Shown piece after piece: positions 1-64,000 of a stretch of DNA of 64,000 bases (within the stretch, counting starts at the first letter, position 1; every line of letters begins with the position of its first letter). Made by a program: the position numbers and the translations under genes. The notes beneath the pieces are model-generated. The model was not told the origin of the DNA, did no database searches, and worked only from the letters and a program-made list of their open reading frames with translations. The DNA comes from Lachnospira sp. (lineage in GTDB: Bacteria > Bacillota > Clostridia > Lachnospirales > Lachnospiraceae), in assembly GCA_050874305.1 (NCBI GenBank), contig JBNMKL010000006.1, forward strand, positions 1,651 to 65,650, written 5' to 3'.

Positions 1-2
1 GC

Positions 3-335
3 TTACTTTCTGTATTAGCAACGGTTAGCTGTACGTTGTTCCTGTCTGCAAAATGTAAAGACACATTGACAGTTTTGCTGATCTCTATTGTAGTTCTTCT
101 CATGCCGCTTTTTGCTTATGTAGCGATGGGAGCAACATGGCTCTCTACCATACTTCCATCTGCCGGAATTGGTATGCAGAACAATTTCCTTTCTCAGCTT
201 GCAGATTTCAATTATCTGAATATCGGTGGAATGAGTTTCTGGACACCGCATGTTATTTTGATTTCGGCAGGAATTGAATTATTTGTGTTTACATTCTTGG
301 CGATTCATTCCTATTGCAGACATCAGGTAGCATAA
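3..335 (+). CDS. 5'-truncated membrane protein, probably the C-terminus of an ABC transporter permease
   Basis: Frame is open from the window edge (LLSVLATVSCTLFLSAK...); several hydrophobic segments; stop at 335. Confidence 0.5.
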   Translation, partial: LLSVLATVSCTLFLSAKCKDTLTVLLISIVVLLMPLFAYVAMGATWLSTILPSAGIGMQNNFLSQLADFNYLNIGGMSFWTPHVILISAGIELFVFTFLAIHSYCRHQVA

Positions 336-372
336 AAGAAGTTCAAAATAGAACGAATAGGTTATCTGCAGC

Positions 373-400
373 GCGACGGCAAAAGAAAAAAAGCCGTCGC
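373..400. terminator. Stem-loop downstream of the permease fragment
   Basis: GCGACGGC (373-380) / GCCGTCGC (393-400) around an A-rich loop; lies between convergent genes. Confidence 0.5.
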
Positions 401-427
401 AGAGCAGACACATTTTCACGCGCCTAT

Positions 428-462
428 GAAACGGCGGCTTTGATTTTCAGAGCCGCCGTTTC
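428..462. terminator. Second stem-loop, probable bidirectional terminator
   Basis: 12-bp inverted repeat GAAACGGCGGCT (428-439) / AGCCGCCGTTTC (451-462) followed by TTT. Confidence 0.55.
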
Positions 463-544
463 TTTGCATTTGCACAAACCTATGATGAATTTTCCGGAAA
501 TATTGTGGTTAATAGCGATTTAAACTGTTGTATTTGTTTAAAAA

Positions 545-784
545 TTAAAAAATATCTAATGAGTCTTCCGCATCTACCCACATCTGCAAATTTCCATCAA
601 GATATAATTTGGCATATTCAAGAGGTTCATCAATGGCGAGTGCGTTTAATGCACAGTCTGATCCTGGTGTGGTTTTTAAGTTCTTTTCAGCTTCCCAACA
701 GTCAATGCGGAGCATATAGCCAACAGAGGTGTAAACATCAATACTGTTGCGCTTGGGATTGTATTCTGCAAATATTGTTCTCAT
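545..784 (-). CDS. Small conserved hypothetical protein resembling DUF6061, typical of clostridial mobile-element cargo
   Basis: MRTIFAEYNPKRNSIDVYTSVGYMLRIDCWEAEKNL...DEPLEYAKLYLDGNLQMWVDAED; the ATG at 784 is preferred over the ORF-track start at 826. Family is recalled, not searched. Confidence 0.6.
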   Translation of the reverse strand: MRTIFAEYNPKRNSIDVYTSVGYMLRIDCWEAEKNLKTTPGSDCALNALAIDEPLEYAKLYLDGNLQMWVDAEDSLDIF

Positions 785-1118
785 CGTATCAAATCTCCTT
801 ATCGTTAAATCAATCATTTGTTGCAAAAATCAGAAGCATTTCAATCAGTTCACAATGTCACTTTTATTTTGTGTTATACTGTTTTATATAATTTTCTTGC
901 CCTTGTTTTTGCCCTTATCAGAGTTCGTAAACACTGGTGGGACGATATAACGCAAGGGAAACAATAAGGGAAAGCTCACCTGCGATAAACTTTGTGTTTT
1001 CAAGGGATTGAGAGATATTTGATAATAAAATATAACAGTTATTAAATCCCTTGGAATATATGAAATCTCAATTCAAGTTTGTAGAATTAAGAAAATCAAA
1101 ATTTGGAGGAATGGATAT

Positions 1119-1605
1119 ATGGCAAATTCATATAGCGTAATAGATGAAGCTACATGGGAAAGAGCAATGCACTGCATGATTTTCAGAAATAGTGTAGAAC
1201 CAGCCTTTTGTGTTACATTTGAGGCAGACGTTACTGAATTTAAAAAATACGTAAAAAACAATAATCTTTCTTAAAGTAGTGAATGTTCCCATGTTGGATG
1301 ACATTAGAGAATATTGTATCAATGCTAAGAAAATTGCAGATGAACAAGAAGCCTATTTCACAGGAACACTTGGAAATGATATTTTTCAATGTTCACCTAT
1401 GCTTTGGGTAACGTACACACATATTTCTCATACAAATTCTGGTAAAAAAGATAATGCTACTCCTTTGTTTGACTGGGGAAAGTATTATGAGAAAGATGGA
1501 AGAATAATGATGCCTATATCTGTACAGGTTCATCACTCATTTGTTGATGGAATTCATATTGGTGAGTTTGTTGATTTATTAGAAAAATATCTTGTAAGTT
1601 TTTAA
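1119..1605 (+). pseudogene. cat: Chloramphenicol acetyltransferase (CatA-like) with internal deletion and frameshift
   Basis: GGAGG RBS and ATG at 1119 give MANSYSVIDEATWERAMHCMIFRNSVEPAFCVTF...NNLS, stopping at 1274. A second frame (KVVNVPM...) runs to 1605 and carries the CAT active-site motif QVHHSFVDGIH. Combined ~160 aa versus ~210-220 aa for intact CATs. Confidence 0.8.
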
Positions 1606-1775
1606 CAGAAATGGATGCTAAAAATCTGTGTTTGGGCTAATTGGCGAGAAATACACGCCACAGTTGTCAAATAAACCTTTGCCAGAAAAATGGTTAGAGG
1701 AACAGCGGTAATAGTGGTCGATAGCAAATCTATGTCGGGCAAATATTGGGAGTGATTTGTAAAGGAAGGATTTTT

Positions 1776-2232
1776 ATGGATAATTTGATTTTTAGACAAG
1801 CAACCAAAGATGAAATACCACGTATTCTTGCAATGCAAGCAGATATTTTTCATGGTGAACAGGGAATTCCGGCAGATGATATTAATGCTTTTTTAGATAA
1901 GAAACCTATTTGCTGGTGTGCTGAATCAAAGGCAGATGGAAAAATCTATGCGGCGACTGCCGCATGGCAGGAGGACGATGAAACTCACTGGGGACGTTTT
2001 GTAGTATTTCCGGCTGCAAGGGGAAAACATATTGGAACAAAGTTGGCAAAAGTTTCGTTTGATGAACTATTTGATATGGGAATTGATAAAATATATATGG
2101 ACGCCCGTGATGCTACTGTAAAAATTGTTTGTGGTATGGGAGGATAATATTGCTGGAGAAGCTTACAAATTTTATGAAGGCAATGTAACTCCGGTTGTAT
2201 TAGAAAAAAGAAATTACATAAGAACAGCATAA
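1776..2232 (+). pseudogene. GNAT-family acetyltransferase, frameshifted near 2145
   Basis: GRFVVFPAARGKHIGTKL acetyl-CoA motif. Frame stops at 2147, but the +1 frame continues NIAGEAYKFYEGNVTPVVLEKRNYIRTA to TAA at 2230-2232. Confidence 0.65.
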
Positions 2233-2263
2233 GGCAGCAGTAGTAAAAGGAGGAATTCGTAAG

Positions 2264-3283
2264 ATGCAAAGAAGATTACTAACATTAGCAATGGCAGCAG
2301 TGATAAGTATTACAGCTGCATCAATGTCAGGTTGTGAGAAGGTGAAAGATGATGTAACACAATCTTCAGAGACGACAGCCGATACAGAGGTTACAACTGG
2401 TATAGAGAAAGCAACTAAGGCAGATAGTGGGATTTTAGAGAAGATTGACGGACAATTATTTTATTATTCAAGTGGAGCAGGCGCATGGGCTACGGAGCTT
2501 AAAGTACATGCAGATGGCTCATTTGAAGGACATTATTATGATATGGACATGGGAGATTCAGGAGTTAAGAATCCGAATGGAACGCAGTATGATTGTCAGT
2601 TTAAGGGACAGTTTTCGACACCAGAGAAGATAGACAGTTATTCATATTCAATGAAGGTTGAAAAGATTGAAACTGAAAAGAAAGAGGGTACACAGGAGAT
2701 AAAGAACGGAATAAAGTATGCATACACAGCACCGGCAGGAATATCAGATGGCGCGAAAGTGTATGTATATGTTCAGGGTACACCAGTTAACAGCCTTCCA
2801 GCAGGGTATTTAAGCTGGGCTGATATGTCTTTAAACGGAGCGGATAAACTTCCATTTTATGGAATATACAATGAAAAAGATGATGCTGGATTTGTTGGAA
2901 CATCGAAAGAAAATACACAATCATCACTGGATATAGAAAATGAACTTGCTCAAATTGAGAAGAAGGCAGCGGCAATTAACAATAAATTGCAAAATGAAAT
3001 TCTTACGCAGACAGAGATGAATCAACTGACCGCTGAACTTTATAAACTCTGGGATAATGAGCTTAATAAGGTCTGGTCTTATCTTAAAGATACACTGGAT
3101 AATGCTACAATGAGCACTTTGAAAGAGGATGAACGCAACTGGATTAAGAATAAAGACAGCCAGGTAAAGGAAGCAGGAAAAGAGTTTCAAGGTGGTACAA
3201 TGCAGTCTATGGTGGAAAACAGTAAGGCGGCAGAGCTTACCAGAGAAAGAGTATATGAATTGTCTAAGTATGCTTCACATTAA
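2264..3283 (+). CDS. Lipoprotein with C-terminal LprI/DUF1311-like domain
   Basis: Signal peptide with lipobox (ASMSGC); C-terminal WDNELNKVWSYL...LKEDERNWIKNKD...AAELTRERV pattern. Confidence 0.7.
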   Translation: MQRRLLTLAMAAVISITAASMSGCEKVKDDVTQSSETTADTEVTTGIEKATKADSGILEKIDGQLFYYSSGAGAWATELKVHADGSFEGHYYDMDMGDSGVKNPNGTQYDCQFKGQFSTPEKIDSYSYSMKVEKIETEKKEGTQEIKNGIKYAYTAPAGISDGAKVYVYVQGTPVNSLPAGYLSWADMSLNGADKLPFYGIYNEKDDAGFVGTSKENTQSSLDIENELAQIEKKAAAINNKLQNEILTQTEMNQLTAELYKLWDNELNKVWSYLKDTLDNATMSTLKEDERNWIKNKDSQVKEAGKEFQGGTMQSMVENSKAAELTRERVYELSKYASH

Positions 3284-3329
3284 GATGGTGAAAATTATTA
3301 TAAAATACAGATAGGAGAGGAATATATTT

Positions 3330-3713
3330 ATGCAATCAAAAGTAAATGAGGCGGCTCAAAGAAAAATGTGCGGCTATAATTGTGCCCAGGCTGTAGCATG
3401 CACATATTGTGATATGGCTGGGATTGATGAAGAAACAGCAAAGAATCTTACGCAGGGCTTTGCGGTAGGTATGGGTGGCAGTACAGAGGCAACCTGTGGT
3501 GCAATAATCGGTGCAGTTAATGTATTAGGTATGATTAATAAAGATGCACAGAAAACAATGCAGGGGTCAAGAAGAATAATAAATAGATTCAAGGAACAGA
3601 ATGGCACAGTTATATGTAAGGAATTAAAAGGAATAACGGATGGAGTTGTAAAAAGGGAATGTATTGACTGCGTGAAGGATGCAGCATTATTTCTTGAGGA
3701 TGAATTGAAATAA
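3330..3713 (+). CDS. C-GCAxxG-C-C family putative redox protein
   Basis: YNCAQAV, ATCGAIIG, ICKELK and CIDCV cysteine pattern. Confidence 0.85.
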   Translation: MQSKVNEAAQRKMCGYNCAQAVACTYCDMAGIDEETAKNLTQGFAVGMGGSTEATCGAIIGAVNVLGMINKDAQKTMQGSRRIINRFKEQNGTVICKELKGITDGVVKRECIDCVKDAALFLEDELK

Positions 3714-3782
3714 AGATAAAATCCGTGGTCCGTTAATTGGGAATATGTTGATTGTCAAATTTTGTTGAGGTGGATTAAAGAT

Positions 3783-4256
3783 ATGAGACAGGAAGATAGA
3801 GAAATAAAAGAATTCAACGAAATAATAGAGGTTATGAAAAATTGTGATGTGTGCAGACTTGTACTGAATGATGACGGATATCCTTACATTTTACCATTAA
3901 ATTTCGGTATGGAAGTTGTTGATGGCAAAGTCAGGCTGTATTTTCACAGTGCGCTCGAAGGATATAAAGTGGAGCTTATAAAAAAGGATAACAGAGCATC
4001 ATTCGAGATGGACTGCAAGCATCAGCTTCAGTATTTTGAGGAAAAAGGCTACTGTACGATGGCATATGAAAGTGTGATTGGAAGAGGACGAATCAGAATT
4101 CTTGATGAAGAAGAAAAAATGGATGCGTTAAAAAATCTCATGGCTCATTATCACATGGGAAAAGAGGCTTATTTTAATCCAGCAGCGATTTCTAGAACAC
4201 TTGTGTATGTTTTGGAGGTGGAAAGGATTACAGGAAAGAGAAAGAAACCAAAGTAA
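3783..4256 (+). CDS. Pyridoxamine 5'-phosphate oxidase-like / NimA-family flavin-binding protein
   Basis: CRLVLNDDGYPYILPLNFG, LYFHSALEGYK, YESVIGRG motifs; start at MRQEDREI. Confidence 0.8.
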   Translation: MRQEDREIKEFNEIIEVMKNCDVCRLVLNDDGYPYILPLNFGMEVVDGKVRLYFHSALEGYKVELIKKDNRASFEMDCKHQLQYFEEKGYCTMAYESVIGRGRIRILDEEEKMDALKNLMAHYHMGKEAYFNPAAISRTLVYVLEVERITGKRKKPK

Positions 4257-4272
4257 TATCGTATTATATTAA

Positions 4273-4309
4273 TTTATCTCCTAAATTGTATTGAAATTTA
4301 GGAGATAAA
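4273..4309. terminator. Bidirectional terminator between convergent genes
   Basis: 15-bp perfect inverted repeat TTTATCTCCTAAATT / AATTTAGGAGATAAA. Confidence 0.7.
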
Positions 4310-4372
4310 TAGCTTTTTAGTAGATTAATATGAGGAAAACCGATTATTAAACATTAAATGTGTGGAAATAAT

Positions 4373-5206
4373 TTACCATGTCAATGAGAATTCCACTAAT
4401 TCTGGTGTTTCTGGTTTACCAATCAATGGCTCTTTTCTGTCCAGAGCAGCAAGCTGTGTCATTTCATCAGCAGTTAAAGTAAAATCAAATAAATCAAAAT
4501 TCTCTTTGATGTGCTCTGGCTGGGTGCTTCTCGGAATAACGGCAATGCCTTTCTGTGTCAGAAAACGAAGGAGTATCTGTGCTGGAGTTTTATTGTATTT
4601 TTTGGTAAGTGCAAGAACCACAGGCTCATTAAACATTTCGTTGCGGTTGCCCTGACCGAGCGGTGCATAAGCCATGTGTGCGACCTGCTTTTTGTCCATC
4701 CAGCTACGTTCTGTACTGCGCTGGCAGTAAATGTTGGTTTCAATCTGATTGACAGCAGGGATAATTTTATTGTAGGCAATCAGGTCAAGAAGCTGGTCTG
4801 GTTCAAAGTTAGAAACACCGATAGCACGAACCTTTCCTGCATCATACAGCTTTTCAAGAGCACGCCATGCCGCATAATAATTGGCAAATGGCCAGTGCAA
4901 AAGTAACAGGTCGATATAGTCAGTTTGTAGATTTTCAAGTGACTGAATTACTGTTTGCTCTGCATTTTCATAAGATTTGAAATTCACCTTTGTGACGAGA
5001 AACAGCTCATTGCGGTCAATTCCGCTCTGTTTGATGCCTTCGCCTACTTCTTTTTCATTGCCGTAGGCTTCGGCAGTATCAATCATTCGATAGCCATTTT
5101 CAATTGCTGTCGCAACTGCATTTTTACAGGTCTCACCACCAAGCATAAATGTACCAAATCCGACAAGCGGCATCTGAACGCCGTTATTCAAAGTCAAATA
5201 TTCCAT
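4373..5206 (-). CDS. Aldo/keto reductase (2,5-diketo-D-gluconate reductase-like)
   Basis: GYRMIDTAEAYGNE, LFLVTK, DLLLLHWP, IGVSNF, NQIE, AYAPLG, VIPRS motifs. Confidence 0.95.
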   Translation of the reverse strand: MEYLTLNNGVQMPLVGFGTFMLGGETCKNAVATAIENGYRMIDTAEAYGNEKEVGEGIKQSGIDRNELFLVTKVNFKSYENAEQTVIQSLENLQTDYIDLLLLHWPFANYYAAWRALEKLYDAGKVRAIGVSNFEPDQLLDLIAYNKIIPAVNQIETNIYCQRSTERSWMDKKQVAHMAYAPLGQGNRNEMFNEPVVLALTKKYNKTPAQILLRFLTQKGIAVIPRSTQPEHIKENFDLFDFTLTADEMTQLAALDRKEPLIGKPETPELVEFSLTW

Positions 5207-5258
5207 GTTATATCCTCCATCATTGTATTTACTTAGAGCAACTCTCTATGCTACAATT

Positions 5259-5289
5259 ATTCTAATAAGTTCGTGTAACACGAAGTCAA
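5259..5289 (-). promoter_or_regulatory. MerR-type long-spacer promoter for the aldo/keto reductase, with operator palindrome
   Basis: Minus strand TTGACT (5289-5284), 19 bp spacer, TAGAAT (5264-5259); the palindrome TTCGTGT-A-ACACGAA (5270-5284) lies in the spacer. Confidence 0.7.
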
Positions 5290-5311
5290 GAGGATTTTTT
5301 GAGGTGAGGTC

Positions 5312-5734
5312 ATGTATTATACGATTAAGCAGATGGCTGAAATGTTCAATGTCACGGAACACACATTGCGCTTCTATACCGACAAGGGCTTGCTGCCATG
5401 CGAGCGTGATGGCGGTAACCGCAGGGTGTTCAATGAGGAGTCTGTTAACTGGATGCAGGGCATTAAATGTTTGAAAGGCTGTGGTGCATCTATAGAAGAT
5501 ATTCAGGAGTATTGCCACTTGTGTTTATTGGAAGAATCGGAGGAAAATCTGCGTGCGAGGTATGCAATTATCTTAAAGCAGCGGACAGAAGCCTACAAGC
5601 GGGTGGAAGAAGCCAAGGCAACTGCAAAATATATGGATGAGAAGGTGGCGCATTATGAGACTATCCTAGCCGGGCTGGCACCAGATGACACTAATCCGAA
5701 AAACTGGACAGCAGGGAACCGCCCAAAACATTGA
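5312..5734 (+). CDS. MerR-family transcriptional regulator
   Basis: YTIKQMAEMFNVTEHTLRFYTDKGLL...RDGGNRRVF HTH; GASIEDIQEY; coiled coil. Confidence 0.92.
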   Translation: MYYTIKQMAEMFNVTEHTLRFYTDKGLLPCERDGGNRRVFNEESVNWMQGIKCLKGCGASIEDIQEYCHLCLLEESEENLRARYAIILKQRTEAYKRVEEAKATAKYMDEKVAHYETILAGLAPDDTNPKNWTAGNRPKH

Positions 5735-5804
5735 ATGGGGTTAATCAGAAAAACATTTTTTATAAATGCAGATGGAGAAGGAAGTGCAGGAGAGGTAGAT
5801 ATTT

Positions 5805-5969
5805 ATGAAACCAGATGAGATTATAAGCGAAGTTGCAGCTCTTTGCAGGGAGTATGGGGCAAAGGAAGTGATTTTATATGGTTCACGCGCCAAAGGGACA
5901 GCCAGAGAGCGTAGCGATATAGATATTGTAGTGTCAGTGAATAAAAGTACCATGATAAGGAATTGGTGA
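5805..5969 (+). pseudogene. Truncated minimal nucleotidyltransferase (MNT/MntA antitoxin-like); absent from the ORF track
   Basis: MKPDEIISEVAALCREYGAKEVILYGSRAKGTARERSDIDIVVS then an unrelated tail and stop at 54 aa; GS-x10-DID motif intact, C-terminal half missing. Confidence 0.75.
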
Positions 5970-5988
5970 ATAAAAGGAGATACATAAA

Positions 5989-6945
5989 ATGAAGATAAAA
6001 ACAGTAGCAGTTCTCGGAGCAGGAGCTGTTGGCTCTTATGTGATATGGGGACTATCAGAACGTAAAGACATAAGATTAGGAGTTATTGCAGAGGGCGAGC
6101 GTGCAGAGCGGATGAAGAAGGGTTGCCTGATTAATGATGTGACATATCATCCAGAGGTGTGGACACTAGAGGAAGCGAAAGGAACAGACCTTCTGATTGT
6201 GTCTTTGAAATATGGAGCTTTACCGGGCGCATTGGACAGCATAAGCACGATTACCGGGGAGAATACAACAGTTATGAGCCTTATGAATGGTGTGGACAGC
6301 GAAGAAATCATTTCTGCCAGAATAGGAGCTTGCCACGTCATCCATTCATTGATAAAAGTTGCTTCCCATAAAGAGGGTGACGGATTTTATTTTAATCCGG
6401 AAACTACAATGGGAATTATATTTGGCGAAATATCTGCACCATATCAGAGTGAACGTGTACAGGCAATAGAAGAACTTTTTAAAGGTACTGGGCTTCATTA
6501 CCGCATTACAGAACATATCAGAGAGGAAATATGGAGTAAATTCCGCTTAAATGTCAGCAATAATCTGCCACAGGCGGTTCTTGGCGCAGGAGTGGGCTGT
6601 TATCAGGACAGTGCTCATATGAAACATATCAGCAATGGACTCAGACAGGAGCTGGAGGCTATTGCGGCAGCAAAAGGAATTGATATGAGCAAGGCAGATG
6701 TGTCTTCTAATCACGGAAGTGCTGTCCCACCATCAACGAGATATTCTACATTACAGGATATTGATGCAGGACGTCATACAGAGATTGATATGTTTTCGGG
6801 CGCGCTTGTACGAATGGGTAAAGAGCTGGGGATTCCAACACCGTATAATGAATATACTTATCACATTATAAAAGCTATAGAAGAGAAGAACGATGGAAAG
6901 TTTGATTATAGCAAAGATGGGGGAAAAGTGACTTATGCAAAATAA
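5989..6945 (+). CDS. panE: Ketopantoate reductase (ApbA/PanE) family protein
   Basis: VLGAGAVG Rossmann motif, LMNGV, IWSKF..N, STLQDI..GR.TEID.FSG. Confidence 0.85.
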   Translation: MKIKTVAVLGAGAVGSYVIWGLSERKDIRLGVIAEGERAERMKKGCLINDVTYHPEVWTLEEAKGTDLLIVSLKYGALPGALDSISTITGENTTVMSLMNGVDSEEIISARIGACHVIHSLIKVASHKEGDGFYFNPETTMGIIFGEISAPYQSERVQAIEELFKGTGLHYRITEHIREEIWSKFRLNVSNNLPQAVLGAGVGCYQDSAHMKHISNGLRQELEAIAAAKGIDMSKADVSSNHGSAVPPSTRYSTLQDIDAGRHTEIDMFSGALVRMGKELGIPTPYNEYTYHIIKAIEEKNDGKFDYSKDGGKVTYAK

Positions 6946-7186
6946 AATGATATGTCCAAAATGTGGAAAAGAAATGCAGGCTGGAGCACTTGGACCAACT
7001 GAAAAGGGGTCACTGTTCTGGGCTGATAACGAATATTTTAAGAACAAATTCAATAATTTTATGACGTTAAGAAATGCGTTAAATAATGGAGCAATCCGTA
7101 TACGTGTTGGAAATGGATTGACAAGTGACCGCACAAAGGCTTGGGCTTGCAGGGACTGCAAGATGGTGTTGGTGGATTGCAATTAA
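6935..7186 (+). CDS. Small zinc-ribbon protein (PF20097/DUF6487-like)
   Basis: N-terminal CPKCGKEM..G and C-terminal AWACRDCK; overlaps the panE stop. Confidence 0.6.
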   Translation: MQNKMICPKCGKEMQAGALGPTEKGSLFWADNEYFKNKFNNFMTLRNALNNGAIRIRVGNGLTSDRTKAWACRDCKMVLVDCN

Positions 7187-7215
7187 GTGGAATACGGAGG
7201 GCAGGAAGTGAAAAT

Positions 7216-7244
7216 ACCCTCCTGCAATAATTCATTACAGGAGG
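7216..7244. terminator. Terminator hairpin between convergent genes
   Basis: CCCTCCTGCAAT / ATTACAGGAGGG, one mismatch. Confidence 0.6.
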
Positions 7245-7263
7245 GATGTGAATTTATCGGTAT

Positions 7264-7899
7264 TTATTTTCGTGCGACAAGGTGTGCGCGGAAAGACTTC
7301 TGTTTCTCCATAGTAAGTACTGTAAAACCGGCTTTTTCAGCCATTGCAATGAATTCGTCAACTTTATGTATTTTCACATCACCATGACCGCACAGATTTG
7401 CAAGAGGCATTTCAAAATGGTTCATCAGCCATACTACGAAATTAGATGATGTGTAGTCACGCAGAATCAGTCGTCCGCCTTTTCGCAGGACGCGGTATGC
7501 ACTATTGAAAAAGTTCTGAGGATTAGGGTAATGGTGGAAACTGTTTGAACAGATAATTGCATCAAATGAATTCTCTTCAAATGGCAGATTTTCACTATCG
7601 CCCACAACAAATTCAGTGTTGGAAAGCTTTTTTGCATTGGCAACATTAATCATCTCAGGTGTGAGGTCAAGACCAACATAGTGCTTATCTGGGTATTTGT
7701 CGTGGAGAAGCTGAATCATTGGCCCTGTTCCACAGCCGCAGTCTAATACATCATTGAATTTCTCTTTTTCTAATTCTGCCAGAATTGGTGGATAATCGTC
7801 TTTGCACATTTCATAAATGCCAGAATGTCCGCTGTCATATATTTTAGCTGCTTCTGTAAATTCTTTGATAGAGAGCTGTTTATATTTTTCAGGTGTCAT
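7264..7899 (-). CDS. Class I SAM-dependent methyltransferase (UbiE-like)
   Basis: VLDCGCGTG, GLDLTPEM, GDSENLPF..NSFDAI, LRKGGRL. Confidence 0.9.
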   Translation of the reverse strand: MTPEKYKQLSIKEFTEAAKIYDSGHSGIYEMCKDDYPPILAELEKEKFNDVLDCGCGTGPMIQLLHDKYPDKHYVGLDLTPEMINVANAKKLSNTEFVVGDSENLPFEENSFDAIICSNSFHHYPNPQNFFNSAYRVLRKGGRLILRDYTSSNFVVWLMNHFEMPLANLCGHGDVKIHKVDEFIAMAEKAGFTVLTMEKQKSFRAHLVARK

Positions 7900-8087
7900 A
7901 GTGCCGACCTCCTTAAAATTAATTATTGGTTAGATATTACTAACCAAACACTATCACAAAGCACTGGAAATGTCAAAATGATAATTTGTCGTATACAGGG
8001 AATATTTGTTGAACGAATTAAGTGGAACATTCCCCGGAAACCCGATATACTTATGCTTAGCAAAATGCCGGGAGGATTCATCAGAAT

Positions 8088-8609
8088 ATGACATCATGTA
8101 TTGTTGCATTTGTAATAATATTCGTGATTCTAAGGATGAGTTTGAAAAGATACTTAAGAGAGGCTGCATTTGATGTGAGAGGACGGGCTATGGTTCTGGG
8201 GAGAATTATAACTTATCCGGGGAAGAAAGATAGTGGGCGTGATATTATAAAGCTGAGGACAAGCCTTGGGTACAATCTTGTCAGAAGCTATAATGAGCTT
8301 TCAAAGCTTGGAATAGAAGTGGAAGACGTACATGGATTCGTGGATAAAAGAGTACGTGAACACAGAATCTGGTTGATAAAACTGGACACTCTGGCAACAC
8401 TTACAGGTTGTCAGGACGAGCTTTGCGGGCGGATTATGGAGATTAGCAAAGGGCATCTTTTCGGTCTGGACGGATGCCAGATTAAGCTGGGGACTGAGGG
8501 AACATTTGTGGCATATATGGGGAAGAATAACAGGCTTCATGGAAGTGCCGCAATTGAGTTTGAAAAGCTTAATAAACAATACCAAGAAATCTTGAAAAAA
8601 ACTGGTTAG
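8088..8609 (+). CDS. Hypothetical protein (start uncertain)
   Basis: 173-aa ORF on the majority strand; no motif recognised. Confidence 0.4.
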   Translation: MTSCIVAFVIIFVILRMSLKRYLREAAFDVRGRAMVLGRIITYPGKKDSGRDIIKLRTSLGYNLVRSYNELSKLGIEVEDVHGFVDKRVREHRIWLIKLDTLATLTGCQDELCGRIMEISKGHLFGLDGCQIKLGTEGTFVAYMGKNNRLHGSAAIEFEKLNKQYQEILKKTG

Positions 8610-8716
8610 GGAAGTATAATTGTCTTATGTTTAACAATGTGTTCTGGAAGTCTGAGGGGGATGCATTGGAAGCCATATGTGTAATATTAATTTTAATTTA
8701 AAAGGAGATTGAAGGT

Positions 8717-10063
8717 ATGGGACAGGTTAAATTTGATTATTCCAAAGCTATGGGCTATGTGCATGAGCATGAAGTTGAGTCAATGAAAGCAATTACAGAG
8801 AGTGCCAGACAGTTATTATTGTCAAAGCAGGGGGCAGGCAATGATTACCTTGGATGGATAGATCTTCCAGTAGATTATGACAAGGACGAGTTTGCAAGAA
8901 TTAAGAAAGCAGCAGACAAAATCCGTAATGATTCAGAGGTACTTGTTGTTATAGGTATCGGTGGTTCTTATCTTGGTGCAAGAGCTGCGATTGAATTTTT
9001 AGGACATAATTTCTTTAATTCAGTAAGCAGGGAGATTCGTAAATCTCCTGAGATTTATTTTGTTGGTAACAGCATCAGTTCTACATATCTTGCAGGTCTT
9101 GTTGATACTATCGGTGACAGGGATTTCTCAGTTAATATTATATCTAAGTCAGGCACAACAACAGAGCCAGCTATTGCATTCAGAGTATTCAAGAAGATGC
9201 TTGAGAAGAAATATGGCAAAGATGGTGCTGCCAAGAGAATATATGCTACAACAGACAAGGCAAAGGGAGCTTTAAAGAAGCTGTCTGACGCAGAGGGTTA
9301 CGAAGAATTCGTAGTTCCAGATGATGTAGGTGGACGTTTCTCAGTCCTTACAGCAGTTGGACTTCTTCCAATCGCAGTAAGCGGAGTTGATATTGATGAT
9401 CTTATGGCAGGTGCAGCAAGTGCAAGAAAGAGATGCATAGAGAATGATTTTGATAACAATGATTCTATGCAGTATGCAGCTCTTAGAAATATCATGTTAA
9501 GAAAGGGTAAATCAGTAGAGATTCTCTGTGATTATGAGCCAAGCCTTCATTACACACTTGAGTGGTGGAAGCAGCTTATGGGTGAGTCAGAGGGGAAGGA
9601 TAACAAGGGATTATTCCCAGCAAGCGTTGACCTTACAACAGACCTTCACTCTATGGGTCAGTTCATTCAGGATGGCTCAAGAATTATGTTTGAGACAGTT
9701 CTTAATGTTGAGAAGCCAAGCAGAGAGATAATTATTGAAGCAGAGGATGAAGACCTTGATGGACTTAACTATCTTGCTGGCAAATCAGTTGATTTCGTTA
9801 ACAAATGTGCCATGAACGGAACTGTTCTTGCACATACAGATGGCAATACTCCTAACCTTATGGTTAAGATTCCAGAGCAGACAGCATTCTATCTTGGCGA
9901 GCTTATGTATTTCTTTGAATTTGCGTGTGGCTTATCTGGATATATTCTTGGAGTTAATCCATTTAACCAGCCTGGTGTTGAGAGCTACAAGCACAACATG
10001 TTTGCACTTCTTGGCAAGCCAGGATTTGAAGCTGAGGGCGAGGCTTTAAGAAAGAGACTTTAA
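8717..10063 (+). CDS. pgi: Glucose-6-phosphate isomerase
   Basis: [46 protein letters not shown]; RBS AAGGAG. Confidence 0.97.
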
Positions 10064-10137
10064 TACTGATGTAAGGGTGAAATCTGTTCGTACCTGCATA
10101 AACAGATTAAGAACCTCAAGATTATAAAATAACCAAC

Positions 10138-10163
10138 AAGGGGCTGTAGTAATGCAGCCCCTT
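10138..10163 (+). terminator. pgi terminator
   Basis: AAGGGGCTG / CAGCCCCTT hairpin followed by an AT-rich run. Confidence 0.55.
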
Positions 10164-10189
10164 AATTATACGAAAAGAGGTAATACAGA

Positions 10190-11155
10190 ATGAAGATACT
10201 TATGCTTGATACTGTTACATACGGAGATGACATTTCTCTTGATAAGTTTAACCAGCTTGGTGAGGTTATCACATATAGCAACAGCACGCATGAAGAGGCG
10301 GTAGCCAGAGTTAAGGAGCATAATCCAACGATTGTTGTTACTAACAAGGTGGTTATTGATAAAGACATATTCGAGGCAGGAAGTGAGATTAAAATGGTCG
10401 CTGAGACTGCTACAGGATATAACAATATTGATATAGAATATGCCAAGGCGCATGGCATAAGGGTTGCAAATGTCGCCGGCTATTCGACACAGTCTGTTAT
10501 ACAGCATACATTTTCACTCCTTTTCTATGTATTTGAGAAGATGAATTATTATGACAGATATGTAAAGAGTGGCGAATATGCCAAATCAGCCAGCTTCACA
10601 CATTTTGATAATGTATTCCATGAACTGTATGGCAAGACATATGGAATAGTAGGTCTTGGCAATATCGGACGTGGTGTAGCTAAGATTGCCACTGATTTCG
10701 GATGCAGGGTTATATACTATTCAGCCAGCGGACATAAGCAGTATGTGCCATATGAGTGTGTTGACCTTGATACATTTTTGAAAGAATCGGACATAGTATC
10801 AATCCATGCTCCACTCAATGATAAGACTAAAAATCTGTTTAATTATGACAATCTTAAAAAGATGAAATCATCAGCCGTCCTTCTTAACTTAGGCAGAGGT
10901 CCAATCATCAATGACGCTGACCTCGCCAGAGCCTTAAAAGAGAACATTATCGCTGCCGCTGGTTTAGACGTAATAACCACTGAGCCAATCGCCGCAGATA
11001 ATCCACTTCTCGAAATACAGGACAGCGATAAAATGGTTATAACACCTCACATTGCATGGGCAACCTACGAAGCCAGAACCCGCCTCATGAACCTCGTCTA
11101 CGAGAACATTGAAAGCTTTTTAAATGGCAAGGAAGAAAAGAACGTAGTGGTCTAA
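10190..11155 (+). CDS. D-2-hydroxyacid dehydrogenase (glycerate dehydrogenase/HprA-like)
   Basis: ATGYNNID, GIVGLGNIG, SIHAPL, LNLGRG, LDV..TEP, TPHIAW. Confidence 0.92.
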   Translation: MKILMLDTVTYGDDISLDKFNQLGEVITYSNSTHEEAVARVKEHNPTIVVTNKVVIDKDIFEAGSEIKMVAETATGYNNIDIEYAKAHGIRVANVAGYSTQSVIQHTFSLLFYVFEKMNYYDRYVKSGEYAKSASFTHFDNVFHELYGKTYGIVGLGNIGRGVAKIATDFGCRVIYYSASGHKQYVPYECVDLDTFLKESDIVSIHAPLNDKTKNLFNYDNLKKMKSSAVLLNLGRGPIINDADLARALKENIIAAAGLDVITTEPIAADNPLLEIQDSDKMVITPHIAWATYEARTRLMNLVYENIESFLNGKEEKNVVV

Positions 11156-11423
11156 AATTATAAAACTGTACCGCCACCGGGTGCCCTGCCAGCAGTAATC
11201 TGTCCCACAACCTTCCATGTCGGCGTGTCGTGCAGCTCTTAGGTTAGTGTAAGACATAAAGCTAATCATAATGCTAAACGTTCAAGCGAAGCGCGTTTTT
11301 AGCATTATGATTAAATAAGCTTATGTCGTACTAACCTTAGAGATGCTAGACACAGAGACCCAGGAAGGTTGTGGGACAGATTACTGCTGGCAGGGCACCC
11401 GGTGGCGGTACAGTTTTATAATT
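11156..11423 (+). repeat. Fold-back element A: 268-bp giant hairpin with 61-bp perfect terminal inverted arms
   Basis: 11156-11216 is the exact reverse complement of 11363-11423; nested inner stems (e.g. 16 bp, 11263-11278 / 11298-11313); apex contains GCGAAGC (11286-11292); core homologous to 29784-29928. Confidence 0.9.
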
Positions 11424-11478
11424 GTAGAGGCGTGTGAGATAAGTGTGACAAAATTTATTAAAAAAATTTCAAAACCCA

Positions 11479-11507
11479 TGAAACTTTTTATGAGTCTCTA
11501 CCGTGTA
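11479..11507 (+). promoter_or_regulatory. Putative ECF-sigma autoregulatory promoter
   Basis: TGAAAC (11479-11484), ~17 nt, CGTGTA (11502-11507), resembling the SigW/SigX/SigM TGAAAC-N16-CGT consensus, upstream of an ECF sigma gene. Confidence 0.5.
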
Positions 11508-11560
11508 TTAAATGTAAAGGTTGTGCACAGCAGCTTATGTGGAGGTGAGCAGATTAGATT

Positions 11561-12106
11561 ATGAATAGTGATTCAGAAGAATTATATGCAGGTAAGAGTT
11601 TTGAGAGCATATTACGTCTTTATTCAGATACAATTTTGAGAGCGTGCCTGGTTCACTGCAATAGTGATGAGGATGCCAAGGATTGTTTCCAGAATACATT
11701 TTTAAAATTATATACCTGCAATAAGAAGTTTAACGATATAGAGCATGTAAAAGCATGGCTTTTGACAGTGGCTATGCATGAATGCTGCGAGACACACAGG
11801 AACAAGTGGAATCGCCATGTAAGTCTGTCTGACGATATGAATTCCGTGCTACTTGAGCATGAAGAATTCCTAAGTAATGCGGCGACAGCAGAGAATGGAT
11901 ATGATTATCACGGAACAGTGCTTGAACAGGTTCTAAAGATTGCTCCGATATATCGTGAGGTTATATATCTGTACTACTATGAAGATAAAGATGTCAAGCA
12001 GATTGCGAAGATACTTGATATAAGTCCTAATACTGTGAAAACACGATTATTACGCGGAAGAAAATTATTAAAGACTAATATTAAGGAGGAATGGGGAGTA
12101 TGTTAG
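11561..12106 (+). CDS. ECF RNA polymerase sigma factor
   Basis: DAKDCFQNTFLKLY, KAWLLTVA (region 2); YREVIYLYYYED..VKQIAKILDISPNTVKTRLLRGR (region 4). Confidence 0.92.
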   Translation: MNSDSEELYAGKSFESILRLYSDTILRACLVHCNSDEDAKDCFQNTFLKLYTCNKKFNDIEHVKAWLLTVAMHECCETHRNKWNRHVSLSDDMNSVLLEHEEFLSNAATAENGYDYHGTVLEQVLKIAPIYREVIYLYYYEDKDVKQIAKILDISPNTVKTRLLRGRKLLKTNIKEEWGVC

Positions 12107-13686
12107 ATGAATTAGATAAGATTCATGCATCTGAGGAACTTATACAGGAAACTTTAGATTATTGCAAAGCCAATTCTAAGGCTGCTAAAGAGCATAAGGG
12201 AGCTCCAGCTAAGAAGATTACAAGAAAAGTTAACAGATGGGTTACAGCGGCAGTAGCTTGTGGTTCAATTGTTGTATTATCGTCTGGTGCTGCATTTGCA
12301 TATAATGCGGTTACAGGTGACAGCCTTATTAATAAGATATATAAGATAACTAATACAGCATCATCTCTTAATTATGCTGATGGAATTACTGATAATAATG
12401 GCAATTCATACACATACGACGGAATGACAGATGTTAAGGCTGTTAAGAGCGATAAGAATATTACAGTTACTATGGATTCATATGTAGTTGATGGTAACAA
12501 GGCAGATGTCATATTTACAGTTAAGACTAACGATGGTTCGTCTCTTAATGAGACAACTGAGGATAAGGTTGCTGTTATTGCCAGAGACAAATTTAACAAA
12601 ATAACTGTTACAGTTGATGGCAAGACAATCAACACTGGTAATAGCATAAGAGCAGATGAGGATTACTGCATGCAGCAGAGAGTTGATGATGCAAGTGATG
12701 CATCCAAGGCAACTATCAAGTTAACATTATCAGTTCCTTCTAAGACAACTCTTGATGGCTCTAATATAAGCTTTAAGCTCGGTGATTACACTTCATACTA
12801 TGAGGTTATGGAGTCAATTGGATTCAAATATGACAGCGTAGCAGATATGTTTAAGGGCGTTACACTTGCCGGTGAAGATGAATTTACAGGCGATAATTCA
12901 ATGTATGGTTACGCTGATTCTGATGTTGTATTAGCACCGGGCAAGATGCATATTGAATTTTCAGATAAGTATGCAGGCTCTTATATTGATAACGCTGGAT
13001 ATACGGTTAAGGATTCAACTTCAAAGTCAAAGAGCTTTGTTATGACAATTGTTCCATCTGATGAAACAGCCGCTGCAGAGCTTACAAGAGTTAATGTCCA
13101 GAGTACTACAACAGGAAGACCAACAGCTATAAGAGTCAAGAAGCTGGGCGATGGCAGAATTCAGGTGACATACGCAGCAGACTTTGACAGGGCATATTCT
13201 AAGACAGAGAAAGATATTCATATAGATACTAATGAGACACATCTTGCATCACTTGTTATGAAGAGAGTTTTAGAGTCTAATAAGGCAGAGGTTCTTAGCA
13301 GCAATGAGTGCGATGTTGCATTTGATTGCAGTGTGTCTTCAACAGATACAGCTATTGCTTATAATTCAGATATAACTGTTAATGATTCTTATTATAAGGG
13401 TACAGCAATGAACATTAAGACAGTTAAGATATCTACAACAGAGCTTGCATTCACAGGTTCGATTACTCTGGGGGGAGACGATGCTAGATTTTCAGGAAGT
13501 GGTTCTTACTCTCCAGTTATTACAATGAAGAATGGAACATCATTCAATGCAGGTAATAAAATGGGTGGTGGATTTAACCGCAACACAGGAGAGTGGGATG
13601 CAACATGGATTCTCCCAACATATATAGACACAAGTGATGTTGTTTCTGTAACATGGCATGGAGTTACAATATATCAGGCTCAGTAG
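12100..13686 (+). CDS. Membrane-anchored anti-sigma factor-like protein (DUF4179-like)
   Basis: Overlaps the sigma stop; short cytoplasmic N-terminus, one TM helix (VTAAVACGSIVVLSSGAAFAY), large Ser/Thr/Asp-rich extracellular part. Confidence 0.7.
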   Translation: MLDELDKIHASEELIQETLDYCKANSKAAKEHKGAPAKKITRKVNRWVTAAVACGSIVVLSSGAAFAYNAVTGDSLINKIYKITNTASSLNYADGITDNNGNSYTYDGMTDVKAVKSDKNITVTMDSYVVDGNKADVIFTVKTNDGSSLNETTEDKVAVIARDKFNKITVTVDGKTINTGNSIRADEDYCMQQRVDDASDASKATIKLTLSVPSKTTLDGSNISFKLGDYTSYYEVMESIGFKYDSVADMFKGVTLAGEDEFTGDNSMYGYADSDVVLAPGKMHIEFSDKYAGSYIDNAGYTVKDSTSKSKSFVMTIVPSDETAAAELTRVNVQSTTTGRPTAIRVKKLGDGRIQVTYAADFDRAYSKTEKDIHIDTNETHLASLVMKRVLESNKAEVLSSNECDVAFDCSVSSTDTAIAYNSDITVNDSYYKGTAMNIKTVKISTTELAFTGSITLGGDDARFSGSGSYSPVITMKNGTSFNAGNKMGGGFNRNTGEWDATWILPTYIDTSDVVSVTWHGVTIYQAQ

Positions 13687-13742
13687 TCTGACATACTATA
13701 TTGATTAAATGAGACACATGACTTTTATATAGACTATCCTCA

Positions 13743-13789
13743 AAAGACCCCCGGCGATTGTAGATTAACTACGATTGCCGGGGGTCTTT
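13743..13789. terminator. Bidirectional terminator
   Basis: AAAGACCCCCGGC / GCCGGGGGTCTTT, 13-bp perfect stem between convergent genes. Confidence 0.8.
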
Positions 13790-13794
13790 AATTC

Positions 13795-14067
13795 TTAATC
13801 TTCTTCAATAACCTCAACTTCCATATATGCAAATTCTATATGTTCAATGAAGTTGTCCTGATTGAATCTTACTTTAGATCTTCTTTTAAATTCTGCTATA
13901 TTGGCATCCAGCCATATAGGTTGTCCTAAATCAAACTTAACACAAGCCTCCTCAATACCATCAAATACTTTCCTGGTGCGATTGATGTCTGTATCAGGAT
14001 TCTCGATAGTGACTTGTCTGACTATATGGCGTGAATCGTCAACAAGCTTACACCACATGCGAAACAT
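13795..14067 (-). CDS. Conserved hypothetical protein (90 aa), translationally coupled to pfk
   Basis: TAATG stop/start overlap with pfk at 14065-14069; natural-looking sequence. Confidence 0.75.
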   Translation of the reverse strand: MFRMWCKLVDDSRHIVRQVTIENPDTDINRTRKVFDGIEEACVKFDLGQPIWLDANIAEFKRRSKVRFNQDNFIEHIEFAYMEVEVIEED

Positions 14068-15290
14068 TACATTTCAACATTCAGGTGGTGTGGGAGACCA
14101 TCAACCATGATTGGTGAAAGCTCTGCCTGAATAAGTGGTTTGATATAATGTACAAGGTCATCAGTTACATAATCATCCTCTGTAATCCATTCAAGAGGTA
14201 CTTTCTTTTCGATGTTAGCAATCTGGTGAACATCATGTGTTGCAGTGATGCACATATATGGATCATCTGAAACTCTCTGTAATACAACAACCTTACCTGA
14301 TTCACCTTCAAATGCAGCTTTGACAGCAGCACCACCTACGTTATAAGCCTCTGTGATATCTGTTCTTGATGTCATATGTGCAGCACAACGCTGGAGAGTA
14401 GATAACTCGATAGCTCTTGTCTTGATTCCAAGTTCAGCACCCACTTTGTTAGCAAGGAATTTAGCAGAACCAGCTAACTGCTTGTGACCGAATGCATCTA
14501 CGAATTCCACATGGTCTGAAAGCTCGAATACATATCTTCCGTCCATAACTCTGATACCTTCAGAGATAGCAACAACGATAGAACGTCCACGTGAGTTGAG
14601 TTCTTTAATCTTTCCCATGAAATGGTCAATATCAAATGTCTTCTCTGGAAGGTATATAAGGTCTACACCCTCGCAGTCATCACCCTTGGCAAGCGCAGCA
14701 GCGGCAGTAAGCCATCCGGCATTACGTCCCATAATCTCAACTATTGTAACAGTTGGGTAGTCATATACAAGACCATCGCGGATAATTTCCTTCATAGTAG
14801 ATGCGATAAATTTAGCAGCACTACCAAAACCAGGAGTATGGTCTGTAACAGCCAAGTCGTTATCAATTGTCTTAGGAACACCCATGAACTTGATGTCGCT
14901 TCCGATAAGAACACCATAATCAGACAGCTTCTTAATAGTATCCATGGAATCATTACCACCTATGTAGAAGAAATATTTGATTTCTAATTCATCAAGAATC
15001 TCAAATATTTTGTCATAAGTTTCTTTATCATCCTTAATCTCTGGGAGCTTGTATCTACATGAACCCAGATATGAAGAAGGAGTTCTCTTTAAAAGCTCGA
15101 TATCCATAGTTGTCTTAATCTTCTCAGACATATCAACATACTGTCTGTCCAGAAGACCCTTAATACCATGGCGCATACCGTAAACTTTCTTAGCACCTCT
15201 GTCCTTAGCTGTTTTAAATACTCCTGCAAGGCTAGAGTTAATAACTGATGTTGGACCCCCTGACTGGCCAACGATAACATTACCTAACAT
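14067..15290 (-). CDS. pfp: 6-phosphofructokinase with PPi-dependent signature
   Basis: GQSGGPTSVIN, IGGNDS (Asp where ATP-PFKs have Gly), PKTIDND (Lys), EIMGRNAGWL. Confidence 0.85.
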   Translation of the reverse strand: MLGNVIVGQSGGPTSVINSSLAGVFKTAKDRGAKKVYGMRHGIKGLLDRQYVDMSEKIKTTMDIELLKRTPSSYLGSCRYKLPEIKDDKETYDKIFEILDELEIKYFFYIGGNDSMDTIKKLSDYGVLIGSDIKFMGVPKTIDNDLAVTDHTPGFGSAAKFIASTMKEIIRDGLVYDYPTVTIVEIMGRNAGWLTAAAALAKGDDCEGVDLIYLPEKTFDIDHFMGKIKELNSRGRSIVVAISEGIRVMDGRYVFELSDHVEFVDAFGHKQLAGSAKFLANKVGAELGIKTRAIELSTLQRCAAHMTSRTDITEAYNVGGAAVKAAFEGESGKVVVLQRVSDDPYMCITATHDVHQIANIEKKVPLEWITEDDYVTDDLVHYIKPLIQAELSPIMVDGLPHHLNVEM

Positions 15291-15518
15291 AATAATCCTC
15301 CAATCATCTCCGCTATATTATTCTATTACTGGCACGAAGTTTCTATGTTTAAAGTTTATCATATTTTTATATTTGGCACAACCTGAAAAAATAGTATCGT
15401 TGACAGCACAGTCTGGTATGTATATCATCTATAGTAAGCAGAGTGTAAAATTTATAATAATTCTGGGTTAACATTTTAACAAATAAATGGATTATAAATT
15501 GATATTTATATAGTGCTT

Positions 15519-15536
15519 TAGTACCAATTGGTACTA
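15519..15536. promoter_or_regulatory. 18-bp perfect palindrome, probable repressor operator
   Basis: TAGTACCAA|TTGGTACTA, ~50 bp upstream of the flavin reductase start. Confidence 0.55.
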
Positions 15537-15583
15537 TATGTAGTGGAAAGATTTAATCACGATTTGAAATGGAGGTATATATT

Positions 15584-16150
15584 GTGTCAAAACAGGAGTG
15601 GAAACCAGGAAATATGTTATATCCAGTGCCAGCAGTTATGGTAAGCTGCCAGCGTGAAGGAGAAAAGCCTAACATTATCACAGTTGCGTGGGCTGGAACT
15701 ATATGTTCAGACCCGGCGATGCTTTCTATATCTGTAAGAAAAGAGAGATATTCGCATAATATAATTAAGGAAACAAAAGAATTTGTTGTCAATCTTACAA
15801 CAAAGGATACGTGTTTTGCGACAGATTATTGCGGAGTGAAGTCTGGAAGAGATGTGGACAAGTTTAAGGAGATGAAGCTTACGCCTGTAGCTGCTTCAAA
15901 GGTATCTGCCCCACTGATTGATGAGTGTCCGGTTAATATAGAATGTAAGGTTGTTGATATTAAAGAGCTTGGTTCACATGATATGTTTATAGCAGAGGTT
16001 GTTGCAGTACATGCGGATGAAGCATATATGGATGAGAATGGAAGGTTTGACCTTGCCAAGGCAGAGCCAATAGCTTATTCACATGGAGAATATTATACGC
16101 TTGGCGAAAAAGTTGGTAAGTTTGGATATTCTGTAGCCAGAACTAAATAA
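15584..16150 (+). CDS. Flavin reductase family protein
   Basis: MLYPVPAVMVS, NIITVAW, FVVNL, CGVKSGRDVDKF, GSHDMFIAEV; GTG start after GGAGG. Confidence 0.9.
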   Translation: MSKQEWKPGNMLYPVPAVMVSCQREGEKPNIITVAWAGTICSDPAMLSISVRKERYSHNIIKETKEFVVNLTTKDTCFATDYCGVKSGRDVDKFKEMKLTPVAASKVSAPLIDECPVNIECKVVDIKELGSHDMFIAEVVAVHADEAYMDENGRFDLAKAEPIAYSHGEYYTLGEKVGKFGYSVARTK

Positions 16151-16225
16151 TGAACATTTTGTTAATTATTGTGATTTATATGTAAATAGGGTTTACAAAT
16201 TAGTACCTTGGTGTTAATATGTGAT

Positions 16226-16242
16226 TGTTACAAAAATGTTAC
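16226..16242 (+). promoter_or_regulatory. WalR/OmpR-type direct repeat
   Basis: TGTTAC-AAAAA-TGTTAC matches TGTWAH-N5-TGTWAH upstream of a peptidoglycan hydrolase gene. Confidence 0.55.
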
Positions 16243-16287
16243 AAACAAATTACAAATTACGTTTTAAGATTTTGGAGGACAATAATA

Positions 16288-17814
16288 ATGCATTTTACAC
16301 AATATGGCAGACGCTTAAAGATGACATTAATAAGCGGCATGTCAGTAGCGTGTTTAGCGTGTATCGTTGCAATTCCTTTTGTTGAAAAGAAACTTTTTAA
16401 TAATCAGGCTGGATATTACAGTATTCAGTTTAATGGACAGGAGGTTGGTGCTGCCAATACAAGAGCGGAGGCAGAAGATGCTCTTGCAGCTGCAAGATTA
16501 AAGTTTAGCAAGGAATACGATTCAGTTATTTACATGGATAACAGCATTGATATTGTAGAGCAGTCTAAGGCTGTTGCATCAAGAATGAGCGAGAGTGAGC
16601 TTGAGGATGTTCTTTACAGTACGTTATTTGCATGTGTATCCGATAAAGAGAATGCTACAGCATATACATTAAGAATGGATGACTTTACAGTTACTCTTTC
16701 AAGCAAGGAAGAGATAGTAGAGTTAATGGAAAAGGTTACAGCTAACTATGATACTAAGAATGAGTTTCAGGTAAAGCTTGCGTCAGGAGACAGCAGCTAT
16801 GGAACATATTCATTAGAGGTTGTTAAGTCTGATATTAAAGAAACAGCTACAGATATAGTTGCATCAGCACTTAATGGTGAGTCTGGTCTTAATACAGAAG
16901 AGACTCATTCACTTAAGGATGGGCTTGTAGGAATTGGATTTGAGCAGGAGCTTTCTATTAATGAGACAATGGCAAGCGGTGCTAATATAATGACAGTTCA
17001 GGAAGCATATGATGCTATAACTAAGGAAAAGGAAGCTAAGACAACATATGTTGTAGAACAGGGTGACTGCCTTTCTATCATAGCTAATAAGTGTGACATT
17101 TCTCTTAATGATTTATATTCACTTAATGATGGCTTGACAGAGAATACTTTGATTGCTCCAGGAGATGTACTTGTTGTTACAGTTCCTAAGTCAGAGCTTT
17201 CAGTTGTTGTTACAGAGAGAAAGACATACGAAGAGGATTTCGATGCGGATGTCCAGTATGTTGATGATGATACACAGTACAGAGGATACAGCAAGGTTAT
17301 TACAGAGGGTTCGTCAGGACACCATAAGGTAACTGCTGATATCACAACTGTTAACGGAGTTCAGACATCACTCCAGTATGTTGAAGAGACAGTAACAGCA
17401 GAGCCTGTTGCAAAGGTTGTTTCTGTTGGAACACTTACACCACCAACATATCTTAAGCCTGTTAATGGAAGATATTCTTCTGGTTATGGTTACAGAGATG
17501 GAGCAATGCATACAGGTGTTGACTGGTCATGTTCAGTAGGTACACCAGTATATGCAGCAGCATCTGGTACAGTAGTAAGAGCTGGATGGTATTCAGGATA
17601 TGGATACTGCGTAGAGATTCGTCATTCAGATGGTTCGATGACAAGATATGGACATTTAAGTTCTATCGTAGTTTCTAATGGACAGAAAGTTAATCAGAGC
17701 GATTTAATTGCCCGCTCAGGTAATACAGGTAACAGTACAGGTCCACATCTTCATTTTGAGATATGGATTGGCGGTTCATCTGTTAACCCACTTAATTATG
17801 TTAATAAGAACTAA
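16288..17814 (+). CDS. LysM-G5-M23 peptidoglycan endopeptidase
   Basis: N-terminal TM; LysM YVVEQGDCLSIIA; G5-like segment; M23 HTGVD, YGHL, STGPHLHFEI. Confidence 0.9.
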   Translation: MHFTQYGRRLKMTLISGMSVACLACIVAIPFVEKKLFNNQAGYYSIQFNGQEVGAANTRAEAEDALAAARLKFSKEYDSVIYMDNSIDIVEQSKAVASRMSESELEDVLYSTLFACVSDKENATAYTLRMDDFTVTLSSKEEIVELMEKVTANYDTKNEFQVKLASGDSSYGTYSLEVVKSDIKETATDIVASALNGESGLNTEETHSLKDGLVGIGFEQELSINETMASGANIMTVQEAYDAITKEKEAKTTYVVEQGDCLSIIANKCDISLNDLYSLNDGLTENTLIAPGDVLVVTVPKSELSVVVTERKTYEEDFDADVQYVDDDTQYRGYSKVITEGSSGHHKVTADITTVNGVQTSLQYVEETVTAEPVAKVVSVGTLTPPTYLKPVNGRYSSGYGYRDGAMHTGVDWSCSVGTPVYAAASGTVVRAGWYSGYGYCVEIRHSDGSMTRYGHLSSIVVSNGQKVNQSDLIARSGNTGNSTGPHLHFEIWIGGSSVNPLNYVNKN

Positions 17815-17825
17815 ATAATACAAAG

Positions 17826-17858
17826 AAATAGCCGTGCATCAAGCACGGTTATTTTTTT
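17826..17858 (+). terminator. Rho-independent terminator
   Basis: AAATAGCCGTGC-ATCAA-GCACGGTTATTT plus T-run. Confidence 0.75.
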
Positions 17859-17921
17859 ACCTGCCAGAATGGTTGTGCTGACATAATGACAGGTGTTTAC
17901 ACAAAAATTTCTCATTAGAGG

Positions 17922-17950
17922 TTTACAAATGCAAAAAAACTACATATAAT
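17922..17950 (+). promoter_or_regulatory. Sigma-A promoter for murA
   Basis: TTTACA-17 bp-TATAAT. Confidence 0.6.
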
Positions 17951-18023
17951 ATCAAATAGTGGTGTTTTATGCACATAAGGATTTTTATCCTTATTAATTA
18001 TCATTTCAATTGAGGTGCGCTAG

Positions 18024-19316
18024 ATGGAACAGTATATAATTAAAGGTGGTAATCCTCTTACAGGAGAGGTTTCCATTGGAGGCGCTAAGAATGCTGCTTT
18101 AGGCATACTTGCGGCTGCAATTATGACAGATGAAACTGTAACAATTGAAAATGTACCTAACGTTAGAGATACTAGAGTATTATTACAGGCAATTGAGGGG
18201 ATTGGCGCCAAGGTAAAATACGTATATAACAACTCTGTCCAGATTAACGGTGGTGGAATCTGCGATATGAATGTTGATTATGAATATATTAAGAAGATAA
18301 GAGCTTCATATTATTTATTAGGAGCGTTACTTGGAAAGTACAGAAAGTCACAGGTAGCACTTCCAGGTGGATGTAATATAGGAAGCAGACCTATAGATCA
18401 GCACATCAAGGGATTTAAAGCTCTTGGTGCAGAAGTAGAGATAAGCCATGGCAAAATCAGCACTAAGGCTGATAAGTTGACAGGCGGTCATGTGTATTTT
18501 GATGTGGTATCAGTTGGTGCTACTATCAATCTTATGCTTGCAGCATGTCTTGCTGATGGCGATACAATACTTGAGAATGCGGCTAAGGAACCACATATAG
18601 TAGATGTGGCTAATTTTCTTAATGCAATGGGTGCTAATATCAAAGGCGCTGGTACAGACGTTATAAGAATCAAGGGCGTAAAGAGATTACACGGAACAAC
18701 ATATTCTATAATTCCTGATCAGATTGAGGCTGGAACATTTATGTTTGCAGCAGCAGCTACTAATGGAGATATAGTTGTCAAAGATGTTATACCAAAGCAT
18801 CTTGAGTCACTTTCAGCTAAGCTTATTGAGGTTGGCTGTGAGGTTGTAGAAGGTGATGACTGGGTCAGGGTTATCGGCAAGGGCTCGCTTAAGAGCACTA
18901 ATGTCAAGACTCTTCCATATCCGGGATTCCCAACAGATATGCAGCCACAGATGGCAGTTGTTCTTGCATTGGCTAATGGTTCAAGTATGGTTACAGAGAG
19001 TATATTCGAGAACAGATTCAAGTATGTTGATGAATTGAATCGAATGGGATGCAAGATTAAAGTAGAAGGTAATACAGCCTATATTGAGGGTGTAGATCAT
19101 CTTACAGGTGTTGAGATGTCTGCTCCAGATTTAAGAGCAGGAGCTGCCCTTGTTATTGCGGCACTTGCGGCAGAGGGAATATCTCAGATAGATGATATAG
19201 AATATATACAGCGTGGATACGAGGATTTTGAGGGTAAGCTTTCAATGCTCGGAGCTGTTATAGAAAGAGTTGATTCTGAGCGTGATGCCCAGAAAGCAAA
19301 GTTAAAGATTGGATGA
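18024..19316 (+). CDS. murA: UDP-N-acetylglucosamine 1-carboxyvinyltransferase
   Basis: [18 protein letters not shown] (active-site Cys), [22 protein letters not shown]. Confidence 0.97.
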
Positions 19317-19322
19317 TCATAG

Positions 19323-19370
19323 AACACATTCTAAAAGGGCTTATATAACAGCTCTCTTTTAGAATGTGTT
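19323..19370. terminator. Hairpin after murA
   Basis: 15-bp inverted repeat AACACATTCTAAAAG / CTTTTAGAATGTGTT followed by TTT. Confidence 0.6.
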
Positions 19371-19398
19371 TTTGTATATTAAAGGAAGTGTTATTACA

Positions 19399-20904
19399 AT
19401 GAAATTAAGAGACAAGCTCAAGTTATCATTTTTTATAATGATTATACTGCCGCTTATTCTATGTGTGTTTGCAATAGGAATTATATTCAGGTATCAGAGT
19501 ACATCTATTAAGAAGCTGTATGGCGTAGATGAGGCGGTAAAGCTTGAAAATATGTATTCGTCAGCCACTATTATGAGTGAAATAACAGATAAGATATATG
19601 AGTCTATCAAGCAGGTTGCAATTGAGACTCCTGAGAAGTACACAGATATGGAATATCTTAAAGAACTTGATGTACAGCTTGCGGCAAGATTATCAAATCT
19701 GGTGGTTTCGAGAAATGATGATATAATATATGCTTCCAGGTCACTTGAGGGTGATGAGATAAAAGAACTTATACCAGAGTATACAAGCCTTGATAGTGCA
19801 TTTAATGAGAGCGTATACAAGGGCGGTGATTATCACTGCATTGTTAAGCAGATTAATTTCAAAGAACAGAATGGTGATACAATCGGTGTATACATAATCA
19901 CATCACTTAACCAGGTTATTCCGCAGATAAAGTGGCTTGCGCTGCAGGCATTGGCAGCGGTACTTGTTATATTGATTCTTACAAGTCTGGTGCTTGATTT
20001 ATGGCTGTATAGCTCAATAGTAAAACCACTTGATAAATTAAGGCTTGCTGCCCAGAACATTAAGATGGGGAATCTGGATTTTGAGATGCCAAAGGTATCA
20101 AGGGATGAGATTGGTGATGTATGCCGTGACTTTGAGGAGATGCGTGTTATACTTAAAGAAACCTCAGAGGAGAAGCTTAATTCTGATAAAGAAGAAAAAG
20201 AGCTTATTAGAAATATTTCGCATGATTTAAAGACACCTCTGACGGCGATTAAGGGCTATGTCGAAGGTATTATGGATGGTGTCGCTAATACACCGGAAAA
20301 GCAGCAGAGGTATCTTCAGACAATTGCCAATAAGGTTAACGATATGGACAAGCTTATAGATGAGCTTACTATATATTCAAGGCTTGATACTAACAGGATT
20401 CCATATTCATTTAACAGGATTAATATAAAGGATTATTTTGATGCATGCTGTGAAGAGATAAAGGTTGACCTTGAGGCACAGGATATTGATCTGGTATATA
20501 ATTGTCATAATGTTGACAATGTATATATATATGCTGATGTTGAACAGCTTAAGAGAGTTATCAATAATATTATAAGTAATTCTGTTAAGTACATGAAGGA
20601 AGGAAGAAGAGGCAGGATTGGTATTGACATATATGACGAAGGGGATTACGCTCATATAATCATGACAGATAATGGTAAGGGAATCGGAACCGCTGAACTC
20701 CCTCACATATTTGAAAGATTTTACAGAACAGATGAGTCGCGTAATAGTAAACAGGGCGGAAGTGGAATCGGTCTTGCAATTGTAAGAAAGATAATTGATG
20801 ACCATAAAGGTAAGATATGGGCTGAGAGCGTTGAGGGCGAAGGAACCACAATGCATATATGCTTGAGAAAAGCCACTGAAGCTATTGAGACAAAAGCAGA
20901 TTAG
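19399..20904 (+). CDS. Sensor histidine kinase (2 TM, HAMP, HisKA, HATPase)
   Basis: ISHDLKTPL H-box, NIISNSVKY, DNGKGI, IFERFYR, GSGIGL. Confidence 0.95.
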   Translation: MKLRDKLKLSFFIMIILPLILCVFAIGIIFRYQSTSIKKLYGVDEAVKLENMYSSATIMSEITDKIYESIKQVAIETPEKYTDMEYLKELDVQLAARLSNLVVSRNDDIIYASRSLEGDEIKELIPEYTSLDSAFNESVYKGGDYHCIVKQINFKEQNGDTIGVYIITSLNQVIPQIKWLALQALAAVLVILILTSLVLDLWLYSSIVKPLDKLRLAAQNIKMGNLDFEMPKVSRDEIGDVCRDFEEMRVILKETSEEKLNSDKEEKELIRNISHDLKTPLTAIKGYVEGIMDGVANTPEKQQRYLQTIANKVNDMDKLIDELTIYSRLDTNRIPYSFNRINIKDYFDACCEEIKVDLEAQDIDLVYNCHNVDNVYIYADVEQLKRVINNIISNSVKYMKEGRRGRIGIDIYDEGDYAHIIMTDNGKGIGTAELPHIFERFYRTDESRNSKQGGSGIGLAIVRKIIDDHKGKIWAESVEGEGTTMHICLRKATEAIETKAD

Positions 20905-20940
20905 CAAGTTAAGCATTTATATAATAAGGAGAACAAACAC

Positions 20941-21630
20941 ATGAGCAAAGTATTAATTGTTGAAGATGAAGAAGCTATTGCTGAGATTGAAAAGGATTAT
21001 CTTGAACTCAGTGGATTTGAAGTGACTATTAAATCAGATGGAACAAGCGGACTTGAAGCTGCACTTGATGAAGATTATGACATCTGTATTCTTGATGTAA
21101 TGCTTCCGGGTGTTGATGGATTTGAGATATGCCGTCAGGTGAGAGAAAAGAAGAACACACCTATTATAATGGTTTCAGCCAAGAAAGAGGATATTGACAA
21201 GATAAGAGGCCTTGGTGTCGGTGCAGATGACTATATGACTAAGCCTTTCAGCCCAAGTGAGCTTGTGGCGAGAGTTAAGGCGCATCTTGCAAGATATGAA
21301 AGACTTGTAAGCAGCACGAAGGAGAACAATGATATAATTGAAATCCGTGGTATCAAGATTGATAAGACTGCAAGAAGAGTATTCGTCAATGGTGAGGAGA
21401 AGATATTTACAACTAAGGAATTTGATCTGCTCACATTCCTTGCAGAGCACCCTAATCATGTGTATACTAAGGATGAATTATTCAAAGAAATCTGGGATAT
21501 GGATTCAATCGGTGATATAGCGACAGTTACTGTCCATATCAAGAAGATAAGAGAAAAGATTGAGCTCGACACATCTAAGCCTCAGTATATTGAGACTATA
21601 TGGGGTGTCGGTTACAGATTTAAAATGTAA
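20941..21630 (+). CDS. OmpR-family response regulator
   Basis: LIVEDE, LDVMLP, GADDYMTKPF, TVTVHIKKIREKI, TIWGVGY. Confidence 0.95.
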   Translation: MSKVLIVEDEEAIAEIEKDYLELSGFEVTIKSDGTSGLEAALDEDYDICILDVMLPGVDGFEICRQVREKKNTPIIMVSAKKEDIDKIRGLGVGADDYMTKPFSPSELVARVKAHLARYERLVSSTKENNDIIEIRGIKIDKTARRVFVNGEEKIFTTKEFDLLTFLAEHPNHVYTKDELFKEIWDMDSIGDIATVTVHIKKIREKIELDTSKPQYIETIWGVGYRFKM

Positions 21631-21648
21631 ATTAGAAAGGCAGAACTT

Positions 21649-23151
21649 ATGTTAGTAACAGATTACCTGGACGAGAGTGCCAGAAAATATTCAGACAAAA
21701 CAGCGGTTGTAGATGAGAACCGCAAGATGACATATGCAGAGCTTGAGAAGGAATCTAAGGGTATAGCTATGGAACTTATCGGCAAGGGGATGTTCCGTAA
21801 GCCGGTAGCGGTATATCTTGAGAAGAGCTGTGAGTGTATATCTGCATTTATGGGAACATTGTATTCAGGCAATTACTATACAATGATTGATGTCAAGATG
21901 CCTGTATCAAGAATTAAGAAGATAACAGACACATTACAGCCAGTATGTATCATAACTGATAAGAATCATGTGGAAGATGTCAGGGCTTTAGAGGTTGAGG
22001 CTGATATCGTATGTGTTGAGGACTGCGCTTCCATGGAGATTGATGAGGAGATTATCAAAGGTGCAACATCAAGAATCCTTTCAAGAGATATCATGTATGT
22101 ATTATTTACATCGGGTTCTACTGGTATGCCTAAGGGCGTTATGATATCACATCAGGGACTTGTGGACTTCGTTGAGTGGGGTGCACAGGAATTCAACATG
22201 GATGACACATATGTTATAGGTAACCAGACACCGCTTTATTTCAGTATGTCTGTGTTTGATGTGTATGAGACTATCAAGAATGGAGCAACTCTTCATCTGA
22301 TACCATCAAAGTTATTCTCATTGCCAGCGATGCTTATGCAGTATCTGTATGACAATAAGATTAACACTGTATTCTGGGTTCCATCAGCACTTACTTTCTT
22401 ATCAACATTAGGTGCGTTGAAGAGTCCTTATCTGCCAGAGTTGAAAAATGTATTCTTTGGCGGAGAGGTTATGCCGGTAAAGCAGCTTAACAGATGGATA
22501 GATGTGTATCCAGATGTAAGATATGTCAACTTCTATGGTCCAACAGAAGTAACGGATACATGTACATTTTATGAGGTTAACAGACATTTTGAGAATCAGG
22601 AGAGCCTTCCAATGGGAAGAGCATGCCACAATATGGAAGTTTTCCTTCTTGATGAGAATGATAAGCTTGTTGCGGACGGAGAAATCGGTGAGGTATGTGT
22701 AAGAGGTATCGGTATTGCTAACGGATACTACAATGCGCCTGATAAGACAGCAGAGGTATTCGTACAGAATCCTCTTAACAAGCTGTTTGAGGATAAGATA
22801 TACAGAACAGGTGACCTTGCCAGAGTTAATGAATTTGGTGAGCTTGTATACATTTCAAGAAAAGACTTCCAGATTAAGCATATGGGAAGAAGAATAGAGC
22901 TTGGCGAGATTGAGACAGCGATATCTTCAATTGAGGAGATTGATTCATGCTGTTGTCTCTATAACACTAAGAAATCTAAGATTGTTATGATTTATCAGGG
23001 CAATATTGAGGAATCAGAGGTCATGAACAGATTAAAAGACCTCATTCCTGATTACATGCTTCCTAACACTAAGATTAAGCTTGATTCTATGCCGCTCAAT
23101 CTTAATGGCAAGGTTGACAGACATAAGCTTGAAGAGCTGTATATTAAATAA
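21649..23151 (+). CDS. Stand-alone adenylation enzyme (DltA-like, non-canonical A4 motif)
   Basis: YVLFTSGSTGMPKG, YGPTE, YRTGDL, QIKHMGRRIELGEIE, NGKVDR; A4 reads YFSMS instead of FDxS. Confidence 0.88.
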   Translation: MLVTDYLDESARKYSDKTAVVDENRKMTYAELEKESKGIAMELIGKGMFRKPVAVYLEKSCECISAFMGTLYSGNYYTMIDVKMPVSRIKKITDTLQPVCIITDKNHVEDVRALEVEADIVCVEDCASMEIDEEIIKGATSRILSRDIMYVLFTSGSTGMPKGVMISHQGLVDFVEWGAQEFNMDDTYVIGNQTPLYFSMSVFDVYETIKNGATLHLIPSKLFSLPAMLMQYLYDNKINTVFWVPSALTFLSTLGALKSPYLPELKNVFFGGEVMPVKQLNRWIDVYPDVRYVNFYGPTEVTDTCTFYEVNRHFENQESLPMGRACHNMEVFLLDENDKLVADGEIGEVCVRGIGIANGYYNAPDKTAEVFVQNPLNKLFEDKIYRTGDLARVNEFGELVYISRKDFQIKHMGRRIELGEIETAISSIEEIDSCCCLYNTKKSKIVMIYQGNIEESEVMNRLKDLIPDYMLPNTKIKLDSMPLNLNGKVDRHKLEELYIK

Positions 23152-23166
23152 TAACGGGAGGAGTAC

Positions 23167-23277
23167 ATGGAAATTGCAATATGTGTATTCTTAGGTGTAT
23201 GGCTGAGTGCAGCGGCTGTTCTTGGTTACATACAGCTAAAGAAGGATTTTAAAAATGAGAGTGGAGAAAAGAAGTAA
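23167..23277 (+). CDS. 36-aa single-pass membrane protein, probable symporter accessory subunit; absent from the ORF track
   Basis: GGAGG RBS; MEIAICVFLGVWLSAAAVLGYIQLKKDFKNESGEKK; its TAA abuts the symporter ATG. Confidence 0.75.
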   Translation: MEIAICVFLGVWLSAAAVLGYIQLKKDFKNESGEKK

Positions 23278-24867
23278 ATGAATATCTATTTTATAGGAAT
23301 GTGTATTGCTATGGCGATATACCTTATCGTTGGCCTTGTTGTCAGCAAGAAGGTTAATTCTGCCAATGAATTTTATGTTGCAGGTAGAAGGGCACCTATT
23401 ATCCTGATAGCCGGTTCGCTTATAGCATCCTACACAAGTACAGGTATGTTTATGGGTGATGCGGCGCAGTGTTATGAAGGCGTATTCACATCTATACTTA
23501 TATTTGCGGGAATGCAGTCGGCAGGTTACATAATCGGTGCAATCTTTTTCGGAAGATATCTTAGAAGAAGCCAGGTGCTTACAATTCCTGAATTCTTTGG
23601 AAAGCGTTTCTGCTCAAGAAAATTAAGAGTTCTTGCGGCTGTTACAGCTATTATAATGATGTCAGTGTATCTGTTATCGGTTCTTCAGGGAATCGGTACA
23701 CTTATGTCACTTGTAACAGGTGTTAATATCAATGTATGCATGATTCTTGCAATGGTTGTGCTTACTGTTCTTACTGTTGCATCTGGTTCGAGAGGTGTAC
23801 TTATAACTGATACAATTATGGCAAGTATATTCACAATAGCTGTTATTGTTGGAATGGTGTTTATAGCCAAGAATACAGGTGGATGGTTTGGAGCGATTGA
23901 GTCAATTGCATCTAACCCTGCTCTTACAGATTATCTGTCATGGGGAGGCAAGCCTGGCCCATTATATAATACTGGTGTTGAAAATGTTATATGGGGACTT
24001 GCATATGGTGTTGTATGGATGTCTGTATGTATGGTTGGCCCATGGCAGTCAAGCCGTTATCTTATGGCTAAGAATGAACATGCGGTTATCAAGTCAGGTC
24101 CAATAGCGGCTATTGGTGTATTTATACTTGAATTCCTTGTTGGTATGGCTGCTGTTATGGTTAATGTAGTTTATCCAGACATGGAGAGTTCATCAAATGT
24201 TATGATATGGGCAGCTATGAATCTTATGCCTAAGGTTCTCGGTGTTGTTCTTCTTACAGGTGTGCTTTCAGCAGGTATCTCATCAGCAACAACATTCTTA
24301 TCACTTATAGGTGCTTCTGTTGCTAATGACTGCATGCAGAGCGAGGATGATAAATCTATCCGTTACGGAAGAATTACTATGATTATAGTTGCAGTTGTAG
24401 TTCTTGTTGTAGCTGTTATGAATCCACCATCAATATTCTGGATAATGTTCCTTGGTGGTGCTGTTGCGGCAAGTTCATGGATGCCGGTTGCTGTGGCAAG
24501 TATATTCAGCAAGAGGGTTACTAAGACTGGTGCGTTCTGTGGAATGCTTTTTGGAATGCTTGGATGTTTTCTTTTAAAGGTGTACACGAGTGTCAGCGGA
24601 GTGAGCCTTCCGGTATATCTTGACCCAAGTATAGTCGGAATTGTATGTAATGTGATTGCGCTTGTTATAGGTTCAGCACTTACACAGGTTACAGATGAGG
24701 AGAAGCAGGCTAGAGCGGCATTATTCGTTATGCCAGAGTCAGAGAAAGACCCTGCACAGATGAAGTCAACACTCAGATGGACTAAGGCATCAATTCTTAT
24801 CGGAGTTGTTGTGTTCGCAATGCTTATGATTCTGTGGGTTGTTCCATATCTGAATGCGGCGGTGTAA
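23278..24867 (+). CDS. Sodium:solute symporter (SSS) family transporter
   Basis: EFYVAGRR, TIPEFFGKRF, LSAGISS motifs; ~13 TM segments. Confidence 0.9.
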   Translation: MNIYFIGMCIAMAIYLIVGLVVSKKVNSANEFYVAGRRAPIILIAGSLIASYTSTGMFMGDAAQCYEGVFTSILIFAGMQSAGYIIGAIFFGRYLRRSQVLTIPEFFGKRFCSRKLRVLAAVTAIIMMSVYLLSVLQGIGTLMSLVTGVNINVCMILAMVVLTVLTVASGSRGVLITDTIMASIFTIAVIVGMVFIAKNTGGWFGAIESIASNPALTDYLSWGGKPGPLYNTGVENVIWGLAYGVVWMSVCMVGPWQSSRYLMAKNEHAVIKSGPIAAIGVFILEFLVGMAAVMVNVVYPDMESSSNVMIWAAMNLMPKVLGVVLLTGVLSAGISSATTFLSLIGASVANDCMQSEDDKSIRYGRITMIIVAVVVLVVAVMNPPSIFWIMFLGGAVAASSWMPVAVASIFSKRVTKTGAFCGMLFGMLGCFLLKVYTSVSGVSLPVYLDPSIVGIVCNVIALVIGSALTQVTDEEKQARAALFVMPESEKDPAQMKSTLRWTKASILIGVVVFAMLMILWVVPYLNAAV

Positions 24868-24915
24868 GAGTGTAGAAATTATATATAAGTATATAAAATA
24901 AAATTTGTGGAATAC

Positions 24916-24944
24916 TTGAATTGGTTATTAGCATATGTTATAAT
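24916..24944 (+). promoter_or_regulatory. Strong sigma-A promoter for the antitoxin RNA
   Basis: TTGAAT (24916-24921), 17 bp, TATAAT (24939-24944), with extended -10 TG at 24936-24937. Confidence 0.75.
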
Positions 24945-24950
24945 GGCGAT

Positions 24951-25029
24951 AGCCAAGAAAGATATAAGAGTGCGTAGACACAAAACGAATCCCCATGAGA
25001 TTGCAGCTCATGGGGATTCTTCTCGTTTT
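24951..25029 (+). ncRNA. Putative type I antitoxin sRNA (~80 nt)
   Basis: No ORF follows the promoter. Carries GAAAGATATAAGA (24957-24969) and CGTAGACAC (24973-24981), complementary to the toxin mRNA on both sides of its start codon. Ends in a 13-bp hairpin (24987-24999 / 25007-25019) plus T-run. Confidence 0.7.
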
Positions 25030-25051
25030 AATCGGTTGAGCATCCGTCAGG

Positions 25052-25147
25052 TTAATTGTCGTTGTTCTTTCTATCTAGCCATTTGCAGATGTAGTAGCCA
25101 ACTACACTTGCCATGATAGAAATAAGGAAAGATATAAGAATATCCAA
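25052..25147 (-). CDS. Type I toxin-antitoxin toxin peptide (Fst/Ldr-like, 31 aa); absent from the ORF track
   Basis: GGAGG RBS 8 nt before TTG; MDILISFLISIMASVVGYYICKWLDRKNNDN: one hydrophobic helix, a conserved-type W and a charged tail. Confidence 0.8.
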   Translation of the reverse strand: MDILISFLISIMASVVGYYICKWLDRKNNDN

Positions 25148-25195
25148 CGTAGACACCTCCCTTCTGTTGCCAGAATGAGTACAACAACAATAGTT

Positions 25196-25204
25196 ATTAT
25201 AACA
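25196..25204 (-). promoter_or_regulatory. Extended -10 promoter for the toxin mRNA
   Basis: TGTTATAAT on the minus strand; -35 is weak. Confidence 0.55.
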
Positions 25205-25246
25205 TAAATATATTAAAAAGAAAAGAATGAAAATATATAAAAAATA

Positions 25247-25281
25247 TACACCCTCATAGAAAATCTTTCTTTGAGGGTGTA
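25247..25281 (-). terminator. Terminator of the CD225-like gene
   Basis: TACACCCTCA / TGAGGGTGTA stem, with a minus-strand T-rich run downstream. Confidence 0.65.
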
Positions 25282-25307
25282 AGGATAATTACATATTAAT
25301 AATCTTA

Positions 25308-26006
25308 TTATCTTATTGCATCTAAAGCAGATGATGCTATTCCGATAATTACTGTCCATGAGATGCCAAAAACTACAGAGATAACAAGCATGATAGTGCA
25401 TATTTTAATGCAGGATTCATATTTGTCGTATCTTCCATAACGGAAATTATTGTTGGCATTAAATAAAAGAATCAGTGCGATAATACCAAATAATCTGCTG
25501 AACAGAATGATGCAGATTATTGAAAATACAAGCAGTGGAGTGAACTTAGGACAGTTCTGTGGCTTGTTGTAGTTGTTATAGCCATTGTTGTATCCATTAG
25601 GCTGGTTATTATAGGTGTTGTTCTGATTATTGTAATTATTATAACCAGAGTTATAGTTATTCTGATTGCTGTTATAGCCGGTATTATAACTGTTCTGGCT
25701 GCCATAACTGTTGTTGTTCTGAGCACCATAGTCGTTATACTGTGAATTATAGCTGTTATTCTGTGAGGTATAATTATTGTTCTGGCTGTCATAACTATTA
25801 TTCTGCGAATTATAACTGTTGTAATCAGAGCTATCAGACTGGCTGTTCTGCGTATTTGTATTATCTGAATAAGATGTATACTCCTTGTTTGGGTCATTAG
25901 AATAATCATCTGTATAACTGCCGTAGTTTCGCTGGCTGTTATCAGAAGATTCATTTGGGTCCTGGTTCTGGTTGTTCCAGAATGGATCTGGTGTATAATT
26001 ATCCAT
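25308..26006 (-). CDS. CD225/dispanin-like membrane protein with long N/Y/S/Q-rich low-complexity N-terminus
   Basis: GAGG RBS before the ATG at 26006; ~150 aa polar low-complexity region, then PLLVFSIICIILFSRLFGIIALILLFNANNNFRYGRYD...IMLVISVVFG, matching the CD225 two-segment pattern. Confidence 0.7.
   Translation of the reverse strand: MDNYTPDPFWNNQNQDPNESSDNSQRNYGSYTDDYSNDPNKEYTSYSDNTNTQNSQSDSSDYNSYNSQNNSYDSQNNNYTSQNNSYNSQYNDYGAQNNNSYGSQNSYNTGYNSNQNNYNSGYNNYNNQNNTYNNQPNGYNNGYNNYNKPQNCPKFTPLLVFSIICIILFSRLFGIIALILLFNANNNFRYGRYDKYESCIKICTIMLVISVVFGISWTVIIGIASSALDAIR
25695..25823 (-). repeat. Imperfect 21-nt coding tandem repeat (~6 units of SQNNSYN-like heptads)
   Basis: Units start on + at 25695, 25719, 25740, 25761, 25782 and 25803 (CTG...ATA...TT). 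Confidence 0.75.
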
Positions 26007-26236
26007 ATATGTCCTCATTTCTTTGCATAATTTAATATATAAATTGCTGATTTCTCATGTTTTGCGGGGTACAAGTTCAAAGCTTTTAACCCTAAAAACA
26101 TAATAAACATACATAAGTAATGCGTCAAGTATAAATTGACTTTAGATACAGTCAGGTAATAATATAAGATAATAACAATATGCAAATGTATTTTGAAGTT
26201 AGATTATAATTTTAATAATAAAGTATATTTTAAAGG

Positions 26237-26965
26237 ATGAACCACATGGAAATAATATATGAAGACAAAGATAAGATAATTCTAAAAAAAGAAGCGGGGC
26301 AGCTTACGCAGAGTGGGAAAAATTTTGACCTCGATATGGTAAGCGAGGTTATGAATTATCGTAAAAGAAAGGGCGAACCGTCGTATGCGGCGGTTATCAA
26401 CAGACTTGACCGTCCGGTTAGTGGAGTTGTGCTGATGGCAAAGAATAAAGAGAGTGCCGCGAGATATTCTAAGATTATGCAGCAGCAGGGATTTTGCAAG
26501 CAGTATTATGCGCTGGTGTATGGAAAAATGGAAGAACCCAAGGCAGTGCTGTCAGATTATATAGAAAAGACAAAAGATAACACAGCAGTAATAAGCGGTG
26601 ATAGCAGTATATCTGCGACAGATAATAAAAATGCCAAACTTGCTGAGCTTGATTATGAGGTTATAAGCGAGACTGAGATTGATGGGACAGAGATTTCTCT
26701 TTTAAAGATTAATCTTCACACGGGGCGTTTTCACCAGATAAGGATTCAGCTTGCCTCAAGAGGGCATGCGATTATCGGGGATGGGAAGTACATGTCTGCG
26801 TGCGGTGAGAAACATTTAAACATAGAACCGGTAAGTGGAACAGCGTTAAAAAAGATGGGCATGAAGCCAAGAGAAATAGCATTGTGTGCCCATTCTATCA
26901 ACGTGGATGGAAAAGAGTATGGTGTGACACCACAATGGTGGAATACCATGCTTGAAATCCGTTAG
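26237..26965 (+). CDS. RluA-family pseudouridine synthase
   Basis: LKKEAGQLTQ, INRLDRPVSG (catalytic Asp), KQYYALV, LHTGRFHQIRIQLASRGHAIIGDGKY. Confidence 0.9.
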   Translation: MNHMEIIYEDKDKIILKKEAGQLTQSGKNFDLDMVSEVMNYRKRKGEPSYAAVINRLDRPVSGVVLMAKNKESAARYSKIMQQQGFCKQYYALVYGKMEEPKAVLSDYIEKTKDNTAVISGDSSISATDNKNAKLAELDYEVISETEIDGTEISLLKINLHTGRFHQIRIQLASRGHAIIGDGKYMSACGEKHLNIEPVSGTALKKMGMKPREIALCAHSINVDGKEYGVTPQWWNTMLEIR

Positions 26966-27012
26966 ATAAAATGATAAACTAAAAAACACTATTATTAAAA
27001 GGAGTCATAACA

Positions 27013-28452
27013 ATGGCAGAGGATAAAAAGTTAGTTGAAGCTATTACATCTATGGATGTAGATTTTGCACAGTGGTATACAGATGTCTGCAAGAAAGCAG
27101 AGCTTATGTCTTACTCAAGTGTTAAGGGATGTATGATATTTAAGCCGGCTGGATATGCAATCTGGGAGAACATACAGAAAGAAATGGATAGAAGGTTCAA
27201 GGAGGTTGGAGTTGAGAATGTATATCTTCCAATGTTTATTCCAGAGAGCCTTCTTGAGAAGGAAAAAGACCATGTAGAAGGATTTGCACCAGAAGTTGCA
27301 TGGGTAACACAGGGGGGACTTAATCCACTTCAGGAGAAAATGTGTGTACGTCCTACATCAGAGACATTATTCTGTGATTTCTACAAGGATGAGATTCAGT
27401 CATACAGAGATTTACCAAAGGTATATAACCAGTGGTGTTCAGTTGTAAGATGGGAGAAGGAGACAAGACCATTCCTTCGTTCAAGAGAGTTCTTATGGCA
27501 GGAAGGACATACAGCACACGCAACAGCAGAAGAGGCAGAGGCTAGAACACAGCAGATGCTTAATGTATATGCTGATTTCTGTGAGGAAGTACTTGCTATG
27601 CCAGTTATCAAGGGACGTAAGACAGACAAGGAAAAGTTCGCCGGAGCAGAGGCAACATACACAATCGAAGCACTCATGCATGATGGCAAGGCACTTCAGT
27701 CTGGTACAAGCCATAATTTTGGCGATGGATTTGCCAAAGCATTTGGAATACAGTATACAGATAAGGATAATAAGTTAAAGTATGTTCACCAGACATCATG
27801 GGGTTCAACAACAAGACTTATCGGTGCTATGATTATGGTTCATGGTGATAACAGCGGACTTGTTCTTCCACCAAGAATTGCACCTGTACAGGTTGATATT
27901 ATTCCAATTATGCAGAAGAAGGAAGGCGTTCTTGAGAAAGCGGCAGAGGTTGCAGCAGCACTCAAGGCAGCAGGACTTCGCGTTAAGGTTGATGACAGCG
28001 ATAAGAATCCAGGTTGGAAGTTCTCAGAGCAGGAGATGCGTGGTATTCCAGTACGTGTAGAGATGGGACCAAGAGATATCGAGGCTGGCAAGGCTATTAT
28101 CGTAAGAAGAGATACAAGAGAAAAGATTGAAGCACAGATAGATGGACTTGCAGACAAGATTAAGGAAGTACTTGATACAATGCAGGTTGAGATGCTTGAG
28201 AGAGCAAGAGCACACAGAGATGCACACACATATGTTGCAACTAACTATGATGAGTTCAAGGATATAGTTGCCAATAAGCCAGGATTTGTTAAGGCTATGT
28301 GGTGTGGCGACCAGGCTTGTGAGGACAAGATTAAGGAAGATACAACAGCTACATCAAGATGTATGCCATTTGCGCAGGAACAGCTCAGTGATGTATGTGT
28401 ATGCTGTGGAAAGCCAGCTAAGAAGATGGTTTACTGGGGTAAGGCGTACTAA
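27013..28452 (+). CDS. proS: Proline--tRNA ligase (archaeal/eukaryal-like type, no editing insertion)
   Basis: [40 protein letters not shown]-terminal YWGKAY. Confidence 0.96.
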
Positions 28453-28478
28453 TTAAAGTTATTTGGTAAGGAGACTAT

Positions 28479-29714
28479 ATGCAGCTTCCAGAGGATGTCA
28501 GAGCGATTATTGGCACAATTGAAGAACATGGATGCGAGGCTTATGCTGTCGGTGGATGTGTAAGAGACACATTGCTTGGAAAGACACCATATGACTGGGA
28601 TATAACCACATCAGCACTTCCTATGCAGGTCAAATCTATGTTTAAGAGAACTGTGGATACAGGGCTTAAACACGGCACAGTGACTGTTATGATAGGAAAG
28701 ACCGGCTATGAGGTCACAACCTACAGGATTGATGGTGAGTACAAAGACGGCAGGCATCCTGAAAATGTAGAATTTGCAGTTAATCTTCTTGAAGACCTTA
28801 AAAGAAGAGATTTCACTATCAATGCAATGGCGTATAGTGATAAAAACGGGCTTGTCGATGAATTTGACGGACAAGGTGACCTTGAACGCGGGATTGTAAG
28901 ATGTGTAGGTAATCCTATAGAGCGTTTTACAGAAGATGCCCTAAGAATGATGAGGGCTATAAGATTCTCGGCACAGCTTTCATTTGAGATAGATAAGGAG
29001 ACATATAAGGCTATTGAAAAGCTGTCTACTAATATCGCACAGGTAAGCATGGAAAGAATCCAGGTGGAGCTTACCAAGACAATTATGTCTGATAATCCGG
29101 AGAAGGTGGAGCTGTATTACGAGACTGGTATATTCTCGGTGGTTTTACCAGATGTTGCAGCTATATTTGAGGGAAGATACAGACAGAATGCCATTAGTAT
29201 GTTAAAACATACAGAAAAGACTGTTATATTAAGATATGCGGCACTTCTTAACTCTCTTGAGCCAGATAAGGCAAAGGGAGTTCTTAGAAGCCTTAAGCTG
29301 GACAACCACACTGTTGACAGTGTGACTGCTATCGTTGCTAATTCCAAGGTTACGATAGATGAGAATGAGCCGGCGATAAGAGAGGCATTAAATCGTTATG
29401 GAAGAGAACTTTTTGACAATCTTATCATACATGATGAGGCTCTTACGACAGCCAAGGAGGAGATTACAGGAATAATCCTTCCGGGAAAGCATAATCATAT
29501 AGCTGCCGTTAAGAAGATGATGGATGATATTATAGCAAGAGGCGATTGTGTGACGATTAAAGACCTTGATATAACCGGGAATGATTTAATTGAATATGGA
29601 ATGACGGGACCGCAGATTGGCAAGACGCTCAATGAATTGCTTCATGTTGTGATGGATAATCCGAAGCTTAATGACAAGGCGACGCTGCTTGCGATGCTGG
29701 AACATTTCAACTAA
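28479..29714 (+). CDS. cca: CCA tRNA nucleotidyltransferase
   Basis: AVGGCVRD, DWDITT, GLKHGT, EDLKRRDFTINAMA, EDALRMMRAIRF, ITGNDL. Confidence 0.93.
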   Translation: MQLPEDVRAIIGTIEEHGCEAYAVGGCVRDTLLGKTPYDWDITTSALPMQVKSMFKRTVDTGLKHGTVTVMIGKTGYEVTTYRIDGEYKDGRHPENVEFAVNLLEDLKRRDFTINAMAYSDKNGLVDEFDGQGDLERGIVRCVGNPIERFTEDALRMMRAIRFSAQLSFEIDKETYKAIEKLSTNIAQVSMERIQVELTKTIMSDNPEKVELYYETGIFSVVLPDVAAIFEGRYRQNAISMLKHTEKTVILRYAALLNSLEPDKAKGVLRSLKLDNHTVDSVTAIVANSKVTIDENEPAIREALNRYGRELFDNLIIHDEALTTAKEEITGIILPGKHNHIAAVKKMMDDIIARGDCVTIKDLDITGNDLIEYGMTGPQIGKTLNELLHVVMDNPKLNDKATLLAMLEHFN

Positions 29715-30002
29715 ACCCTGCCTGCGGCGCAGCCCGTGTGTACCGTATGCCCCTTGCAGGCTGTGTACCTATACCAGAATTGCATGACGACTGTCGTGTG
29801 GCTCTTAGGTCGGTGTTAGACATAAGATAAGTCGGATGCTAAACCGTTCAAGCGAAGCGCGTTTTTAGCAATCCGGCTTTAATATACTTTGTCGTGCCGA
29901 CCTTAGAGCCACTAGACACAAAGGACCAGCAATTCTGGTATAGGTACACAGCCTGCAAGGGGCATACGGTACACACGGGCTGAGCCACACGCAGGTTTAG
30001 TT
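29709..30002 (+). repeat. Fold-back element B: ~294-bp giant hairpin with 54-bp perfect arms plus imperfect extension
   Basis: 29730-29783 is the exact reverse complement of 29929-29982; AACTAAACC (29709-29717) / GGTTTAGTT (29994-30002); core ATGCTAAACCGTTCAAGCGAAGCGCGTTTTTAGCA equals element A except for one C. Confidence 0.9.
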
Positions 30003-30017
30003 AAAGATGTTGGTGGG

Positions 30018-30057
30018 AATGCTCTCAAGTTTTTAAACTTGAGGGCATTATTTTTTT
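30018..30057 (+). terminator. Rho-independent terminator directly after element B
   Basis: AATGCTCTCAAGTTT / AAACTTGAGGGCATT plus T7. Confidence 0.75.
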
Positions 30058-30107
30058 ATACCCTACATAATAATAGTTATGATTAATGAGTGTGGGGGAG
30101 ACTGTCA

Positions 30108-31112
30108 ATGAATGAAAAATCGCTTGAAGTACTTGATCAGTATGATTTGAATATATACCGCAGTGTGCGGGGCAGGGGAGGCATGATAGTTGTAACAGAT
30201 CAGGGCGATAAGCTCTTGCTGGAGTGTGTAAAACAGGACAAATATTACAAAAGGGAAGATGTGATTACGAGAGCTGTTAAGCAGAGTGGATATGAGTATC
30301 TGGATACATATGTAAAGAATAAAGACGGAGAGATAATATCCGAGGCGGTAGAAGATGGAAGGAAATATGTATTAAAGGATATGTATTCAGGCAGTGAATG
30401 CAATGTCAGAAGTATCCGTGATATTCTTGATGCGGTATCAGCTATGGCAAGGCTTCATATCGCACTTGATAAGGCAGCTGACGTCATAATAAGTGATGAC
30501 AATGAGTTCGTTCTTGCAAGAGGAAATGTTGCAAAGACTATTATAAGACATACTAAAGAAATGAGAATGGCAGGTAATTACCTTAAGAACAAGAAGCAGA
30601 AGACGGAGTATGAAATGAGCATATATAGGAATATGAGCAGTTTTTATGAAGAAGCACAGAAGGCTGTCGGAATGCTTGATAATAAGATTGTGGCAGATGG
30701 AATCACAAAGGCGGACAGTAATAACAGTCTTATACATGGAAATTATACATATCATAATATTATTATAAGTAATGTGGGCGTTGCTGTGACTAATATGGAG
30801 AAATGCAGAGTTGACTCACAGGTGTTTGATTTGTATCAGTTTATGAGAAAGATTCTTGAAAAATATAACTGGGACATTGACCTTGCGTATAAAATGCTGA
30901 ACGAATATGACAGAATTAAGAGAATAAGTGACGAGGATATAGGAATCATGTCAGTTTTATTTGCATTTCCAGAAAAGTTCTGGAAGATAGTAAATCATTA
31001 TTACAACATGAATAAGGCATGGGTATCACCTAAAAGTATTGAAAAGCTTAATGGATGCATTGAACAGAATGTCAGAAGACTTGATTTTGTTGCAACTATA
31101 TGTGCATTGTGA
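30108..31112 (+). CDS. cotS: CotS-family spore coat kinase-like protein
   Basis: MARLH, LIHGNYTYHNI, QVFDLYQFMRKILEK..W, FPEKFWK..N.YY. Confidence 0.8.
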   Translation: MNEKSLEVLDQYDLNIYRSVRGRGGMIVVTDQGDKLLLECVKQDKYYKREDVITRAVKQSGYEYLDTYVKNKDGEIISEAVEDGRKYVLKDMYSGSECNVRSIRDILDAVSAMARLHIALDKAADVIISDDNEFVLARGNVAKTIIRHTKEMRMAGNYLKNKKQKTEYEMSIYRNMSSFYEEAQKAVGMLDNKIVADGITKADSNNSLIHGNYTYHNIIISNVGVAVTNMEKCRVDSQVFDLYQFMRKILEKYNWDIDLAYKMLNEYDRIKRISDEDIGIMSVLFAFPEKFWKIVNHYYNMNKAWVSPKSIEKLNGCIEQNVRRLDFVATICAL

Positions 31113-31178
31113 TAGAATCAACGTAGTATACATAAAAACTGGGTAACTATACTCTTAAGAAAGGTACAATCTGATATT

Positions 31179-32564
31179 ATGGATAAACATACATCTGCAA
31201 TGAGAAAAATGACAGCTCTTATAATGGGGCTTGTGATATGTGTGTTAAGTTTGGTGGGATGTAGTATAGGCAATGGTAATAAAAGCGGAACGATAACACC
31301 GGGAAGTTCAATACTCACAGCACCTAAGAAGAATATAACAGAAGCAACAACAGGAGCCTCACAGCAGATAACAGTGACAGGCGTATTGTCATATATTGAT
31401 AAAGACAGTAAGAAGGCTAATTTTATAGATACTAATTCGGGCGTTGAATATGAAGTTCCATATTCGGGGGGAACTGTGTTCGCAACAAAGTACGGAACAG
31501 CAATTGCAGCATCTAATCTTATTCTTGGAGAGATATATGATGTTGTGTGCAACAAGAGAGGTGTTGCCACTTCGATAAAGGGTAATCCAGATGCATTTGA
31601 GGTGAGTGGATTCAATAATGTCGAGGTTAATGAATCTAACAGAAGAATAAGTTCAGGTGCATCGACTTATATATACAGTGAAAAGGCGCTTGTTATATCT
31701 GGGGAGGATAAGATACCTATAGCAGAAGTGGTGAAGCAGGATGAAGTAACGCTGCGCGGAATTGGTAATACAGTATATTCGGTTGTGGTTGATAAGGGAC
31801 ATGGATATATAAGATTTACAGGTATTGATGCATTTATAGGTGGATATGCACAGATTGGAAAGAGCCAGTTGTATAATGTCACAGAGGATATGATAGTTAC
31901 AGCATCTGTTGGCACATACAATGTTGAGATAGAGAATGGAACTATAGATGCAACTAAAGAAGTGACAGTTGAGAGCGGACAGGAGACAAAGCTGGATTTC
32001 AGTGAATATGTACAGCCAGCACAGCTTCAGGGAACGGTTAATTTCAGCGTTACGCCATCAGATGCCATTATGTCTATAGATGGTGAGGAAGTGGACTATT
32101 CAGTGCCAGTCCAGTTATCATATGGCTCACATAAGCTTACGCTTGTCAAGAATCATTATGAGGAGTATACAGAGACATTTGTAGTTAAATCTTCATATGT
32201 GACAAAGGTTATAGATATGGTTGCAAAGTCAAGTGCAACAACAAAGGCTTCAACAACTGCAAGCAGTAATACATCAGCAACAACAAAGTCTACGACAAGG
32301 ACTACTGCTGCAGCTACAACTGCTAATAGTGATGGAAGTTACAGCGTTAAGGTAACCTCTCCTGCTGGAGCTGCGCTGTATGTAGACAGTGTTTATGCGG
32401 GAACTGTTCCATGTACATTTAAGAAAACAGAAGGAACTAAGACAATAACACTTACACAAAGTGGGTATAATACAGTTAGCTATTCCATCTCGATAGAGAG
32501 CGGAGCCGGGGATCTGACATACGCATTTCCATCAATGGTTAAGACACAGGAAGGAAGTAATTAG
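31179..32564 (+). CDS. PEGA-domain lipoprotein
   Basis: Lipobox LSLVGC; PEGA-like repeats (VTPSDAIMSIDG..., SPAGAALYVDSVYAG); Thr/Ala/Ser-rich linker. Confidence 0.7.
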   Translation: MDKHTSAMRKMTALIMGLVICVLSLVGCSIGNGNKSGTITPGSSILTAPKKNITEATTGASQQITVTGVLSYIDKDSKKANFIDTNSGVEYEVPYSGGTVFATKYGTAIAASNLILGEIYDVVCNKRGVATSIKGNPDAFEVSGFNNVEVNESNRRISSGASTYIYSEKALVISGEDKIPIAEVVKQDEVTLRGIGNTVYSVVVDKGHGYIRFTGIDAFIGGYAQIGKSQLYNVTEDMIVTASVGTYNVEIENGTIDATKEVTVESGQETKLDFSEYVQPAQLQGTVNFSVTPSDAIMSIDGEEVDYSVPVQLSYGSHKLTLVKNHYEEYTETFVVKSSYVTKVIDMVAKSSATTKASTTASSNTSATTKSTTRTTAAATTANSDGSYSVKVTSPAGAALYVDSVYAGTVPCTFKKTEGTKTITLTQSGYNTVSYSISIESGAGDLTYAFPSMVKTQEGSN

Positions 32565-32566
32565 AT

Positions 32567-33760
32567 ATGAATATTCCATTTTCACCACCAGATATTACTG
32601 AGGAGGAGATTAAAGAGGTAACAGAGGCACTCCGCTCAGGCTGGATAACTACAGGCCCTAAGACCAAGGAGCTTGAAAGAGAAGTTGCGGAGTATACACA
32701 TTCAAGCAAGGCAGCAGCACTTAATTCTGCGACTGCATGCATGGAGATGGCTCTCAGGATATTCGGTGTTGGACCAGGAGACGAGGTTATCGTTCCTGCA
32801 TATACTTACACTGCATCAGCGAGTGTTGTGTGCCATGTCGGAGCCACACTTAAGCTGATAGATGTAGAGAAGGGCACATATCATCTTGATTATGACAGAA
32901 TAGAAGAGCTTATTACTGACAAGACTAAGGCTATAATACCTGTTGATATAGCCGGTGTCATGGTTGATTATGACAGGATAAGGCAGATTGTCATGAGCAA
33001 AAAGGGCATATTTAAGCCAGCTAACAAGATGCAGGAGGCACTTGGACATATACTTATACTTGCAGATTCAGCTCATGGATTTGGTGCATCAAGAGATGGT
33101 GTCATGAGTGGACAGGCGGCAGATTTCACAAGCTTTTCATTCCATGCTGTTAAGAATTTCACAACAGCAGAGGGTGGTGCGCTTGTCTGGAGAGACATAG
33201 ATGGCATTGACAATGAGGAGATATATCATCAGCTCATGCTTCTTACGCTTCATGGACAGTCTAAGGATGCGCTGGCTAAGACTAAGCTCGGTGCATGGGA
33301 ATATGACATAGTAGGTCCATATTACAAATGCAATATGACAGATGTGCTTGCAGCTATCGGACTTGCACAGTTCAGAAGATATGATGGAATGCTTGCGAGA
33401 AGAAAGCAGATGATTGAGCGTTATACAGCAGGAATAGAAAGAGATGGAATAAGTGTTATTAAACATTATGACGAGCATGTATGTTCAAGTGGACATCTCT
33501 GCCTTGTAAGGCTTGAGGATGCAGATGTGCAGAAGAGGAATGACCTTATAACAGCTATGGCAGAACGTGGAATAGCAACTAACGTCCACTTCAAACCACT
33601 TCCTATGCACACAGCATACAAGAATCTTGGTTTTGATATTAAAGATTTCCCTAATTCATATGAAATGTATAAGGGTGAGATTACACTTCCGTTACACACA
33701 CGTTTAACAGATGAGCAGCTTGAATATGTTATTGATAACTTTAACCAGCTCACAAGATAA
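32567..33760 (+). CDS. DegT/DnrJ sugar aminotransferase of the AATGal type (WcfR / pneumococcal Spr1654-like)
   Basis: IPFSPPDI, LRSGWITTGPKTKELE, DSAH, SFHAVKNFTTAEGG, LHGQSKDALAK..LGAWEYDI, NVHFKPLP. Confidence 0.9.
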   Translation: MNIPFSPPDITEEEIKEVTEALRSGWITTGPKTKELEREVAEYTHSSKAAALNSATACMEMALRIFGVGPGDEVIVPAYTYTASASVVCHVGATLKLIDVEKGTYHLDYDRIEELITDKTKAIIPVDIAGVMVDYDRIRQIVMSKKGIFKPANKMQEALGHILILADSAHGFGASRDGVMSGQAADFTSFSFHAVKNFTTAEGGALVWRDIDGIDNEEIYHQLMLLTLHGQSKDALAKTKLGAWEYDIVGPYYKCNMTDVLAAIGLAQFRRYDGMLARRKQMIERYTAGIERDGISVIKHYDEHVCSSGHLCLVRLEDADVQKRNDLITAMAERGIATNVHFKPLPMHTAYKNLGFDIKDFPNSYEMYKGEITLPLHTRLTDEQLEYVIDNFNQLTR

Positions 33761-33779
33761 ACGCGATTAAGGAGGATAT

Positions 33780-34466
33780 ATGAGGCTTAAAGGATGGAAT
33801 CATCTTCCTGACAGGATGAAGACCAAAGAAGTCAGACGATATTATAATATACTTGTAAGGCATACAGGGTGGTTTAAGGTAAAGCGTATAATGGATATAG
33901 TTGTAAGCTCGATAATGCTTGTGGTTCTGGCACTTCCGATGCTTGTTATCGCAGTGATGATTAAGCTTGATTCGAGGGGGCCTGTGTTTTTCAGGCAGGA
34001 GCGTGTAACCCAGTATGGACGTATATTCAGAATATACAAGTTCAGAACTATGGTTAACAATGCACAGAAGCTTGGGACACAGGTTACAGTTGCGCATGAT
34101 GCAAGAATAACCAAAGTTGGCAGAATATTAAGAAAATACAGATTAGATGAATTTCCACAGATATTCAATATCCTTGCAGGAGATATGACACTTGTCGGCA
34201 CAAGACCAGAAGTGCCTAAATATGTGAACCAGTATACAGATGAGATGTATGCAACACTTCTTCTTCCAGCAGGACTTACATCGAGGACAAGCATTGCCTA
34301 TAAAGATGAGGACAAGCTTTTAAAAGATGCAGATGATGCGGACAAGGTTTATGTAGAACAGATTCTTCCAGTCAAGATGAAGTATAATCTTGAGAGCCTT
34401 AGAAGATTCGGTGTTATAGAGGATTGTTCGGTACTGTGGAACACATTTAAGTCAGTTATCAAATAG
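33780..34466 (+). CDS. Priming phosphoglycosyl transferase (WcfS / Spr1655 / PglC-like)
   Basis: KRIMDI, IKLDSRGPVFFRQER, KFRTM, RLDEFPQ..NIL.GDM..VGTRPE. Confidence 0.92.
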   Translation: MRLKGWNHLPDRMKTKEVRRYYNILVRHTGWFKVKRIMDIVVSSIMLVVLALPMLVIAVMIKLDSRGPVFFRQERVTQYGRIFRIYKFRTMVNNAQKLGTQVTVAHDARITKVGRILRKYRLDEFPQIFNILAGDMTLVGTRPEVPKYVNQYTDEMYATLLLPAGLTSRTSIAYKDEDKLLKDADDADKVYVEQILPVKMKYNLESLRRFGVIEDCSVLWNTFKSVIK

Positions 34467-34502
34467 TCATATGGCTGCATGTGACAGAAAGAGTGAAATA
34501 CA

Positions 34503-35576
34503 ATGCTTACATGTACCATATGTGTAATTGCGTATAATGAGGAAAAATCGATTAGAACCATACTTGATTGTATCAGCAGTCAGGATTATGGCCATAATCT
34601 TTGTGAAGTTATTTTGGTTGACGGGGCTTCAACAGATAATACGAAGGCTATAATGCAGGAATATGCTGATAATAACAGCAGGCTTGATAGTCCATTCAAG
34701 AGAATTGTTGTGCTTGATAACCCTAAAAAGACACTCCCAAGTGGATGGAATGTGGCTTTGGCAGAGTATAAATGTGATGTGATAATCAAAGTTGATGCCC
34801 ACGCTGAGATTCCAAGCGATTTTGTCAGCAAGAATATAAAGGTGCTTGAGAGCGGCGAGGATGTCTGCGGCGGCATAAGACCAGCTATATTAGATGAGTC
34901 TACACCATGGAAAGAGACACTCCTGCTTGCAGAGAACAGCATGTTTGGCTCAAGCATTGCACCATACAGGAACAATCCGGGAAAGACATACGTGAAATCA
35001 CTGTTTCATGGGGCATACAGAAGGAAAGTATTCGACAAGATAGGCGGCTTTAACGAGGAGCTTGTAAGAACTGAGGATAATGAGATTCATTACCGCATGA
35101 GGGAGGCGGGCTTCAAGCTGTGCTTTGACCCGGATATTGTGTCTTACCAGCACATAAGAAGCAGTCTGCCTAAGATGCTCAAACAGAAGTATTCTAATGG
35201 ATACTGGATAGGCATAACGGCAAAGAAGTGTCCAAAGTGTTTATCAGTGTATCATTTTGTGCCGTTTGCATTTGTGAGTGCCATCGGTTTGTCGGCTATA
35301 GGTCTGGTGTTTACCGGGCTGGCAGGACGATACAGCATATTCATAAAAAAGCTTGGCAATATAATTAAATTCCTTACAAAGCTTATGTGGGGAGCATATG
35401 GGGTGCTGGCTGTAGTTATGTCAGTTGTGGCAGCCATAGGTGCTGGCAAGAAGCGCAATAAGACCAATATAGCACTGCCAGCGTTATTTCTTATGCTTCA
35501 TGTAAGTTATGGCGTGGGAACCCTTGCGGGAATACTGAAAAAGGAGTCCAATGATGGAAGAGACAAGGAAAGATAA
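34503..35576 (+). CDS. GT2 glycosyltransferase (ExoA / Spr0091-like)
   Basis: VIAYNEE, VDGASTDNT, VDAH, RTEDNE, C-terminal TM helices. Confidence 0.88.
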   Translation: MLTCTICVIAYNEEKSIRTILDCISSQDYGHNLCEVILVDGASTDNTKAIMQEYADNNSRLDSPFKRIVVLDNPKKTLPSGWNVALAEYKCDVIIKVDAHAEIPSDFVSKNIKVLESGEDVCGGIRPAILDESTPWKETLLLAENSMFGSSIAPYRNNPGKTYVKSLFHGAYRRKVFDKIGGFNEELVRTEDNEIHYRMREAGFKLCFDPDIVSYQHIRSSLPKMLKQKYSNGYWIGITAKKCPKCLSVYHFVPFAFVSAIGLSAIGLVFTGLAGRYSIFIKKLGNIIKFLTKLMWGAYGVLAVVMSVVAAIGAGKKRNKTNIALPALFLMLHVSYGVGTLAGILKKESNDGRDKER

Positions 35577-37416
35577 GTTGCAGTTACTGGTAAGAAGATT
35601 TTTTCTTATCATAACGGATATAGTCCTGATTAATGGAAGCATTATTCTTGCATTGGTTATGAGATTTGATGTGAATATATCGTTAATTGAGCCGCAGTAT
35701 ATAGATAATTTTAAGGATACATGGATATTATTCACTATAATTACGCTTATTATATTCTGGTTTTTCAGGATGTATCACAGCCTATGGCAGTATGCGAGTA
35801 TTGCAGAGCTGTACAAGATAGTTGAGGCATGTATAGTTGCGGAGATTGCTTATCTTGCCATGACAGCTATATGGGGTAAGATGCTTCCAAGATCATGCTA
35901 TTTTACTGCCGGTGTATTCATGACAGTTGCCATGTGTACAAGCAGATTCATGTACAGAATAATAAGAACATTAATCCAGAATTACAGACATACATCAGAA
36001 CAGATTAACATAATGATTATCGGTGCTGGTGAGGCAACTAATGTACTTATGAGAGAGATTGCCAATTCAAGATATCTTGATAATTCCAAGGTTGTTGCGA
36101 TTATTGATGATGACCCACTAAAGATTGGCAAATTTATACGAGGCGTAAAAGTTGTTGGTAACAGGAACAATATCAAGGAGTATGCAAGATATTATGAAGT
36201 TGATGAGATAATATTTGCGATTCCATCAGCTTCTACCAAGACAAAGAGGGAAATCCTTAACATATGTAAGGAGACACCTTGTAACTTAAAGATAATTCCT
36301 GGCGTATACCAGATGATGGATGGCGAGATTAATGTCAAGGATATCAGAAATGTTGATGTGACCGACCTTCTTGGCAGAGACCCGATTAATGTTGACCTTG
36401 AATCTATTATGGGATATGTATCAGGTAAGACAGTACTTGTAACTGGTGGTGGCGGCTCTATAGGTTCGGAGTTATGCCGTCAGCTTGTAAAGCATGGGCT
36501 TAAAAGACTTATTATATTTGATATATATGAAAATAGTGCTTACGATATACAGCAGGAGCTTAAAAGGGATTATCCAGATGCAGATGTTGTCACGCTTATT
36601 GGCTCAGTAAGGAATACGAGCAGACTTGAATGGATATTTGACAATTACAGACCAGATATTATATATCATGCAGCGGCACATAAGCATGTTCCACTTATGG
36701 AGGACAGCCCTAATGAAGCTGTTAAGAACAATGTAATAGGAACACTTAATGTTGCAAGAATGGCTGATAAATATAATGTGAAGCGTTTCGTTATGATAAG
36801 CACGGACAAGGCGGTTAATCCGACTAACATAATGGGTGCAACTAAGAGAATCTGTGAAATGATAATCCAGTATTTTAATGAAAAGTCAGCCACAGAATTT
36901 GTTGCAGTAAGATTTGGTAATGTACTTGGAAGCAATGGTTCAGTTATTCCGCTTTTTAAGAAGCAGATTGAAGCGGGAGGACCTGTGACAGTAACTCATC
37001 CTGATATTATAAGATACTTTATGACAATTCCAGAGGCGGTATCGCTCGTCATTCAGGCTGGTGCATATGCCAAAGGTGGTGAGATATTTATACTTGATAT
37101 GGGTGAGCCTGTAAAGATAGATGACCTGGCAAAGAATCTTATCAGGCTGTCAGGGTATACACTTGGTGTTGATATGGAGATTAAATATACAGGTCTTCGT
37201 CCGGGTGAGAAGTTGTATGAGGAACTTCTTATGGATGAGGAGGGACTTCAGGATACAGCGAACAAGCTTATCCATATTGGAAAGCCTATAGAATTTGATA
37301 AGGAAGGCTTTGAGGACAAGCTCGAGACAATTAAAGAAATCGCATATTCGGAATCAGAGAAGGATGTGCGTGAATATATTAAAGAGATGGTTCCAACATA
37401 TAGACCTAAGCAATAA
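35551..37416 (+). CDS. UDP-GlcNAc 4,6-dehydratase (CapD/PglF family, membrane-anchored)
   Basis: Four N-terminal TMs; IIGAG; VTGGGGSIGSEL; HAAAHKHVPLME; ISTDKAVNPTNIMGATK; VRFGNVLGSNGSV. Confidence 0.95.
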   Translation: MMEETRKDKLQLLVRRFFLIITDIVLINGSIILALVMRFDVNISLIEPQYIDNFKDTWILFTIITLIIFWFFRMYHSLWQYASIAELYKIVEACIVAEIAYLAMTAIWGKMLPRSCYFTAGVFMTVAMCTSRFMYRIIRTLIQNYRHTSEQINIMIIGAGEATNVLMREIANSRYLDNSKVVAIIDDDPLKIGKFIRGVKVVGNRNNIKEYARYYEVDEIIFAIPSASTKTKREILNICKETPCNLKIIPGVYQMMDGEINVKDIRNVDVTDLLGRDPINVDLESIMGYVSGKTVLVTGGGGSIGSELCRQLVKHGLKRLIIFDIYENSAYDIQQELKRDYPDADVVTLIGSVRNTSRLEWIFDNYRPDIIYHAAAHKHVPLMEDSPNEAVKNNVIGTLNVARMADKYNVKRFVMISTDKAVNPTNIMGATKRICEMIIQYFNEKSATEFVAVRFGNVLGSNGSVIPLFKKQIEAGGPVTVTHPDIIRYFMTIPEAVSLVIQAGAYAKGGEIFILDMGEPVKIDDLAKNLIRLSGYTLGVDMEIKYTGLRPGEKLYEELLMDEEGLQDTANKLIHIGKPIEFDKEGFEDKLETIKEIAYSESEKDVREYIKEMVPTYRPKQ

Positions 37417-37431
37417 TCTGGAGGCGTGTGG

Positions 37432-38520
37432 ATGAAATACGTTATTAACGGTAATTTTCTGTATGGTGCTGTGCTTGGTGTGCAGCGTTATGCAAGAGAG
37501 ATTACAGCTCAGCTAGATAAGTTAATAAAAGATAAGCCATATGAGGTAGAGATTGTCATGCCGTCAATTGACAGTGACGGGACATCTGTATTTGTCAGCA
37601 AATATCAGGCGTTATACAGCAATATAAAGGTTGTTGTGATAGATGGTGTGGCAGGAAGAAAATGGGATCAGATAGATTTTAACAGATATGTTAAAAAGGA
37701 AAATGCAAAGCCAGTGTATCTGTGTAATGAGGTATCTTTATTCATGAAGAATGGAATAGCTGTTATACATGATATAGCATTCAAGACACATCCGGGGTTC
37801 TTCACAGAACCGGGAGACTGGCATGAGATATTGTTCAGAAAGCTTATGTACCGCACCGCATTTAAGAAAGCAGATGCGGTTATAACAGTAAGCGAATTTT
37901 CCAAGAAAGAGATACTTGGTAATTACAGATTGAAAAATCCGGACATAATTGTTGCAGGCAATGGATGGCAGCATTTTAACACGGACAATATAGATGAGCA
38001 TATATTTGACCAGTATGCGAGCAGGATTAAGCGTGGCAGTTATTATTTCTACATGGCATCACTTGCGCCTAACAAGAATCTTAGCTGGATAGCGGAGAAT
38101 GCTAAGAACAATCCACATTCGACATATGTTATTGCAGGTAAATCGCTGGGAGATAAGTCAGATATAACAAAATATCCTAATGTTGTGTATGTAGGATATG
38201 TGTCAGATGCCACAGCAAGGGCACTTATGAAGTACTGCAAGGCATTCCTGTTCCCTTCGACTTATGAAGGATTTGGAATACCACCTATGGAAGCGTTATG
38301 TATGGGAGCAAAGGTAGTGCTTGGTGATATACCAGTATTGCATGAGATATATGAGGATGTGGCGAAATACATCAATTGTAATAATCCGGCAGTTAATCTG
38401 GATTCACTGGTTGATGGCTGGTATCTTGATGAGGAACGTGTTGTAGAGGTATTAAAAAAACATTCATGGCTTGAATCGGCTAAGAAGCTGTGTGAATGTA
38501 TGGACAGGGAGGCTGTATGA
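37432..38520 (+). CDS. GT4 glycosyltransferase
   Basis: GVQRYAREI, IHD, ITVSEFSK, FPSTYEGFGIPPMEA. Confidence 0.9.
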   Translation: MKYVINGNFLYGAVLGVQRYAREITAQLDKLIKDKPYEVEIVMPSIDSDGTSVFVSKYQALYSNIKVVVIDGVAGRKWDQIDFNRYVKKENAKPVYLCNEVSLFMKNGIAVIHDIAFKTHPGFFTEPGDWHEILFRKLMYRTAFKKADAVITVSEFSKKEILGNYRLKNPDIIVAGNGWQHFNTDNIDEHIFDQYASRIKRGSYYFYMASLAPNKNLSWIAENAKNNPHSTYVIAGKSLGDKSDITKYPNVVYVGYVSDATARALMKYCKAFLFPSTYEGFGIPPMEALCMGAKVVLGDIPVLHEIYEDVAKYINCNNPAVNLDSLVDGWYLDEERVVEVLKKHSWLESAKKLCECMDREAV

Positions 38521-39605
38521 AGATAGCGATTGATGCCAGAACACTTGGCAGCAGACCAAGCGGTGTTGGCATGTATCTTAATGATTTTTTGAAGCAGCTT
38601 ATTAAGTATGAAGATTTGGAATTCGTTCTTATATCAGATGTTGCAGAGAGTGAATATATTAAGTTTTTCCAGAAACATGGGATAGAAGTGTATACACAGG
38701 GAAAGCAGGTGTATCGCAGCGCGGGAGTATATTCATACTTCTCATATGTGCAGAGTGTTCTTGATAAGGTAAAACCAGATATATTCTGGGAAGTCAATAC
38801 AGTTATTCCGATTAAGCTTAAAGGCAGCTTTAAGACAATGATAACAGTACATGACATGTTCCCTATAGAGTATGTCGAGTATTTTGGCAGGGTATACAGC
38901 CTGTATTTCCGACATGGACTTTCAAAGACATTGAAAAATACGGACATGATTTTGTATAATTCGATGCAGACCAAGATGACAACGGAAAAATATTTCCCTA
39001 GAAGCAGGAATATTACTAACTGCAATGCATATATAATATCAAACCCATTGAAGGATAAGTGGGATTGCAGTGATGAAGGATATTTTCTGTATGTAGGCAA
39101 TATGGAGAAGAGAAAAGGCGTAGACCTTCTGATTAAAGGATATAGAAGATACCGCGCAGACGGTGGAGACAAGAAGCTGGTTCTTGCCGGCAAGATGCAG
39201 GAGGAGGATATAAGACAGCTTGTTGCTTCTGCGATAGAGGAGGATGGCAATATAACTTATCTTGATTATATAAGCCATGATAAGAAGCATGAGTTATATT
39301 CCAAAATGTCTGCATTTGTATTTCCATCTAAGGCGGAGGGGTTTGGCATGCCAGTTATTGAGGTTATGAAGTTTAACAAGCCTATCATAGCAAGCAATCT
39401 TCCTATATTTGATGAGATAGCGCAGGGCAATATCAATACATTTGATATTAATTGTGGGGAGAAGGAACAGATAGATAATCTTAGCAGGATTCTTTTCAGA
39501 TATAACAGCGTTGTGGATGAGGAGTCCTACAAGGAGACAGTGGACAGGTATGCGCCTGAGAAGCTGGGTAAAACAGTTTATGATTTTATAATGGAGAACA
39601 GATAG
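38517..39605 (+). CDS. GT4 glycosyltransferase
   Basis: IAIDAR, TVHD, YVGNMEKRKG, FPSKAEGFGMPVIE. Confidence 0.9.
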   Translation: MKIAIDARTLGSRPSGVGMYLNDFLKQLIKYEDLEFVLISDVAESEYIKFFQKHGIEVYTQGKQVYRSAGVYSYFSYVQSVLDKVKPDIFWEVNTVIPIKLKGSFKTMITVHDMFPIEYVEYFGRVYSLYFRHGLSKTLKNTDMILYNSMQTKMTTEKYFPRSRNITNCNAYIISNPLKDKWDCSDEGYFLYVGNMEKRKGVDLLIKGYRRYRADGGDKKLVLAGKMQEEDIRQLVASAIEEDGNITYLDYISHDKKHELYSKMSAFVFPSKAEGFGMPVIEVMKFNKPIIASNLPIFDEIAQGNINTFDINCGEKEQIDNLSRILFRYNSVVDEESYKETVDRYAPEKLGKTVYDFIMENR

Positions 39606-39607
39606 AT

Positions 39608-40870
39608 ATGAGCGGGCTGTCAAAGATAGTTCTTAAAGGAGCAGAGAAGCTTCGTCCGGTTCTTGTAAGATGTATACCTAAGAGTGTATTGTCGAAGGTC
39701 AAGGCAGGGATGATTAACCGTGAGGCCAGAGGCATTGCACAGATAGATATAGAGAGATTTGATAAGGATGCATTTCCATTCGGGGTTAATCTTATAGGTG
39801 ATATCCGGGTTGATACCGGACTTGGACAGAGCATGAGATATGTGTCTGCGATTCTTGATGCCGCAGGTGTGCCTAATCTTATATATAATTATTATGTGCC
39901 ACCGGGAATGAATATGTCAGACCATTCGTGTGATGATAAGATTCAGGATAAGTTAAAATACAGTATCAACATATTCCATATCAATGCAAGTGAGATGGCA
40001 GTTGCATTCATGGATTTAGGGAAAGAGTTCTTTGACAGACATTATGATATAGGCTTCTGGCTCTGGGAGATGGAGGATTTTCCGGAAGAGTGGATGCCGG
40101 CATTTAATCTGATAGATGAGCTTTGGGTTCCATCAGATTTTGAGAATAAGATATTTAAAAAATATACAGAAAAACCAGTATACACTGTATCATATCCAGT
40201 TACAGCCAAGGCTGATGAGCAGTATGACAGAGAATATTTCGGTCTGCCAGATGACAGATTTTTATACATGATGATGTATGATGGTGGAAGCGGTGCGCCA
40301 AGGAAGAATCCGGGAAAGGTTATAGAGAGCTTTAAGAAAGCATTTAAACCAGATAACACGGAAGTCGGTCTTGTAGTTAAGCTGAAAGCGAACAGTGACG
40401 CAGACATTGAGTATATTAAGAGTCTTACACAAGGATATGACAACATATATTTTATTGATAAAAATATGTCAAGAACGGAAGTCAACAGCCTTATAAAGTG
40501 TGTTGATGTGTTCGTGTCACTTCACAGGGCAGAGGGCTTCGGGCTTATATGTGCCGAGGCGATGGTGCTTGGAACGCCGGTTATAGCAACGGCGTGGTCT
40601 GCAACTACACAGTTTATGAATGAGAGCTGTGCCTGCATGGTTGGTTACAGGATGGTTGAACTTGAGAAGGACTATCCACCATTCAAGAAAGGATACAGGT
40701 GGGCAGAGGCAGACTGTGATGAGGCGGCAGCATTTATGAGAAGATTATTTGATGATAAGGAATTTTATGGTATAATGAAAAGTAATGCGCGTCAATATGT
40801 GCATGAAAAGCTGTCGATGGAGCAGTCATCGGCATTTGCAAGAGACAGACTTAATGTTATTAACCAATAA
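39608..40870 (+). CDS. GT4-like glycosyltransferase
   Basis: GLGQSMR, IGFWLWE, RKNP, VSLHRAEGFGL..AEAM. Confidence 0.85.
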   Translation: MSGLSKIVLKGAEKLRPVLVRCIPKSVLSKVKAGMINREARGIAQIDIERFDKDAFPFGVNLIGDIRVDTGLGQSMRYVSAILDAAGVPNLIYNYYVPPGMNMSDHSCDDKIQDKLKYSINIFHINASEMAVAFMDLGKEFFDRHYDIGFWLWEMEDFPEEWMPAFNLIDELWVPSDFENKIFKKYTEKPVYTVSYPVTAKADEQYDREYFGLPDDRFLYMMMYDGGSGAPRKNPGKVIESFKKAFKPDNTEVGLVVKLKANSDADIEYIKSLTQGYDNIYFIDKNMSRTEVNSLIKCVDVFVSLHRAEGFGLICAEAMVLGTPVIATAWSATTQFMNESCACMVGYRMVELEKDYPPFKKGYRWAEADCDEAAAFMRRLFDDKEFYGIMKSNARQYVHEKLSMEQSSAFARDRLNVINQ

Positions 40871-40893
40871 AGTGATACACTGGAGGAAAACAA

Positions 40894-41670
40894 GTGAAAC
40901 ATTTAAAAGAGTTATATGAGTACAGGGAGATGATAATAAGCCTTGTAAAGAGAGACCTGAGGGGAAGATATAAGGGCTCGGTTCTTGGATTCTTATGGAC
41001 CTTCATCAATCCATTGCTTCAGCTTCTTGTATTTACAATGGTTTTCTCGATTATTATGAGAGCTGGATATGAGCAGTATTATCTGTTCTTATTCGTTGCA
41101 CTGGTGCCTTGGATGTTCTTTGCATCAAGCGTTCAGGATGGTTCTATATCTATTATCAGAGAAAAAGACATGATTAAGAAGATATATTTTCCAAGAGAGG
41201 TTATGCCAATAGCTACAGTAACAAGCGGATTTGTGAATATGATGCTTACGTTTATAGTCATATTCGTAGTTCTGATTATATCTGGAAGAGGCGTTAATCC
41301 TCTTGCTTTGTTATGTCTGCCTATAGTTATGATTGTTGAGTACATATTGTGCCTGGGAATTGCTATGATAGTTGCTGCACTTACAGTGTACTTCAGGGAT
41401 TTACAGTACATTCTTGGAATTGTAACAATGGCATTACAGTATATGACACCAGTTATGTATGGAAGTGAGATGGTTCCAGACTGGGCTCTGCCAATATTTA
41501 AGGCGAACCCTATGACACCAATAACAGAGATGTACAGACAGATACTGTACTACAAAGAGATACCACATCTTATGTCTTTACTGTATGTACTTGGTATAGG
41601 AATAATATTCATTGCACTTGGCTTCTTATGCTTTAATAAGCTTCAGAAGGGATTTGCAGAGAACTTTTAG
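40894..41670 (+). CDS. wzm: ABC-2 polysaccharide exporter permease
   Basis: RDLRGRYKGSVLGFLWTFINPL, KIYFPRE, YFRDL, NPM. Confidence 0.93.
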   Translation: MKHLKELYEYREMIISLVKRDLRGRYKGSVLGFLWTFINPLLQLLVFTMVFSIIMRAGYEQYYLFLFVALVPWMFFASSVQDGSISIIREKDMIKKIYFPREVMPIATVTSGFVNMMLTFIVIFVVLIISGRGVNPLALLCLPIVMIVEYILCLGIAMIVAALTVYFRDLQYILGIVTMALQYMTPVMYGSEMVPDWALPIFKANPMTPITEMYRQILYYKEIPHLMSLLYVLGIGIIFIALGFLCFNKLQKGFAENF

Positions 41671-41696
41671 TTTGTGTATGCAATATGGAGGATAAG

Positions 41697-42941
41697 ATGA
41701 AAGATCAGAACAACGCCATAGAGGTAAATAATGTTACCAAGCATTTCAAGGTATATTATGACAAGGGAAGTGAATTAAAAGAGAAGGTATTATTCTGGAA
41801 GCGCAATAAGTACGAGAACAGAACGGTGCTTGACAATATAAGCTTCTCAATCAAGAAGGGCGAGGCAGTAGGTCTTATCGGCAAGAATGGCTGCGGTAAG
41901 AGTACAACACTTAAACTTCTTACTAAGATTATATATCCTAACAGCGGCAATATCGAGATGTGCGGAAGAGTATCAAGCCTTATCGAGCTTGGCGCAGGAT
42001 TTCATCCTGATATGAGCGGACGAGAGAATATCTACACTAATGCGGCGATATTTGGACTCAACAAGAAAGAGATAGATGCAAGACTTGATGATATAATTGC
42101 ATTTTCTGAACTTAATGAATTCATAGATAACCCGGTAAGAACATACTCATCAGGAATGTATATGAGACTTGCGTTCTCGGTTGCCATCAATGTTGATGCG
42201 GACATTCTTCTTATTGATGAGATTCTTGCGGTTGGAGATGCCAATTTTCAGGCAAAATGTTTTAACAAGCTTAGAGAAATCAAGGCGGCAGGAACAACTA
42301 TCGTAATTGTATCACATTCACTTGGACAGATTGAGCAGATATGTGACCGCTCTATCTGGATTAAGGAAGGTCATATTGAGATGGATGGAACTCCTAAGGA
42401 TGTCCATCTTGAGTACCTTGATTACATGAACAAGGAGAGAATGGATCAGGCAGAAAAAGACAGAATTCGTGAGGAGACTAAGGCTGCCAAGGAGAGACTT
42501 ATCAAGAGATATGGAGATAAGAGGGCGCAGTTTACAGATATCAGGATGCTTAATGATGCCGGTGAAGTCCAGAAGACATTCAGAACTGGCGAGAGCATAA
42601 CACTTGACCTGAACTACCATATCAATGAAAAGATTACAGACGGTGTGTTTGGATTCGGTATATTCAGAAGTGATGGCTTATGGTGCTATGGAACGAACAC
42701 AAGAATAGATAGGTTTAATAACTTTGATATTGATAAGGATGGACATTATACAGTAAAGCTTGAGAATATAATGCTTATTCCGGGCGAATACTGGGTTGAT
42801 ATAACAATCGAGTGGGGCGAGGGTAATCCGGTTGATTACTACAAGGAAGCCATGAGATTTGAAGTTGTGTCTAATGTGAGCGATGTGGGAGTATTAAGGA
42901 TGCCACACAACTGGCAGTTTGATGATAAGAACATTCAGTAG
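41697..42941 (+). CDS. wzt: ABC polysaccharide exporter ATPase with C-terminal Wzt_C domain
   Basis: GKNGCGKST, GAGFHPDMSGREN, YSSGM, LLIDE; ~150-aa Ig-like tail. Confidence 0.93.
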   Translation: MKDQNNAIEVNNVTKHFKVYYDKGSELKEKVLFWKRNKYENRTVLDNISFSIKKGEAVGLIGKNGCGKSTTLKLLTKIIYPNSGNIEMCGRVSSLIELGAGFHPDMSGRENIYTNAAIFGLNKKEIDARLDDIIAFSELNEFIDNPVRTYSSGMYMRLAFSVAINVDADILLIDEILAVGDANFQAKCFNKLREIKAAGTTIVIVSHSLGQIEQICDRSIWIKEGHIEMDGTPKDVHLEYLDYMNKERMDQAEKDRIREETKAAKERLIKRYGDKRAQFTDIRMLNDAGEVQKTFRTGESITLDLNYHINEKITDGVFGFGIFRSDGLWCYGTNTRIDRFNNFDIDKDGHYTVKLENIMLIPGEYWVDITIEWGEGNPVDYYKEAMRFEVVSNVSDVGVLRMPHNWQFDDKNIQ

Positions 42942-42965
42942 AAGCATTTTTTAGGGGAGATAGTT

Positions 42966-43994
42966 ATGAAATATTGCATAGATGGAAGATTTTTGGCACA
43001 GATGTCATCAGGGGTTGACAGATATGCATATAACATAGTTCTTGCTCTGGATAAGATATGTGGTGGCAAGGATATTGAGATTATTATTCCGCCAGATGTT
43101 AAGAATACACCAGATTATAAGAATATCAAAAAAGTTGTTATGAGAAGCTCTAAGATGTGGACACAGGGAGTATTTGGAATATATGCCAGAAAAACTGGGC
43201 GTATACCAGTTAATCTGTGTAATGAGGTATCTTTGATAGCACCAAGGGGAATTGTATGTCTGCATGATGTGTGCTATGCAGAGAGTGAGGATTTATTCCC
43301 ACAGATTAAAGATTATCCAGAGGATGAGATTTCATGGTTTAATGATATATATAAAAGAATCAAGAAAAAAGCAGACAGGGTAATCACTGTATCAGAGTTT
43401 TCCAAGGGCAGGATTATGGACAGGCTTGGAATAGCCGCAGATAAAATTACTGTAATAGGCAATGGATGGCAGCACTTTGAAGGAGTAAAAACTGATGATA
43501 CGGTTCTTGATAAGTTTAATCTGACTAAGGGAAAATATTTCTTTACAGTAAGCTCGCCTAATAAGAATAAGAATGTCAACTGGGTTCTGGAATGTGCCAA
43601 AGCTAATCCTGATGAGACATTCGTGATAGCTGGCAAAAATCTTGAGCGGATAATTGAAAGCCAGAAATGCAAGAATGTAATATATGCAGGATTTGCGAGT
43701 GATGAACAGGTTAAATCGCTTATGACATATTGCAGGGCATTCATATTTCCTTCATATTATGAAGGATTTGGAATACCGCCACTTGAGGCGCTAAGCACAG
43801 GATGCAGGATAATCGTATCAGACAGGGCGAGTCTTCCAGAGATATTCGGGGATGCGGCTGTGTATATATCGCCAGATGACCCATATGTCAATATTGAGCA
43901 GTTACTTGAACAGCATGTGGCTGACGGACAGAAAATACTTGATAAGTATAGCTGGGACAAACAAGCACATAAATTAAACGAATTGTTAGCATAA
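42966..43994 (+). CDS. GT4 glycosyltransferase (paralog of 37432-38520)
   Basis: GVDRYAYNI, LHD, PNKNKN, FPSYYEGFGIPPLEA. Confidence 0.9.
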   Translation: MKYCIDGRFLAQMSSGVDRYAYNIVLALDKICGGKDIEIIIPPDVKNTPDYKNIKKVVMRSSKMWTQGVFGIYARKTGRIPVNLCNEVSLIAPRGIVCLHDVCYAESEDLFPQIKDYPEDEISWFNDIYKRIKKKADRVITVSEFSKGRIMDRLGIAADKITVIGNGWQHFEGVKTDDTVLDKFNLTKGKYFFTVSSPNKNKNVNWVLECAKANPDETFVIAGKNLERIIESQKCKNVIYAGFASDEQVKSLMTYCRAFIFPSYYEGFGIPPLEALSTGCRIIVSDRASLPEIFGDAAVYISPDDPYVNIEQLLEQHVADGQKILDKYSWDKQAHKLNELLA

Positions 43995-44004
43995 GAGTAG
44001 TGAA

Positions 44005-45141
44005 ATGGAGAGAAAGATGGACAAGATTAAGCCATGGCTCAGAAGCCTTGTATTTTTGGTGCTTCTGGTAGTTATATTGAAGGGCTGCGACTTTATATTT
44101 GCACAGACTGGATATGTAAGATTCATAATTAACGAGGCGGAGAAGAAGGAGACAAGTTATGACACTGTCGTACTTGGCGCTTCACACTGCCGAGGCGCGA
44201 TTGACCCCGCAAAGCTTGATGAAAAGCTTGGAACAAATGCAATTAATATGGCAATTCCAGGTGAGACAATCGAAGATTCATATTATGTTTTAAAGGATAT
44301 AGCAGGAAGCAATGATATCAAGACAGTTATACTTGATATAGATTACCAGTACTGGATGTATGAACAGCCTACAGCACATTTTACAAGGTCATTCATATAC
44401 CAGCAGCTTAAAAATCCGTTGGTTAAGGCAGAGTATCTTGCCAAGAACAGAGATGTAATGGATATGAGAAATGTACTTGCCAACAGACTTAGCTGGAGTG
44501 TTTCACCATCTGCTGTTAAGCGCAACATAAGCGTTAAGACATCTGAGAGCTATAAGAATGTTACAATTGAATCAGCATATGCAGATAACGGGATTGTAGA
44601 GGGCGCAGACGGCCCATATGTTGGCAAAGGATTCTTTGACAGAAAAGGAACAGAATATGGCAAGCTTCCACCGGGAGCGGATTATGTCCAGACATGGGTA
44701 GGAAGAAGTGATGATGCGCTTGATGAGAACGTCAAGGCTGTATTTAAGAATATTGTCAGGTTCTGCAATGATAACAATTACAGACTTATATGTGTCACAA
44801 CACCAATCACTCCATCAGTTGTAAAGACTCTCAGTATGGAGTACGCACACGATACACTCACATCATTTATAACAGATGAGTGTGGTATTGAATATTATGA
44901 TTTTAATGATGCCCTTATGAGCTTCATCCCTAGGTCAGACTGTGATTATGGTGACCAGGAAGGTCATATGGGTGGAGAGCTTGCAGAAGTATATTCTGCA
45001 AAGCTTGCAGAGTTCCTTGCGGATGCATGGGATGGAAGTTATGACAGCAGTAAGTATTTCTATAAGTCATTTGAAGATATGTATAACAATATGAAGAGTG
45101 ACTATACTAAGGTAACTGGAAGAGAATGGAGGGGCTTATAA
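44005..45141 (+). CDS. Membrane-anchored SGNH/DltD/AlgJ-like protein
   Basis: N-terminal TM; LGASH (GxS nucleophile); late DQEGHM (DxxH); adjacent to the MBOAT gene. Confidence 0.65.
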   Translation: MERKMDKIKPWLRSLVFLVLLVVILKGCDFIFAQTGYVRFIINEAEKKETSYDTVVLGASHCRGAIDPAKLDEKLGTNAINMAIPGETIEDSYYVLKDIAGSNDIKTVILDIDYQYWMYEQPTAHFTRSFIYQQLKNPLVKAEYLAKNRDVMDMRNVLANRLSWSVSPSAVKRNISVKTSESYKNVTIESAYADNGIVEGADGPYVGKGFFDRKGTEYGKLPPGADYVQTWVGRSDDALDENVKAVFKNIVRFCNDNNYRLICVTTPITPSVVKTLSMEYAHDTLTSFITDECGIEYYDFNDALMSFIPRSDCDYGDQEGHMGGELAEVYSAKLAEFLADAWDGSYDSSKYFYKSFEDMYNNMKSDYTKVTGREWRGL

Positions 45142-45143
45142 TC

Positions 45144-46730
45144 ATGTTATTTACAACACTATATTTCTTTGCATTTCTTGCGGCTGCGCTTATAGGTTAT
45201 TATGTGCTTCCTAAGAAGTACAGATGGATATGGCTTCTCATCGTAAGTTACGGATATTATTTCGTATCAAGCGTGAAATGTTCACTGTTCATGGTGTATG
45301 CTACTGCTGTTATTTACATATGTGGAATATTGCTCGACAAGGTAATTAAACAGTCACAGGAATATCTTGCCACTAACAAGGAAACAATAACAAGAGAAGA
45401 AAAGAAGGCATACAAAGAGACAGTAAAGAAGAAAAAGAGAGCTATACTTGCAGTGGCTTGCATACTTAACTTTGGAATGCTTGCAGTTGTTAAGTATACT
45501 AACTTTGCACTTGAAAATGTCAACGCGGTTATTTCGCATTTTGGAGCTAATCCAGTTCCTCTTGTTAAGTGGGCATTGCCTCTTGGTATATCGTTCTTTA
45601 CTTTCCAGTCTGTATCTTACATTATTGATGTATATCAGGGAAAGTATGAGGCAGAGAAGAATCCGTTCAAGCTGGGATTGTTCGTGTCATTCTTCCCACA
45701 GCTTCTTCAGGGACCTATCGGAAGATTTAACAGACTTGCACCACAGTTGTTTAATGGCAATTCACTTGATATAAAGAATCTCCAGTTCGGAGCACAGAGA
45801 ATTCTCTGGGGTATTGCCAAGAAGATAATTCTTGCCGACAGGGCAGCAGTTATTGTTAATGAAGTATTCAACAATTATGAAAGCTATGGCGGATTTATAT
45901 ATATATGGGCAGTTCTTATGTATTCTGTACAGTTATACATGGATTTCTCAGGTGGTATGGATATTGTTATAGGTGTAGCGCAGATGTTTGGCGTTACTAT
46001 GGATGAGAACTTCAGACAGCCATATTTCTCTAAGTCAATAGGCGAGTTCTGGAGAAGATGGCATATAACACTTGGAGCATGGATGAAGGATTATATATTC
46101 TATCCGATGTCTCTATCTAAGGGAATGAACAAGTTCAGCAAATGGGGAAGAAAGCATTTTGGTGATTTCGTTGGAAAGGCACTCCCTATATGTTTTGCTG
46201 ATATAGTTATATTCTTTGTAGTAGGTATATGGCATGGTGCTTCATGGAAGTATATAGCTTATGGTCTTTACAATGGTTTCATAATGGCGATATCAGCACT
46301 TCTTAAACCGGTGTATGAGAAGGGATTTAAGATAACACACATTAATCCTGAGAGTAAGCCATGGAAGGTTGTCCAGATAATAAGAACATTCATACTTACT
46401 AATATAGGCTGGTATTTTGATATGGGACTGTCATTCACAGTTGCTCTTATCATGATGAAATATTCAATTGTCAGCTTCTCATTCTCACAGTTTACGGATG
46501 GAAGCATGATGATGTTAGGACTTGGCATGCGTGATTATATAGTAATCGCAGTTGGATGCCTTGTAGTATTCGTTATCAGCATTATGAAAGAAAAGGGCAT
46601 TAACATCCGTGAATCACTGGCAGCAAAATCACTTCCAGTAAGATGGTTTGTGTACTATGCACTTATTATTATCATATTTATATTTGGTTACACTAATGGC
46701 GTTCAGTCATTTATATATGCAAACTTCTAA
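45144..46730 (+). CDS. MBOAT O-acyltransferase (AlgI/DltB family)
   Basis: LPLGISFFTFQ, FFPQLLQGPI, DFSG, ENFRQPY, EFWRRWHITLG.W..DYIF, GIWHG. Confidence 0.93.
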   Translation: MLFTTLYFFAFLAAALIGYYVLPKKYRWIWLLIVSYGYYFVSSVKCSLFMVYATAVIYICGILLDKVIKQSQEYLATNKETITREEKKAYKETVKKKKRAILAVACILNFGMLAVVKYTNFALENVNAVISHFGANPVPLVKWALPLGISFFTFQSVSYIIDVYQGKYEAEKNPFKLGLFVSFFPQLLQGPIGRFNRLAPQLFNGNSLDIKNLQFGAQRILWGIAKKIILADRAAVIVNEVFNNYESYGGFIYIWAVLMYSVQLYMDFSGGMDIVIGVAQMFGVTMDENFRQPYFSKSIGEFWRRWHITLGAWMKDYIFYPMSLSKGMNKFSKWGRKHFGDFVGKALPICFADIVIFFVVGIWHGASWKYIAYGLYNGFIMAISALLKPVYEKGFKITHINPESKPWKVVQIIRTFILTNIGWYFDMGLSFTVALIMMKYSIVSFSFSQFTDGSMMMLGLGMRDYIVIAVGCLVVFVISIMKEKGINIRESLAAKSLPVRWFVYYALIIIIFIFGYTNGVQSFIYANF

Positions 46731-46747
46731 AACAGGTGGAGGTCGTT

Positions 46748-47170
46748 ATGGCAGAAGAGAATAATATTAATATTGAGAATATAATGGAGCAGATAAAAAA
46801 TGATATATCTGCTAAGGGATATACTAATGACTTACTCAGCTTTGATGATGTAGTAGTTGATGTAAGTTCTATGAATGTAGTCAAGTTTGACCGTGTGAAG
46901 TTCAATGAAGACCTGTATGTTGCCAATCATGAGTGGGAGGTTAATCCATACAGACCACTCCAGGGTGGAAAGGTACGTGTTTTCTTTAGGAAGGTTATAA
47001 GAAAGCTTGTATATTTCTTCGTAGAGCCAATTGTTATGGCACAGGATGGCTTCAATGCTTCAATTGTAAGAATGATGAACCAGATGAGCTGCTATATAGA
47101 TGAGCAGAATAAAGAGATAGAGAGTCTTAAAGCTAAGATAAGCGAGCTTGAAGGAAAGTCAGACAAGTAA
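46748..47170 (+). CDS. Hypothetical protein with C-terminal coiled coil
   Basis: INIENIMEQIKNDI ... RKVIRKLVYFFVEPIV..QDGFNASIV ... heptad-rich tail. Confidence 0.7.
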   Translation: MAEENNINIENIMEQIKNDISAKGYTNDLLSFDDVVVDVSSMNVVKFDRVKFNEDLYVANHEWEVNPYRPLQGGKVRVFFRKVIRKLVYFFVEPIVMAQDGFNASIVRMMNQMSCYIDEQNKEIESLKAKISELEGKSDK

Positions 47171-47193
47171 TTACGCAGAGTTGAGGATTAGGT

Positions 47194-48270
47194 ATGAGAA
47201 TAATTCAGGTGTTATCAACTATAGCTAATGGTGATGCTGTAAGCAATGATGCAATAGCATTTGATAAGGTCATCAAAGAGATGGGATATTCGACAGGCGT
47301 ATATGCAGAGAGTATCGTGTCGAATGTTGAGCGCGGTGTTGCCAAGCCATTAGAGAAAATTGGAGAATTGAAAGAATCGGACATAATAATGTATCATTTT
47401 TCGACAGGAACGAAGCTTAATTATGATATAGCAGAATTCCCATGCAGAAAGATTCTTGTATATCATAATGTTACACCACCTGAATTTTTCAGGGGTAATG
47501 ATGACAGATTTGCTGACATATGTGAGTATGGTCTGGAGGGAGCTAAGTATCTTGCTGATAAGGTGGATTACTGTCTTGCTGTGTCAGAATTTAACAAGCA
47601 GGACTTGGTTAACATGGGATATAAGTGCAGGATAGATGTTCTTCCAATTGTAATACCTATGGACGATTATCATAAGAAGCCATCAAGGGAGTTTATGATA
47701 GACTATGGCAGTGATAACCGCACAAATGTGTTATTCACAGGAAGAATTGCACCTAACAAGAAACAGGAGAATGTAATAGCGGCATTTTACTATTACAGAA
47801 AGCTGTACAATAATAAGGCAAGACTTATACTTGCTGGTTCATACCGCGCAGAAGACCCATATTACTTAAGACTTGTGGATTATGTTACAAGGCTTGGAAT
47901 ACAGGATGATGTTGTGTTTACAGGACATATCAAGTTCAATGATATAATTGCCGCATATAAAGTGGCAGATGTGTTCTTATGCATGAGTGAGCATGAGGGA
48001 TTCTGTGTGCCGGTAGTTGAGGCCATGATGTTTCAGGTTCCAGTTGTGGCAAGGGCTGTGGCGGCAGTTCCAGAGACAATGAATTATAAGGGAATGTTGT
48101 TGGACAGCAGCGACCCTATAGTAGCGGCAGGATGCATTGATAAAGTTATAACAGATTCACATTTAAGAAAAACACTTGTGGAACTTGGCAATGCGAGAGT
48201 TAAAGATTTCCAGTATGAAAGAATTGCAGAGCAGTTAAAGAGATATATTACTGAATTTGTGCAAAGGTGA
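47194..48270 (+). CDS. GT4 glycosyltransferase
   Basis: GDAVSN, FTGRIAPNKKQE, MSEHEGFCVPVVEAM. Confidence 0.9.
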   Translation: MRIIQVLSTIANGDAVSNDAIAFDKVIKEMGYSTGVYAESIVSNVERGVAKPLEKIGELKESDIIMYHFSTGTKLNYDIAEFPCRKILVYHNVTPPEFFRGNDDRFADICEYGLEGAKYLADKVDYCLAVSEFNKQDLVNMGYKCRIDVLPIVIPMDDYHKKPSREFMIDYGSDNRTNVLFTGRIAPNKKQENVIAAFYYYRKLYNNKARLILAGSYRAEDPYYLRLVDYVTRLGIQDDVVFTGHIKFNDIIAAYKVADVFLCMSEHEGFCVPVVEAMMFQVPVVARAVAAVPETMNYKGMLLDSSDPIVAAGCIDKVITDSHLRKTLVELGNARVKDFQYERIAEQLKRYITEFVQR

Positions 48271-48276
48271 TAGCGT

Positions 48277-49455
48277 ATGAAAAAGATAGGATTTGTCATT
48301 CCGTGGTATCACAAGGATATCAGGGGTGGAGCAGAGCTTGAGCTTAAAGGAATAGTTACACAGCTTCACAAAAGAGGCGTGGAGTTAGAGATTCTTACGA
48401 CATGTGTCAAAGAATTTTCGGCTGACTGGACAGAGAATTATTTCAAGGAAGGCGTTGAGATAGTTGAGGGGATTCCAGTAAGAAGATTCAAGGTCAGAAA
48501 AGGCAACATGAAGGAATTTCATGCAATCAATGCCAGACTGATGCGTGGCGAGAGCATATCAATTGATGAAGAGCAGACATTTTTGCATGAGATGGTAAAC
48601 AGCCAGGACTTGTATGACTATATCAAGAACCACAGTGAGGAATACCACAAATTTGTCTATATCCCTTACATGTTCGGGCCAACATATTATGGAATCAAGG
48701 CGTGTCCGTTCAAATCAGTGCTTATATCATGTCTTCATGAGGAGTGTTATGCGTACTTCCGTTCATTCAGGGACGCATATGCCAATATGGCAGGAATTAT
48801 ATATCTGTCAAAACCGGAGCAGGAGATTGCAAGAAGATTATGGAAGTTGTCCAAGGTAAAAGAGACGGTTATGGGAGCTGGTGTCGATACAGGATTTGAG
48901 TATGATGCTGACAGATTCCGCAAGAAATATGATATAGATTATCCGTATATTTTGTATGCAGGAAGAAAAGATGAGGGCAAGAATATCTACACTCTTATTA
49001 AGTATTTCTGCGAATATAAGAAGCGCAATCCAAACCGTGATAAGTTAAAGCTTATAATGATTGGCGGCGGTGATGTCACAATTCCAGAGGAATTTAAGAA
49101 TGATATCATAGATATGGGATTCCTTGATATGCAGGATAAGTTTGATGCGTATGCAGGTGCGGAGCTTCTGTGCCAGCCATCACTGCATGAGAGCTTCTCG
49201 CTTGTTATTATGGAGAGCTGGCTATGTGAAAGACCGGTGCTTGTCCATGAGGGCTGTGCAGTGACAACTAATTTTGCCAGAGAGTCTAATGCGGGATTGT
49301 ATTTCAGGGATTATTTCCAGTTTGAGGGCTGTGTTGATTACATTCTTGATAATGAATCAATAGCACATCAGATGGGACTTAATGGACGAAAGTATGTACT
49401 TGATAACTTCACATGGGATATTGTGATTGATAAATTTATGAAAGCGATTGGATAA
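48277..49455 (+). CDS. GT4 glycosyltransferase
   Basis: GGAE, YAGRKDEGK, QPSLHESFSLVIMESW. Confidence 0.9.
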   Translation: MKKIGFVIPWYHKDIRGGAELELKGIVTQLHKRGVELEILTTCVKEFSADWTENYFKEGVEIVEGIPVRRFKVRKGNMKEFHAINARLMRGESISIDEEQTFLHEMVNSQDLYDYIKNHSEEYHKFVYIPYMFGPTYYGIKACPFKSVLISCLHEECYAYFRSFRDAYANMAGIIYLSKPEQEIARRLWKLSKVKETVMGAGVDTGFEYDADRFRKKYDIDYPYILYAGRKDEGKNIYTLIKYFCEYKKRNPNRDKLKLIMIGGGDVTIPEEFKNDIIDMGFLDMQDKFDAYAGAELLCQPSLHESFSLVIMESWLCERPVLVHEGCAVTTNFARESNAGLYFRDYFQFEGCVDYILDNESIAHQMGLNGRKYVLDNFTWDIVIDKFMKAIG

Positions 49456-49459
49456 GAAT

Positions 49460-50653
49460 ATGAAGAAGAAAATTGCTATTATTAACCAGAGATATGGACT
49501 TGAAGTAAATGGTGGTTCAGAGCTTTACTCAAGACAGATTGCAGAGAGACTTATTGCCAAGTACGATGTGGAAGTGTTAACTTCATGTGCTGTTGAATAT
49601 GTCAAATGGTCTAACTATTACAAAGAGGGCGTTGAGACAATCAACGGCGTAACAGTAAGAAGATTTAAGACAGTTCATGAGAGAATTCCTAAGATATTCT
49701 CAGCACTTGATTCATATATGCTCTCTAACCCGGATGCAGATGTTGAGACATCTGATAAATGGATAGAGAATATGGGACCATATTGCCCAGAGCTTGTTGA
49801 ATATGTAGACGAGCATCAGGATGAGTATGAGGCGATTATTGTAGTCACATACCTTTATTATACTGCTGTTAAGAGCATAGTAAGAATTAAGGATAAGGCT
49901 ATATTTATCCCTACAGCACATCAGGAGCCATTCATACATTTTGATATGTATAAGAAGGTGTTCGGGGCAGCAGATGCCTTTGTATTCCTCACTGATGAGG
50001 AGAAAGACCTTGTACATGCAATCTTCCACAACGAAGATGTTCCATATGAGGTTATGGGTGTCGGCGTAGATGTGCCAGCACAGGTGGACAGTGAGCGTTT
50101 CAAGAAGAAATATAATCTTGATGAGTATATTATATATGTAGGACGAATTGATGAGGGTAAGGACTGTCCAAGACTTTTCAAGTATTTCCTTGAGTATAAG
50201 AAGAGAAATAAGAATAATTTAAAGCTTGTTCTTATGGGAAAGGCTGTGTGTGATATCCCTAAGAGTCCTGACATTATAAGTCTTGGATTTGTGAGTGATG
50301 AGGATAAGTTTGATGGAATCAAGGGCGCAAAAGCGCTTATACTTCCATCTAAATTTGAGAGCCTTTCAATATCAGTTCTTGAGGCAATGACACTCTCGAT
50401 TCCTGTTATTGTTAATGGTATATGTGATGTATTAAAGGGACACTGTGTTAAAAGCAATGGTGGTCTTTATTACAAGAATTATTTTGAATTCGAAGGATGT
50501 GTTAATTATATGCTTGAACATCCAGAGGAATACGAGATGCTTTGTGCTAATGCACGAAAATATGTTGAAGACTACTTCCAGTGGGACGATATCATGAAGA
50601 AATTTGACAGAATTATTGAGAGAGTGGGAAATTCATCGCATGACAAAGATTGA
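49460..50653 (+). CDS. GT4 glycosyltransferase (paralog of 48277-49455)
   Basis: GGSE, YVGRIDEGK, LPSKFESLSISVLEAM. Confidence 0.9.
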   Translation: MKKKIAIINQRYGLEVNGGSELYSRQIAERLIAKYDVEVLTSCAVEYVKWSNYYKEGVETINGVTVRRFKTVHERIPKIFSALDSYMLSNPDADVETSDKWIENMGPYCPELVEYVDEHQDEYEAIIVVTYLYYTAVKSIVRIKDKAIFIPTAHQEPFIHFDMYKKVFGAADAFVFLTDEEKDLVHAIFHNEDVPYEVMGVGVDVPAQVDSERFKKKYNLDEYIIYVGRIDEGKDCPRLFKYFLEYKKRNKNNLKLVLMGKAVCDIPKSPDIISLGFVSDEDKFDGIKGAKALILPSKFESLSISVLEAMTLSIPVIVNGICDVLKGHCVKSNGGLYYKNYFEFEGCVNYMLEHPEEYEMLCANARKYVEDYFQWDDIMKKFDRIIERVGNSSHDKD

Positions 50654-52439
50654 TTATAAGAAATATATAATGTGGGCGGCAATTGCAGTATTATATGTGT
50701 TGTGCTTTAAGATAGTTATACAGAGTGGATATATGTTTGATGACATGTGGACATATATAGACAAGGGTGTAGCCATAAGCAATGATACAAGTGTAACACA
50801 GATGGTATTAGAGAGCATACACAGATGGGCTTCGTCGTATGGAAGAATACTTATATTTTCATTTTACTGCGAGTTTGCATTATGTTATCTGCCTCTTGTT
50901 GTATACAAGGGATTGATAGTTGCCGCCATGTTTCTTGATGGATTAGTTCTCGCAGGCATTATTAAAGAACTTACAGGCTCTAAGAGGTTATCATATCTTA
51001 CAGTTATTATATTTCCGGCAGTGCTGTCAATGAGAGCAACGTATTACACAGGAGTATATGGATTTCATGGGCTGGTACAGTTATGTCTGCTGCTTGTGCT
51101 CAGTGCAGTATATTGTTACATAAGATATCGTAAGACGGAAAAGACAGCGTATCAGGTGGCAAGCTGTGTTTTCTGGTTTATGGCACTTGGAATGTATGAG
51201 GTGTCATATGTTTTGTGTGTATGCTTTATAGTTGCTCTTATATGTATTGATGGATGGGATTATGTGAAAAATAATTTCTGGAAATCAATTAAGACAGGAC
51301 TTCCACAGATAATAATAATGATTTTCTGGGTGGTTGCCAATGTTATAGCAAGAATGCTTGCAACTGGCGATTATGATGGAGCTACCCCAAGTTTTTCAAT
51401 AAGTAAGATAATAATTACATTTATTAAACAGTGTTCAGGTGCACTTGGATTCGGTGCTGCACTGGCTGATTGGAAAAATCAGGAGCCGGGATTCTGGAAA
51501 GAATATATATCTGAGTATGTAGGAATTATACAGATATTGACATATGTGCTGGTGTTTGCAGCTTTAATATATGTATTACTAAGATTAAAAGATGTATCGG
51601 TTAATAAGCTTTCGTCAATGTTCTGGATGGGTGCACTTCTTGTTGTGATGCCATCGCTGCTTATAAGTGTGTCTGTCAAGTATCAGAAGGAAGTTGACTG
51701 GTTTCAGGGATACATTCCATCATACTTCGGAAGCTGGGGGTTTGCCCTGATAGCTGCAACGGCGGTTGTTATGATTGGAAAGAAAATTGTTAATTCTAAA
51801 GCATTTATATGCTTTAATGTTGCGGCGGCACTTGTATTTACAGGAATATTCGCATTTGACAATATTGTTGGTGCTTATTCGGTTGAAGATGTCAATATGT
51901 TCTATCAGAATGATGTTGACACAATGCTTGACAGCATAGATTCGGGTATGTTTGATGCTATAGGAGAGGATGAATATTTTCTTGATACATCATATTCAAC
52001 ATACACACTTGATGGAGATTATACCAACAGGGCGTACACAACGTGGCTTGGAAGGAAATGCAAGGCGCGTGGCTGGGATGATATATACGCAGATAAAGGC
52101 AATACAGCAGCATTAAATGATGAATACACCAGAATGAAGAATAAGGGATTTAAGGTCGTTAATCATCTCGCCAAATGGTATGTTGTTATGGCAGATTGCA
52201 ATAATCTGGAATTAAAACTTGGAAATGAAGGATATGAGTACAAGGCGTATGTATCAGGAATGGATATGTTTGTTTATGATTATTCCCCAGATACATTTAC
52301 ATGCAAAGATATCAATGGCGGCAGAATAAGAGTTAATCTGTCAGATGGAAATGTTGTTAGGACAGGCCGGTATGGCAGTGTATATCATTTTGATTTTTCA
52401 AATGATATTGATATTAGTTCTATTGTTATAGGTGAGTAA
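50640..52439 (+). CDS. Multi-pass membrane protein, GT-C-like
   Basis: N-terminal TM followed by FDD acidic loop, ~11 TMs, soluble C-terminal domain. Confidence 0.55.
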   Translation: MTKIDYKKYIMWAAIAVLYVLCFKIVIQSGYMFDDMWTYIDKGVAISNDTSVTQMVLESIHRWASSYGRILIFSFYCEFALCYLPLVVYKGLIVAAMFLDGLVLAGIIKELTGSKRLSYLTVIIFPAVLSMRATYYTGVYGFHGLVQLCLLLVLSAVYCYIRYRKTEKTAYQVASCVFWFMALGMYEVSYVLCVCFIVALICIDGWDYVKNNFWKSIKTGLPQIIIMIFWVVANVIARMLATGDYDGATPSFSISKIIITFIKQCSGALGFGAALADWKNQEPGFWKEYISEYVGIIQILTYVLVFAALIYVLLRLKDVSVNKLSSMFWMGALLVVMPSLLISVSVKYQKEVDWFQGYIPSYFGSWGFALIAATAVVMIGKKIVNSKAFICFNVAAALVFTGIFAFDNIVGAYSVEDVNMFYQNDVDTMLDSIDSGMFDAIGEDEYFLDTSYSTYTLDGDYTNRAYTTWLGRKCKARGWDDIYADKGNTAALNDEYTRMKNKGFKVVNHLAKWYVVMADCNNLELKLGNEGYEYKAYVSGMDMFVYDYSPDTFTCKDINGGRIRVNLSDGNVVRTGRYGSVYHFDFSNDIDISSIVIGE

Positions 52440-52453
52440 AGAAAGGGTTGCAT

Positions 52454-54244
52454 ATGAAGGCAGAGTTATCAAAACATTTTAAGAACAGATGGCAGGATTA
52501 CTGCAGCTTTTTACTAATGATAATAATAATCTTTGGAATGATGTATCATCTTATGGGACTAAAGGATTTTGAACTTGATATTCCAATGTCATACTTTGGC
52601 GGTGATGATATGGGAGTTCTTGTTAATGCAAAGCAGTTTACTGAACAGTTCTGGAATATGACAAGTGACAGGCTTGGAGTACCATACACTGTGCAGTATT
52701 ATGATTTTACATCATCAATGATGCACAATGTCGGACTTGCAGTTATGAAGGTATTTGCTGTTATAACAGGTAATGCGGCAGCAGCCATGAATCTTACTTA
52801 TCTGTCTATTTTCTTCATTGCTGGTATAATTTCATATTTTGTTATGAGAAATATAAAGATAAACTGCTGGATAGCAAGCCTTGCATCATCAGTATTTGCA
52901 TTGTCTCCATATATGCTCTATAGAAATATAGGGCATATAGTGCTTGCAGAATGTTATTTTGTGCCATTATCAATTCTTATATGTCTTTGGATATATGAAA
53001 GAGATGATGTGTTAGTACTTGATAAGAATTTCTTCAAGAGAAAGATTAATTATGTTGTACTTTTTTTTACATTCCTTATAGCTAACAATGGTATAGCATA
53101 TTATCCATTCTTTACATGCTTTATATTTATGGTGACAGCAGTTTCCAAGTTTATAAAGACAGGTAAGATAAAGCAGGGACTCCGCGGTGTCATTGCAACA
53201 GTTATGGTATGTTTCTTTGTAGTGTTAAGTATACTGCCAGGTAAGATATATACAATGATTAATGGCACGAATGCAGCGGCGATTGACCGTTCAGGCTTTG
53301 AGCAGGCTGAACTGTATGGATTAAAGATTGCACAGTTGTTCATGCCTGTAAATGGACATGGAATCTATGATAAGTATATTGATATATATAATGAAACAGC
53401 ATTTCTTGTAAATGAGAATTCAACAGCATATCTTGGAATCCTTGGAATGATAGGTTTTATAGCACTTATATTATGTCTTTTTACAAAGAAAGACAGCGCA
53501 TTGTCAAAAAGACTAGGATATCTTTCTGAACTTAATATAACCATGGTTCTGCTTGGAACTATAGGTGGTATTGGGGCGATGTTTGCGTTTTTTGTAAGTC
53601 CTATGTTACGAGGTTATAACAGAATCTCGATATTCATAGAATATGCATCTATTCTTGCTATGGCGGTTCTGCTTGATGCATGGGTAGACAGATTGAAGAA
53701 TAAATGTAAGGCTGCCGCAAAAAATGTTGGAAGACAGATTGTGTTATATGGCGTGTATGCTGTATTTGGTCTCGTGTGCGTATTCAGCATATGGGAGGGT
53801 TGTCCTAATCTTGCAACACCTGATTATGCGACTATCAAGGAAGAATATACAAGTGATGACAATTTTGTGAAGTCTATAGAAAGTTCAGTCCCAGCAGGCT
53901 CGATGATATATCAGCTTCCATATCATGAGTACCCGGAGTATGGTCCAGTCAATGATATGTGGGATTATCATCTGTATGTAGGATATGTTCATTCTGATAC
54001 CCTCAGATGGAGTTATGGCTCAATTAAAGGGCGTTCAGAGGATGCATGGAACAAGAGTGTGTCAGAGATGGATTATGACAATATGGTTTCATATCTAAAA
54101 GAACAGGGATTTGCAGGGATATATGTAGATAAAAGGGCTTATCTGGACGATGAATTCGCAGAATTAAAGAGCGGTTTAGAGAGTGCAGCAAGAGCTTCAT
54201 TTACAAGTAGTGCCAATGGAAATCTTTGGTTTGTAAAGTTCTGA
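52454..54244 (+). CDS. Multi-pass membrane protein, GT-C/YfhO-like
   Basis: GGDD loop after first TM, FALSPY, many TMs, extracellular C-terminal domain (YQLPY, RWSYG). Confidence 0.55.
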   Translation: MKAELSKHFKNRWQDYCSFLLMIIIIFGMMYHLMGLKDFELDIPMSYFGGDDMGVLVNAKQFTEQFWNMTSDRLGVPYTVQYYDFTSSMMHNVGLAVMKVFAVITGNAAAAMNLTYLSIFFIAGIISYFVMRNIKINCWIASLASSVFALSPYMLYRNIGHIVLAECYFVPLSILICLWIYERDDVLVLDKNFFKRKINYVVLFFTFLIANNGIAYYPFFTCFIFMVTAVSKFIKTGKIKQGLRGVIATVMVCFFVVLSILPGKIYTMINGTNAAAIDRSGFEQAELYGLKIAQLFMPVNGHGIYDKYIDIYNETAFLVNENSTAYLGILGMIGFIALILCLFTKKDSALSKRLGYLSELNITMVLLGTIGGIGAMFAFFVSPMLRGYNRISIFIEYASILAMAVLLDAWVDRLKNKCKAAAKNVGRQIVLYGVYAVFGLVCVFSIWEGCPNLATPDYATIKEEYTSDDNFVKSIESSVPAGSMIYQLPYHEYPEYGPVNDMWDYHLYVGYVHSDTLRWSYGSIKGRSEDAWNKSVSEMDYDNMVSYLKEQGFAGIYVDKRAYLDDEFAELKSGLESAARASFTSSANGNLWFVKF

Positions 54245-54252
54245 TAACAGTG

Positions 54253-54281
54253 TTGACACTTATTTGATTTAAGAGTAATAT
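54253..54281 (+). promoter_or_regulatory. Sigma-A promoter upstream of licD
   Basis: TTGACA-17 bp-TAATAT. Confidence 0.55.
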
Positions 54282-54289
54282 ATTTGTGA

Positions 54290-54339
54290 AAAATGTGTGA
54301 AAAATGTTAATGACATGTAAATTTTTCGCACATTTTTTT
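54290..54339 (+). terminator. Terminator-like hairpin between the GT-C gene and licD
   Basis: AAAATGTGTGAAAAAT / ATTTTTCGCACATTTT plus T-run. Confidence 0.6.
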
Positions 54340-54427
54340 ATTGCTTGGATATTTATGATTAATTTATATACAACAGTATGGTTAAAAGGTTTGAAAAGAA
54401 CACAAGATAATTGAGGGGTATGTCAGG

Positions 54428-55249
54428 ATGAACGAGAATTTAAAGAAAGCACAGGATTCTAACAGATACACAATGAGAAAGCTTCATGAGGTGTGTCACA
54501 AGTATGGAATAAGATATTACTATGATTCAGGCGCACTTATTGGTGCAATAAGACATAAGTCATTCATTCCTTGGGATGACGATATTGATGTGGCATTCAC
54601 AAGGGAAGAGTATAACAAGATAATGGCGCTTCCAGCAGAGGTATGGGGCGATGATTTTAAGCTTGTTACAAGCAGACAGCTTACACCAGGTGGATTTCTT
54701 GATGTTGTCACAAGACTTATCAATGTGAGGGATGAAGTGCCATTAAAGACATATGATAAGTGCATTAAGAAGTTAAAACCAGAATTCAAGGATAGAATAG
54801 GAATAGATTTCTTTATTCTTGACAATGCATATGACAGCGCTTTCAAGCAGAAGCTGCTTAGAATGAGACTTACATTCGTGTACGGACTTGCTATGGGACA
54901 TAGAGACTATATTGACCTTTCAGAGTACAGTGGTGTATCTAAGGCTGTTGTCGGTGTGCTTGCAGTTCTCGGTAAGTGTTTCAGCCTTAACTACCTTTAT
55001 AACAGATATGACAAGATAAGCACATCTGTTAAGGGTGAGACTGGCAGATATTTTTACAGCAATTATCCAATCAACCTTATAGGCATTGATGTTAAAAAGG
55101 AATGGTTCAGGGATGTTGTAGAAGTGTCTGTTGATGATGATATGTTTGATGCACCGATAGATTACGATAATGTGCTTAAAGCAGCATATGGCGATTATAT
55201 GCAGCTTCCACCAGTTGAGAAGCAGATTCCGGATCATGTTCTTATATAG
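54428..55249 (+). CDS. licD: LicD-family phosphotransferase
   Basis: YYDSGALIGAIRHKSFIPWDDDIDV, IDFF.LD, YGDYMQLPP. Confidence 0.9.
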   Translation: MNENLKKAQDSNRYTMRKLHEVCHKYGIRYYYDSGALIGAIRHKSFIPWDDDIDVAFTREEYNKIMALPAEVWGDDFKLVTSRQLTPGGFLDVVTRLINVRDEVPLKTYDKCIKKLKPEFKDRIGIDFFILDNAYDSAFKQKLLRMRLTFVYGLAMGHRDYIDLSEYSGVSKAVVGVLAVLGKCFSLNYLYNRYDKISTSVKGETGRYFYSNYPINLIGIDVKKEWFRDVVEVSVDDDMFDAPIDYDNVLKAAYGDYMQLPPVEKQIPDHVLI

Positions 55250-55289
55250 TTTTGATATGGCATGTTAATAACCAGCCATAGGAGAATTT

Positions 55290-56486
55290 ATGAAGTTATT
55301 AGATAAAGTAAAAGGCGTTTCAAGAGACCTTATAGACAGTATGCTTGGACTAATAGCAATGAATGGTGTTATTCAGCTTATACTGTATCCTGGGTTTCAA
55401 AGACATTTAGGAACGGAGAGTTTCGGACAGGTTCTTACTCTCCTGTCAATTATTTCAATTATGGGTTCAACATTCGGAACCGCAGCTAATTATTCAAGAA
55501 TGGTTGCCAAGACCAAGAAGATTGAATGTAAGGGTGATTATAATATATTCCTTCTTATAATCGCTGCGCTGTGTGTTCCAGTATCAATCGCAGGACTTAT
55601 GTGGCTTGGCAATGGTTCGGTGCTTATGTTTGCCGGATTCCTTGTGCTTATGGTTATGACTGTGTTCAGATACTACAGTGATGTTGAATTCAGGTTGAAT
55701 GTCAATTATCGTGGATTCCTCATATATTATATTCTTATATCAGTTGGATATGTTGTGGGAATAGTTATATTCCCAGTTACACATTCGTGGATTATTGCAA
55801 TGCTTATAGGTGAAGCACTTGCAGTTGGTTTCGTATTTTTAAGAGGTTCTTTGTATAAAGGGGCATTTATTAAAAAGTCCGATTATTTCAAAGATAATAT
55901 GAAATCAGTTGTGATTCTGTCGCTCACAGAGCTTATCGCATCGGTCATATTGAATGCGGACAGACTTATGCTTCAGGCGATTGCGGGCGGTGTTGCAGTT
56001 ACCATATTTTATGCGGCAACACTTGTCGGTAAGATGATTTCACTTATATCAATGCCTCTTAATGGTGTTATTATGGGGCATCTTGCAAGATATGACGGCA
56101 AGCTTAGTGGTAATGCATTCCTTAAATTGTGTGCGGCTGTTATAGGCTTTGGAGCAGTGCTTGATGTGTTGTGTGTCGGTGTATCAATAGTGTTTGTCAT
56201 GATTATGTACCCGGATATATATGCAGATGTAAAGCCATATCTGTGGATTGCAAATGCTGGACAGATATATTATTTCCTGTCTAATACACTGACAGTTGTA
56301 CTGCTTAGATTTACAGATGAGAAATATCAGTTATACATCCATATAGTTTATATGATTGTGTTTATTATATTTGCAGTTCCTATGACATTCATATGGAAGA
56401 TATGGGGAATGGCGTGGGCATTGCTTATAGTGAACCTTATCAAGATAATAGCAATTATGGTAGTTGGAAAGATGAAGCTGGAGTAG
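55290..56486 (+). CDS. Wzx/MATE-like oligosaccharide flippase
   Basis: ~12 TM segments; LNADRLML..IAG..AVTIFY..A pattern typical of polysaccharide transporters. Confidence 0.6.
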   Translation: MKLLDKVKGVSRDLIDSMLGLIAMNGVIQLILYPGFQRHLGTESFGQVLTLLSIISIMGSTFGTAANYSRMVAKTKKIECKGDYNIFLLIIAALCVPVSIAGLMWLGNGSVLMFAGFLVLMVMTVFRYYSDVEFRLNVNYRGFLIYYILISVGYVVGIVIFPVTHSWIIAMLIGEALAVGFVFLRGSLYKGAFIKKSDYFKDNMKSVVILSLTELIASVILNADRLMLQAIAGGVAVTIFYAATLVGKMISLISMPLNGVIMGHLARYDGKLSGNAFLKLCAAVIGFGAVLDVLCVGVSIVFVMIMYPDIYADVKPYLWIANAGQIYYFLSNTLTVVLLRFTDEKYQLYIHIVYMIVFIIFAVPMTFIWKIWGMAWALLIVNLIKIIAIMVVGKMKLE

Positions 56487-56506
56487 ACAAAGGAGGATTA
56501 TTTATT

Positions 56507-58339
56507 ATGCAGGGACTTATATTAGCAGCCGGAATGGGCAAAAGATTAAAGAAGTTAACAAGTGGCAATACCAAATGTATGGTTAAGGTTAATGGTGTGA
56601 CTATGATAGAGAGGTCACTCCGTATTCTTGATAAGAAGCATCTTTCAAGAATAGTTATAGTCGTAGGCTATAAGGGACAGAACCTTATAGATTATATTGA
56701 GACACTCAATATTAACACACCTATAACATATGTTAATAACCCAATATATGATAAGACTAACAACATATATTCACTTGCACTTGCCAAGGATTATCTGTGC
56801 TCAGAGGATACACTGCTTCTTGAGTCAGACCTTGTGTTTGAAGAGAGCGTTATAGATGAACTTCTTGACGATGAACGTCCTAATCTTGCCCTTGTTGATA
56901 AGTTCGAGAGCTGGATGGACGGAACATGCCTTAAAATTGATGAGGATGACTGTATTAGTGATTTCATTCCGGGCAAGTACCTTAAATTCAGTGAAAAAGA
57001 AAATTATTACAAGACAGTTAATATATATAAGTTCAGTGCAAAGTTCTCAGCTAATACATATGTGCCATTCCTTACAGCATATGAGAAGGCAATGGGCGAG
57101 AATGAGTATTATGAGTCAGTTATCAAGCTTATAGCAATGCTTGAGACTAAGGAGATAAGAGCGAAGAGACTTAATGGTGAGACATGGTATGAGATAGATA
57201 ATATTCAGGATCTGAATATTGCTGAGTCGTTATTTGCAACTTCACAGAAGGAGCATCTTGATAAGATTAACAGACGTTACGGCGGCTTCTGGAGATATCC
57301 TAAGCTTATTGATTTCTGTTATCTTGTCAATCCGTATTATCCACCAGAGAAGATGAAGGAGGAGATGAAGTCCAACTTTGATACGCTTCTCACACAGTAT
57401 CCATCGGGAATGGCTGTCAATTCACTTCTTGCAGCAGGAGCGTTTGGCGTGGACACAGAACACATAATTGTCGGAAATGGTGCGGCAGAGCTTATCAAGG
57501 CGTTGACAGAGCGAATTATCCGTGAGGAAGATGCCAGGATAGCATGTATATATCCAACATTTGAAGAATATCCTAACAGATTTGGAAGAGACAGGGTAAT
57601 ATCATACAAGCCAGAGACAGAGGATTTAAGATACAGCGCAGATGATATTATAAGATTTTACGAGGATAAGAAGTTTACAGCGATTGTACTTATCAATCCG
57701 GATAATCCAAGCGGCAATTATATTCCTTATGATGAGCTGGTTAAGCTCATCAACTGGGCAAAGGAAAAGCAGAGTAAGATAATTATTGACGAAAGTTTTG
57801 TTGATTTCGTAGAGATGAGTGATGATGCAGAGATAGCAGATGTTTCGCTTATCAAAGATGAAGTGCTTGATATGTATAGTGGTTTATATGTTGTCAAGAG
57901 TATCTCTAAGTCATATGGTGTGCCGGGAGCGAGACTTGGTGTACTTGCAAGCTCTGATGGGGAGCTGATAGCTGACATGAAAAAAGATGTGGCTATATGG
58001 AATATCAATTCATTTGGTGAGTTCTTTTTACAGATTAAAGAAAAGTATGATAAAGATTATAAGAACGCATTGAAAGCATTTAGAAAGAGCAGACGTGAAT
58101 TCATTGAGAAGTTACAGAATGTATCTTACCTTCACCCATATGAGACACAGGCTAACTATGTTATGTGCAGAGTTGATGGAATGACAGCAGAGGAGCTGTG
58201 CTGTAAGATGCTTGATAAAAAATTTATCATAAAAAATCTTACACATAAGGTCGGAAATGGTAAAGAATACGTAAGATTAGCTGTGAGAGATGAAAATGAC
58301 AATAATGCATTGATTGATGCGTTAAATGAATTAGCATAA
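56507..58339 (+). CDS. Fusion: LicC-like NTP transferase plus class I/II PLP enzyme (CobD/HisC-like)
   Basis: LILAAGMGKRL, TKCM, TNNIYSL, ESD, WYEIDN; then GNGAAELI, PTFEEY, INPDNPSG, IIDESF, SISKSYGVPGARLG (PLP Lys). Confidence 0.85.
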   Translation: MQGLILAAGMGKRLKKLTSGNTKCMVKVNGVTMIERSLRILDKKHLSRIVIVVGYKGQNLIDYIETLNINTPITYVNNPIYDKTNNIYSLALAKDYLCSEDTLLLESDLVFEESVIDELLDDERPNLALVDKFESWMDGTCLKIDEDDCISDFIPGKYLKFSEKENYYKTVNIYKFSAKFSANTYVPFLTAYEKAMGENEYYESVIKLIAMLETKEIRAKRLNGETWYEIDNIQDLNIAESLFATSQKEHLDKINRRYGGFWRYPKLIDFCYLVNPYYPPEKMKEEMKSNFDTLLTQYPSGMAVNSLLAAGAFGVDTEHIIVGNGAAELIKALTERIIREEDARIACIYPTFEEYPNRFGRDRVISYKPETEDLRYSADDIIRFYEDKKFTAIVLINPDNPSGNYIPYDELVKLINWAKEKQSKIIIDESFVDFVEMSDDAEIADVSLIKDEVLDMYSGLYVVKSISKSYGVPGARLGVLASSDGELIADMKKDVAIWNINSFGEFFLQIKEKYDKDYKNALKAFRKSRREFIEKLQNVSYLHPYETQANYVMCRVDGMTAEELCCKMLDKKFIIKNLTHKVGNGKEYVRLAVRDENDNNALIDALNELA

Positions 58340-58366
58340 TACAAGCAAGATAATGGAGGAGTAACA

Positions 58367-60037
58367 ATGTCCTTATCTAAGAGTGAATTTAATATACTTA
58401 ATGAGAAAAGAGTAGGTGGCAGTATCAGCGCAGACGAGCTTGAACAGTTAAAGCCATACAAGGTTGACAATGCAATAATTATGGCGGCTGGAATGTCAAG
58501 CAGATTCGCACCTCTTTCGTATGAGAAACCAAAGGGACTTCTTAATGTCAAGGGCGAGATTCTTATTGAGAGGCAGATACGGCAGTTAAAAGAGGCTGGA
58601 ATTACAGATATAACAGTTGTTGTCGGATATATGAAGGAGAAGTTCTTTTATCTTGATGACAAATTCGGCGTTAAGATTGTGGTTAATGAGGATTACTACA
58701 GATACAACAATACTTCAACACTTATAAGAGTTCTTGATAAGCTGTCTAACACATATATTTGTTCAAGCGACAATTATTTTGTGGATAATGTATTTGAGCC
58801 ATATGTATATCGTGGATATTATTCTGCGGTATATGCAGATGGAGAGACTGATGAATATTGTTTAAGTTTTGACGATGATGACAGAATTAATGGTGTGTCA
58901 GTAGGTGGTTCAGATTCCTGGTATATGCTTGGACATGTGTATTATGACAGAAAGTTCAGTGATAAGTTCAAAGCCATACTTGAAAGAGAGTACGAGAAAG
59001 CAGACACTAAGGAACATCTGTGGGAAGACTTATATATGAAGCATATGGATGAGCTTGACCTTTATGTAAGAAAGTATGATGCTGGAAAAGTGCTTGAGTT
59101 CGATTCGCTTGATGAGTTAAGAGCGTTTGACGAAGAATATATCAACAATGCTGATTCAGCGATACTTAAGAATATATGTGATATACTTCACTGTGAGATG
59201 AAGCATATTGTTAACATTAAGGCAATCAAGGCAGGTCTTACTAATACGTCATTCCAGTTTGAGGTTGATGGCAAGGGTTATGTCTACAGACATCCCGGTG
59301 TTGGAACATCTAAGTATATTAATAGAAAGAGCGAAGCATTCTCGATGGATGTAGCGGCTAAGCTTGGGCTTGATGACACATTTATATATATGGATGCAGA
59401 GCATGGGTATAAGATATCACGTTTCATAGATAATGCGAGAGAGCTTGATTATGACAATGCCAAGGAAGTCAGCATGGCACTTGATATGATAAGAAAGCTT
59501 CACAATGAGAGAATTGTGTCTGAATATGATTTTGGAATATGGGATAAGACAGAGGAATTCATTGAGAAGTTAAATGATACTGGTAAATCTGACTTTGATG
59601 AATTTGGCGAGCTTCATACGAAGATGAAAAAGCTTAAAGATTGTATAATGAGTGATTCCAAGGCAGATAAATGTCTGTGCCATAATGACTGTTATTCACC
59701 TAATTTCCTGCTTGATGGGAATGATAAAATGTATCTTATCGACTGGGAGTATTCAGGTAATGATGACCCGGCAAGTGATATAGGAACATTCATATGCTGT
59801 TCTACATATTCATATGATGAGGCGGTTGCAGTTATCAAGGAGTATCTTGAATGTGAGCCTGACAATGAGACATTAGCTCATTATGTCGGATATGTAGCTA
59901 TAGCATCATATTACTGGTATGTATGGGCACTATATCAGGAGACAAGAGGTAATTCGGTAGGAGAATGGCTGTATATGTGGTATAAGAACAGCAAATTATA
60001 CTGCGAAAAGGCAGAAGAACTCTACAATAAACGCTAA
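58367..60037 (+). CDS. Fusion: LicC-like cytidylyltransferase plus LicA-like choline/ethanolamine kinase
   Basis: AIIMAAGMSSRF.P, PKGLL, SSDNY; then GLTNTSF, VYRHPG, CHND, LIDWEYSG. Confidence 0.88.
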   Translation: MSLSKSEFNILNEKRVGGSISADELEQLKPYKVDNAIIMAAGMSSRFAPLSYEKPKGLLNVKGEILIERQIRQLKEAGITDITVVVGYMKEKFFYLDDKFGVKIVVNEDYYRYNNTSTLIRVLDKLSNTYICSSDNYFVDNVFEPYVYRGYYSAVYADGETDEYCLSFDDDDRINGVSVGGSDSWYMLGHVYYDRKFSDKFKAILEREYEKADTKEHLWEDLYMKHMDELDLYVRKYDAGKVLEFDSLDELRAFDEEYINNADSAILKNICDILHCEMKHIVNIKAIKAGLTNTSFQFEVDGKGYVYRHPGVGTSKYINRKSEAFSMDVAAKLGLDDTFIYMDAEHGYKISRFIDNARELDYDNAKEVSMALDMIRKLHNERIVSEYDFGIWDKTEEFIEKLNDTGKSDFDEFGELHTKMKKLKDCIMSDSKADKCLCHNDCYSPNFLLDGNDKMYLIDWEYSGNDDPASDIGTFICCSTYSYDEAVAVIKEYLECEPDNETLAHYVGYVAIASYYWYVWALYQETRGNSVGEWLYMWYKNSKLYCEKAEELYNKR

Positions 60038-60056
60038 AGTAAAGGAGAAAGATGAT

Positions 60057-60239
60057 ATGTCACAGGAATCAATTGAAAAAGTTATCTATGACGAGACTAA
60101 GAAACGTCTGGAAATCATGGAAAAAGATGACTATGAATTCCCTAAACAGATTGGCAGAGGCGATGTAATTGCAATTGTCGGTGCTGTTGCTGTAAGCCTT
60201 GTGCTTATTATACTATGTATGACGGGGGTAATTGTGTAG
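60057..60239 (+). CDS. 60-aa membrane protein, probable permease accessory subunit
   Basis: AAGGAG RBS; charged N-terminus (RLEIMEKDDYEFP) plus one C-terminal TM; its stop abuts the permease ATG. Confidence 0.7.
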   Translation: MSQESIEKVIYDETKKRLEIMEKDDYEFPKQIGRGDVIAIVGAVAVSLVLIILCMTGVIV

Positions 60240-61679
60240 ATGGCTTCTTCAAGAAATGCGGATTATATCCGTCAGGAGACAATAACAGGAGTTGTGCCTA
60301 TGCTTAAAAGCGACAGGCAGTATTCATTCTGGGATCTGTTCCTGTCAACAAGTGGATTCGCGATAGCAACATGGTGTTATACACAGGGTGCATATGCTGC
60401 ACAGTATTTGTCATTTAAGCAGATGATAATTAATATATTCTGCTTTAACATCATTTTTGTATTGATTGAATGTCTTCCTGTATTATTCGCAGTAAGATAT
60501 GGAATTGACTTATGGATATGGTTAAGGTCGGTGCTTGGCATGAAGGGTGTTGCTATTCTTGCAACGGTGATAAGTCTTGCCAACTTCGGATGGTATGCGG
60601 TCGATTCCCAATTATTTGCATCTTCGATGATTAATCTGTTTGGATATTTCGGAATCACGCTGAATGCATCAATATGGAAACCAGTTCTCGGTGTGTTATG
60701 TGTATTGCTGGGAACATTTATTGCACTTGGCGGTCCTGATGTTATCAAGTGGACAAGCCGAATCCTTGTAACAGCACTGCTTTTTGTAGGTATTGTAGTA
60801 GTAGGATTATGCTTCACAGCAGTTCCTCTCTCAGATATTATGGCTGTACAGCCAGATATAAGCAGCTTTGACAACAATCCTCTTCTTGCGTTCATGTCAT
60901 CAGCAGAGGGTAATGTGGCATTTGCATTCTCATGGTCAACACAGGCACTTGTTATGCCAAGACTTTGTAAGGATGAAAGAAAAGGTTACTGGGCAACTTC
61001 TTTATCATATGGAATAGTTGCTCCATTCTTCGTAGCAGCGGGCGGTGTTATGGCACTTGCCATGTTCGTAAAATGTGGTTACTATGAGAGTGACCCAACA
61101 GTTATGCTTGCCACATTAGGTGGCCCTGTATTCTCACTTTTAAGTCTTCTTATGGTTGCATTTGCTAACATAGGAACTCAGGGAAGTGGTGCATATGTTA
61201 ACTGTATGATTGTAAAGAGCGGACTTCCTAATATCAGCTATAAACTGCTTGTATGGATTTCATGTGTGTATGTAAGCATACTTACAGTATGGGGATGGGT
61301 AATGGATCATTTCTCATCATTCATATCACTTGCGGCGTACCTTCAGGGGCCAATTATAGGTATGATTGTTGTGGACTATCTTATTGTAAAGAAGCTTAAG
61401 ATATCACTTAAATCAGCATATTTCATGGAAGGTCATGATTCATATAAGTTTACTAATGGTGTTAATCTTGTAGGTGTCGGAGTGCTTATAATTTCATTTG
61501 TGACAGCTATGCTGTTTGTATACAATCCACTTACGGCGGCAGTTAAGAGCCCTATATTCCTTGTGACAACGGGAAGTGGTTTCACAGCTATATTTGGTGG
61601 ATTATTATACTGGATTGCAAGCCTTACTCCATTAAGAAAATATATGTTAAGAGACAGAGATGACCTTGACATTGTATAA
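60240..61679 (+). CDS. NCS1 / purine-cytosine permease family transporter
   Basis: ~12 TMs; RYGID..I.LRSVLGMKG, NFGWYAV, GPIIGMIVVDYLI, GVN..G. Confidence 0.75.
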   Translation: MASSRNADYIRQETITGVVPMLKSDRQYSFWDLFLSTSGFAIATWCYTQGAYAAQYLSFKQMIINIFCFNIIFVLIECLPVLFAVRYGIDLWIWLRSVLGMKGVAILATVISLANFGWYAVDSQLFASSMINLFGYFGITLNASIWKPVLGVLCVLLGTFIALGGPDVIKWTSRILVTALLFVGIVVVGLCFTAVPLSDIMAVQPDISSFDNNPLLAFMSSAEGNVAFAFSWSTQALVMPRLCKDERKGYWATSLSYGIVAPFFVAAGGVMALAMFVKCGYYESDPTVMLATLGGPVFSLLSLLMVAFANIGTQGSGAYVNCMIVKSGLPNISYKLLVWISCVYVSILTVWGWVMDHFSSFISLAAYLQGPIIGMIVVDYLIVKKLKISLKSAYFMEGHDSYKFTNGVNLVGVGVLIISFVTAMLFVYNPLTAAVKSPIFLVTTGSGFTAIFGGLLYWIASLTPLRKYMLRDRDDLDIV

Positions 61680-61698
61680 AAAAACTATTAAATTGTAG

Positions 61699-61749
61699 AA
61701 AAAGACCATCATAGATGTTATATTAATGTGCATCTATGATGGTCTTTTT
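61699..61749 (+). terminator. Terminator of the lic-like operon
   Basis: 19-bp perfect inverted repeat AAAAAGACCATCATAGATG / CATCTATGATGGTCTTTTT. Confidence 0.8.
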
Positions 61750-61777
61750 GTAAATAATAGAATACATATAATTAAGT

Positions 61778-63862
61778 ATGGTTGAGGAAGCTGGCTTGGA
61801 AAATAAGAAAAATAACAAAAATGGTACTTATGAGAAGAAACAGAGACTTCTGTTAAAGATGGAACTTATATTAGGTTATCTGTTAGCGGTTACATTATGG
61901 ACTCTTCTTTCGTGGGGATATTATGAAGAATACCAGAAGAATGGCCTGTTTATAGTTGTTTTTGTTTTGTTTACAGTATTTGCAGCTGTATATGGCAGTC
62001 AATTTAAGAACATAAGGAAAATTAATGAGCAGCTTGTAGCAGTGTTCATACATCCGCTGGTACTTTCGATGGCGATTATGCTGTCTGCCAAGAATAACAT
62101 TAATTATGATGGAAGCCTTATATATGTTGTATTTTCATTACTTCCATTTTCGTTTTATCTGTTATGGTGTGCGGCAATATTATTTGTCAATAAACAGACG
62201 GATATTGCTTCCTGGGTTGATAAGAATAAATATGTCCTTCTGGTGATAACAGCGGCGATTCTTTTAAGGCTTCCATATATAAGCATGATGCAGAGATGGG
62301 ATTCTGGTGAGTACTACTGGAGATTCAGCCAGGCTGTACAGGATTTTACATTTACTAATTTCACGGAGTATATGAAATTGTTCTGTCTGTGTAACCATCC
62401 GACAATGATGTTCAGCCTTATATATCTTCCGGGTGAGCTGTTGTTCCCAGAAAAGATTATAGGTGTGTCAATAATAAGCTATATATTTACAGCGATTGCA
62501 TTGTGGTGTATGTACCGCATAATTTTAAGATGCGTCAAAGGAACGAGTGAGAAGAGTGCAGCGATATATACAGCTCTGATCTCGTTCGCACCATTGTTCT
62601 ATGGAACGACAACATATTTTAATCCGGACTACGCGATGGCATGTTTCTTTGTCATAACACTGTATGCGTTTATCTATAATAAGCCTGTTGTGGCAGGTGT
62701 TGCCAGCCTTATGTGCTTCCAGACTAAGGAGACTGGTATAGTTATCGTGTTCGGTCTGGTTGTAGGAACATTTATAAGATATATATGCAGTGGAAGAACT
62801 AAGGATAAAAGCGTTATCGTAAGGATTGCAATGGACGGATGCCTGTATACAACGCTTATATCAACAGTGTTACAGCTTGTATACATGAAGACGATTGGTG
62901 GTGTGTCTAACTGGACACAGTATGGAGAGGAACCGGCAGGTCTTGTGTGGGACAACAATGGAACGAATTGCCTTGGCTTTAACGTTCCATATATAATTAC
63001 AAAGTTAAAGCAGCAGTTTGTGCTTAATTTTAACTGGATGTTTACGTTATTTATAATTCTTGGAATTATTGTTCTTGTAATATATTGTGCCAGGGATAAG
63101 CGCAATAAAGAAAAGAATGAGTATATCCATTGCATGATAAGTGCGTTCGCAGCATTTGTGGCATTCTCATGTCTGTATATAACAGCACCGATGGCAAGAT
63201 ATAATGTTGTGGGTGATGTGCTGCTCTACATGATTGCAATGTATGTAATCGAGAGAGTTGTCAAGGTAACAAGGCTGAGAAAAAAAGTAATGCCTATAAG
63301 AGTGTCACAGGTGATAATAGGGATTCTTGTACTGATTGAGTGCTATGTAACAATAGATCCATTTACTATATTGGGATTTAAAATGCTTGATGCTGGTGGT
63401 CCTGTAATATGTTATACAGGCAATAAAAATATTGCAGATGAAGATATGTTTTATGGAGACTACCTTGTATACAACACACAGTATATGTATATAGATAAAG
63501 CCTATGATTATATACTTAAAAAGACTGGTTACGATACAAGCTGGGACATTATAATTCCTACATCTAATGGTAATTTTATAAATGGTAATATGTACCGTCT
63601 TAACTGGGATGAAGTAAAAAGAAAAAGAGTGTTCTATACGAATCTCAATACAGCTTCTATGAATGATTATAAGCTGGTAGAACGCCTTCATATTGATGAA
63701 CGTGGTCTGGCTGATAAAGCTGTCCTTATAATCAATCCTTATTATCGTGGAATTGACCAGCAGGAAATGCTTGATCAAACATTAAACTACTATACATGTG
63801 TTGACCAGGGCGCATACAGAAGCCTGCAGGGAAATATATACTATTATGTGTTGGAGAAATAG
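61778..63862 (+). CDS. GT-C (ArnT/PMT/GT39-like) membrane glycosyltransferase
   Basis: Many TMs; RWDSGEY acidic loop, NHPT, NPDY, TKETG, ARY motifs. Confidence 0.65.
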   Translation: MVEEAGLENKKNNKNGTYEKKQRLLLKMELILGYLLAVTLWTLLSWGYYEEYQKNGLFIVVFVLFTVFAAVYGSQFKNIRKINEQLVAVFIHPLVLSMAIMLSAKNNINYDGSLIYVVFSLLPFSFYLLWCAAILFVNKQTDIASWVDKNKYVLLVITAAILLRLPYISMMQRWDSGEYYWRFSQAVQDFTFTNFTEYMKLFCLCNHPTMMFSLIYLPGELLFPEKIIGVSIISYIFTAIALWCMYRIILRCVKGTSEKSAAIYTALISFAPLFYGTTTYFNPDYAMACFFVITLYAFIYNKPVVAGVASLMCFQTKETGIVIVFGLVVGTFIRYICSGRTKDKSVIVRIAMDGCLYTTLISTVLQLVYMKTIGGVSNWTQYGEEPAGLVWDNNGTNCLGFNVPYIITKLKQQFVLNFNWMFTLFIILGIIVLVIYCARDKRNKEKNEYIHCMISAFAAFVAFSCLYITAPMARYNVVGDVLLYMIAMYVIERVVKVTRLRKKVMPIRVSQVIIGILVLIECYVTIDPFTILGFKMLDAGGPVICYTGNKNIADEDMFYGDYLVYNTQYMYIDKAYDYILKKTGYDTSWDIIIPTSNGNFINGNMYRLNWDEVKRKRVFYTNLNTASMNDYKLVERLHIDERGLADKAVLIINPYYRGIDQQEMLDQTLNYYTCVDQGAYRSLQGNIYYYVLEK

Positions 63863-64000
63863 GCGGGAGGCTAGGCCGCGGGAGACTGCATGCTATGTAC
63901 ACGCAGGCACGCTCCCGCTAACCTCGGACGCAGCGGACACTAAGGTGCCTGAAATACGGCACCTAAGTGCCGGCGCCCTCAGATTACCTGCTTAGCACAT
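63863..64000. repeat. GC-rich palindromic intergenic element, cut by the window end
   Basis: Starts at the stop codon; GCGGGAG twice (63863, 63878) with complement CTCCCGC (63912-63918); hairpin CACTAAGGTGCC (63938-63949) / GGCACCTAAGTG (63958-63969). Confidence 0.55.

Follow-up and report, generated by a model that had tools for sequence, protein, structure and literature searches.

The gene at positions 56507-58339 of the DNA analysed (64,000 nucleotides of a Lachnospira sp. contig, hereafter the window) is predicted to encode a bifunctional, kinase-independent CDP-ethanolamine synthase that feeds a LicD-family phosphotransferase, with a neighbouring LicC-LicA/NCS1 cassette as an accessory salvage route (probability about 0.6). 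The net reaction would most likely be O-phospho-L-serine (Ser-P) + CTP -> CDP-ethanolamine + CO2 + PPi. We infer substrates, product and step order from the architecture, conservation, phylogeny and context statistics of the gene and its relatives, which were observed directly.

Gene organization of the locus

Genes were found in the order LicD, TacF-like flippase, fusion, LicC-LicA fusion and NCS1 permease. The features were as follows.

54428-55249, + strand: LicD-family phosphotransferase, predicted to draw on the CDP-activated head group (PF04991, 87 bits)
55290-56486, + strand: Wzx/TacF-like polytopic flippase (Polysacc_synt, 27.8 bits, slightly below the cut-off)
56507-58339, + strand: fusion gene, NTP-transferase plus PLP domain (610-aa ORF, stop-free translation)
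56507-57226, + strand: cytidylyltransferase domain of the fusion, aa 1-240 (PF12804 and PF00483)
57269-58339, + strand: PLP domain of the fusion, predicted serine-phosphate-decarboxylase type, aa 255-610 (PF00155)
58330-61659, no strand: LicC-LicA/small ORF/NCS1 cassette, 3.3 kb, missing in the sister locus L007 (blastn)
58367-60037, + strand: LicC-LicA fusion, cytidylyltransferase plus choline/ethanolamine kinase, predicted salvage route (PF12804 and PF01633)
60240-61679, + strand: NCS1-family permease, presumed importer of the salvage route (PF02133, 55.9 bits)
61701-61749, + strand: hairpin with 17-bp perfect arms (61701-61717 and 61731-61747) and a T-run, 3' of the permease gene

The ATG of the fusion gene at 56507 is preceded at 8-9 nt by a Shine-Dalgarno sequence (AAAGGAGG) and lies beyond the upstream gene, which stops at 56486; an alternative, longer frame starts at 56393. 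Pfam domains on the fusion were NTP_transf_3 (PF12804; aa 3-122, 42.5 bits, cut-off 27), PF00483 (30.3 bits, cut-off 21.2) and Aminotran_1_2 (PF00155; aa 305-606, 89.7 bits, cut-off 19.7). Because relatives occur in many species, 99 diverse members show 90-100% conservation at the catalytic positions of each domain and the AlphaFold2 model is confident (pLDDT 88.4, pTM 0.85), the fusion protein is not a chance ORF. Both sets of catalytic residues are also intact in the fusion itself. An earlier note on this DNA had described the 610-aa ORF as a LicC-like transferase joined to a class I/II PLP domain with intact SISK lysine, next to a separate LicC-LicA fusion and a single LicD. Pfam recovered each of these, and the lysine was located at K468.

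The LicD is the only one in the window; the other two of the genome lie on another contig, in a flagellin island. In clustering, the LicD of the window fell with LicDs of 22 other loci, where they stand 1-3 genes away from the fusion; the majority of these loci have no choline kinase. The flippase contains about 12 hydrophobic segments, and a conserved counterpart neighbours both genes in L007 (98%) and L001 (84%), next to LicD as well as the fusion. LicC-LicA carries NTP_transf_3 (aa 36-126) and Choline_kinase (aa 284-488) domains and is the only choline-kinase-family gene of the genome. The permease has 12 hydrophobic segments, and a 60-aa single-pass ORF lies immediately 5' of it.

By blastn, window positions 52470-58329 matched L007 positions 5952-11823 at 93%, and 61660-64000 matched 11820-14181 at 88%. 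The cassette junctions carry ATGA at either side and fall within the final codons of the genes for the fusion and the permease. The hairpin likely marks the end of a LicD-to-NCS1 operon; in L007 the same hairpin sits directly 3' of the fusion gene. A terminator and promoter scan of 46-64 kb gave signal no better than chance, and the base composition of the cassette showed no foreign signature. LicD, flippase and fusion are kept in both L007 and L001, the next closest locus, where LicC-LicA and NCS1 are absent. Given the absence of the cassette from L007 (93%), which belongs to a sister strain, LicD plus the fusion is the conserved core module and LicC-LicA/NCS1 salvage is accessory.

Cytidylyltransferase domain

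Best matches of the N-terminal domain among solved structures were Tde1415 PntC of Treponema denticola (6pd1, 60.9 bits), followed by LicC (1jyk, 52 bits). Its nucleotidyl signature reads AAGMGKRL...NTK, with G9-x-G11-x-R13...K23 conserved (R13 and K23 at 95% each in 99 representatives). The signature described for LicC/PntC-type cytidylyltransferases is GXG(T/S)RX4-8PK, with catalytic Arg and Lys (PMC6697681). Metal-binding acidic residues are present as D108, E229 and D231, which align with LicC D107 and E216/D218 and are 97-99% conserved. Two further glutamates, E106 and E203 (both 97% conserved in the 99 representatives), align with PntC E104/E196, the contacts to the primary amine of aminoethylphosphonate (AEP); the equivalent LicC positions are D105/D192. 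The transferase pocket of LicC-LicA, by contrast, is LicC-like (SSDNY, LWED) and not like that of the 610-aa fusion. K169, T170, N172 and Y174 are invariant in the fusion family, LicC and PntC lack equivalents of them, and binding of a carboxylate is a possible role. The domain is of the LicC/PntC type and is predicted to form a CDP head group with CTP.

PntC-AEPT (Tde1415, 6PD1/6PD2) likewise combines a LicC-like cytidylyltransferase with a PLP domain and provides an amine head group for surface decoration, and it shares the Glu/Glu pair with the fusion. It differs in that its PLP part, a class V AEP transaminase, acts on a phosphonate, whereas the fusion has a class I/II domain. The sequence alignment with 6pd1 covered the fusion N-domain alone, and the domain arrangement is unlike that of the fusion model (whole-chain TM 0.35, rmsd 21 A).

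PLP domain and its probable substrate

The C-terminal domain has the Schiff-base lysine K468 (in VVKSISKSYG), D428 facing the pyridine N and R476 at the PLP phosphate, as in the class I/II PLP fold; N400 and R590 are also present. It was compared with SMUL_1544 of Sulfurospirillum multivorans (6oux; 158-160 bits, 31% identity, Foldseek TM 0.79-0.85), Cj1436 of Campylobacter jejuni (132 bits, 28% identity), CobD of Salmonella enterica (1LC5; 78 bits, TM about 0.82) and Cj1437 from the C. jejuni capsule locus (40 bits, 19% identity). 6OUX was identified as SMUL_1544 from its sequence source name and PDB title, and Cj1436 from NCBI names and the gene order Cj1438-Cj1437-Cj1436-Cj1435. Cj1436 is described as an L-serine-phosphate decarboxylase (PMC11800397). 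The identities to SMUL_1544 and Cj1436 extend over the whole PLP domain.

The NCBIfam equivalog models could not separate CobD from HisC here (TIGR01140, 152.6 bits, cut-off 290.55; TIGR01141, 149.3 bits, cut-off 276.55; both scores well short of the threshold), and phylogeny and signature residues were therefore used. In the tree, fusion PLP domains and the SMUL_1544/Cj1436 family formed one clade with support 100/100, which leaves out three CobD sequences, HisC and Cj1437. Within it, the characterised enzymes formed their own 100/100 subclade, with the fusions beside them as sister clade and not nested. Characterised decarboxylases all read DE[AS]F, and all transaminases examined read DEAY; the fusion family reads DESF, with F in 92% of members. 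The equivalents of YPS, DESF, G471 and E505 occur in at least 90% of both the fusion and the Ser-P decarboxylase groups, and both CobD and HisC differ at these positions. SMUL_1544 and Cj1436 also share the lysine, R476 and R590 with the fusion. These results point to Ser-P as substrate. In other respects the fusion departs from the characterised enzymes: their N-terminal arm A-G-S-H-S-P-S is replaced by [YFH]258-G259-G260-[YF]-W262-[RK], and K576 stands where SMUL_1544, Cj1436 and CobD have Arg. The substrate could thus differ from theirs and be CDP-serine, L-threonine-O-3-phosphate (Thr-P) or another phospho-amino acid.

Conversion of Thr-P to (R)-1-amino-2-propanol phosphate, from which the transferase would form CDP-aminopropanol for LicD, is an alternative, albeit a doubtful one. 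CobD is a clear homologue with the same fold and reaction type, and its K/D/N/R residues are conserved in the fusion. The genome has a cobamide pathway and hence presumably makes Thr-P. E354 and the xGG N-terminal arm are common to the fusion and CobD, unlike SMUL_1544. Against this reading, CobD lies outside the fusion clade, and its motifs are YPD and DEA where the fusion has the YPS and DES of the Ser-P clade. Moreover, in P0125, one of four family representatives composed of NTase, PLP domain and SAM-methyltransferase, the best solved relatives of the methyltransferase are plant phospho(methyl)ethanolamine N-methyltransferases (5wp5, 3.5e-11; 5wp4, 1.7e-9). P0125 itself has lost the PLP lysine.

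It is similarly doubtful that the PLP domain acts on some other phospho-amino acid or on a CDP-linked compound and does not lead to ethanolamine, for instance with CDP-serine as end product and a PLP domain that epimerises or eliminates. The position of the fusions apart from characterised enzymes and their own invariant residues (G259, G260, W262, K576 and K169/T170/N172/Y174) would agree with this. An opine-dehydrogenase or ornithine-cyclodeaminase-family gene also abuts the fusion in about 28 of 79 related loci (not in the window), which shows that the head group is elaborated further, and by variable chemistry, in some lineages. However, every residue needed for a CobD-type reaction is conserved, the decarboxylase Phe replaces the transaminase Tyr, and the closest enzyme of the same architecture, FrbH (FR-900098 pathway, Streptomyces rubellomurinus), is a decarboxylase.

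A Cj1437-like transamination of dihydroxyacetone phosphate to serinol phosphate, giving CDP-serinol, is very unlikely. In its favour, HisC-type transaminases are homologous to the PLP domain, and 22 of the 79 related loci have a pair of TagF-like/LtaS-like genes no more than 10 kb from the fusion. TagF-like transferases normally use CDP-glycerol, and serinol is the 2-amino analogue of glycerol. The low similarity to Cj1437, its grouping with HisC in a transaminase clade (100/98), and Phe431 of the fusion in place of the Tyr found in every transaminase examined all argue against this product.

Metabolic background of the genome

SerC is present (513 bits), and the genome would thereby supply the phosphoserine substrate. 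A separate CobD is encoded at C5:48008-49084 in a cob operon with CbiB, CobS and CobT, and was distant from the fusion PLP domain in the tree. A true HisC was also found (297 bits). PEP mutase (PF13714) was absent from the 99.86%-complete genome, and the same search was positive in 11 of 14 control genomes. With its own CobD and true HisC, and no PEP mutase, the organism does not rely on the fusion for these other pathways.

A role in cobamide (norcobamide) linker biosynthesis instead of surface decoration is highly improbable and was rejected on account of the cob-operon CobD. It is suggested by SMUL_1544, the closest solved relative, which makes the ethanolamine-phosphate linker of norcobamide. 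The fusion gene, though, lies in a glycopolymer operon between flippase and lic genes, linker attachment has no use for a cytidylyltransferase, and the patchy spread of the gene (9 of 121 genomes of the family) is typical of variable surface loci. Phosphonate tailoring to CMP-aminoethylphosphonate or CMP-aminopropylphosphonate, as by PntC-AEPT (6pd2, the top two-domain structural match, E 5.8e-29) or FrbH with its shared Pfam architecture, has next to no likelihood: the C-domain is not a class V AEP transaminase, the overall TM is just 0.35, and the route was rejected for lack of a PEP mutase in the genome.

Distribution and gene context of the family

Full-length relatives of the fusion were found in at least 540 species genomes and form 512 clusters at 50% identity (E <= 1e-30). 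Carriers are gut and rumen Firmicutes of more than 500 species, including Lachnospira, Butyrivibrio, Ruminococcus, Faecalibacterium-like organisms and Hungatella. Lachnospira eligens (L055), Butyrivibrio sp. AC2005/MB2005 (L004/L005) and Hungatella effluvii (L011) are carriers that can be cultivated. The gene-context survey covered the window and 79 related loci (L001-L078, L080). In 26 of these, LicD was found within 10 kb of the fusion, a blast-cluster census that is too low for divergent transferases, several loci scored as 'none' having sulfatase-like or TagF-like neighbours; a choline kinase was found in just 5 of the 79 related loci.

Fusions of NTase with a TagF-like domain and of a TagF-like with a PLP domain also occur among the family representatives. 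The PLP lysine is lost from an otherwise transferase-intact protein in about 9 of 99 representatives, and the transferase is degenerate beside an intact PLP site in 3 of 99. This reciprocal domain decay fits free, diffusible Ser-P and ethanolamine phosphate intermediates. A literature search found no described bacterial Ser-P-to-CDP-ethanolamine enzyme and no study of the NTase-PLP fusion family.

Proposed pathway

O-phospho-L-serine, which SerC forms in the course of serine biosynthesis, would be decarboxylated by the C-terminal PLP domain to ethanolamine phosphate, which the N-terminal domain would convert with CTP to CDP-ethanolamine. LicD would then transfer phosphoethanolamine from CDP-ethanolamine to a lipid-linked glycan at the cytoplasmic face, and the TacF-like flippase would export the decorated unit. 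The LicC-LicA/NCS1 cassette may provide a second donor for the same LicD, probably a bulkier one (CDP-choline or a similar imported amine). Gene adjacency suggests that this LicD uses the product of the fusion, and any dual specificity of LicD is likewise proposed from adjacency.

The earlier note had read the fusion as a de novo producer of a phospho-amino-alcohol that it then activates with CTP, and LicC-LicA as the salvage route for an imported amine, giving two donors for one locus. The computational evidence is in favour of this, with refinements. Of the products it had listed, ethanolamine phosphate is preferred by grouping with SMUL_1544 and Cj1436, serinol phosphate is disfavoured by the distance from Cj1437, and aminopropanol phosphate stays a candidate. 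Two routes are indeed indicated, although the fusion, which had been called the second, belongs to the core, and it is the LicC-LicA/NCS1 route that is missing from the two closest loci.

Decarboxylation before cytidylylation was considered about twice as probable as the reverse. FrbH has the same domain order, the PF12804 cytidylyltransferase standing at the N-terminus and the PLP decarboxylase at the C-terminus; the likeness was drawn from the described architecture. FrbH converts 2-amino-4-phosphonobutyrate, a phosphonate isosteric with phosphoserine, into a CMP-linked compound isosteric with CDP-ethanolamine. This conversion of a C-P compound belongs to an antibiotic pathway requiring PEP mutase, whereas the fusion lies in a LicD glycopolymer locus of a genome that has none. 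The order of steps may be reversed because FrbH, the only characterised enzyme of this architecture, cytidylylates first. By analogy, CTP and Ser-P may first give CDP-serine, whose decarboxylation would yield the same product; carboxylate binding by K169/T170/N172/Y174, if it occurs, would favour this order.

A broader scheme, unlikely when taken as a whole, would combine the FrbH order via CDP-L-serine with one LicD that accepts both the self-made donor and CDP-choline-type donors from LicC-LicA/NCS1. Diet would then decide whether the wall polymer bears phosphoethanolamine or phosphocholine caps, and the cap might be a terminal signal read by the C-terminal domain of the locus's Wzt. To our knowledge, CDP-L-serine, a nucleotide-activated amino acid, is not known in bacterial glycopolymer synthesis.

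Comparison with known head-group systems

In the pneumococcal/Haemophilus lic system, LicB imports, LicA phosphorylates, LicC cytidylylates and LicD transfers the head group, with TacF as flippase. The predicted sequence of events in the window is alike, leading from a CDP-amino-alcohol via LicD to a lipid-linked glycan and a Wzx-type flippase, and the window also has a LicC-LicA salvage pair. Canonical lic systems depend on imported choline and have a LicC-like transferase pocket, whereas the predicted fusion route starts from a central metabolite with neither kinase nor importer and has a PntC-like pocket. SMUL_1544 and Cj1436 differ from the two-domain fusion in being stand-alone proteins of about 390 aa. 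Their product enters norcobamide or, via an ATP-grasp ligase and an HAD phosphatase, becomes amide-linked ethanolamine on glucuronate; no CDP donor is involved.

Significance

Phosphoethanolamine and phosphocholine on the cell surface affect how antibodies, C-reactive protein, antimicrobial peptides and phages recognise bacteria. Gram-negative bacteria draw phosphoethanolamine from membrane phosphatidylethanolamine, and lic systems need an imported head group. If the proposed reaction is correct, conversion of cytoplasmic phosphoserine to CDP-ethanolamine, for which neither kinase nor importer is needed, would add a third head-group source and would account for diet-independent decoration of wall polymers in these commensals. 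The large fusion family, named generically 'aminotransferase class I/II', would also gain a function and would become the phosphate-ester counterpart of the phosphonate enzyme FrbH.

Gene arrangement

The fusion gene occupies an uninterrupted frame of 610 codons (56507-58339, + strand), with a AAAGGAGG ribosome-binding site 8-9 nt upstream of the ATG at 56507; the start of a longer frame from 56393 overlaps the upstream gene. Pfam domains above cut-off were a MobA-like NTP transferase (residues 3-122) and an aminotransferase class I/II (residues 305-606), with the PLP lysine K468 in SISKSYG. Surrounding genes lie on the same strand with gaps of 20-40 nt.

Features of the lic-like block (window coordinates)
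54428-55249, +, LicD, first in the block
55290-56486, +, Wzx/TacF-like membrane protein with 12 segments, between LicD and the fusion
56507-58339, +, two-domain fusion (Pfam)
58367-60037, +, LicC-LicA fusion, directly after the two-domain fusion
between LicC-LicA and the permease (gene order), +, single-pass ORF of 60 aa
60240-61679, +, NCS1 permease, last gene of the series
61701-61749, perfect 17-bp hairpin with T-run, 3' of the permease

The NTP-transferase/PLP fusion with its SISK lysine and lic neighbours, described in the earlier note, was thus recovered in full from the frame, the Pfam domains and the gene order. LicC-LicA is the sole choline-kinase-family gene of the genome. The genome's two other LicD genes lie outside the window, in a flagellin island on another contig (C12:41700-52600 of G000). 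There they accompany two flagellin genes and the genes for two further proteins, one of 449 aa that joins a TagD-like cytidylyltransferase to a GFO/IDH/MocA oxidoreductase and one of 600 aa that is oxidoreductase/glycerophosphodiester-phosphodiesterase-like. As a set, they resemble an independent system that would decorate flagellin through a phospho linkage.

Identity of the PLP domain

NCBIfam curated models were undecided on the PLP domain (CobD 152.6 bits, HisC 149.3 bits, each about half of the cut-off). Its top solved-structure match was 6OUX (158 bits), followed by 3FTB (120), Salmonella CobD (79) and HisC structures (at most 75). 6OUX is SMUL_1544, the Sulfurospirillum norcobamide serine-O-phosphate decarboxylase, according to its PDB title and to the source name given for P0272, which is identical in sequence. 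The fetched Campylobacter jejuni capsule locus encodes, in order, a GT/ATP-grasp protein (Cj1438), two PLP enzymes of 367 and 390 aa and the HAD phosphatase Cj1435. Because of this order and the NCBI name of the 390-aa cluster ('L-serine phosphate decarboxylase'), the 390-aa protein was assigned as Cj1436, which leaves Cj1437 as the 367-aa enzyme. Cj1436 decarboxylates O-phospho-L-serine (Ser-P) and Cj1437 transaminates DHAP to serinol-P (PMC11800397). The fusion PLP domain matched Cj1436 with 132 bits and 28% identity across the whole domain, and Cj1437 with just 40 bits and 19% identity.

A maximum-likelihood tree was computed from 23-25 diverse fusion domains, 18-19 SMUL_1544/Cj1436-like proteins, Cj1437, three HisC and three CobD. 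Fusion domains and SMUL_1544/Cj1436-like proteins formed one clade (support 100/100), Cj1437 clustered with the three HisC (100/98), and the three CobD, including the genome's own, fell outside. Residue signatures agree with this tree. The motif after the PLP-binding Asp is DE[AS]F in all decarboxylases and DEAY in all transaminases examined; in the fusion family the motif is DESF, its last position being F in 92% and Y in 2% of members. YPS, DES, G471 and E505 are common to the fusion family and the Ser-P clade, whereas CobD and HisC differ there. Unlike the characterised Ser-P decarboxylases, the fusion family has an N-terminal arm of [YFH]-G-G-[YF]-W-[RK] in place of A-G-S-H-S-P-S, and the fusion carries K576 where those enzymes have Arg. 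An AlphaFold2 model of the fusion was confident (pLDDT 88.4, pTM 0.85); in structural comparison its two-domain chain matched PntC-AEPT best, and its PLP domain SMUL_1544.

Homologue searches returned thousands of matches to the stand-alone SMUL_1544/Cj1436-like family. Named members are mostly from Bacteroidota and Campylobacterota, the majority labelled HisC. Two of them, from Pedobacter yulinensis (L086, 6001-7206) and Aliarcobacter butzleri (L087, 6001-7173), lie in polysaccharide loci, the former beside an ATP-grasp gene, the latter with a HAD phosphatase, CapK-like genes and uronic-acid genes nearby. These contexts match the C. jejuni arrangement for amide-linked ethanolamine rather than one for making cobamides.

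Cytidylyltransferase domain

The transferase domain aligned best to the PntC domain of Tde1415 (60.9 bits), followed by pneumococcal LicC (52 bits). It has the signature of nucleotidyltransferases (G9, G11, R13, K23) as well as the metal ligands D108, E229 and D231, all 95-99% conserved among 99 representatives of 30-58% identity. Rice et al. (PMC6697681) report contacts of Tde-PntC E104 and E196 with the primary amine of aminoethylphosphonate, and smaller residues, D105 and D192, at these positions of LicC, leaving space for choline. The fusion has E106 and E203 in these columns, each 97% conserved, whereas LicC-LicA next door has a LicC-like pocket (SSDNY...LWED). The locus thus probably has two transferases built for different head groups.

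Predicted reaction and order of steps

The best-supported reading of the fusion's reaction is Ser-P + CTP -> CDP-ethanolamine + CO2 + PPi. LicD would then transfer phosphoethanolamine from CDP-ethanolamine to a lipid-linked glycan, and the TacF-like protein would flip the decorated unit. SerC is encoded in the genome (513 bits), and phosphoserine is therefore available.

Within the fusion, decarboxylation probably precedes cytidylylation. The reverse order, via CDP-serine, is the less likely course. It has a precedent in FrbH, the sole characterised enzyme with this architecture, which by published description cytidylylates 2-amino-4-phosphonobutyrate, the phosphonate isostere of phosphoserine, before the CMP conjugate is decarboxylated. 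The family-specific K169/T170/N172/Y174, the changed N-terminal arm and K576 could reflect CDP-serine as intermediate. However, the PLP domain is sister to enzymes using free Ser-P, and reciprocal domain decay within the family likewise favours decarboxylation first. Among 50%-identity family representatives, about 9 of 99 have lost the PLP lysine with a perfect transferase site and three show the reverse pattern, so that each half can apparently work alone in some lineages, which fits free Ser-P and ethanolamine-P as intermediates.

Two other roles were rejected. The fusion is not needed for cobamide or histidine synthesis, since the genome encodes CobD separately, next to CbiB, CobS and CobT, and also a genuine HisC (297 bits). 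A phosphonate route was excluded because PEP mutase is absent from the 99.86% complete assembly.

NCBI names the fusion family merely 'aminotransferase class I/II-fold PLP-dependent enzyme', no curated model reached its cut-off on the fusion, and no bacterial phosphoserine-to-CDP-ethanolamine route of this kind turned up in a literature search. Each part is known, as is the chemical logic; the phosphate-ester, surface-glycan version is uncharacterised.

Relatives and their gene context

At least 540 species genomes encode a full-length relative of the fusion, most of them from Lachnospiraceae, Oscillospiraceae, Ruminococcus, Butyrivibrio and Hungatella. Their spread is patchy: just 9 of 121 genomes of the window's family have such a gene, which is also missing from a congener. 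Gene neighbourhoods were compared in 79 fetched related loci (L001-L078, L080) and the window. LicD lay within 10 kb of the fusion in 26, usually 1-3 genes off, and a TagF-like transferase with a YidC-fused LtaS-like sulfatase in 22; choline kinase was found in just 5 of the 79 related loci. Of the loci scored 'none' for partners, several are flanked by divergent sulfatase-like or TagF-like genes or lie beside flagellin. In about 28 of the 79, an octopine/nopaline-dehydrogenase-family (21 loci) or ornithine-cyclodeaminase-family gene (7) directly abuts the fusion (L017, L020, L023, L030 and L036 among them), which suggests N-carboxyalkylation to an opine-type head group in these lineages; neither gene type occurs in the window.

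Four representatives (P0123, P0125, P0233, P0267) carry a third, C-terminal SAM-methyltransferase domain. The top solved relatives of that in P0125, whose PLP lysine is lost (SVTHG), are plant phospho(methyl)ethanolamine N-methyltransferases (5wp5, 3.5e-11; 5wp4, 1.7e-9); P0123 is intact, and its methyltransferase has generic matches only. Such tri-domain relatives suggest that some species may make a methylated (choline-type) head group de novo. In other representatives a TagF-like phosphotransferase is fused either to the transferase or to the PLP domain.

Sister loci

The closest locus (L007, an uncultured Eubacterium MAG; fusion protein 97% identical) is collinear with window 52470-58329 at 93% nucleotide identity and again from 61660 on (88-93% overall). 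It lacks exactly 58330-61659, i.e. LicC-LicA, the 60-aa ORF and the NCS1 permease, a clean 3.3-kb indel (L007 11820-11823) with ATGA microhomology at both junctions, within the last codons of the fusion and permease genes. The window's terminator hairpin stands directly 3' of the fusion gene in L007, and thus follows whichever gene is last. In a locus with 71% identity (L001), the two membrane proteins, LicD, the flippase, the fusion and the GT-C protein are likewise present. As both lack the salvage genes, LicD, flippase and fusion form the conserved module, with the salvage cassette a strain-level accessory.

A second cassette swap separates the window (50642-52469) from L007 (1816-5921): a polytopic membrane protein without family hit (window 50604-52439) is replaced in L007 by a YidC-fused TagF-like phosphotransferase and an LtaS-like sulfatase. 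In Lachnospira eligens (L055, 2093-11812), a different salvage cassette adjoins the fusion, with an APC-family amino-acid permease, a MarR-fused nucleotidyltransferase, an amidohydrolase and a LicC-LicA-like protein, followed by YidC-TagF and the fusion.

Glycopolymer locus

Window 30-64 kb is a single glycopolymer locus. It encodes a DegT aminotransferase, a small Bac_transf initiating transferase, a Polysacc_synt_2 dehydratase, about ten glycosyltransferases (nine GT4, one GT2), a Wzm/Wzt ABC exporter, an MBOAT protein, the lic-like block, a PMT_2-like GT-C protein and two polytopic membrane proteins without family hits. Wzt (41685-42941) bears a Wzt_C carbohydrate-binding domain. No classical chain terminator (methyltransferase or kinase) was recognisable in this locus. 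A phospho-amine cap added by LicD could be the terminal signal for the Wzt_C-bearing Wzt.
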